From the NCBI GenBank assembly GCA_963729165.1, contig CAVSMM010000015.1, positions 184,133-224,132 of the forward strand: a stretch of 40,000 nucleotides of DNA, given 5' to 3'. The notes below the pieces were generated by a model that was not told the DNA's origin, did not search any database, and worked only from the letters and a program-made list of their open reading frames with translations. The number at the start of each line of letters is the position of its first letter. The first letter of the stretch is position 1. Below, one piece after another: positions 1 through 40,000 of the stretch. The stretch is from an uncultured beta proteobacterium (lineage in GTDB: Bacteria > Pseudomonadota > Gammaproteobacteria > Burkholderiales > Burkholderiaceae_F). Made by a program: the position numbers and the translations under genes.

Positions 1-1405
1 GCGAGCAATGCTTCGAAATCCGGGTCGCCCGTTCCTTCGGTCCACTCGGCAATCTCGCGCGCCAGTGACAATCCGGTCGCGCGCTCTACCACTGACGCGA
101 TCTGGTCTTCCGTGACGCCGGTGTACGCGGCGCCGGCCGCCTTCCACTGCTTCCAAAGCAGCCGCATTACGTCGTCGAGTGAACGTTTGCCCTCCGTCTG
201 CGCGCGGATCGTCAGGTCGAGCGCGAGTCCGACCAATGAGCCCTTCTGGTAGTAGCTGACGACGCTGTTCGGCGCGTTTTCATCCTGGCGGTAGTACTTG
301 ATCCATGCGTCATATGAGCTATCGGCCACGCTTTGCTTAAGCCGGCTCGATCGCTGCGTCACCGTCGTCAGTGTTTTCGCCAGGCCGCTCAGGTATTGGA
401 GCTCGCTCAGCAAGCCGGCACGCGTTAGCAACAAGTCGTCGTAGTAGGAAGTGAACCCTTCGAACGCCCAGAGCAGTCGCGTGTGATTCTCGCGACCGAG
501 GTCATACGGCACGAACGCCGCAGGTCTGATTCGTTTGATGTTCCACGCATGAAAATATTCGTGGCTGGCCAGCCCGAGAAAGTTGCGATAAGCCTCGGTG
601 GTTTCGGTCATGCCGACAAACGGCAGCCCTTCGCGCTTGGTGACCAGCGCTGTTGAGCTGCGATGTTCAAGGCCACCGTAGCTGTCGCCCAGCGCCATCG
701 TCAGGAATGTGTAGCGGTCAAACGGCGCCTTGCGCGAGCGCGGTTCGAACATCTTGACTTGTGTTTCACACACCGCAGCCAGATCGGCGGTGAGTCTCGG
801 CATGTCGAGCTTCGGCACTCGTCCGGTGACGACGATCTCGTGCGGAGTGTCGAGCACGCTAAAGCGGCCCAGCTCGAAGTCGCCCATTTCAACCGGGCAA
901 TCGATCAGCTCGTCGTAGCTAGAGGCTTCGTAGGTGCCAAAGGAATGGCGACGAGTGCCACGTGCCGGCGCGAGTGCGGTAGCGACTCGCCACTTGCGAT
1001 ATCGCGCGCCGGCGGGCGGCAATATATCGACCGTGCACTGCTCTCTTTCAAGGCCGATCGGAAGTAGAAACACCGATGTTCCATTAAAAAATCCATGCGT
1101 TTCATCTAAATGCGCCGCACGTACCGACAGGTCCCACGCATACACCTCATACGCCAGCTCTATTTGCGTTGCGGGTGGTGCGCGCCAGGTGTGTTTGTCA
1201 ATTTTGTCGAGCGCGACGCGACGATTGCCAGCGAGCGCGCTGATGCGCACGATGTTGCGAGCGAACTCCCGGATCATGTAGCTGCCGGGAATCCATGCCG
1301 GAAGCATGAAATGCTGCCCTTCGGGATCGGGCCGCTCGACGCGGCACGTCACATGAAACAAATGGGCGGCGGGTGATGCGGGCCGAATGGCGTAGAAAAT
1401 CGGCA
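1..1405 (-). CDS. M61 family (glycyl) aminopeptidase; C-terminal end runs off the window
   Basis: Continuous reverse frame from the rc-ATG at 1403-1405 down to base 1. It is open-ended and therefore absent from the ORF track. My translation MPIFYAIRPASPAAHLFHVTCRVERPDPEG... contains HEYFHAWN, the zinc motif of peptidase M61. Confidence 0.8.
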
Positions 1406-1456
1406 TGTGACGCTTAGTGGAAGTCTATGTCGACCAACACCGCCGTCATTCACATC

Positions 1457-2821
1457 TCACGCAGATTTCTTCAGCCGAGCGGCAATCCACACGACGAACC
1501 CGGCCAGCATCACGTAGATTGCAACCTGTATCGCTTGATTCTCGAAGGTGAAAATCAGGCTTCGATAAAGCAGGAACAGACAAGTGCAGACGAACACGAT
1601 TGGCAGAATGGGATAGAGCGGCACTTTGAACGGCCGCGTTACGTGCGGGTAACGAAAGCGCAGGACGAACAAGCCAATCCCGGTCAGCAGAATAAACAAC
1701 CAGAACACGGGTGCCGTGAAATCCACCATGAATTTGACGCCGCCTTGATTTACGGCCGCGATAAACACGATCAGCAGCGTGATGACACTGGTCGTCACCA
1801 GCGCAACGATCGGCGTGTCGCGGCGCGCGTTCCAGCGACCCATAAAACGAAAGATTGGCCAATCCTGGCCGAGTGAGTAATTCACCCGCGCAGCGACGAG
1901 CATCGTCGCGTTGATTGAAGTCAGCGCCGCCAGCGCGACGATCGCTCCGATCAGTTTCTCCCCGAAGCTGCCGAATGCTCTTTGCGCCACATCCGCGGCA
2001 ACCTGCTTGCTCGCCTTCAGACCGTCAAATCCCAATCCGGAAAGCAGAGCCGCAACAAAAAGCAGATAAACAACCGTGATCAGCAGCAGCGATATCACGA
2101 GAACTTTGACGATTGAACGGCTGCCACCCTTGACCTCTGCCGAGATATACGCGGCGTCGTTCCAGCCGCCATAGGTGAACAGCACAAACAGCAATGCGGT
2201 ACCAAAGAGAGCAGGTATGCCGTCGCCTGTCGGCGCCGCGGGCGCCGCGCCTGTGGCTGCCGGCGCGACAAAGCCGGCGACGACAACAAACAGCAGGCCG
2301 AGCACTTCGAGCACCGACATCACATTCTGTGTTCTAGCCGATGCGCGCAGGCCGACGATGTTGACGGCGGTTAATGCAAGGACGATCAAGACCGCATAGA
2401 TAACCGAGGAGTTTTCACCGAGTGACAACACGCGGCTCATGTAGTCCCCGAAGATGAACGCCAGCAGCGCGATCGCGCCCGTAGTAATCACGGTGACGCG
2501 TGCCCAAGCAAAGAAGAAACTCACGTCGCGTCCATAGGCGCGAGTCAGAAAGTGATAGTCACCGCCGGCATTCGGAAAGGTCGTTGCCAATTCCGCGTAA
2601 CACAACGCTCCAACAAGGGCCAGCACGGCTCCGAAGATCCACGCGCCGAACATCCACTCGACGGAACCTGTCATGCCGGCAACAAGCGGAGGAAAAGAGA
2701 AGATGCCACCGCCGATAACAATGCCGGTAATGATCATCACCGCGTCGAAGACGGACAACACCTTGCGCGGCGCTGCTGTCGTCGAGGTAGCCGATACAGG
2801 TGTGCTTGGTCCGACGGTCAT
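1457..2821 (-). CDS. APC-superfamily amino acid permease
   Basis: ORF 1457..2854 is a multi-pass hydrophobic protein with an APC-like N-terminus (FDAVMIITGIVIGGGIF). I place the start at the ATG at 2819-2821 (MTVGPSTP...) because the ATG at 2852-2854 sits inside the upstream terminator hairpin. Confidence 0.8.
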   Translation of the reverse strand: MTVGPSTPVSATSTTAAPRKVLSVFDAVMIITGIVIGGGIFSFPPLVAGMTGSVEWMFGAWIFGAVLALVGALCYAELATTFPNAGGDYHFLTRAYGRDVSFFFAWARVTVITTGAIALLAFIFGDYMSRVLSLGENSSVIYAVLIVLALTAVNIVGLRASARTQNVMSVLEVLGLLFVVVAGFVAPAATGAAPAAPTGDGIPALFGTALLFVLFTYGGWNDAAYISAEVKGGSRSIVKVLVISLLLITVVYLLFVAALLSGLGFDGLKASKQVAADVAQRAFGSFGEKLIGAIVALAALTSINATMLVAARVNYSLGQDWPIFRFMGRWNARRDTPIVALVTTSVITLLIVFIAAVNQGGVKFMVDFTAPVFWLFILLTGIGLFVLRFRYPHVTRPFKVPLYPILPIVFVCTCLFLLYRSLIFTFENQAIQVAIYVMLAGFVVWIAARLKKSA

Positions 2822-2840
2822 GGATGTCCCGAGAGATAAC

Positions 2841-2863
2841 AAAAAGCCCCGCATGCGCGGGGC
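2841..2863 (-). terminator. Rho-independent terminator after the methyltransferase-like gene
   Basis: On the minus strand, stem GCCCCGC / GCGGGGC (2857-2863 pairs with 2846-2852), a 4-nt loop, then TTTTTG (2841-2845). Confidence 0.6.
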
Positions 2864-2885
2864 TCAACTTCAATATCGGTAGAGC

Positions 2886-3743
2886 TTACTTGCGGGTTCC
2901 GGTTACTTTGGTTTCCGTCCCGTTGGCGCCTTTCAGCGTGCCCGTTAGCTCGTTGCCGCGCACGGTGCCGGTCAACGTGCGGGTAACGCCCTTGTCGTCG
3001 TTAAATGCGAAGCGAATCTCTTCGCCACGAACGGTCGCTCCGACCAATGGTTGCTTCGCCGAGCCTGCCGCGACGTCGCCGGTGATCTTTTGATACTTCT
3101 GGCTCAGGTTGACGGTGTACTGCGCATTGCTACCTTGTTCGCGCAGCGACCAGGCACCTTCGACCTTCGCCGGCACGATCCAGAGATATGCCGTGCGGTA
3201 ATCCACCTCCGCCGTTTCATCGGGCTCCCAATCGCCCATCGTGAATTGGTGCGACGTCACGCGCGTGCCCGGCTTCATGTTCAGGATGGTCGGGCGCAGA
3301 CGCAAGTTCAACTCCGGCAGCAGGTACATCGTCACCACTGAGGCCTTACTAAAGTCCTCCTTGAAAACGTCGCCCTGGATGATGCGCGTCTTGCCAGTCA
3401 GGTTCTCCGCCTGCACGTAACATTGTGCAAGCTTCGCCATATCGGGGTTGTATTCGATGCCGACTGCCGTTGCCCCCATCTTCCCGGCGGCGATTGCAAT
3501 TTTTCCGTCGCCGGCACCTAGGTCGTACACGGTATCTTGCGGCGTGACCTTGGCCATGCGCAGCATGCGCTGCACGATCTCGTCGGGTGTCGGCACCCAG
3601 ACGACGTCTTTGCCGGATTGACCGACCTGCGGCTTGTAATCGCGATCGCACTCTCGGCGATCTTTCGCATCCGCACTGACGGTCGCGGCGGCGAGCACGC
3701 TGGCAAGTGCGATGGCGGTACTGCTACGGATGAAACGGGACAT
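2886..3743 (-). CDS. Exported class I SAM-dependent methyltransferase-like protein
   Basis: 285 aa. Signal peptide MSRFIRSSTAIALASVLAAATVSA/DA. Motif I VYDLGAGDGKIAIAAG followed by GIEYNP. A C-terminal beta-rich extension. Confidence 0.7.
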   Translation of the reverse strand: MSRFIRSSTAIALASVLAAATVSADAKDRRECDRDYKPQVGQSGKDVVWVPTPDEIVQRMLRMAKVTPQDTVYDLGAGDGKIAIAAGKMGATAVGIEYNPDMAKLAQCYVQAENLTGKTRIIQGDVFKEDFSKASVVTMYLLPELNLRLRPTILNMKPGTRVTSHQFTMGDWEPDETAEVDYRTAYLWIVPAKVEGAWSLREQGSNAQYTVNLSQKYQKITGDVAAGSAKQPLVGATVRGEEIRFAFNDDKGVTRTLTGTVRGNELTGTLKGANGTETKVTGTRK

Positions 3744-3777
3744 GGCTTCTCCTTGTGCTCAAATTTGCGTGGCTCGA

Positions 3778-4770
3778 TTATGCATTGACGTTGACGACGA
3801 CTCGGCCCCGGATCTCGCCCGCCAGGATCGCGCGGCCGGCTTCGAAGGCGTCGGCCAACACAATCTCGCTCGTGATTGCATCCAAGTCAGCGCGATGCAG
3901 TTCTTGTGCCAAATGCTGCCACGCCAGCGTACGTCGAGCTATCGGGCACATCACCGAGTCGACCCCAATGAGGCGTGCGCTTCGCAAAATGAATGGCGCC
4001 ACGGTGGCCGGAAAATCCATGCCCTGTGCCAATCCGCACGCGACAGCGACACCGCCGTAGCGCAGTTGGGCACACGCGTTGGCGAGAGTCTGACTGCCGA
4101 CCGAATCGATGACACCGGCCCAGCGCTCCTTCTGCAGCGGCTTGCCAGGGCTGGACAGCTCGGCGCGATCGATTACTTCAGCCGCACCTAGCCTGCGTAG
4201 ATAGTCAGCCTCGGCGAGCTTTCCCGTGCTGGCGACGACCCGAAAGCCGCGCCGGGCAAGGATCGCCACCGCAAAGGAACCGACGCCGCCGCTGGCACCC
4301 GTTACGAGCACTTCACCGCTCGTCACGCCATTGTCGGCAAGCGCCATCGCTGCCAGCATGGCGGTGTACCCGGCGGTGCCGATCGACATGGTGTCACGCG
4401 TCGTCAGCGGCGCCGGTATGCGCACTAGGTGTTCGCCCTTGTAGCGACCGCGCTGAGCGAGGCCGCCCCAAAGTGTCTCGCCGGCGCCCCAGCCATTCAA
4501 TACAACATGATCGCCGGCGCGCACGTGGACCGATGTGGGACTGGCCTGAACCGTGCCCGCACAATCGATACCCGGAACCATCGGCCACTTGCGAACGACC
4601 GGTGACTTGTTGGTCAGCGCGAGCCCATCCTTGTAATTGACCGTCGAGTAGTCGATCGCGACTGTCGCATCGGCTTCGGGCGTATTCGCTAAGAGCTCGG
4701 CGTCGTCGAGGTCGCGCAGCTCCGCTCGAAAGTCATCAGCCTTGGTCAGATAAATTGCTTTGAACATCAT
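3778..4770 (-). CDS. YhdH/AcuI-type MDR NADPH-dependent oxidoreductase (acrylyl-CoA reductase family)
   Basis: 330 aa. N-terminus MFKAIYL...VAIDYSTVNYKDGLA, PMVPGIDCAGTV, and the nucleotide loop VLVTGASGGVGSFAV. Confidence 0.8.
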   Translation of the reverse strand: MMFKAIYLTKADDFRAELRDLDDAELLANTPEADATVAIDYSTVNYKDGLALTNKSPVVRKWPMVPGIDCAGTVQASPTSVHVRAGDHVVLNGWGAGETLWGGLAQRGRYKGEHLVRIPAPLTTRDTMSIGTAGYTAMLAAMALADNGVTSGEVLVTGASGGVGSFAVAILARRGFRVVASTGKLAEADYLRRLGAAEVIDRAELSSPGKPLQKERWAGVIDSVGSQTLANACAQLRYGGVAVACGLAQGMDFPATVAPFILRSARLIGVDSVMCPIARRTLAWQHLAQELHRADLDAITSEIVLADAFEAGRAILAGEIRGRVVVNVNA

Positions 4771-4963
4771 GCGGAGTGAAAACGGCAGGTTCGGCGGAAG
4801 ATACTACGGACCACAGTGGAATCTTGGTTACGCTAGCGTGACTCGTGCCCGCGACAGATGTAATCGGTCGACAGCTTCACAGGCTCTTTTTCTGCCTTTT
4901 CTCTGGCGGAATGCGTGCATCGTGGCAGAATCGAAATACTGACGATGACGTTTTAAGGGCCCG

Positions 4964-7582
4964 TTGGCATCAACCGTCATTCCGCTGCGACAAGCAGCTG
5001 TTGAAAGTTCGCTGAAGCGCGCGGCATTCGAGTATGCCGGTGTGGCAATGCTGTGTGTTAACAGCGCCGGCCAGATTCTCGCGCTAAATACTGAAGCTTC
5101 ATTATTGGTGGGTGGCGATTCGCCGATCGGCCGCAGCGTCGCCGAAATCGTCCCATTCCCGAGTCATCGAGCATTCGCGCGTCGCTGGAATCGGTTGTGG
5201 GCGATGGCTGCCAGTGGTACTCACGCGAGCGTCGAAACAAAACTTCCTTTGCGCGGTGGCGGGCGGTTGACGGCGCGCATCGCCGTGCGCCTGTTTCGAT
5301 TCGAGCAGGAAGAATTCGCGTCGATTGCGATTACCGAAACCGCGCAGGCGCGCGCTGACGCGAAGCGCGTTCAACTCGACGAAATGCGCGCGCGGGCACT
5401 CGCGCAGCATCAGTCCGAGTTGACGGTCGTGCTGAACGAAGACAGGCGCGTCGTCTATGCGAGCGCCGCACTCGAGCCAATCACCGGCGAGCAGGCATTC
5501 GACGTTCTGGGATCGCCGTTCGAATTCATTCTCGATCAGCCTTCGCGTATCGAGTTTCGGCGCGCTGTCGATCGCATCTTGCGCGAGCAGCCGGGCGACC
5601 GGCAGATTCCGTCGCTGCTGCTGCGCACGCGCGCAGCGCTTGCCGGGACCGGCCGCAGCATTTCTTGCGTTATCGCCAATCGGCTCGACGATCCGCGTGT
5701 GCGCGGTCTGGTGCTTACGGCGCGCGATCTGGGTCCCGCCGAGCGCGCGCAGGCGAGGAGGCTGCGTTTTCGCGAGCGGCTGCTGGAGCTGGCGATCCAG
5801 CCCAAGTCCGACTTCACGCATGCGCTGTCGGCCATTTTGCGCACTGCGACCGAGGTGCTCGATGTCAGCGCCGTGAGTTTCTGGCGCTTGTCGCCCGATG
5901 GCGAATCGCTGCGCTGCGAGTCCCTGTTCGATCGTGCCAGCGATCGTTTCAAGCGCGATTGGGTCGGCCGTGAACTCAGCGCGACGCGCTTTCCCGCTTA
6001 CTTTGCGCAGCTGATGAATCGGCAGCCGATCGTGGTCAATGACACGCACACGTCCCGGCTGACCACTTCATTTGCGGGCGATCGGAACTGGTCGCGCGTG
6101 CGCGCCATGCTCGACGTGCCGGTGCTCGTCGAAGGCGAAGTCAGTGGCGTGCTCAGCTTGCAGCACCACGAGTCACGCTTGTGGGATGACGACGACGTCA
6201 GCTTTGCCAACACGACGTCGCTGATGCTCGCGTTGGCGCTCGAAGCGGCGCAGCGGCAGGAAGCCGAAACGCGGATCGAGCATCTTGCGTGGTACGACGG
6301 CCTGACCGGCTTGCCGAACCGCAATCTGCTGCGCGAAACGATGCGCGATCTGATCATGACGGCCGCGAATCGCAAGCGGCGCATGGCGGTGATGCTGATC
6401 GATCTCGATCGCTTCAAGGACGTCAACGACACGCTCGGCCACCTGGTGGGCGATGCGCTGATCAAGTCCGCGGCCGAGCTGCTCGGACAAACCGTCGGTG
6501 ATGCGGGCACGGTGGCCCGGCTCGGCGGCGACGAGTTCGTCGTGTTGATCAACGAGTTCGTTCACCGGCAGGAAGTCGCGCTACTCGCGGCGCGGATTGC
6601 GCAAACCTTGAATCGCACCGATCTTGTGCCGACCATCGACACGCAGGTATCCGCATCGATCGGCGTTGCGCTGTTTCCGGAGCACGGACGCGACATGAGC
6701 ACGCTGCTGAAAAACGCCGATGCCGCGATGTACCAGGCAAAGCGCGACGGCCGCAATCAGTTCAGCTTTTTCAATCCGATCCGCTACGAGCGAGCCGCGC
6801 GCGAAGTTCAGCTGGGTATCGAGCTCGTCAAGGCGGTTCAAAGCGAAGCGCCGCAATTCATTTGCGAGTACCAGCCGCAGGTCGAGATGGTGAGCGGCCG
6901 CGTCGTCGGGCTCGAAGCGCTGATCCGGTGGCAGCACCCGGTGCACGGTGTATTGACGCCTGATCGCTTCATCGGCGTAGCCGAATTGAGTGGCCTTTCG
7001 GAGCGGATCACGCGCTGGGTGTTGAATGACGTGTGTTCGCAAATCAATCGCTGGCGCCAGGTGCGTCCCGACTTCGATGTGCCGGTATCGATCAACGTTG
7101 CCGGGCGCGAGATGGGTTCGACCGCGCTGCCGGCGCTGGTGCGTGCCGCGCTCGCACAGCACGGGATTGCTCCACAGCTGATCGTCCTCGAGATTACCGA
7201 GCGCACTCTGGTCAGGGAAAGTGAAATCAACAACGATGTGCTGGCCGAGCTCGCGTCACTCGGAGTTGGGCTGGTGCTCGATGACTTCGGCACCGGCTAT
7301 TCGATGCTGGGCTATTTGAAGCGCATGCCATTTACTGCGCTGAAGATCGATCAGTCGTTCATCGAAGGCATTCCGGGCGACGCCGATAGCCGCGCGATCG
7401 TTCATGCAATGCTCGCCGTGGCGCGCCATTTCAAATTGAAGGTCGTCGCAGAGGGCGTGGAGTCGATCGAGCAGGTCGAATACATGCGCGATATCGGCTG
7501 CGAATTCGCGCAGGGCTTCTTCTACGCCCGCGCACTTTCTTCGGACACGATTCTCGACTATCTCGCGCGCGCCGGCAGCTAG
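4964..7582 (+). CDS. PAS-GAF-GGDEF-EAL cyclic-di-GMP signalling protein
   Basis: 872 aa with a TTG start in the ORF track. WYDGLTGLPNR and RLGGDEFVVL (intact GGDEF). EALIRWQHP, DDFGTGYS and the QGF motif (intact EAL). Confidence 0.85.
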   Translation: MASTVIPLRQAAVESSLKRAAFEYAGVAMLCVNSAGQILALNTEASLLVGGDSPIGRSVAEIVPFPSHRAFARRWNRLWAMAASGTHASVETKLPLRGGGRLTARIAVRLFRFEQEEFASIAITETAQARADAKRVQLDEMRARALAQHQSELTVVLNEDRRVVYASAALEPITGEQAFDVLGSPFEFILDQPSRIEFRRAVDRILREQPGDRQIPSLLLRTRAALAGTGRSISCVIANRLDDPRVRGLVLTARDLGPAERAQARRLRFRERLLELAIQPKSDFTHALSAILRTATEVLDVSAVSFWRLSPDGESLRCESLFDRASDRFKRDWVGRELSATRFPAYFAQLMNRQPIVVNDTHTSRLTTSFAGDRNWSRVRAMLDVPVLVEGEVSGVLSLQHHESRLWDDDDVSFANTTSLMLALALEAAQRQEAETRIEHLAWYDGLTGLPNRNLLRETMRDLIMTAANRKRRMAVMLIDLDRFKDVNDTLGHLVGDALIKSAAELLGQTVGDAGTVARLGGDEFVVLINEFVHRQEVALLAARIAQTLNRTDLVPTIDTQVSASIGVALFPEHGRDMSTLLKNADAAMYQAKRDGRNQFSFFNPIRYERAAREVQLGIELVKAVQSEAPQFICEYQPQVEMVSGRVVGLEALIRWQHPVHGVLTPDRFIGVAELSGLSERITRWVLNDVCSQINRWRQVRPDFDVPVSINVAGREMGSTALPALVRAALAQHGIAPQLIVLEITERTLVRESEINNDVLAELASLGVGLVLDDFGTGYSMLGYLKRMPFTALKIDQSFIEGIPGDADSRAIVHAMLAVARHFKLKVVAEGVESIEQVEYMRDIGCEFAQGFFYARALSSDTILDYLARAGS

Positions 7583-7641
7583 CGACGTCCGGTCTTCGTT
7601 TGCATCGCTAAGATTGCGGTGCAAATCACGGAGACGCCGCA

Positions 7642-8418
7642 ATGAATCACGAGCACATCATCGTCGAGACGCGCGATCGCGTCGGTTTGATCCGGCTGAA
7701 TCGACCCAAGGCGCTTAACGCGCTCAATGACAAGTTAATGGATGAGCTCGGTGCCGCGCTGCTCGGTTTCGATTCGGACGACGCGATCGGTGCGATCGTC
7801 ATCACCGGTAACGACAAGGCGTTTGCGGCGGGCGCCGACATCGGTGCGATGAGCACGTGGTCGTACATGGACGTATTCAAGACCGACTACATCACGCGCA
7901 ACTGGGAAACGATCCGACGCGTTCGCAAGCCGGTGATTGCCGCGGTCGGCGGCTTCGCGCTCGGCGGCGGGTGCGAACTGGCGATGATGTGCGACATCAT
8001 CATTGCGGCCGACTCGGCAAAGTTCGGTCAACCCGAGATCAAACTTGGGATCATTCCGGGCGCTGGCGGAACGCAGCGTTTGCCGCGCGCGGTCGGCAAG
8101 GCGAAGGCAATGGATCTCATCCTGTCGGCGCGCATGATGGACGCAGCGGAAGCGGAGCGCGCAGGACTTGTGTCGCGCGTCGTGCCCGCGGCCGATCTCC
8201 TCGCCGAAGCCTTGAAAATCGGCGCGACAATTGCAAGCTTTTCGCTGCCGGCGGTGCTGATGGCGAAGGAGTCGATTAATCGCGCCTACGAGTTGCCTCT
8301 GGCCGAAGGAGTTCTTTTCGAGCGGCGGCTCTTCCACTCGCTGTTCGCGACGACCGACCAGAAGGAAGGCATGGCCGCGTTCGTCGAGAAGCGCGCGCCG
8401 CGGTTTACTCACCGATAG
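7642..8418 (+). CDS. Enoyl-CoA hydratase (crotonase family, short-chain)
   Basis: 258 aa. [17 protein letters not shown] and [15 protein letters not shown] are classical crotonase signatures. Confidence 0.9.
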
Positions 8419-8442
8419 CCGCCGCTGGCGCCGCTCAGACGC

Positions 8443-8471
8443 TTGAAATTTGCGTTCGAGCCGCCATATTC
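8443..8471 (+). promoter_or_regulatory. Possible rrn promoter P1
   Basis: TTGAAA at 8443-8448, a 16-17 nt spacer, then CATATT/ATATTC. Tandem upstream promoters are typical of rrn operons. The -10 element is weak. Confidence 0.35.
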
Positions 8472-8523
8472 GAGTCTGCGCAGGTTTTGAAGAGGCGCTC
8501 TAGCGTCACGCCGGCCTTGTTGC

Positions 8524-8552
8524 TTGACAGCATTTTTGCTGGCCTTCATAAT
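8524..8552 (+). promoter_or_regulatory. Probable rrn promoter P2 (sigma70)
   Basis: TTGACA (8524-8529), a 17-nt spacer, then CATAAT (8547-8552), about 235 nt upstream of 16S. Confidence 0.55.
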
Positions 8553-8611
8553 CGCGCCTCTTTACGACTCCCGCTACGCAGCGCTGTCAAAAGTGCATGC
8601 GACGGGTGTCT

Positions 8612-8624
8612 TGTTCTTTAAAAA
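8612..8624 (+). promoter_or_regulatory. boxA-like antitermination element in the rrn leader
   Basis: TGTTCTTTAAAAA compared with E. coli boxA TGCTCTTTAACAA. A second copy, CGATCTTTAACAA, lies at 10683-10695 in the spacer before 23S. Confidence 0.45.
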
Positions 8625-8632
8625 TGAAACAG

Positions 8633-8653
8633 CCGATAAGTGTGGGCGCTTAA
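8633..8653 (+). other. 5' half of the 16S processing (RNase III) stem
   Basis: CCGATAAGTGTGGGCGCTTAA is complementary to TTAAGCGTTCACACTTATCGG at 10340-10360, just after 16S. Confidence 0.6.
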
Positions 8654-8787
8654 TGAACGGCGCAACCAGGTCGAAAAGTCTCACGGCTATTGACCTGGCT
8701 GAACTCAAATCATTAGTGCTCACGCAATGGAATAAGGAAATCGAAAGATCTCCAAATTCCAGCGAGAGTAATCAAGCACACAGTATC

Positions 8788-10322
<1,535 letters not shown>

Positions 10323-10402
10323 CGAGTACGCGCTTCGATTTAAGCGTTCACACTTATCGGTTGGTTTCTTGCGGCAGCGAGTGGCCAGAAGGTTGCAAGG
10401 CG

Positions 10403-10479
10403 GGGTCTGTAGCTCAGCTGGTTAGAGCACCGTCTTGATAAGGCGGGGGTCGATGGTTCGAGTCCATCCAGACCCACCA
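10403..10479 (+). tRNA. tRNA-Ile (anticodon GAT)
   Basis: GGGTCTGTAGCTCAGCTGGTTAGAGCA...CTTGATAAG...GGTTCGAGTCC...CAGACCCACCA. Cloverleaf fold with an encoded CCA. Confidence 0.95.
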
Positions 10480-10522
10480 CGCTCGGGCAGGAGGCTTAAG
10501 CGGGGGCTTATGACCAGGAACC

Positions 10523-10598
10523 GGGGGTGTAGCTCAATTGGGAGAGCGCCTGCTTTGCAAGCAGGAGGTCATCGGTTCGATCCCGTTCACCTCCACCA
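10523..10598 (+). tRNA. tRNA-Ala (anticodon TGC)
   Basis: GGGGGTGTAGCTCAATTGGGAGAGCGCCTGCTTTGCAAGCAGG...CACCTCCACCA. The G3:U70 identity pair is present. Confidence 0.95.
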
Positions 10599-11396
10599 TC
10601 TTGTCTCAAACATCAAACGAAAGTGCGTGATAACTGTCAAAAGCGCGCATTTCCGTTTGGTCTTTGACCAAAATCGCTGTTTCGATCTTTAACAATTCGG
10701 AAGAAGCAAAGCGTTTCAATCCTGCGCCTGGTAATGAGTCAGGAGAGGATTGATAACGGGTTGTAATTGCATTCGAGTCTCAAGCATTAAATCTGAGATT
10801 AGCAACATGGTCGCCCAATGACCGTGTCGTCCTGTGAAACTGCAGGCCGCACCGTTATAGGATCAAGCGACTAAGTGCATGTGGTGGATGCCTTGGCGAT
10901 TACAGGCGATGAAGGACGTGGCAGCCTGCGTAAAGCTGCGGTCAGCTGGCAACGAGCGTTAACAGCCGCAGATGTCCGAATGGGGAAACCCTCCCGCAAG
11001 GGAATCCCTCGCTGAATAAATAGGCGAGTGGAAGCGAACCTGCTGAACTGAAACATCTAAGTAGGCAGAGGAAAAGAAATCAACCGAGATTCCGAGAGTA
11101 GTGGCGAGCGAAATCGGACCAGCCTGTGCGTTTTAGCTGTTGTTCAAACGGAACGTTCTGGAAAGTACGGCCATAGCGGGTGATAGCCCCGTATGTGAAA
11201 GAACGGCAGTGGAACTAAGCGCACGACAAGTAGGGCGGGACACGTGAAATCCTGTCTGAAGATGGGGGGACCATCCTCCAAGGCTAAATACTCGTAATCG
11301 ACCGATAGTGAACCAGTACTGTGAAGGAAAGGTAAAAAGAACCCCGGAAGGGGAGTGAAATAGATCCTGAAACCGCATGCATACAAACAGTAGGAG

Positions 11397-11533
11397 CTCC
11401 AGCTTCAATGGCCTTCGGTGGACCCTTTGACGACGCGGCACGCGTCGTCCAAAGGTCACCCACTACGAAGGGGAATGCCCCGGTGTGCTCTCGACATTAC
11501 AGTTCGGGAGTCGAGGGCTCATTGAAGCTGGAG
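11397..11533 (+). other. 23S intervening sequence in helix 25
   Basis: The short helix (CACGCTTAGGCGTG in E. coli) between ...GGAG and TGACTGCGTACC is replaced by about 137 nt. The block is closed by a perfect 14-bp stem, CTCCAGCTTCAATG (11397-11410) / CATTGAAGCTGGAG (11520-11533). Confidence 0.8.
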
Positions 11534-11952
11534 TGACTGCGTACCTTTTGCATAATGGGTCAGCGACTTACATTCTGTGGCAAGCTTAACCGTATAGGGA
11601 AGGCGTAGCGAAAGCGAGTCCGAATAGGGCGTTCAGTCGCAGGGTGTAGACCCGAAACCAGATGATCTATCCATGGCCAGGTTGAAGGTGGGGTAACACT
11701 CACTGGAGGACCGAACCGACTACTGTTGCAAAAGTAGCGGATGAGCTGTGGATAGGGGTGAAAGGCCAAACAAATCTGGAAATAGCTGGTTCTCCCCGAA
11801 AACTATTGAGGTAGTGCCTCGCGTATCACTCCAGGGGGTAGAGCACTGTTATGGCTAGGGGGGCATGGCGCCTTACCAAACCATGGCAAACTCCGAATAC
11901 TTGGAAGTGCAAGCGCGGGAGACAGTGCACCGGGTGCTAACGTCCGGACACG

Positions 11953-11987
<35 letters not shown>

Positions 11988-12144
11988 CAATATCGGCTAA
12001 GTGGGAAACGAAGTGGAAAGGCTAAGACAGTCAGGAAGTTGGCTTAGAAGCAGCCATCCTTCAAAGAAAGCGTAATAGCTCACTGATCGAGTCTTTCTGC
12101 GCGGAAGATGTAACGGGGCTAAGCCGATAACCGAAGCTGCGGAT

Positions 12145-12300
12145 GTAAACGCTTCACTTGATGTTCGCTCAACTCGCTCGATCGAGCACGACGAGCACAA
12201 GCAAGCCGTCTTGAGTTGATGCAAGCCACCTCTCTTTTTTAGGTTTGGCGACGCGGCTTCACCGCGTCGCCACCTGAGCGAACTCAAGCGAAGCGTTTAC
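12145..12300 (+). other. 23S intervening sequence in helix 45
   Basis: Between CCGAAGCTGCGGAT and GTGGTAGGGGAGCGTTCTGTAAGCC there is a block of about 156 nt where E. coli has about 25 nt. It is closed by the stem GTAAACGCTTCACTTGATGTTCGCTCA / TGAGCGAACTCAAGCGAAGCGTTTAC. Confidence 0.8.
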
Positions 12301-12998
12301 GTGGTAGGGGAGCGTTCTGTAAGCCTGCGAAGGTGGCTCGAGAGGGCTGCTGGAGGTATCAGAAGTGCGAATGCTGACATGAGTAGCGTTAAAGGGGGTG
12401 AAAAGCCCCCTCGCCGTAAGCCCAAGGTTTCCTGCTCTACGTTCATCGGAGCAGGGTGAGTCGGCCCCTAAGACGAGGACGAAAGTCGTAGTCGATGGGA
12501 AGCAGGTCAATATTCCTGCACCGATGTCTAATGCGATGGGGGGACGGACTGTTGAAGATCATCCGGGTGTTGGATGTCCCGGTTTCTGATCGTAGGTGGC
12601 CAGTAGGTAAATCCGCTGGCGTATCACCAAGGAAAAGGATCGAGTGGCGTAAGCCGCGAAGTGATTGGAAGTGGTTCCAGGAAAAGCCTCTAAGCTTCAG
12701 TTAGACACGACCGTACCGAAAACCGACACTGGTGGGCGAGCTGAATATGCTCAGGCGCTTGAGAGAACTCGGGAGAAGGAACTCGGCAAATTGACACCGT
12801 AACTTCGGAAGAAGGTGTGCCTTGTTAGCGTGACGGGAGAAACGCCCGAAGCGTGAGAAGGTCTCAGAGAATCGGTGGCTGCGACTGTTTATTAAAAACA
12901 CAGCACTCTGCAAACACGAAAGTGGACGTATAGGGTGTGACGCCTGCCCGGTGCTGGAAGGTTAATTGATGGGGTGCAAGCCCTTGATCGAAGCCCCA

Positions 12999-13080
<82 letters not shown>

Positions 13081-13153
13081 CGATGGCCACACTGTCTCCT
13101 CCCGAGACTCAGCGAAGTTGAAATGTTTGTGATGATGCAATCTACCCGCGGCT

Positions 13154-13185
<32 letters not shown>

Positions 13186-13339
13186 CTTTGCATTGGACTG
13201 TGAACCGATCTGTGTAGGATAGGTGGGAGGCTTTGAAGCGGGGGCGCTAGCTCTCGTGGAGCCAACCTTGAAATACCACCCTGATTTGTTTGCGGCTCTA
13301 ACCTACGCCCGTTATCCGGGCGGGGAACAGTGCATGGTA

Positions 13340-13384
<45 letters not shown>

Positions 13385-13489
13385 TACGAAGGTACGCTAG
13401 GTACGGTCGGAAATCGTACTGATAGTGCATAGGCATAAGCGTGCTTGACTGCGAGACTGACAAGTCGAGCAGGTGCGAAAGCAGGTCTA

Positions 13490-13562
<73 letters not shown>

Positions 13563-13636
13563 ACTGCCCAAGAGTTCATATCGACGGCAGTGTTTGGCAC
13601 CTCGATGTCGGCTCATCTCATCCTGGGGCTGTAGCC

Positions 13637-13669
<33 letters not shown>

Positions 13670-14129
13670 AGGTACGTGAGCTGGGTTTAAAACGTCGTGA
13701 GACAGTTTGGTCCCTATCTGCCGTGGGCGCTGGAAGATTGACGGGGGCTGCTCCTAGTACGAGAGGACCGGAGTGGACGCACCTCTGGTGTACCGGTTGT
13801 CACGCCAGTGGCATCGCCGGGTAGCTACGTGCGGAAAAGATAACCGCTGAAAGCATCTAAGCGGGAAACTTGCCTGAAGATTAATCTTCCCGGAGGCTTG
13901 ACCTCCCTTAAGGGTCGTCCTAGACCAGGACGTTGATAGGCTGGGTGTGGAAGCGCTGTAAGGCGTTGAGCTAACCAGTACTAATTGCCCGTGAGGCTTG
14001 ATCCTATAACCGTGCTGCCTGTCTCAGAATGCTGAGACTCGACACGCAACACAACCACTTTGCTTCTTTCCGAATCAGATCTCTTGTGAGCTGCTGCTCA
14101 GCAGTGGCGAATCAAGAGGTCGTCCGAAT

Positions 14130-14247
14130 TGCCTGACGACCATAGCGAGTTGGAACCACTCCTTCCCATCCCGAACAGGACCGTGAAACGATTCAGCGCC
14201 GATGATAGTTAGATGTATTTCTAGCGAAAGTAGGACATTGTCAGGCT
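14130..14247 (+). rRNA. rrf: 5S ribosomal RNA
   Basis: TGCCTGACGACCATAGCGAG...CCCATCCCGAACAGGACCGTGAAAC...GTAGGACATTGTCAGGCT. Confidence 0.9.
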
Positions 14248-14256
14248 AGCTATTCC

Positions 14257-14295
14257 AAACGCCCCGGCACGCAAGTGTCCGGGGCGTTTGTTTTT
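14257..14295 (+). terminator. rrn operon rho-independent terminator (also abuts the convergent PEP-CTERM gene)
   Basis: 11-bp stem AAACGCCCCGG / CCGGGGCGTTT followed by GTTTTT. The last T is the first base of the reverse-strand stop codon of CDS 14295..15095. Confidence 0.8.
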
Positions 14296-15095
14296 CAGGC
14301 TTGAGTTTGCTGCCCCGGCCGCTGCATCAGTCGCAATGTAAAGAGCCCCGCGAGTAGCAACATAAGAGCGCTCGGCTCTGGGACTGGTGTCGCCCGCTCG
14401 AAGGACACGCTGATGAAAGTACCCACGATATTGGAGTTCGGGTAAGGACCCGGCGGATTACCCAGAAAGCTCGGGTCGCTGATATCGCTAAACAAGTGCG
14501 CGGACCCCGTGCCATTCATCGCCGCCTCCAGCATCAGGTCGTAGCTAATAGTGAGTTGATCAAAGCGTGAGAACGAACTGCGCTCGCCAATGATGTAGTA
14601 GTAGCCACTTTCATTCTCGCCATTCTGCACAAGGGGGCTTGTGAACGCCTGGTGGTTTGTGAAAAAGAACTCAGCATTCGGCGCTGCGACGTCAACGAAC
14701 GAACCGTCGACACTGACCGTCCCCGACCCCGACGTTGTCCACTGTCCGCTTTGAGCGAAGTTAGCGTGGTACAGCCCCCAACCCGGCTTCGCATTCAGCG
14801 TAATTTCACCCGAAATTGACAACTCCGGCGGACCCGCTGATCCGTCGCTGGACACACTAAGGTTTGGATCGAAGAACCATCGCCCGAATCCGAATCGAGA
14901 GACCGGCAAGGTCTGCGAGAACGAATCTGCCTCGTGCGGAAATTTGATGTTTCCCCACAACGCATTGTCATAGGTGACGGAGAAGGCGGCGAATGTTGTC
15001 GAGTCGGTTATCAGAGCCGCCCGCGAGGGAGCAACGCAAATGGCTGCTCCAAGGAGAAGCAAGGCCAGAAAGAAAGATCGCACTGACATTTTCAT
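14295..15095 (-). CDS. PEP-CTERM sorting-domain secreted protein
   Basis: 266 aa. Signal peptide MKMSVRSFFLALLLLGAAICVAPSRA. C-terminal VPEPSALMLLLAGLFTLRLMQRP gives the PEP motif, a TM helix and a basic tail. Confidence 0.8.
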   Translation of the reverse strand: MKMSVRSFFLALLLLGAAICVAPSRAALITDSTTFAAFSVTYDNALWGNIKFPHEADSFSQTLPVSRFGFGRWFFDPNLSVSSDGSAGPPELSISGEITLNAKPGWGLYHANFAQSGQWTTSGSGTVSVDGSFVDVAAPNAEFFFTNHQAFTSPLVQNGENESGYYYIIGERSSFSRFDQLTISYDLMLEAAMNGTGSAHLFSDISDPSFLGNPPGPYPNSNIVGTFISVSFERATPVPEPSALMLLLAGLFTLRLMQRPGQQTQA

Positions 15096-15164
15096 GTTGG
15101 CCGGCCTCTTAAATCATCGGGACAATACGCGTCCTAGCCGTCGGCGAGCACAAATCTGTTTTGG

Positions 15165-15563
15165 TCATTCGAGAAGCCTGCAGGAATCCGGGAGCCCGAT
15201 CCATGGCAGTTTCTTGGAACTGGTCCCTGAGATTGTAGGTACGCCGAAGCTGTCGTCCGAAAAGCAGCCGGCTGCAATGCCGATCAGATGCGGTCGTGCC
15301 GACGCGTACCAGAACAGCGTTGTCCCACAACCGCTGCAGAAATGACGCTCTTCGTCGTAATTTCCTGCCGCGTGATGAAATGCGTAGACGTGCATCTTGC
15401 CGCGGATTTCATTGACGTCCGATCGCAAAAAGTACGCTGACACGCCAAGTGCACTGCCTGTTCGGCGTTTACAGTTCGTGCAATGGCAAACGGCGTGCAA
15501 TCGAGGCTCGCCGTTGACGGAGATGGATGCCAACCCGCAGGCGCAATTCGCAATGCGTGTCAT
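15165..15563 (-). CDS. GFA (glutathione-dependent formaldehyde-activating / CENP-V) family protein
   Basis: 132 aa. CACG..., CHCTNCKRRTG and FCSGCGTTLF cysteine zinc motifs. Confidence 0.8.
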   Translation of the reverse strand: MTRIANCACGLASISVNGEPRLHAVCHCTNCKRRTGSALGVSAYFLRSDVNEIRGKMHVYAFHHAAGNYDEERHFCSGCGTTLFWYASARPHLIGIAAGCFSDDSFGVPTISGTSSKKLPWIGLPDSCRLLE

Positions 15564-15651
15564 GTCACAGCCTTAGTCGCGCGAAGTATTGCCTTTGAGG
15601 GTCCGTATATTCATGGCTTCCCGCTTCCGATTCTGTTCGCCGAGCCATTGC

Positions 15652-15730
15652 TCATAACGGTTCAACATCAGCGGCGGCCGTAGGCAGGCGAAGCCTACCG
15701 GAGGACGTCCGCTCGATGGAGGGGTTAGAC
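15652..15730 (-). repeat. Integron attC site 7 (79 bp)
   Basis: Minus strand reads GTCTAAC (R'') ... imperfect palindrome ... GTTATGA (R'). It lies 55 nt after the stop of CDS 15786..16184. Confidence 0.7.
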
Positions 15731-15785
15731 CTCATGCCGCGCGGCGCCTGCGGACGCACGAGGTGACCGGCCGCGTGTGGTTGCA

Positions 15786-16184
15786 TCACTTTCGGTTCTC
15801 CTCGTACTGCACGGCCCCGTCGACCGGCCGTAGCCACGGCTCGCGGCGCTTGACCCAGAGCTCGTAGCTCGGTACGAGAGGAGTGGGAGCTTCTGAAAGG
15901 GCGCCGAGCTTAACCTCCGCTTCGCGATCATCGAGCGAGAACAGGTGCGACCCGCAGCGAGGACAGAAGTGCTGGCCGTGGAACTCGGATGTTTCGCCTG
16001 TGCTTTCGAACTGATGGGCAGGCCAGACCGCGTAGAACGTAAAGGCCGACCCGCTTTCTCGTCGGCAGTTTGTGCAGTGGCAGATGCCGATGCGCAGTGG
16101 CTCCCCGCGCGCGCAAATCTGCACACGCCCGCAAAGGCATTCACCCGAGAACGACTTCATGCCCGAGGGGAAAGCAGGTTGCAT
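15786..16184 (-). CDS. GFA family protein (cassette-borne)
   Basis: 132 aa. CLCGRV, CHCTNCRRESG and FCPRCGSHLF. The ATG at 16184 is 9 nt inside the cassette boundary. An alternative start is MKSFSGECLCG at 16160. Confidence 0.8.
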   Translation of the reverse strand: MQPAFPSGMKSFSGECLCGRVQICARGEPLRIGICHCTNCRRESGSAFTFYAVWPAHQFESTGETSEFHGQHFCPRCGSHLFSLDDREAEVKLGALSEAPTPLVPSYELWVKRREPWLRPVDGAVQYEENRK

Positions 16185-16187
16185 GGG

Positions 16188-16265
16188 GTCTAACGTTTGA
16201 GCTCAGCCACCTGCGCAGGCTGGCGAAGCCAGCCGTAGCAGGTCGGCAGCGGCGAAGGATTAGGC
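16188..16265 (-). repeat. Integron attC site 6 (78 bp)
   Basis: Minus strand reads GCCTAAT (R'') CCTTC GCCGCTGCCGACCTGCTACGG...GGCTGAGCTC AAAC GTTAGAC (R'). Its internal sequence is closely related to attC site 1. Confidence 0.8.
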
Positions 16266-16651
16266 GGCATTTTTCTTGGTGAGTTCAACTCGAGTGACCA
16301 GGTAAGTCGATACCCACCACGTGTTGCCACCAACATCCACAAAGCCGGCCTGGCGCTCGTTGTACGGCTTGTCGTTTGGCTCGGAAATGCTTCGCGCTCC
16401 CAACTCCAAGGCACGAGCGTAGACGCTATAACGTTGGGCACATAGACGTAGACTAAGCCGACCCAAGCTTTGATGTGCGGCGGCAACTCGCCTGCCTCGA
16501 CCCATAGCAGTGAGTCGCCGATTTTCAGGAGCGTGGGCCCACCCTCGTTTGACTCGATGAACCCGGCGTCAAATGCACCTTGGATGAATGCGGTCAGGCT
16601 GGTGGGCCCGCACAGGTAGGGCCGAACACTGCCAAACCCAACGATGAACAT
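16260..16651 (-). pseudogene. VOC (glyoxalase/bleomycin-resistance/PhnB-like) family protein, one -1 frame break
   Basis: ORF 16190..16651 reads MFIVGFGSVRPYL...IGDSLLWVEA...LVYVYVPNV. It continues in ORF 16260..16505 as SVYARALELGARSISEPNDKPYNERQAGFVDVGGNTWWVST. The break is near 16427-16433. The TAA stop lies inside the attC R'' box. Confidence 0.7.
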
Positions 16652-16666
16652 GCTTCATGGAATGAC

Positions 16667-17164
16667 TCATAGATTTCTCGACAGGTGGTGTGACGCTACT
16701 ACTTGTAGCGCCAACTCTCCGACTAGACGATCGAGAAACCGATCATGCCAGCGTCTGAAGTACGACCGACACCAAACGTCTAGCTTTTGGCGGCACGGAG
16801 CCCGCGTGAATATGCAGCGCAGCCCGCTTAGGCAGGCTAGTGAGCGGGATGGATCTGGTTCCCAAGACAGGCAAGGAGTCTTTGAGTAGATCGAACTGAA
16901 CTTCGATCGCCTCCTTTGAGTCGTGATGCCACTTGACGACAGACGCCTGTTTGCCCTTGCCGTCAGTGGCGCAGTAGCCGGCCCCGCTTTCTGAGAGTCC
17001 CAAGACAGCTTTGCTCGCGGCCGCGACTTGACATTACGAGCACGTGTTCGGCGCCTGCGAACTCGCGCTTCAGGAGACGTTGAACTCGCCTGCCGCGAAT
17101 GCTGGTCATGCCCCTCGCATAAGTCGGTGGCAAGAGACGACAAAGCATCTGCGTCGATAGGCAT
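16667..17164 (-). pseudogene. Hypothetical cassette ORF, coding-like segments spread over three frames
   Basis: MPIDADALSSLATDLCEG (frame of ORF 16667..17173), MTSIRGRRVQRLLKREFAGAEHVLV (ORF 16963..17148) and GAGYCATDGKGKQASVVKWHHDSKEAIEVQFDLLKD (ORF 16743..17003). I recognise no family. Confidence 0.3.
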
Positions 17165-17181
17165 ATTCAGCAACCTCGGAC

Positions 17182-17499
17182 TTAGGCACTCCTCTCGCGG
17201 GCAAGCAACCAGCCCATCAGAAGAAGCAGCAGCGCCAACGAGAAGACCACGATGTTCGCATCCATGCCCAGAACCGGTGGAACTCCGTCCTTGTCGCTCA
17301 GCGCGCCGCCATAGAGGGAGATTGTGGAGGCGCTAAGCCAGAAGCCACCAAAGACGCATAGTCCCAGTATTCCCGCAAGACGTACGCCGAACGCGCTATT
17401 CGCCCTGTGAAGCCAGAGGAAATACAGGGCCAGAATAGCGATGGCGGAAGTCTCGTCCCGAGGAGCCACACCATGTGCATACGCGAGTGAGGGGTCCAC
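17182..17499 (-). CDS. Small hydrophobic (about 3 TM) protein, unknown function
   Basis: 105 aa with a GTG start. Hydrophobic stretches AIAILALYFLWL, GILGLCVFGGFWLSA and IVVFSLALLLLLMGWLLA. Confidence 0.4.
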   Translation of the reverse strand: MDPSLAYAHGVAPRDETSAIAILALYFLWLHRANSAFGVRLAGILGLCVFGGFWLSASTISLYGGALSDKDGVPPVLGMDANIVVFSLALLLLLMGWLLARERSA

Positions 17500-17667
17500 T
17501 CAGCATGAAAGACGTGCGTCTCCGTCAGATCGACGAATGGCGGGAGGACTCCGTAAGATAAGTGTCGCTAAAGTCATCAAGACACGAATCCAACTAGGAT
17601 GGATTTCGCAATGCTCGTCCACAGTGACATGTCCATGTCCGGATGTGAACTGATCCGATGTGAGCGC

Positions 17668-17730
17668 CTACAACGCTTGGAGATAAGCCGGACCGCTGAA
17701 GCGGTAATCGGCTTGAACGAATTGTTAGGC
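17668..17730 (-). repeat. Integron attC site 5 (63 bp)
   Basis: Minus strand reads GCCTAAC (R'') AATTC GTTCAAGCCG...CGGCTTATCTCCAAGC GTTGTAG (R'). Confidence 0.7.
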
Positions 17731-17782
17731 CGACGCCTCTCGCGAGCGAATCCGTTCTGAACTTTTGTTCTCTGAGAACAAC

Positions 17783-17899
17783 TTATGATGGTGGGTGCTT
17801 CCAATACCCTTCCGAGACAACCTTGACGGCGCCGTCGACCACTTTGATTGCCGTCTGGTCGTCAATCGCGTATGCCGGACCGCGATGCCGCTCGCCCAT
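17783..17899 (-). CDS. Very small cassette ORF (38 aa; 44-45 aa if started at 17915 with one frame correction)
   Basis: MGERHRGPAYAIDDQTAIKVVDGAVKVVSEGYWKHPPS. High third-position GC. It is the only coding-like frame in the 305-bp cassette. Confidence 0.3.
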   Translation of the reverse strand: MGERHRGPAYAIDDQTAIKVVDGAVKVVSEGYWKHPPS

Positions 17900-17972
17900 C
17901 CTCTGCGTCGGCCATGGTGTTCTCTGGCAGATCTGGGTGGTCAAGTGCGGGAAGATCAAGAAATCAGTCGAG

Positions 17973-18025
17973 CCCTAACGTGATGTCGTCGCCGGTGACT
18001 GGAGGGCTACGACTCAACGAAGGCC
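17973..18025 (-). repeat. Degenerate attC-like site 4
   Basis: The minus strand ends ...GGCGACGAC ATCAC GTTAGGG (a good R' and spacer). The L boxes GTCGTAGCC / GGCGACGAC pair. The expected R'' (CCCTAAC) reads GGCCTTC. Confidence 0.45.
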
Positions 18026-18961
18026 TCTCCGACACGAGGGCTCATCACCATGCTTCGCGGCGCTCAGTCCCACCCAGACGGTCGCTTCCAGCGAACGCTA
18101 GATCTCTGCTACAGAACGCGGACTGCCGCATCCAGTGACACAGGTACAGGGCGTCACCGCCATTCAAACAAGTATCGGACGTCGCGCTAGCGGACCCAAG
18201 TTCCCCAGCGTTCTCTACCTATGACTGCGGCAGAGCGGTCAGTATCGACGAGCACTCCCAAAGGACTTCCAACCTAAATCGCACATCGAGGCATTGCGCG
18301 TTCTCGTCCACTGATGAACCGCCATGTCCCGGCAGGACTTCCGTGGGGATGCCCTGTACAACGCGGTGGGGATGCAGAGGACGTTGAGAGTCGGCAATCA
18401 GTTTGCCCAGCAGCATCGCACACCAGACGCGTCGCGAATGCTCGCGATCTTGATACCTGCGGATGTGAGAAGAAGTTCACGATGGCTCGGGTGCCTACGT
18501 AGATGTCCGAAGCGCAGCAGGCTTTGATTGCGTGGCATACTCGCCAGCATCAGCGGCGGTCTCGGAGCCCGGCGATGGAAGCCTGACGACGCGAAGCCTG
18601 CTATCTGCCAAAGAGCCAGAAGAAAGACCCATTCCGGACTAGCAGCGGCACGAGCACTGCGCCTTGCTTAATCAGTTGCTCGGCGACTGCTGGCGGTACG
18701 CGCAGCGTCACGCCGGACATACCCTTCCGCAAATCCGAAAGCTTGGCTGCCTATGTACGTAACGACGTATCCGAAGTATTTGCCTATCGGAGCAGTGCCG
18801 TATCGAGCGTTCAAGGCAAGCTTTTTAACAGCCTGCGAAAGAGAGCGTTGCAATGTCTGAATGCGCAGACCTCTCGGCTGCAGACGGCCAATACCTCTTG
18901 GTTGGGACCTTGCTTCAGAAGCTCTCTGGGAGACTTGCGATCATTTGCCTCTCCGCTAGGC

Positions 18962-19017
18962 GCCTAACGGCGGCTCAGCCGCGAGCGCAGCGAGTCCGCT
19001 GCAGCGTGTGGTTAGGC
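18962..19017 (-). repeat. Integron attC site 3 (56 bp)
   Basis: Minus strand reads GCCTAAC (R'') CACAC GCTGCAGCGGACTCGCTGCGCTCGCGGCTGAGCCGCC GTTAGGC (R'). R'' and R' are perfectly complementary. Confidence 0.85.
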
Positions 19018-19449
19018 GTCGCCACGCGCCGTGCCTTGCAACGGCAATTCGCTCACAGGTGCGTCAGCAACAACGCGCCACTGCTTGTCGTTGTCTTGGC
19101 GCCAGTGAACGAGGTAGTTGCCGCGATCTTGGAACGAGCTCATCCCCGGCGGGGAACTGGCGCCCGCTGTGAACCGAAGGGTGTACTTTCCTCGTTCCAC
19201 TGCTATCAAACCGCTAGCATCAACGGTTTGAGTTTTCAGCGTGAATTCCCGCTTCCCCCACGTGACTGCGTTGCGCCAGAAGTCGCGAATGGCGGTCCGG
19301 CCAACGAGCGGCGGGCTATTTGGCGGCATCTGCCACGCGTCTTCCGCAAAGATGGAAACAAGCGAATCGACGTCACCAGCAGCGTACCAACGGACTGCGT
19401 TTGCGTTGTGCCTTTCAATCGTCTGGCGCACGTCATCGAAGTTCGTCAT
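19012..19449 (-). CDS. SnoaL-like / DUF4440 (NTF2-fold) protein, cassette-borne
   Basis: Start placed at the ATG at 19447-19449, preceded by GGAG (MTNFDDVRQTIERHNANAVRWYAAGDVDSLVSIFAEDAW...). The upstream part of ORF 19012..19494 lies inside attC 2. The TAA stop lies inside the R'' box of attC 3. Confidence 0.7.
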   Translation of the reverse strand: MTNFDDVRQTIERHNANAVRWYAAGDVDSLVSIFAEDAWQMPPNSPPLVGRTAIRDFWRNAVTWGKREFTLKTQTVDASGLIAVERGKYTLRFTAGASSPPGMSSFQDRGNYLVHWRQDNDKQWRVVADAPVSELPLQGTARGDA

Positions 19450-19478
19450 GGTGTCTCCGCGGAGGGGGTAATGCGACG

Positions 19479-19538
19479 CTCTAACGTTTGACATTAACGG
19501 CCTGCCGAAGGCAGGTCCGCTTGAAGGAAGGGTTAGAG
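19479..19538 (-). repeat. Integron attC site 2 (60 bp)
   Basis: Minus strand reads CTCTAAC (R'') CCTTC CTTCAAGCGGACCTGCCTTCGGCAGGCCGTTAATGTCAAAC GTTAGAG (R'). Confidence 0.8.
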
Positions 19539-19562
19539 CGCAACACCTTCAGTTCGCGACTG

Positions 19563-20379
19563 TCAGATCTCTATGGTGACGATGTGCGCCTGAATCTTGG
19601 CGTCCACAGCCCCTCGCCCGAACCGTTGGGCCACCGCTCGGCCGCGATGTCGGTGGCTTCGCCGAGCAGCGAGGCGTTGCGCGCCTCGATCTCGTTTCGT
19701 AGTGGTGTCCCCTGGCAGTACGCGATCGCTGGGACCCGGGCAGATTCTGCGCGACTGCGCGCTGCAACCGTGGTGATTTGAGGTGACCCAGTGAGCCCGC
19801 CGTCTGCAAGATCTCGCTTGATGGTCAGAGGGTCCCAATAGCCGTGGGGTGTGCGCCGAGGAAGCGAGGCGGATCATTAGGAAACAGGGATTCGAGTGTC
19901 GTCGTGACGGTGTCCGCGAATTCGTTTTCCTTGATCCGATCCCACGTGTTGAAAATGAAAACGCCCCCCGCCCTGAGCACTCGACGTGCCTCCGAAAACG
20001 CTTTCGGCCTTTCGGGGAAGAACATGACTCCGAACTGGCACACAACCGCGTCAAACGTTTCGTCTTGGAAAGGCAGTTGCATGGCATCCGCCTGACGCCA
20101 CTCCACAGGGCGCTTCGTCCCGAGCGCGGAGGCATGATCTAACATCGGCTGATTCAGATCCGTCGCGACGATGGACACGCCTTGAGGTAACACGGATGCC
20201 AAAGCACGAGTCACGACACCTGTGCCGGCTGCAATTTCGAGCACGCGAGTAAGAGACCTCGAAGCTAGCCGATTCACCAGGTCCGCAGCGTAGGGCTCGA
20301 AGATCAGCGGAACGAGATACATTTCGTAAAGCTTGGCAATTGAGCCACTGAAGACTTTATCGGTATCAGGACTACTCAC
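19563..20379 (-). pseudogene. Class I SAM-dependent methyltransferase (cassette-borne), two -1 frame breaks
   Basis: The N-terminal 184 aa (ORF 19825..20379, GTG start after AGGAG) carry VLEIAAGTGV and the methyltransferase fold. The protein continues as RTPHGYWDPLTIKRDLADGGL...PAIAYCQGTPLRNEIEARNASLLGEATDIAA in a second frame. It ends AVAQRFGRGAVDAKIQAHIVTIEI in a third frame (tail of ORF 19563..20135). Breaks are near 19856 and 19640. Confidence 0.7.
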
Positions 20380-20410
20380 AGTGTTTGCCGCTCCTGCGAT
20401 GCCGTTGCAC

Positions 20411-20482
20411 TCCTAACGTTGGAGCTCAGCCGCGTGCGAAGGCCGCAGGCCGTAGCACGTCGGCTGGAGCGAAGGGTTGGGC
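20411..20482 (-). repeat. Integron attC site 1 (72 bp)
   Basis: Minus strand reads GCCCAAC (R'') CCTTC GCTCCAGCCGACGTGCTACGG...GGCTGAGCTC CAAC GTTAGGA (R'). It starts 6 nt after the stop of the GNAT gene. Confidence 0.8.
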
Positions 20483-20488
20483 GGCTGT

Positions 20489-21292
20489 CTACTTTGTGAA
20501 ACGGTGTCCGTCAGATGTCGCGATTCCGCAAATGAGGTCGGAGACCAATCGGAGACCGCAAGACTCGACCATTCTTCGCGATGGATCGTTATCTGAAGCG
20601 ACGAGCTCGTAGATTGCATTGGCCCCCTGCGTCTGTATCGCCAGACAGATCGCTCTTGCATTGATGCGACTACCGAGTCGGCGCCCGCGTTGTTGCTCCG
20701 CGACTGCAACGAGGCCAACCCATGCGGTTTTCTCATGCGCGCTGTACCGATTGTGAGGCATGTACGCGTGAGCACACGCGACAATTCGGCCGGCAGAATC
20801 GCGTATGTACGGCGTCGCAGCTGAGCCCAGATCGCCCCTCAGCATGCGTGCTGAGAACGGGGCAATTGAGTTGTCAGCCATGAACTTCTGAATCTCACGG
20901 GCGCACTCGTTCGAGTCGTCGGGTGCAAGGACGTGCTCGTTAAGATCAGCTGGGAGCGGTTCCTCAACGAACGCCCGTGATGGTGCCAGCGCGTCTTGCG
21001 CGTCAGCGAGAAACACGTTCCAAGTGTGTAGTTGATATCCGAGAGCCTCAAGTCGATCGGAGATCGCCTTGCGCTCCGCAGCTGGGCGCAATCGAAAGCC
21101 GAATACCTTGTCTCGGCGAAGTGCCGCCTCGATTGCTTGCCAACCCAACAAATTCTGATCGTCTGTTCCACAGAATCTTCCGGGATGACAACATCCGGCG
21201 GTGGTGTACAGCCAGTCGTACAGCTCCTCCGCTCGTCGTTGCAACGCGACTTGAATTTCGGTTCCGAAGTACGTCACGATTCCCTCCGTCAT
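20489..21292 (-). CDS. GNAT family N-acetyltransferase (first cassette)
   Basis: ORF 20489..21301. Likely ATG at 21290-21292 (MTEGIVTYFG...). Acetyl-CoA motif VAVAEQQRGRRLGSRINARAI. Confidence 0.7.
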   Translation of the reverse strand: MTEGIVTYFGTEIQVALQRRAEELYDWLYTTAGCCHPGRFCGTDDQNLLGWQAIEAALRRDKVFGFRLRPAAERKAISDRLEALGYQLHTWNVFLADAQDALAPSRAFVEEPLPADLNEHVLAPDDSNECAREIQKFMADNSIAPFSARMLRGDLGSAATPYIRDSAGRIVACAHAYMPHNRYSAHEKTAWVGLVAVAEQQRGRRLGSRINARAICLAIQTQGANAIYELVASDNDPSRRMVESCGLRLVSDLICGIATSDGHRFTK

Positions 21293-21333
21293 TAAGAGCA
21301 ACGGCCACGTCGCTGCCTAGCCGCGCTAAAGCC

Positions 21334-21351
21334 GCCCAACGTGTTTTAGGT
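21334..21351 (-). promoter_or_regulatory. attI simple site (integron primary recombination site)
   Basis: Minus strand reads ACCTAAAACAC GTTGGGC. This closely resembles the class 1 attI1 core CCCTAAAACAAA GTTAGGC (recalled from memory). The GTTRRRY box sits between intI and the first cassette. Confidence 0.65.
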
Positions 21352-21443
21352 CGCACGATTCTGCTCCTAAATGCGGCAACTGCGGCATAACACGGACGGC
21401 CGTTCGTCGCCAGACCCGCACCACGCCTTGCTTTCGAGGCCAA

Positions 21444-21463
21444 TACTGTATAAAAATACAGTA
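21444..21463 (+). promoter_or_regulatory. LexA (SOS) box overlapping the intI promoter region
   Basis: TACTGTATAAAAATACAGTA is a perfect palindromic CTGT-N8-ACAG and matches the E. coli-type consensus TACTGTATATATATACAGTA at 18/20 positions. It ends 12 nt before the intI ATG. A possible -35 TTGCTT lies upstream and a TATAAA/TAAAAA -10 lies inside the box. Confidence 0.85.
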
Positions 21464-21475
21464 TTAACAAATCCG

Positions 21476-22570
21476 ATGAAAAGCGCAGCTCCACGTCCCG
21501 CATTGCAATCAGCGCGTCTGCTGGATCAGGTGCGGGAACGGATTCGCTATTGCCACTACAGCTTGCGGACGGAGCAAAGCTACATTTATTGGATTCGCTT
21601 CTACGTCCGCTTTTCCGGTTTGCGGCATCCGCGGGCGATGGGTGTGCGGGAGGTTGAGGCGTTTCTGACGCATCTTGCCAGTGAGCGCAAGGTTTCGCCG
21701 GCCACGCATCGGCAGGCACTTTCGGCGCTGCTTTTTCTTTACCGTCAGGTACTGGACCAGCAGTTGCCATGGATGCAGGAGATCGGGCGGCCGCAAGCCC
21801 GCCAACGGCTGCCGGTCGTTTTGTCGCGTGAAGAAGTCGCGCGTTTATTGCCGCAGGTCGATTCGAGTTACCAGCTGATGGCTCGGCTGCTGTACGGCAG
21901 CGGGTTGCGATTGATGGAGTGCCTTCGCCTGCGTATCAAGGATCTCGATTTCGATCGGCGCGTGATCGTGGTGCGCGATGGCAAGGGCGGCAAGGATCGT
22001 GTAGTGATGCTGCCGGATGCGTTGCACGATGCATTGCGCAGTCAACTGGCCACGGCCCGCGCGGTGTGGGCGCAGGATCATGCGGCCAAATGTGCGGGGG
22101 TTCAGCTTCCATATGCGCTCAGTCGCAAATTTCCGCGCGCAGGCGAATCGTGGTCGTGGTTCTGGTTGTGGCCGGCGGAGGGGCTGTCGGTTGATCCGCG
22201 CTCGGATATTGAGCGGCGCCATCATGTTCACGAAGACGGAGTCGGCCGGGCTTTGGCACGCGCAGTCACTCGCGCGGGGATCGCAAAAAAGGTGACGGCA
22301 CATACGCTGCGCCATTCGTTCGCTACACATCTTCTCGAATCGGGCGTCGACATCCGGCGTGTGCAGGAGTTGCTCGGTCATGTGGATGTATCGACCACGA
22401 TGATCTACACGCATGTGATGAAAGGTGCTGCAGCCGGCGTGTCTTCTCCGCTGGATTCGCTCGGGCCCTCGATCGGCCCGCTGCATTGCTCGGAGCAATT
22501 GAGTGATTCGCTATGCATGCCCTGGATACATCGCTTAGCTACAGCAGCGCCGGTGGCGGTTTACCGCTAA
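21476..22570 (+). CDS. intI: Integron integrase IntI (tyrosine recombinase)
   Basis: [36 protein letters not shown]... is collinear with IntI1 as I recall it. It contains the IntI-specific insertion [40 protein letters not shown] and the catalytic [12 protein letters not shown]...LLGH...TMIYTHV. It is about 30 aa longer at the C-terminus than IntI1. Confidence 0.95.
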
Positions 22571-22586
22571 TGCCCGGCGCTCCCGC

Positions 22587-23324
22587 ATGCCGCTCTCTTC
22601 CAAAAGTTTTCTATCTGCGTTGGGTGCACGGGTGTGGCGCGCCAACTCGGACGCGGGTGAGTCCAACGTTCGAGCAGTGCCGACGCGCTTTGTCGCGCTG
22701 GACAAGCTGCTGCCGAACGGAGGTTGGCCGCAGCGCACATTGATCGAGTTGCTGGTGCCGTGCGGTGTTGGAGAGATGCGCGTGCTGATGCCGGTGCTGG
22801 CACCGCTAATGCGCGCGCGCCAGACGGTGCTGTGGGTCGAGCCGCCGCACATTCCTTATCCGCGAGCGCTGATCGCGCATGGCGCGACGCTCAAACAATT
22901 GCTGGTGGTGCGCGCGCGTGATCGGGGAGAGCGGCTGTGGACGATCGAGCAGGCGCTTAAGAGCGGTGCCGCTGCAGCGGTCGTCGCGTGGCTGCCTGAA
23001 GACAATGCACGCCTGACGTCGTTTCAAACGCTGCGCCGCTTGCAGCTGGCGGCGCAAAGCATGAAGCGCGATCCGGGCCTGGTGTTTTTGCTGCGCTCGC
23101 CGGCGGCGCGCACCGCTGCGTCACCGGCGCCGCTGCGTATCGAGCTCACTGCCTGCGAGCGCGGAGTTGCGCTCGATATTTTCAAACGGCGCGGCATGCC
23201 GGTGCATGCGATGGCGCAGCTTGCGCTGCCGGGCCCTGCAGCACGCTGCTTCGAAGCGCTGCTCGAAGAAGATCACGCTACAGACACTGCAACCGATGCT
23301 GTGGATTGCCGTTTGTCTGCCTGA
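22587..23324 (+). CDS. imuA: ImuA (SulA/RecA-like translesion-synthesis accessory protein)
   Basis: 245 aa. VWRAN...FVALDKLLPNGGWPQRTLIELLVPCGVGEMRVLMPVLAPL is typical of ImuA. It sits first in an imuA-imuB-dnaE2 arrangement. Confidence 0.85.
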   Translation: MPLSSKSFLSALGARVWRANSDAGESNVRAVPTRFVALDKLLPNGGWPQRTLIELLVPCGVGEMRVLMPVLAPLMRARQTVLWVEPPHIPYPRALIAHGATLKQLLVVRARDRGERLWTIEQALKSGAAAAVVAWLPEDNARLTSFQTLRRLQLAAQSMKRDPGLVFLLRSPAARTAASPAPLRIELTACERGVALDIFKRRGMPVHAMAQLALPGPAARCFEALLEEDHATDTATDAVDCRLSA

Positions 23325-24786
23325 GCTGCCGCTCGAAGTGGCGGTAGTCGACGCAGTGCCGCTGGCGGTGTGCGACTCATCGCATGTGCTGCTTGCCAAC
23401 CGCAGCGCACGTGAGGTCGGAGTGCAGCTGCAGATGAGGCGTGCGACCGCGCTGGCGATCTGTCCGCATCTGCAGATCAAGGCGCGCGCGCTCGTGCAGG
23501 AAAATCATTCGCTGCAAGCGATCGCCGCATGGGCACAGCGCTTTACACCGAACGTCGCGTTGGTGCCGCCGTGTGAGGAATCCGACGCCGATCTTGCATC
23601 GGGACTGCTGCTCGAAATTTCCGGCAGCGTGAAGCTCTTCAACGGCCATCCGAACATTGTCAGAAATTTGCGCGTGGGCCTGGTGCGCCAGGGGCACACG
23701 GTGCAGATGGCGCTGGCGCCGGTGCCGCAGGCGGCATGGATGCTGGCGCGCGCAGCACGTGATGGCCAGGTACCGCAGGTCAATGAAGTGAGCGAGCTGC
23801 CGGCGGCGCTCGCCGATCTGCCGGTGTGGCTGCTCGGGCCGGGCCGGCCGCATTGGGATGCGCTGCGCGGCATCGGCGTGACGCGCATTGCCGATCTGCG
23901 ACAGCTTCCGCGCAGCGGGATCGCACGGCGCTTTTCTGCGCGTCTGCTTGATGAGCTGGATCGCGCGTTGGGGCGCAAGCCCGATCCGCGCGTGTGGTTC
24001 GTCGCGCCGCCGGTATTCGAAGCCAAGCTCGAGCTGTTGGCGCGTGTCGATCATGCCGAGGCACTGCTGTTCGCGGCGCGCCGGATGATCGTGCAGATGA
24101 CCGGCTGGCTGGCGGCGCGTCATGCGGCAACGCGCACGATCGAATTCACGCTGGTGCACGAAGACCGCGATCCGTCGCCGCTGGTGGTGCATCTGGCCGA
24201 TGCCTCCAATGACGAAGAGCGGATGACGGCGCTGCTGCGTGAGCTGCTCGGCCGCACGCAACTCGCTGCACCGGTGTACGAGCTGCATCTGCGCTGCGCG
24301 CAGATCGTGCCGTCGCAGTATTCGCATGGAGAATTGTTTGCGACCGCGCGCGGCGAGCAGGAAGGGTTGCTGCGTCTGATCGAACGCTTGCAGGCGCGCC
24401 TTGGGCCGACCGCAGTGGTACAGCTCGAGCCGCGCGATGATCACCGCCCCGAGCATGCATTTCGCGAAGTGCCGATCGACCGCGCGAGTGCATCACGTTC
24501 GTCCGATGTTGATGGGTTCGATAACAACAGCGCACCGCGTCCACTCTGGCTGTTGCCCGAGCCGATACCGCTATTGGAACATCAGCATCGTCCGGTCTAC
24601 GGCACACCGCTGACATTGATCAGCGGGCCGGAGCGGATCGAAAGCGGCTGGTGGGATGGGCAATGGGCCGAGCGCGATTACTTCATCGCGCGCGACGAGC
24701 AGCATGCGTGGCTATGGATTTTTCGGCCGCGCGCGCCTGATCCTGCGAGCCGCGACCGCTGGTATCTGCACGGAAAGTTCGGATGA
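23296..24786 (+). CDS. imuB: ImuB (Y-family polymerase-like, catalytically inactive adaptor)
   Basis: I start it at MLWIAVCLPELPLEVA, the ATG at 23296 within ORF 23167..24786. It overlaps the imuA end by 29 nt and ends in ATGA overlapping the dnaE2 start. Confidence 0.85.
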   Translation: MLWIAVCLPELPLEVAVVDAVPLAVCDSSHVLLANRSAREVGVQLQMRRATALAICPHLQIKARALVQENHSLQAIAAWAQRFTPNVALVPPCEESDADLASGLLLEISGSVKLFNGHPNIVRNLRVGLVRQGHTVQMALAPVPQAAWMLARAARDGQVPQVNEVSELPAALADLPVWLLGPGRPHWDALRGIGVTRIADLRQLPRSGIARRFSARLLDELDRALGRKPDPRVWFVAPPVFEAKLELLARVDHAEALLFAARRMIVQMTGWLAARHAATRTIEFTLVHEDRDPSPLVVHLADASNDEERMTALLRELLGRTQLAAPVYELHLRCAQIVPSQYSHGELFATARGEQEGLLRLIERLQARLGPTAVVQLEPRDDHRPEHAFREVPIDRASASRSSDVDGFDNNSAPRPLWLLPEPIPLLEHQHRPVYGTPLTLISGPERIESGWWDGQWAERDYFIARDEQHAWLWIFRPRAPDPASRDRWYLHGKFG

Positions 24787-27700
24787 TCGGCAACCTCCCA
24801 GGCTATGCCGAGCTGCACTGCGTAACGAACTTCAGTTTTCTGCGCGGCGCTTCGCACGGCGAAGAACTGGTCGAGCGCGCCGCAGCGCTCGGCTACGCGG
24901 CATTGGCGATCACAGACGAATGCTCGCTTGCCGGCGTTGTGCGCGCGCACGTCGAAGCCAAGGAACATGGGCTGCATCTGATCATCGGAGCCGAAATCAA
25001 TCTGCTGACTGCAGGCGGCGATCCGTACGCAAAACTGGTGCTGCTGGCGACCGATCGTGCTGCTTACGGCAACCTGTCTGAATTGATCACGCTGGCGCGC
25101 ACGCGCGCCGACAAGGGAAGCTATCGCGCGTACGCCTCCGATCTCGAAGGCAAAGCAGCAGGGCATCCGCATCTGCAGCATCTGCCCGGTTGCCTGGCTT
25201 TGCTGATTCCAGCGAGCGACGCTTCGTTTGAACAGCTGTTCGGGCAGGCGATGTGGCTGAAGACCTGGTTTCCAGAGCGCGCGCTGGATCGCGGTGGAAA
25301 ATCTTTTGCGCGCCACCGATGGTCCGCTGATCGAGCGCATCGAGCGCGTGGGCCATCTGACCGGCGTGCCGCTGGTCGCCGCCGGTGATGTGCACATGCA
25401 TCTGCGCTCGCGCAAGCCGGTGCTCGATGTGGCTGCCGCGATCAGGCTCGGAAAAACAGTGGCCGAATGCGGCTTCGCGCTGGCATCGAACGCCGAGCAG
25501 TATCTGCGGCCGCGCGTGCGGCTGGCGCAGCTGTACGCGCCCGAATGGCTCGATGAGACGCTGAAGATCGCGGCGCGTTGCCAGTTTTCGCTGAACGAGT
25601 TGCGCTACGAGTATCCGGAAGAGATCGTGCCGCCCGGCGCGACCGCGACCAGCCATCTGCGTGCGCTGACCGAAGCCGGCGCTTCGCTATCGGTTTCCGG
25701 AAGGTGTGCCGCCCGCGGTGCGCGCGCAAATCGAAAAAGAGCTCGCGCTGGTTGCCGAGCTGAAGTACGAAGCGTTCTTTCTGACGATCGAGGACGTGGT
25801 GCGCTTTGCGCGCTCGCAAGGCATTTTGTGCCAGGGCCGCGGCTCGGCTGCCAACTCGGTGGTCTGTTATTGCCTGCGCATCACCGAGGTCGATCCGCGC
25901 CGCTGCAATGTTCTGTTCGAGCGCTTCATCAGCCGCGAGCGTAACGAGCCGCCGGATATCGATGTCGACTTCGAGCATCAGCGGCGCGAAGAGGTCATTC
26001 AATATATCTACGGCAAATACGGCCGCGATCGCGCGGCCCTGGCCGCCACCGTCATCTGCTATCGCTCGCGCAGCGTGCTGCGCGATGTGGGCAAGGCGCT
26101 CGGATTCGATCCGCAGCGTATCGACCAGGTCGCCAAAAACCACCAGTGGTGGGATAGCGGCCAACGCCACAGCAAGGGAATGATCGAGGCGGGCTTCGAT
26201 CCCGACAGCTTTTCGATTCGCCAGTGGTTAACGATCGCCGACGAGCTGCGCGGCTTTCCGCGGCATCTGTCGCAGCATGTCGGCGGCTTCGTGATTGCGC
26301 GCACCAAGCTGTCGCGCCTGGTGCCGATCGAAAACGCCGCGATGGAAGATCGTTGCGTCATCCAATGGGACAAGGACGATCTCGAATCGCTCGGCCTGTT
26401 GAAGGTCGACGTGCTGGCGCTCGGCATGCTGTCGGCTACGCGCCGTTCGCTCGAATTCATCGCGCAAAAGCTCGGCCGGCCGTTTGCGATGGGCGATATC
26501 GAGGATGACGACACGCCCACCTACGACATGATCTGCGCGGCCGACACGATCGGCACGTTCCAGATCGAATCGCGCGCGCAGATGACGATGCTGCCGCGCC
26601 TGAAGCCGCGCTGCTATTACGACCTGGTGGTCGAAGTCGCGATCGTGCGGCCGGGGCCGATTCAGGGCGGCATGGTGCATCCGTATCTGCGCCGGCGCGA
26701 CGGCAAGGAAGCCGGTCGAATATCCGAGCAAGGAAATCGAATCGGTGCTCGAACGAACGCTCGGCGTTCCGATCTTTCAGGAGCAGGTGATGCAGCTCGC
26801 GATCGTCGCCGCCGATTACACGCCGGGCGAAGCCGATCAGCTGCGCCGCTCGATGGCGGCATGGAAACGCAAGGGCGGGCTCGGGCCGCATAAAGAACGA
26901 CTGATTTCGCGCATGACGGCCAAGGGATACGCGCTCGAATATGCCGAGCGCATCTTCAAGCAGATCGAAGGATTCGGCGAGTACGGATTTCCGGAAAGTC
27001 ACGCGGCGAGCTTTGCGTTGCTGGCGTATGTGTCGTGCTGGATCAAGCGTCATCACCCCGATGCATTTCTGGCCGGGCTGCTGAACAGCCAGCCGATGGG
27101 TTTTTATGCGCCCGCGCAACTGGTGCAGGACGCGCGCCGGCATGGAGTCGAAGTGCGTGCCGTCGACGTGACGATCAGTCAGGTCGAATCGACGCTCGAG
27201 CCGCCTGCAGAATGCAGCAGAAACACAGGCGGTGCGGCTGGGATTGAATCGCATCAGCGGGCTTAAGGAAACGTCGATCAAGCGCATCGTCGAGGCCCGC
27301 ATCGAACGCGAATTCGACAATGTCGAAGATCTGGCGATGCGCGCGCAGCTGAATTCATTCGAGCTCGAAGCGCTCGCCGCCAGTGGAGCGTTGGCCACGC
27401 TCGCCGGCCACCGCCATCAGGCCGGCTGGGAAGCGCTCGGCGTCGAGACGCGGCGTACGCAGATGCTGAAGCCGGCGCGCTTTCCGGAGCCGCGGATCGA
27501 GCTGGCGCCACCCACCGAAGGAGCCGATATCGTCGCCGATTACGAGCGGCTCGGCCTGACGCTCGGCCGTCATCCGCTGGCTCTGCTGCGGCCGCGGCTG
27601 GCGAAAATGAAAATGCGAACTTCGATCGAGCTGCAAACAACGCCGAGCGGCCGGATCGCACGTGCGTGCGGCATCGTCACGCATCGGCAGCGGCCGCAGA

Positions 27701-27933
27701 CCGCCAAGGGCTCGGTGTTCGTGACGATCGAAGACGAAACGGGGCCGGTCAATATCATTTTCTGGAACGACATCTTCGAGCGCGAACGCAAGGTCGTCGT
27801 CGGCTCGACGCTGCTCGGCGTGCAGGGCGTATGGCAATCCGAAGCCGGCGTCATGCATCTGCTGGCTAAGCGCGCGACCGATTACTCGCGCTTGCTCGGA
27901 AGGCTTGCCACTTCGTCGCGCGACTTTCACTGA
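24783..27933 (+). pseudogene. dnaE2: Error-prone DNA polymerase DnaE2 (ImuC), split by four +1 frame changes
   Basis: Five consecutive ORFs (24783..25388, 25294..25944, 25706..26893, 26745..27266, 27232..27933) are collinear pieces of a single protein in start phases 0,1,2,0,1. The pieces read PHP domain AELHCVTNFSFLRGAS, then [21 protein letters not shown], then FQIESRAQM, then [15 protein letters not shown], ending ...SSRDFH. Junctions are near 25285, 25680, 26712 and 27205. The total of 3151 nt minus 4 gives 1049 codons. Confidence 0.85.
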
Positions 27934-27974
27934 GCTGCCATACAATCGCCGCTCAATCGAGTGGGAGACACTTC

Positions 27975-30389
27975 GTGCGCATTGCCGGCTTCTTAGCCTT
28001 GCTGGTCGCTGTCACGCTGCTGGCACTCGGTCTCTGGTACCGACAGGCCAGTCTGCCGATCCATGAAGGAACGTTCATGGTCTCCGGATTGCAGCAGGCG
28101 GTGCGCATCGATCGTGATGATGATCACGGCATTCCGAACATCGTCGCGGCGAACGAACGAGATGCGACGTTTGCATTGGGTTATGTGCATGCGCAGGACC
28201 GCCTATGGCAGATGGAGATGAATCGCCGTATCGCCGCGGGGCGTCTGGCTGAAGTGCTTGGTGAGCCGGCGCTCGATACCGACAAGTTTCTGCGCACGAT
28301 CGGCATCGCACGTACTGCGCAAAGCATTTATCAGAATCTGGATGCCGAGCATCGTGACTTGCTCGATGCGTATGCGGCGGGTGTCAACGCGTATCTGAGC
28401 AAGCGACGGTGGGCCATTGCCGCCGGAGTTTTATCTGACGCGCGCGCCGAAGCCCGAGCCGTGGACGCCGGCGGATTCGATCGGCTGGTCGCTGATGATG
28501 GCGTGGGATCTCGGCGCGCTATTCGTATTCGCGCGAGCTGCGGCGCCTGCAATTGGCGCAGCGGTTTTCGGTGGCGGAGATCAATGATTTTTATCCGCCG
28601 TATCCGGGCGACTCTGCGCCGGCGACGGCGGACTATGCCGAGATGTATCGATTGCTCGGCATCAAGGCAACGTCGTTGTCCGCGTTGGACGCGCCCGCGT
28701 TCGGTTTCGGTGACGGTGAAGGACTCGGCTCGAACAACTGGGTCGTATCGGGCAAGCGCACTGTCAGCGGCAAGCCGATGCTGGCCAACGATCCGCATCT
28801 CGGACTGACCACGCCTTCGGTTTGGTATTTCGCTGGCCTTCAGGCACCGGGCCTGAAAGTGATGGGCGCGACGTTGCCCGGAGTTCCCGGTGTTGTTCTC
28901 GGCCGCAACGATCGCATCGCGTGGGCGTTCACCAATACCGGCGTCGATCAGCAGGATCTTTATCTGGAGCGCATCAATCCCGAAGCAGCCCGACGAATAT
29001 CAAACGCCGGAAGGCTGGGCGCGCTTTGTGACCCGCATCGAGCGCATCCGCGTCAAGAGGCGGTGACGATGTCGAATTGACGGTGCGCGAGACGCGGCAC
29101 GGCCCGGTGATCAGCGGACTTGCCAGCGTTGAAAAAGGGTTCAAGCAGCCGCAGTTTGCGCTCGCATTGCGCTGGTCTGCGCTTGAGCCCAACGACACGA
29201 CGATCGCGGCGATTCGCGCGCTGAACAAAGCACGCAATATCGACCAGGCGGAGCGAGCGCTGGCGGAGTTTCAGATCGTCACTCAGTCGGCGTTGATCGC
29301 GGATGTCGACGGCAAGATCGGGATGGTCGTGACCGGACGCATACCGATGCGTGATCGAGCCAACGATTTGCATGGACTCGTCCCCGCACCAGGATGGGAG
29401 GCGCGCTACGACTGGCGCGGCTACCTGTCCACCGAGCAAGCACCGAGGATGCGCGATCCTGCCAACGGATTGATCGTCACGGCAAATCACAAGGTGGTGT
29501 CGTCGAAGTATGCGCACCATCTGACTTACGACTGGTTCCTGCCGTATCGCGCGCAGCGTGTCGAACAACTGCTTGAAGCGCGCGGCAAGCACGACGTCAG
29601 CACGTTCAAGACGATCCAGGCCGACGTCACTTCGTTCGCGGCGCGCGACATGTTTGCAATGTTGAAGGACGTACAGCCGCAGACCGAAGCCGGGCGTCAC
29701 GCGCTCGCGCGACTGGCCGCGTGGGACTTCCAGATGAAGCGCGATACGCCCGAGCCGTTGATCTATCACGCATGGATGCGCGAGCTCAAGCATCGGATTT
29801 TTGCCGATGACCTCGGCGCGTTGACCGACGATTTCGTCGACCAGGCCGAGCTCACTTCGACGTTGCTGTACGTGTTGTCCGGCCGCGCGCAGGCGCGCGA
29901 CTGGTGCGACGACCGATCGACGGAGCAGCGCTTCGAGACATGTCGCTTGCTGGCGGGCGAAGCGCTCGACGCATCGGTCACGCAGCTGACCCAGGCTTCG
30001 GGCCGCGACGTGGCCGGGTCTGCGATGGGGCGACATGCATCGCGCGGCTGCCGAACATCGGCCGATGTCGAGCGTGCCCGTGCTTCGCCGCCTGTTCGAA
30101 CTGCGCATCGCGTACCCCGGAGATACGCACACGATTAACGTCGGTGCGCTGTCACACCGCGCCGAAGCTCCGTTCTCTACGCGGCATACCGCCACCTTGC
30201 GCGCGATATACGACCTCGCTGCGCTCGAATCGAATTCCGTATGGGTGGGTTCAAGCGGGCAGGTCGGCAATCCTTTTTCCGACCTTTACGGATCGATGCA
30301 GCCGCTGTGGCGCGATGTGTCTGTATCTGCCGATGCGTCCGCCACCGGCGCGCGATGCGATGACGCTGGAACTGAAGCCGCGACGCTAA
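27975..30389 (+). pseudogene. Penicillin acylase (Ntn-hydrolase, PvdQ/QuiP-like) family protein, six +1 frame changes
   Basis: N-terminal TM/signal MRIAGFLALLVAVTLLALGLW, GYVHAQDRLWQMEM, and the beta-subunit nucleophile context GSNNWVVSG...ANDPHL. The pieces lie in ORFs 27975.., an unlisted frame (GPLPPEFYLTRAPKPEPWTPADSIGWSLMMAWDLG), 28553.., an unlisted frame (PDEYQTPEGWARFVTRIERIRVK), 29077.., 30035.. and the tail of 29904..30389. Confidence 0.8.
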
Positions 30390-30501
30390 TCGCATCGGAT
30401 TGCGCCGCAGCGGGTTAACCCGTTGCTCGCGGCGTTTGACGCTGCATGCCGGATGTAGGCATCATGTCCGGCTTTCCGCACACCTCTCTAGGAGAACGCC
30501 G

Positions 30502-32082
30502 ATGCGTCTCGCCATCGCCGCATTTGTCGCAGCACTTTCTATTGCACCGGTTGTCGATGCCAAGACCTTGCGCTGGGCTAGCCAGGGCGACATCCTGACG
30601 ATGGACCCGCACGCGCAAAACGAAGGGCTGAATAACACCGCCAATTCTTATATCTACGAGCCACTCGTCACCTACAACGAGAAGTTCGAAGTCGTGCCGG
30701 CGCTTTCAACCGACTGGAAGCAGGAGACGCCGCTGATCTGGCGCTTCAACCTGCGCCAGGGCGTCAAGTTTCACGACGGCTCGCCTTTGACCGCGTCCGA
30801 TGTCGTGTTCTCGATCGATCGCGCGATGCAGCCGACGTCGAACTTCCGTCAGTACACCGTCGGCGTTCAACGCGCCCACGCGGTTGATGACAATACGGTG
30901 ATCATCTACACGACGGTGCCGAATCCGGTGTTGCTGCGGCAATTGACCGAGCTGCGGATCGTCAACAAGGGGTGGGCCGAGAAGAACAAAGTCGTTGCGC
31001 CTCAGAACTTCGTGCAGAAGGAAGAAACCTACGCTGCGCGCAATGCCAACGGCACCGGCCCGTTCATGCTGAAGTCGCGCGAGGTCGATATCAAGACGGT
31101 GTTCGTCGTCAATCCGAACTGGTGGGGAGCAAAGACGAAGAAGGGCAACGTTACCGAAGTGATTTACACGCCGATCAAATCGGACTCGACGCGCACCGCG
31201 GCATTGCTGTCCGGAGAGATCGATTTTCTGCTCGATCCAGTTCCGCAGGACATCGCGCGCCTGAAGCAGACACCTTCGATCAAGGTCGATCGAAGGTGCG
31301 GAAAACCGCACGATCTTCATCGGCATGGACCAGTTTCGCGACGAGCTGCAGTACAGCGACGTCAAGGGCAAGAATCCGTTCAAGGACTTGCGCGTTCGTC
31401 AGGCGCTGTATCACGCGATCGACATCGAGGCGATCAAGAAGGCGGTGATGCGCGGCTCGTCGGATCCGACCGGCGCGATCATTCAGCGTGCAGTGAATGG
31501 CTGGATACCGGCGGCGCACGAGCGCCTGCCGTACGACGAGAAAAAGGCGAAGGAGCTGCTGACCGCGGCCGGCTATCCGAACGGCTTTTCGGTGACGCTC
31601 GACTGCCCGAACAACCGCTACATCAACGACGAAGAGATCTGCAAGGCACTGGTTTCGATGTGGGCGAAGCTCGGGATCAAGGTGTCATTGAACGCAATGC
31701 CGCGCGCAACTTACTTTCCGAAGATTCAGAAGCACGACACGTCGCTTTATTTGCTCGGCTGGGGTGTGCCGACGTTCGATGCGCTGTACTCGCTGCAATC
31801 GCTGCCGATGACGGTCGGCAAGGGCGGAGACGGCAACTTCAATCTGGGACGCGTCAGCAATGCCGAGTTCGACAAGCTCGTCGAAGTCAATCAAGGGCGA
31901 GGTCGACACCAAGAAGCGCAATCAGATGATCGCCGATGCGTTGATGCTGCACAACAAGCAGGTGATGCATATTCCGTTGCATAACCAGGTTATTCCGTGG
32001 GCGATGCGCAAGAACGTGACCGTAGTGCATCGGGCCGATAACCGACTCGAGGTGCAGTGGGTCGAATCGACTAGCGGGATGA
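30502..32082 (+). pseudogene. ABC transporter substrate-binding protein, family 5 (peptide/nickel type), copy 1; at least 2 frame changes
   Basis: AGGAGA RBS then the ATG at 30502. Signal peptide MRLAIAAFVAALSIAPVVDA. The pieces lie in ORFs 30400.., 31325.. and 31860.. (junctions near 31283 and 31880). The 3' end is uncertain: a frame-2 TAG at 32072 or a frame-1 TGA at 32080. The frame-0 reading runs into the next gene. Confidence 0.75.
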
Positions 32083-32096
32083 AGCAGTGCAAAGGG

Positions 32097-32128
32097 TCGG
32101 ACACTGAAGAGCGTCCGGCCTTTTTTTT
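32097..32128 (+). terminator. Weak hairpin plus T8 tract between the binding-protein and permease genes (possible intra-operon attenuator)
   Basis: CGGAC...GTCCG 5-bp stem, 10-nt loop, then GCC TTTTTTTT (32121-32128). Confidence 0.25.
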
Positions 32129-32149
32129 GCCCTGCTCTAATATCGGTCC

Positions 32150-33134
32150 ATGGCTGCCTTTATCGTTCGCCGCCTGTTGCAAGCGATTCTCGTCATGTTG
32201 GTGGTGGCGCTGATCGCCTTTCTGCTGTTTCAGTATGTCGGTGATCCGGTCTCGCAGATGCTCGGCCAGGACGCGACGCCCGAGGACCGCACTCGGCTGC
32301 GCGGGGATCTCGGCCTCGACCAGCCGTTCTACATGCAATTCGCGCACTTCATCGGCAACGCGATACAGGGCGATTTCGGCATCAGCCTGCGTCAGGGCCG
32401 AGCCGTGTCAACATTGATCAAGGAACGTTTACCGGCAACGCTCGAACTTGCCTTCGCGGCGGCGTTGATCGCGATCGTGGTTGGTATTCCGATGGGCGTT
32501 TACACAGCGCTGCGGAAAGATTCGTGGTTCTCGCATTTTCTGCTCGCGGTGTCGCTGGTGGGAATCTCGCTTGCCGACTTTCCTGATCGGGATCCTGCTG
32601 ATCCTCGTATTCGCGGTGATGCTTGGTGTGCTGCCGTCCTACGGGCGCGGCGATACCGTGCAGCTTGGCTGGTGGAGTACCGGCTTGCTGACGACGACCG
32701 GCTGGAAACACCTGGTCCTGCCCGCAATCACGCTGTGCCTGTTCCAGCTGACGCTGATCATGCGTCTGGTTCGGTCGGAGATGATGGAGGTGCTGCGCAC
32801 CGACTACATCAAGTTTGCCCGCGCTCGCGGCTTGACGGATCGTGCGGTGCACTTTGGTCACGCACTGAAGAACACGCTGGTTCCGGTCATCACGATCACC
32901 GGGTTGCAGCTGGGCGGAATCATTGCGTTCGCGATCGTCACCGAGACGGTATTCCAGTGGCCCGGCATGGGATTGCTGTTCATTCAGTCGGTGCAGTTCG
33001 CCGACATCCCGGTGATGGCGGCATATTTGTGCCTGATCGCATTGGTGTTCGTGCTGATCAATCTAATCGTCGATTTGCTGTACTTTGCTGTTGACCCGCG
33101 GCTGCGCATCGACCGCACCGCCGCGGCACATTGA
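32150..33134 (+). pseudogene. ABC transporter permease (DppB/OppB-like), one +1 frame change
   Basis: ORF 32150.. (MAAFIVRRLLQAILVMLVVALIAF...VSLVGISL) continues in ORF 32481..33134 (PTFLIGILLILVFAVMLGVLPSYG...). The junction is near 32570. Confidence 0.8.
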
Positions 33135-34398
33135 ACACCGATGGCGCCCTCCCGCTGCCCACTGATCAGCACCTCGCCCCGCGTGAGCACTATCTGGGAC
33201 TGGCGCTGCGCGGCCCGCTGGCCGCGATTTTTCCGCACCACGAAGGGCTGACCGCCCTGCGGCGCGATCTGCACGCGAATCCCGAGATCGGTTTCGAAGA
33301 GCACCGCACGTCTGCCTTGGTAGCAGAGCGGATGCGCGAGCTCGGCATCGAAGTGCATACCGGGATCGGCAAGACCGGCGTCGTCGGTGTACTCCATGGT
33401 GCAAAAAACAGCTCGGGACGCTCGATCGCGCTGCGTGCCGACATGGACGCGTTGCCGATGGTCGAAGAAAACGAATTTGCGCACGTCTCGACCAAACCGG
33501 GGTTGATGCACGGCTGTGGCCACGACGGGCACACGACGATGCTGGTCGGCGCGGCGCAGTATCTGTCGCGCACGCGGAGGTTCGACGGCACCGTGTATTT
33601 GATCTTCCAGCCCGGCGAAGAAGGGTACGCGGGCGCGAAGGCAATGATCGACGACGGACTTTTCGAGCGCTTTCCTGCCGACGAGATCTATGCGATGCAC
33701 AACTGGCCGCCGTTGCCGGCCGGTCAGATCGGGCTGAATTACGGGCCGATGATGTCGTCGGCGGATCGCGTCGAAATCACGATCTGCGGCAAGGGCGGGC
33801 ACGGTGCGCACCCGCACTTGACGGTCGATCCGGTGTTGGTTGCCGCGCACATCATCACCGCCGCGCAGACGATCGTCTCGCGCAACGTTGCGCCGCTCGA
33901 CAATGCCGTGCTGAGTCTGTGTTCGCTGCAGGCGGGCAGTCCCGGCGGCGTTCTCGGTCGTGCCGCGCGAAGCCAAGCTGACCGGTACCGTGCGCACGTC
34001 GAAGATCGACACGCAGGAGCTGGTCGAGCGCCGTATTACCGAGCTGGTCGAATCGACCGCGCGCGCCTTCGGCGCCGAAGCGCACGTCGTCTACGAGCGC
34101 ATCTATCCGGCGACGATCAACCATCCGTTGCAGGCCCGATTTGCCGGCGACGTAGCCGCCGAGCTGGTCGGCGAGGACAACGTCGTCCGCAACCTCGCGC
34201 CGAGCATGGGCGCCGAGGATTTTTCTTTCATGCTGCAGGCCAAGCCCGGGTGCTATCTGCGCCTGGGTCAGGGCGGCGGCCCGTCCAACTGTTTCCTGCA
34301 CAACAGCTCGATACGACTTCAACGACGCCGTCATTCCGCTGGGCGCCGCTTTTTTTTCGGCACTGGCTGAGCGCAGAATGCCGCTTTCAGAGCATTGA
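33131..34398 (+). pseudogene. M20D amidohydrolase (hippurate hydrolase / N-acyl-amino-acid amidohydrolase family), two +1 frame changes
   Basis: LRRDLHANPEIGFEEHRTS, MHGCGHDGHTTML and ICGKGGHGAHPH. It continues AFSVVPREAKLTGTVRT (ORF 33960..) and ends YDFNDAVIPLGAAFFSALAERRMPLSEH, with the stop at 34396-34398. The TTG start overlaps the permease stop (TTGA). Confidence 0.8.
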
Positions 34399-34415
34399 CC
34401 ATCCAAGGAAGCTCC

Positions 34416-36013
34416 ATGAAGACACGCTTGCCATCCGCACATTCAAGATTGCCGCCGTCGGCGCGGTCGCTCGCGCTCGCAACGTTCGTGGCGCACGGCG
34501 CAAACATTCAAGTTTGCGAATCAGGGCGATGCGCTGTCGATGGATCCGCATTCGCTGAACGAGTCGTTCCAGCTGGCATTCACCGGCAACATTTACGAGC
34601 CGCTGATCGGGCGCGGCAAGAAGCTGGAATTGGTTCCTGCGCTCGCCACCGACTGGAAGCAGACGGCGCCGACCGTGTGGCGCTTCAATCTGCGCAAGGG
34701 CGTTTTGTTTCACGATGGCACGCCTTTTACCGCGGACGACGTGATCTTTTCGTACAACCGCGCCAAGGGCGATGGCTCCGACGTCAAGACCTTTGTCGGT
34801 TCGATCAAGGAGATCCGCAAGATCGACGATCACACGATCGACATGATTACGATCGAGCCGTTTCCGATCCTGCCGGACGTAATTACGCAGTGGTCCATGA
34901 TGTCCAAGAGCTGGTGCGAGAAAAACAAGGCCGTACAGCCGGTCGATAAACGGAAAGGTACCGAGAACACGGCATCGTTCCAGGCCAATGGCACCGGACC
35001 GTATCGTCTCCGCTCGCGCGACCCCAATATACGCACGACCTTGCAGCGAAATGCGGGCTACTGGGGCAAGATCGAAGGCAATGTGCAGGAAGTGATTTTC
35101 ACCCCGATCGGCAACAACGCGACGCGGGTAGCTGCGCTGCTGTCGGGTGAGGTCGACATGATGGAGCCGGTGCCGGTGCAGGACATCGCCCGCATCTCGG
35201 CTGACAAGAATCTGAAGGTCGTGCAGGCGCCCGAGCTGCGCACGATCTTTCTGGGTATGGATCAGTCGCGCAACGAACTGCTGCAGTCGAACGTCAAGGG
35301 CAAGAACCCTTTTAAGGACAAGCGAGTTCGGCAGGCGTTTTATCAGGCGATCGACGTCAACGCCATCCAGAAGGTGGTGATGCGCGGCGCGTCAGCGCCA
35401 ACCGGGCTGATGATCGCGCCCGGAATCAACGGCTTTCCGTCAGACATGAACAAGCGCATGCCGTTCGATGTCGGAAGCGTCGAAGAAGCTGCTGGCCGAA
35501 GCCGGCTATCCGCAGGGCTTCGAGGTCGGCATGAACTGCCCGAATGATCGCTATGTCAACGACGAAGAGATCTGCAAAGCTGCGGCGGCGATGCTCGCAA
35601 AGACCGGCATCAAAGTGAATCTGACCGCCGAGACCAAGGGTAGCTATTTCCCGAAGATCCTGTCGCGCAACACTTCTTTTTATCTACTCGGCTGGACGCC
35701 TGGCAGCTATGACTCGCACAACCCGCTGTTTGCATTGATGGCGACGCCGGGTGACGGCGGCCAGGGTCAGTTCAACCTGGGCAGCTACAGCAATCCCAAG
35801 GTCGACCAGCTGACGAAAGCAATCGCGACCGAGACGGACATTAAGAAGCGCACGGCGATGATCGCCGAGGCGATGAAGATTCATCAGGACGATATTGGCC
35901 ATATTCCGTTGCACCAGCAGGCGTTGGCGTGGGGGATGAAGCGCAATATTGACCTTGTCCAGTTGGCGGACAACGCTATGTTCATCAAGTGGGTCTCGAT
36001 CAAGCAACCGTAG
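34416..36013 (+). pseudogene. ABC transporter substrate-binding protein, family 5, copy 2; four frame changes
   Basis: AAGGAAG RBS then the ATG at 34416. The signal peptide is scattered over three frames within 100 nt (MKTRL / AIRTFKIAAVGAVA / LALATFVAHGA / TFKFANQGDALSMDPH). The body lies in ORF 34540..35547 and the tail in ORF 35468..36013. It is paralogous to copy 1 (shared ...GKNPFKD.RVRQA.Y.AID...). Confidence 0.8.
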
Positions 36014-36048
36014 GGCGGTGATCACTGATCAGCGATCGGTAGTCAGGT

Positions 36049-37029
36049 ATGGACACTCAGGCGGTACCGGCTGACCAAGGCGTTCCGGCGATCACTGATC
36101 AAGGATCGGTGATCCCGGTGAACGTCGCCGGCCGCGTTTGGGACAGCGACGTCGCCTACAGCTTCCGCAATTCGCCGGTCGCGATCACGGCGGCGGTAGT
36201 GGCGTTCGTTCTGATCTTTTCAGCGGTGTTTGCCAGGTGGGTCGCGCCGCACAATCCGTTTGATCTGGCCACGCTGAATCTGCTCGATGCGTCGCTGCCG
36301 CCGATGTGGGAAGCGGGCAGCAACCCGAATTTCTGGCTTGGTACCGACGATCAGGGCCGCGATATTTTCTCTGCGATCCTGTTCGGCATGCAGGTATCGC
36401 TGGCGATCGGGTTGGCATCGGTCGCGTTGTCGGTCGTTCTGGGCGTCGGCCTGGGACTGCTGTCGGGCTACGTCGGCGGCCGGCTCGATGCATTCATCAT
36501 GCGCGTGTGCGATGTGATGCTGTCGTTTCCAGCGATCCTCACGGCGCTGCTGATCGACGGCGTCGCGCGCGCGGCGCTGCCGCGCGACGCGCATAGCGAG
36601 CTTGCGTTCGGCGTGCTGATTCTCGCGATCGCCTTGTCGGGCTGGGTGCAGTACGCGCGCACCGTGCGCGGCTCGACGCTGGTGGAGAAGAACAAGGAGT
36701 ACGTGCAGGCGGCGCGCGTGATCGGCGTGTCGCCGCTGGCGATCATGGCGCGGCATGTGTTGCCGAACGTGATGGGCCCGGTGCTGGTGTTGGCCACGGT
36801 GCATATCGCCACTGCGATCATCACCGAGGCGACGCTGTCCTTTCTGGGCGTTGGCGTGCCGCCCACGACGCCATCGTTCGGCACCTTGATTCGCATCGGC
36901 AATGAGTTTTTGTTTTCCGGCGAATGGTGGATCACAATATTTCCCGGATTGGCTCTCGTATTGCTCGTACTTTCCGTCAATCTGCTGGGTGATTGGTTGC
37001 GCGACGCACTCAATCCAAAGCTGAGATAG
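36049..37029 (+). CDS. ABC transporter permease (DppC/OppC-like)
   Basis: Intact 326-aa ORF. WLGTDDQGRDIFS and the EAA-like loop region. Confidence 0.85.
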   Translation: MDTQAVPADQGVPAITDQGSVIPVNVAGRVWDSDVAYSFRNSPVAITAAVVAFVLIFSAVFARWVAPHNPFDLATLNLLDASLPPMWEAGSNPNFWLGTDDQGRDIFSAILFGMQVSLAIGLASVALSVVLGVGLGLLSGYVGGRLDAFIMRVCDVMLSFPAILTALLIDGVARAALPRDAHSELAFGVLILAIALSGWVQYARTVRGSTLVEKNKEYVQAARVIGVSPLAIMARHVLPNVMGPVLVLATVHIATAIITEATLSFLGVGVPPTTPSFGTLIRIGNEFLFSGEWWITIFPGLALVLLVLSVNLLGDWLRDALNPKLR

Positions 37030-37050
37030 AAAGTTTTTCTGGAGGTGCTT

Positions 37051-37420
37051 ATGAAAACGAAGCTGGCAAGTGCAATTGCAGTATTTGCGATTGGTCGGGT
37101 TGTGCAACGACCCCGTTCTCTTACATCGACGGCAACCGCTATTTCAAGGCCGAGATGAATACGCTATTCGGTGATCGTGCTTGACGTTGATGGGCGCAGC
37201 GATACACGTAATCCGGTGATGGTCGATCCGGGCCTCAGAGTCATCCGGGTGCAGGGGCCTGCGGCGACGGGGTTTCTCGTACGGCGAAACGCGCACGTTG
37301 ACGCTCGACGTGAAGCCGTGCACCCGCTACTACCTGAAGGCGGTGAAGAAAAACTCGGTTGAGCAGGACTTCGTGCCGCAAGTCGACTACGTAGAGCCGA
37401 TAGCCGGCTGTACTGCCTAG
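37051..37420 (+). pseudogene. Small lipoprotein of unknown function, three frame changes
   Basis: GGAGG RBS then the ATG at 37051. MKTKLASAIAVFAI..SGC lipobox. It continues ATTPFSYIDGNRYFKAEMNT, then VIVLDVDGRSDTRNPVMVDPGLRVIRVQGPAA, then [49 protein letters not shown], with the stop at 37418-37420. Confidence 0.6.
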
Positions 37421-37448
37421 TCAGGCGATTGCCCACAGCGGCCGTGCG

Positions 37449-39521
37449 ATGACAATGACCGCGGCCGCACTGACTTCGATCGCGTCATCGCCGGCGCCGC
37501 TGCTCGAGGTGCGCAATCTGCGCATCGAGTTTCCAACGCGGCGCGGGACGCTGGTGGCGGTTGACGACATTTCGTTTTCGATCGCGCCGGGCGAGGTACT
37601 GGGCGTCGTCGGCGAATCCGGCGCCGGCAAGTCGCTGACCGGCGCCGCCATCATTGGGCTGCTGGAGCCGCCGGGTCGCGTCGCGGCCGGCGAAGTGCGA
37701 CTGGCCGGCCGCCGTATCGACGCTCTGCCGTACGACGAGATGCGCAAGATCCGCGGCCGCGAGATCGGTGCGATCTTTCAAGACCCGCTGACTTCGTTGA
37801 ATCCGCTCTACACGGTCGGCGACCAGTTGATCGAGACGATCACGACGCACCTCGACTTGTCTTCGAGCAAGGCGCGTGTGCGCGCGATCGAGTTGCTCGC
37901 ATCCACCGGCATTCCCGCACCCGAGCGCCGCATCGACGCCTACCCGCACCAGTTCTCGGGCGGAATGCGGCAGCGCGTAGTGATCGCGCTGGCACTCGCT
38001 GCGGAACCCAAGCTGATCATTGCCGACGAGCCGACCACCGCACTGGATGTTTCGATTCAGGCGCAAATCATTTCGTTGCTTAAGAAACTGTGTCGCGATC
38101 ACGGCACTGCGGTGATGCTGGTAACGCACGACATGGGCGTCATCGCCGAAACCGCGGACCGCGTCGCGGTGATGTACGCCGGCCGCATCGCCGAGATCGG
38201 GCCAGTGTCCGATGTGATTCATCGGCCGCAGCATCCCTACACGGTGGGCCTGATGGGATCGATTCCGACATTCGGTCATGAGACGGAACGTCTGACGCAG
38301 ATCAACGGCTCGATGCCGCGGCTGACGGCGATTCCGAGCGGCTGCGCCTTCCATCCGCGCTGCGTGCACGCGTTCGAGCGTTGCCCACGCGAGCGGCCGG
38401 ACCTGTTGCCTGCCGGAACATCGTTGGCGGCGTGCTGGTTGCACGACGTCGACGCGGGGCAGGGTGGCCGCATGAGCGCAGTCTTGCGCGAAGAGGTCAC
38501 GACGCCGAAATCACTTGGTTCCAACGTCATCGTGCACGCGGTGGGACTGGCCAAATATTTCGACGTCTCGCCGCCGTGGCTCAATCGCGTGCTCGAAAAC
38601 AAGAAGCGCGCGATCCTGCATGCGGTCGATGGCGTCAGCTTCGACATCAAGCGCGGCGAAACCCTGTCGCTGGTCGGCGAATCGGGCTGCGGCAAGTCGA
38701 CGGTTGCGCGCCTGCTGGTGGGTCTGTACGTCCCGACCAAGGGCCATGTTGAATTTTTCGGCCGTGATCTGCGTGAGATGAATTCGCAGCGTGGACGTCC
38801 GCTGCGGCAGAAGCTGCAGATGATCTTTCAAGACCCGTACGCGAGCCTGAACCCGCGATGGCGCGTCGCCGACATCATTGCCGAGCCTCTGAAGGCGCAT
38901 GGCCTGATGAACGACAAGGCACAGATTCGCGCGCGCGTCGACGAGCTGTTGCAGCAGGTTCGCCTGGCGCCGGCCGACAAGGAGAAGTATCCACACCAGT
39001 TTTCCGGTGGCCAGCGGCAGCGTTTGTCGATCGCCCGCGCTTTGGCGACGAAGCCCGAGTTTCTGGTGTGCGATGAACCGACGTCGGCGCTTGACGTGTC
39101 GGTGCAGGCGCAGGTTCTCAACTTGATGAAGGAACTGCAGCGCGAGATGGGGCTGACGTACCTTTTCATCTCGCACAATCTGGCCGTCGTGCATCACATT
39201 TCGGATCGGGTCGGTGTGATGTACCTGGGCAAAATCGTTGAGCTTGCTTCACGCACGACGTTGTTCAACACGCCGCGCCATCCCTACACGCGCATGTTGC
39301 TCGATGCAATCCCTGATCTGGAAATGAGCGGCCGCGCGCGAACGCCGGTGGCGGGCGAGGTTCCTAATCCGTTGAATCCGCCATCGGGTTGTACGTTTCA
39401 CCCGCGCTGCCCGCACGCGAACGAGCGCTGCCGCGTCGAGGTGCCGCTACTGAAGCTGTACCGGCACGCAGGCGGCGAGACGCACGCTGCCTGTCATGGC
39501 GTCGAGGAAAATCGAATTTAG
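37449..39521 (+). CDS. Fused double ATP-binding protein of a peptide-type ABC transporter (DppD-DppF / GsiA-like)
   Basis: Intact 690-aa ORF. Two Walker A sites ([16 protein letters not shown]), two signatures ([18 protein letters not shown]) and two C-terminal Cys-rich oligopeptide-type tails. Confidence 0.9.
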
Positions 39522-40000
39522 CTGCAGGTCGCGAGCGGCAACTGCAAGGCTTGCAGGACGCCGGTATCGTCTTCGACGAACGCGACCACGCCAGATCGCG
39601 CGCCGCGGTCGCGGGTACTTCAAGAGAAACAGTCCTTGTCCCGAGCGGCAAAGGTCCGGACCACGCGCGCGTAACGCGATCGTTCGCCAGCGTTTCGCCT
39701 CGGTTCTCGCCCGCCGTCACCTTGGTCGAGATTCCGTTTTGCACGAGCGCAACGAACATGCGCGGATTTTTAGCCGAGCCGGGTGTTGCAAGCTCCGCGT
39801 GAGCACGTACGCCCACCTTTCCGCCCTGCGTATCGATGTTGTCGAGCTTTATCGTCGCCACGGCGGGCCGTTGATTGACCGCGCGCAGTTGCGCGTCGAA
39901 CGCGCCCGATGACCAATTGGTTTCCCGTCCCTGAACGAATACACCCGGTGTGTAGCGAGTCCGGCTGCCGTTCAACGCGGCGAGTTGAGTTTGTCGATCG
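39518..40000 (-). pseudogene. DUF1223-family protein, partial (5' end off the window), one -1 frame change
   Basis: The reverse frame is open to base 40000: ...LNGSRTRYTPGVFVQGRETNWSSGAFDAQLRAV...FVALVQNGISTKVTAGENRGETLANDRV. The C-terminus [24 protein letters not shown] is in another frame, with the junction near 39590. Its TAA at 39518-39520 overlaps the convergent ATPase stop. Confidence 0.6.

Follow-up and report, generated by a model that had tools for sequence, protein, structure and literature searches.

Does a single SOS operator govern both an integron integrase and the error-prone DNA synthesis genes that follow it? The question is raised by a stretch of 40,000 nucleotides (the window) from an uncultured soil betaproteobacterium, in which intI, the integrase gene of a chromosomal, sedentary integron, is followed on the same strand by imuA, imuB and dnaE2. 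SOS-induced integron recombination and SOS error-prone synthesis are two textbook cases of stress-induced variation, which have so far been regarded as distinct branches of the LexA regulon. Promoters of integron integrases are reportedly LexA-repressed, and the imuA-imuB-dnaE2 SOS mutagenesis cassette, a translesion 'mutasome', is said to occur also in a lexA2-imuA-imuB-dnaE2 form. The initial annotation of this DNA proposed one LexA operator for all four genes. On comparison with related contigs, which share the intI-imuA junction and include natural deletion alleles, this has become the best-supported reading: intI would lie between its own LexA-repressed promoter and imuA-imuB-dnaE2, in one LexA-controlled four-gene operon, with a probability of about 0.7.

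Organization of the locus

The main features, with positions in the window, are the following.

21334..21443, no strand assigned: attI side and promoter region, with the core GTTGGGC (minus strand, 21334-21340) at the cassette/attI boundary
21444..21463, plus strand: LexA (SOS) operator TACTGTATAAAAATACAGTA, near-consensus, ending 12 nt before the intI start
21476..22570, plus strand: intI, integron integrase of 364 aa; ATG at 21476, TAA at 22568-22570
22571..22586, plus strand: intI/imuA spacer of 16 nt, without a Shine-Dalgarno sequence
22587..23324, plus strand: imuA, 245 aa; ATG at 22587
23296..24786, plus strand: imuB, Pfam IMS; ATG at 23296
24783..27933, plus strand: dnaE2 (imuC), error-prone polymerase; PHP, DNA_pol3_alpha, finger, HHH_6 and OB domains on its pieces

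The anatomy is that of an operon, with four genes on one strand and short or overlapping junctions. The start of imuB at 23296 and the end of the imuA stop at 23324 give an overlap of 29 nt, and imuB and dnaE2 overlap by 4 nt (ATGA, 24783-24786). The coordinates of the LexA box, the intI stop, the imuA ATG, the imuA/imuB overlap and the ATGA were rechecked and all hold. Purifying selection is seen on all four genes, with dN/dS of 0.07-0.29 (intI, 0.13-0.14; imuA, 0.19-0.29, intI-deleted relatives included; imuB, 0.17-0.18; the N-terminal part of dnaE2, 0.07).

IntI scored 461.6 bits with TIGR02249 (cut-off 265) and 451.5 bits with NF011946 (cut-off 435), and the XerC and XerD models remained far under their cut-offs on this protein. 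The catalytic residues R145, K170, H276, R279, H302 and Y311 are all among the invariant columns of the alignment, in which the additional segment specific to IntI is also present; a C-terminal extension of about 35 aa is clade-specific. ImuA was matched by the NF033429 equivalog (180.5 bits, cut-off 150) and ImuB by Pfam IMS (38.5 bits, cut-off 23.2), and none of the NCBIfam models matched ImuB. By inspection, the N-terminus of ImuB, MLWIAVCLPELPLEV, is without the DxD motif, and LLLEISGS stands in place of SxDE; ImuB is a dead Y-family paralogue, having the IMS fold without the catalytic acidic residues. An exact-sequence look-up of the IntI and ImuA of the window returned no record.

The cassette array lies on the other side of attI.

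14247..21340, minus strand: integron cassette array, from the 5S rRNA gene to attI, with cassettes reading away from intI
15655-15731, 16188-16268, 19479-19541 and 20411-20485: attC-like sites (nhmmer E 8e-6 to 8e-22)
17677-17732 and 18973-19018: weaker attC candidates
20489..21301, minus strand: first cassette ORF, a GNAT acetyltransferase (Pfam Acetyltransf_1, 36.6 bits)

Three repeated sites of this window supplied the profile with which, together with folding, the sites were detected; each attC site has YCTAAC...GTTRRRY (R''/R') cores and folds into an imperfect hairpin (z -2.2 to -3.2). The site at 20411-20485 directly follows the first cassette ORF, both being on the minus strand, and attC sites are found upstream of intI in relatives too. 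The integron is therefore complete, with intI, an adjacent attI and a divergent, attC-bounded array. The array is limited to about 7 kb because an rrn operon fills 8788-14246; the ORF-poor region at 8.7-14.2 kb was considered as a further part of the array and was assigned by Rfam to this rrn operon. The neighbours of the integron are the rrn operon and metabolic genes.

The LexA operator and the presumed promoter

The operator is a CTGT-N8-ACAG palindrome with an A+T-rich spacer, as in operators of the Beta- and Gammaproteobacteria type, and 18 of its 20 positions agree with the 20-nt consensus TACTGTATATATATACAGTA. With up to three mismatches allowed, it is the sole match to this consensus in the 40 kb (0.00 expected), and no other strong LexA box is present in the window. 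The loose 16-mer CTGT-N8-ACAG with at most one mismatch is not enriched (7 observed vs 9.7 expected); its other matches nearby are a G+C-rich one at 20633 in cassette 1 and a one-mismatch one at 23460 in imuB.

The operator is located between a conserved TTG and the intI start codon. This TTG is part of a -35-like TTGCTT at 21428-21433 and is invariant in 15 of 15 aligned sequences, including the distant L011, L013 and L014; the GCCTAAC|GT core is also kept in relatives. The promoter Pint is presumably at TTGCTT, and the operator would then sit over the -10, for which TATAAA (21449-21454) is the likely candidate, at a spacing of only 15 nt. A strict sigma-70 scan made no call even at the presumed Pint.

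Among the related contigs covering the operator site, with or without intI, 18 of 19 have the identical operator, and none of its 20 columns is variable, whereas the flanking 20-nt blocks have 10-15 variable columns out of about 20. Since this invariance holds in alleles that have no intI, selection on the box is independent of intI. The operator is thus under selection and appears to serve imuABC. The intI-proximal box of the more distant L011, L013, L014 and L100 is the positional homologue of the operator.

Related loci

The intI-imuA junction recurs in 12 further independent contigs at 80-91% nucleotide identity, which makes 13 assemblies with the window (L001, L002, L003, L006, L029, L038, L089, L090, L091, L094, L095 and L097; these come from JGI, ENA and two GTDB genome bins). 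All 13 intI-bearing contigs have a spacer of 15-17 nt. The genome scan took in the 80 closest IntI loci and the lineage count is a lower bound; the search for intI with imuA just downstream, which had been suggested with the initial annotation, thus gave at least 12 further contigs with a spacer of this length.

An in-frame deletion of intI is present in 7 of 20 related contigs (L087, L088, L092, L093, L096, L098 and L099). In this allele the first 13 codons of intI are fused to the last 3 (9-12 nt), resulting in a 16-codon ORF that is followed by a 16-nt spacer in all seven cases. The attI side, the -35 element and the identical LexA box are kept, the box now being about 80 nt before imuA, and dN/dS is 0.18-0.24 for imuA (five alleles) and imuB (L098). 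With the interior of intI gone, and with it any promoter located there, and imuA, as well as imuB in L098, still under purifying selection, these alleles imply expression from the LexA-box promoter. That they form a single clade was rejected, since on imuA they are interleaved with intI-bearing contigs.

At least four layouts were found: intI-imuA-imuB-dnaE2, intI-lexA-imuA-imuB-dnaE2, intI-imuB-dnaE2 and intI-imuB-radical SAM-UDG-dnaE2. In L011 and L014, lexA is located between intI and imuA and a second box, TACTGTATACATTGACAGTA, of the autoregulatory type, precedes lexA; this order, with the second LexA box between intI and lexA, occurs in more distant relatives. The box before lexA indicates that CTGT-N8-ACAG sites are the ones recognised by the LexA of this lineage, and that an imu unit no longer next to Pint has its own operator; it fits the published rule that every imu cassette is under LexA control (PMC3323433). 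In L013 and L100, intI is followed after a 7-nt spacer by imuB...dnaE2, and the sole box is upstream of intI; L013 appears, from its gene content, to have lost lexA and imuA. The layout with radical SAM and UDG genes between imuB and dnaE2 is likewise from the more distant relatives. Two deeply different types of imu cassette are found directly behind related intI genes, ImuB being only 35-37% identical and IntI 66-69% identical between them. Hypothetically, lexA may have been deleted from an L011-like ancestor.

The intI/imuA junction and alternative readings

A scan of 20500-28500 gave no sigma-70-like promoter and no terminator-like site at the intI/imuA junction, in agreement with the initial annotation, which had seen neither in the 3' end of intI. 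Over the same interval, terminator-like sites were not above chance (11 vs 6.5 +/- 2.5 expected), and weak terminator-like hairpins were located at 21825-21843 inside intI and at 23156-23175 near the end of imuA. The RNA structure at the junction is unremarkable (z = -0.37). No CTGT-N8-ACAG with at most one mismatch is present within 21464-22586, leaving the imu cassette without a box directly upstream, and no recognisable ribosome-binding site was found for intI or imuA in the clade. A tblastn search with the LexA proteins of L011 and L014 gave no match to a lexA remnant in the intI tail or spacer, and the resemblance of CTGGATACAT (22523-22532) to CTGTATACAT, considered as a remnant of the second box, is not significant (p = 0.27).

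The imuABC genes could be expressed mainly from an unrecognised promoter in the intI 3' end or the spacer, either constitutive or under some control other than LexA, with the box acting on intI only and the close packing having no regulatory meaning. As the strict scan missed even Pint, weak promoters would escape it, and its negative outcome inside intI counts for little against an internal promoter; the terminal 35 nt or so of intI, together with the spacer, are fairly conserved (0.83-0.88 at the nucleotide level), and the tail of intI holds the LexA half-site-like CTGGATACAT. This half-site, however, besides its insignificant score, is not conserved within the clade, and no part of the gene is less conserved than the tail at 22448-22535 (identity 0.74-0.81 vs 0.94 at the promoter/box), in which no conserved island suggests an internal promoter. 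No LexA site or promoter of its own was found for imuA in the intI 3' end, and the seven deletion alleles manage without the interior of intI altogether, their imuA and imuB (L098) remaining under selection and their box invariant. An imu cassette free of LexA would also depart from the general rule (PMC3323433). We therefore regard an internal promoter as the main source of imuABC expression as unlikely.

The state of dnaE2 bears on whether the locus is a working unit at all. As sequenced, this gene does not form a single ORF; it falls into five pieces, in successive +1 frames, shifting at about 25281, 25683, 26711 and within 27207-27234; these breaks were absent from the initial annotation. 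Removal of four single bases gives a DnaE2 of 1048 aa that scores 1498.9 bits with NF004225 (cut-off 939) over positions 3-1047 of 1047. One might accordingly see here an eroded former intI / lexA-imuABC neighbourhood, with dnaE2 a pseudogene and intI being lost, and the fourth break, in the linker at 27207-27234, is indeed common to L029, L038 and the contig encoding P0206; the deletion of intI in 7 of 20 related contigs and the apparent losses in L013 would also fit. Yet the first three breaks are 1-nt insertions specific to the window relative to L001, L029 and L038, and in the short-read proteins P0121 (98% identical) and P0122 the reading frame continues across the linker. Unrelated neighbour genes at 28-36 kb are broken likewise and are mostly intact in the syntenic L099, and L029 and L038 have private indels of their own, including in intI, imuA and imuB. 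Most of the breaks in dnaE2 are probably assembly errors, although the one common to other long-read assemblies makes an intact polymerase in this genome only putative. Together with the dN/dS values of all four genes and the end-to-end match of the frame-corrected DnaE2, these observations make a decaying relic very improbable. The many frame breaks at 25-36 kb, which suggest an error-prone assembly, could cast suspicion on the intI-imuA join itself, which the initial annotation had wished to see checked; but the join recurs, with its 15-17-nt spacer, in 12 independent contigs that differ in sample, sequencing centre and assembler, and an assembly chimera is refuted, with practically no chance left to it.

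Proposed regulation and relation to known systems

In the preferred reading of a single LexA-controlled operon, LexA would be bound at 21444-21463 in the undamaged cell, overlapping the -10 of Pint and blocking transcription. Upon DNA damage, RecA-stimulated self-cleavage of LexA would free the promoter, and a single transcript would run through intI, the 16-nt spacer, imuA, imuB and dnaE2, such that cassette recombination and error-prone synthesis would be induced together. The imu cassette, without an operator of its own here, would rely on that of the integrase. A Shine-Dalgarno sequence is missing before imuA, whose start lies 16 nt past the upstream stop; translation of imuA may be coupled to the upstream ORF. 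From the sequence we infer that LexA binds the operator, where transcription starts, that the genes are co-transcribed and that translation is coupled. LexA binding is indirectly supported by the invariance of the operator and by the autoregulatory-type box of L011 and L014.

It is known that intI genes are commonly LexA-controlled via E. coli-like sites (PMC3108266, Cambray et al. 2011); imuA or dnaE2 are not mentioned by these authors. Our locus is similar to such genes in that an E. coli-type box overlaps the promoter of intI shortly before the start codon, intI points away from attI and the array, and the position of the box is kept across related intI genes. It differs in that the described operators are for intI alone, whereas here the imu mutasome follows without an operator of its own, a promoter call or a terminator, and the operator is invariant also in relatives that have no intI. 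With imuABC cassettes, the locus shares gene content, order, overlapping junctions, matches to the ImuA and DnaE2 models and predicted LexA control; in Caulobacter, dnaE2 shares a transcript with imuA and imuB (Galhardo et al. 2005, via review PMC9578287). The relatives L011 and L014, being lexA-led with their own box, resemble the lexA2-imuA-imuB-dnaE2 form. Whereas imuABC cassettes normally have a box immediately before the first gene, the nearest box here is 1.1 kb upstream, before intI, and the cassette appears to have lost its own operator and to use that of the integrase.

The related attC sites and the persistence of the integron across the clade, at about 80-91% nucleotide identity, are as in sedentary chromosomal integrons. 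The integrase-less relatives correspond to CALINs, which are reportedly attC clusters without integrase. Unlike the products of random decay, they share one precise in-frame deletion, and this deletion retains the attI side, promoter, operator, 16-codon ORF and stop-to-imuA spacing.

Full-text literature searches found no description of an intI-imuABC operon, as the initial annotation had believed. The sole published hint of an association between integrons and imuABC that we found is in Vibrionaceae, where presence of the imu cassette correlates with where on the chromosomes the superintegron lies (Sanchez-Alberola et al. 2012, PMC3323433); this is a genome-level correlation, ascribed to a single reorganisation, without adjacency or a shared operator.

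Throughout this soil-bacterial clade, in several structural forms, integrase and mutasome would both be wired behind one operator, and the sister lineages without intI, in which the same operator would serve the mutasome alone, offer a natural control. The clade is thus a system for asking how an operon comes to give up its own operator for a borrowed one of a neighbour, whether expressing the integrase together with the mutasome is tolerated or carries a cost, and whether the two functions cooperate. That the linkage was selected rather than accidental, with IntI and the mutasome working together beyond co-regulation and the fused operon an adaptation for stress-induced variation, as the two deeply different imu cassette types and the several layouts behind related intI genes might suggest, seems to us quite doubtful. 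If it were true, one conceivable role of the mutasome would be the DNA synthesis by which single-stranded attC x attI recombination intermediates are resolved; another would be to mutate cassettes that have just been shuffled. An E. coli-like operator means that the promoter, the two natural alleles and the translational coupling of imuA can be tested in E. coli, although the hosts themselves are uncultured.

Organization of the proposed unit

The initial annotation had drawn LexA box, intI, imuA, imuB and dnaE2 as one unit, and its coordinates for the box, the first three genes and the ATGA overlap all proved correct on rechecking.

Features of the unit
21444-21463, + strand: LexA box, 20-nt palindrome TACTGTATAAAAATACAGTA, near-consensus
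21476-22570, + strand: intI, from ATG (21476) to TAA (22568-22570)
22587-23324, + strand: imuA, start to stop, after a 16-nt spacer
23296, + strand: start of imuB, 29 nt ahead of the imuA stop
24783-24786, + strand: ATGA, overlap of the imuB stop and dnaE2 start

Of its 20 positions, 18 agree with the E. coli-type 20-nt consensus. The initial annotation had described the box as the only one from the attI region through imuB; in all 40 kb it is the sole match with up to three mismatches, where none is expected. In a looser 16-mer search LexA-box matches were not enriched; further matches were a G+C-rich site in the first cassette (20633) and a site with one mismatch in imuB (23460). The latter CTGT-N8-ACAG match is the palindrome GATCTGTCCGCATCTGCAGATC inside imuB (23457-23478; local conservation 0.94), which is probably merely conserved coding sequence. 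Scanning 20500-28500 turned up neither a sigma-70-like promoter nor, at the junction of intI and imuA, a terminator-like site, in line with what the first reading had held for the 3' end of intI, and the RNA at this junction is not unusual in structure. Shine-Dalgarno sequences are absent in the window's clade before both intI (21464-21475) and imuA (22571-22586); GGAGG precedes intI in the more distant contigs L011, L014 and L100, and also imuA in L011 and L014. Within the clade imuA always starts 15–17 nt downstream of an upstream stop codon. A TAATG (22568-22572) overlaps the intI stop, its ATG being out of frame with imuA.

IntI scores above cut-off on both IntI-specific NCBIfam models and ImuA on its equivalog model. 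ImuB has a Y-family IMS domain from which the catalytic acidic motifs are absent, and the dnaE2 pieces score far higher on the error-prone polymerase model than on DnaE models.

Conservation of the arrangement

Contigs of IntI homologues with 85–91% identity have the identical order intI-16 nt-imuA-imuB-dnaE2. An IntI profile scan, with one genome per species, sampled the 80 closest IntI loci. Of these, L029 and L038 share the window's layout, L011, L013 and L014 are variants, and the remaining 75 have no imu genes within 6 kb downstream. An ImuA scan of metagenomes added 11 contigs. The search for adjacent intI and imuA that had been proposed at the outset gives at least 13 contigs, including the window, all spanning the junction with a spacer of 15–17 nt. 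All four genes are under purifying selection (dN/dS of 0.13–0.14 for intI, 0.19–0.29 for imuA, 0.17–0.18 for imuB and 0.07 for the N-terminal part of dnaE2).

Integrase-deleted alleles

The integrase gene is missing in five ImuA-derived contigs (L087, L088, L092, L093, L096) and in two longer ones found via DnaE2 fragments, L098 (270 kb) and L099. All seven keep the attI-side sequence, the -35 TTG and an identical LexA box, followed by a remnant in which intI codons 1–13 are fused in frame to the last three, then the 16-nt spacer and imuA. A single deletion junction is common to them, with microhomology GCG, joining the equivalents of window positions 21476-21514 and 22556-22570. Every haplotype leaves the 16-codon remnant ORF open, with a variable peptide; cassettes and attC sites are still present. 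Because the 13 retained codons are homologous to N-termini of IntI proteins unconnected with imu genes, these contigs are deletion derivatives, not ancestors. They are not monophyletic on imuA, and L093 shares 95.5% identity with the intI-bearing L029, which suggests inter-lineage recombination or recurrent intI deletion. Purifying selection is seen on imuA in five deletion alleles and on imuB in L098.

Across both kinds of allele none of the operator's 20 columns varies, as against 10–15 of about 20 in either of the flanking blocks, and 18 of the 19 contigs covering the box have it in identical form. Selection on the box is thus independent of intI. With intI nearly all gone and the cassettes oriented away, the LexA-box promoter is, judging from sequence, the only one from which the deletion genomes can transcribe the error-prone polymerase cassette imuA-imuB-dnaE2 (imuABC). 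The simplest reading would be that box and promoter serve imuABC in both alleles, so that in the window imuA transcription would arrive through intI.

We therefore favor, at a probability of roughly 0.7, a single LexA-repressed promoter with a single transcript over intI-imuA-imuB-dnaE2, and the comparative evidence supports the one-operator, four-gene unit proposed in the initial annotation. LexA would repress one promoter ahead of intI, one transcript would cover the four genes, and cassette recombination and translesion mutagenesis would be induced jointly. Given the lack of an imuA Shine-Dalgarno sequence, a start 15–17 nt past a stop and a remnant ORF open in 7/7, the arrangement is also compatible with translational coupling of imuA to the upstream ORF.

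Alternative explanations and the state of dnaE2

An extra, unrecognised promoter within intI could operate where the integrase gene is present, but the deletion alleles demonstrate that none is needed, and we consider it unlikely. The least conserved part of intI among the intI-bearing contigs is its 3' tail, and no conserved island hinting at an internal promoter was found in intI there. An assembly join between intI and imuA, which the initial annotation had named as something that would refute its reading, has a negligible probability: the adjacency is upheld and a chimera excluded by the same junction in 12 contigs besides the window. More probable than a chimera, though unlikely and still a poorer candidate than the internal promoter, is a decaying relic with dnaE2 as a pseudogene.

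The ATGA overlap at the dnaE2 start stood, whereas four frame breaks had been overlooked: dnaE2 in the window is not a single ORF but five pieces in successive +1 frames. Alignment with relatives traces three breaks to single bases inserted in the window alone, at about 25281, 25683 and 26711; the fourth lies in a short hypervariable linker (27207-27234). The linker follows ...VESTLEPP in DnaE2. It is +1 out of frame in the window, L029 (about 11800-11830), L038 and L099, the contig encoding P0206, and its sequence differs among the four. These appear to be long-read assemblies; the short-read-derived DnaE2 proteins P0121 (98% identical) and P0122 continue across the linker unbroken, their linkers being 7 and 11 aa long. 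A break common to four sequences cannot be explained by random error; it may have arisen as a consensus artefact where length is polymorphic, or the gene may really be split.

Unrelated downstream genes are equally broken in the window.

Broken genes downstream of dnaE2
27975-30389, + strand: penicillin amidase, in four pieces
30400-31984 and 34540-36013: SBP_bac_5 solute-binding protein genes, two pieces each

Since these neighbors are broken here and mostly intact in the syntenic contig L099, since L029 and L038 have other private indels, also in intI, imuA and imuB, and since removal of four bases restores a 1048-aa DnaE2 matching NF004225 end to end, most or all of the dnaE2 breaks are probably assembly errors. 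Frame breaks cluster at 25200-36100, which looks like a locally poor consensus of a long-read assembly; 1–8.4 kb, 21.4–24.8 kb and 36–39.5 kb read cleanly.

Wider relatives and a possible origin

In L011 and L014 (IntI 67–69% identical) a full lexA stands between intI and imuA, and integrase, SOS repressor and mutasome form one gene cluster.

L011 7033-7723 and L014 6997-7702: lexA (TIGR00498, 213 bits)

A second box, TACTGTATACATTGACAGTA, lies just upstream of lexA in both, overlapping the intI stop (…YCIH*). In L013 and L100 imuB comes 7 nt after intI, and the sole LexA box is the one upstream of intI (TACTGTAGAAAAATACAGTA in L100). In L100 (8001-16596, intI-imuB-radical SAM-DUF4130/UDG-dnaE2) the mutasome fused to the integrase lacks ImuA; all genes are intact, and DnaE2 has 1078 aa. 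L013 has an IS110-family transposase (4077-5438) on the integron's cassette side.

The box next to intI and its -35 element occupy homologous positions in L011, L013, L014, L100 and the window, which marks the window's operator as the integrase's own and implies that the imu cassette lost its operator. An ancestor resembling L011 that lost lexA would be an attractive source of the window's layout; the only trace of such a loss is CTGGATACAT at 22523-22532, whose likeness to a LexA half-site is statistically not significant. The IntI homologues with 85–91% identity share a clade-specific C-terminal tail, an extension of about 35 aa (22440-22570) that most IntI proteins do not have. Its final 12 codons come after the stop-codon position of L011/L014, and it may have come about by reading through into what was once intergenic sequence; CTGGATACAT lies within it. 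ImuB identity is 35–37% between the window's clade and the L011/L013/L014/L100 group, versus 67–78% within that group. In a neighbor-joining tree without bootstrap, the imu-linked IntI nest in one larger clade also holding unlinked IntI. The linkage may be ancestral, with cassette replacement, or may have arisen more than once.

Relation to known systems

Guerin et al., in 2009, reportedly placed intI under LexA control, as Erill et al., in 2006, reportedly did for imuA-imuB-dnaE2, lexA-led versions included. Published accounts describe LexA control of intI (PMC3108266) and of imuA-imuB-dnaE2, including the lexA-led versions (PMC3323433, PMC9578287). Both imuA and dnaE2 go unmentioned in Cambray et al. 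2011 (PMC3108266), and the nearest published observation comes from Vibrionaceae, where cassette carriage correlates at the genome level with the superintegron-bearing chromosome (PMC3323433). The arrangement had been believed undescribed, and full-text literature searches yielded no description of intI-imu adjacency or a shared operator. The components and how each is regulated are already known; what is new is that they are fused into one unit, that the cassette has lost an operator of its own, and that alleles with intI deleted occur naturally. Two variation-generating systems would be wired together in these uncultured bacteria, a neat and unexpected arrangement with a built-in natural control.

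Chromosomal setting

The integron in the window is chromosomal and complete, and its layout is canonical. A complete rrn operon adjoins the distal end of the cassette array, which therefore spans just ~7 kb from the 5S gene to attI.

Ribosomal RNA genes (Rfam)
8788-14246, + strand: complete rrn operon
8788-10320, + strand: 16S, then tRNA-Ile and tRNA-Ala
10861-14005, + strand: 23S
14132-14246, + strand: 5S

The 16S gene is 91–92% identical to the Burkholderiales/Rhodocyclales copies compared (betaproteobacterial, plasmid collection). In the array at least four attC sites show the cores and hairpins expected of them, and its first cassette encodes a GNAT acetyltransferase on the minus strand.

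Only 41 nt (27934-27974), without a terminator-like site, separate dnaE2 from the next same-strand gene, the penicillin amidase, so the transcription unit may extend beyond dnaE2. Peptide ABC-transporter genes come after the amidase. The same downstream neighbors occur in L099, and the amidase is also next in L098.
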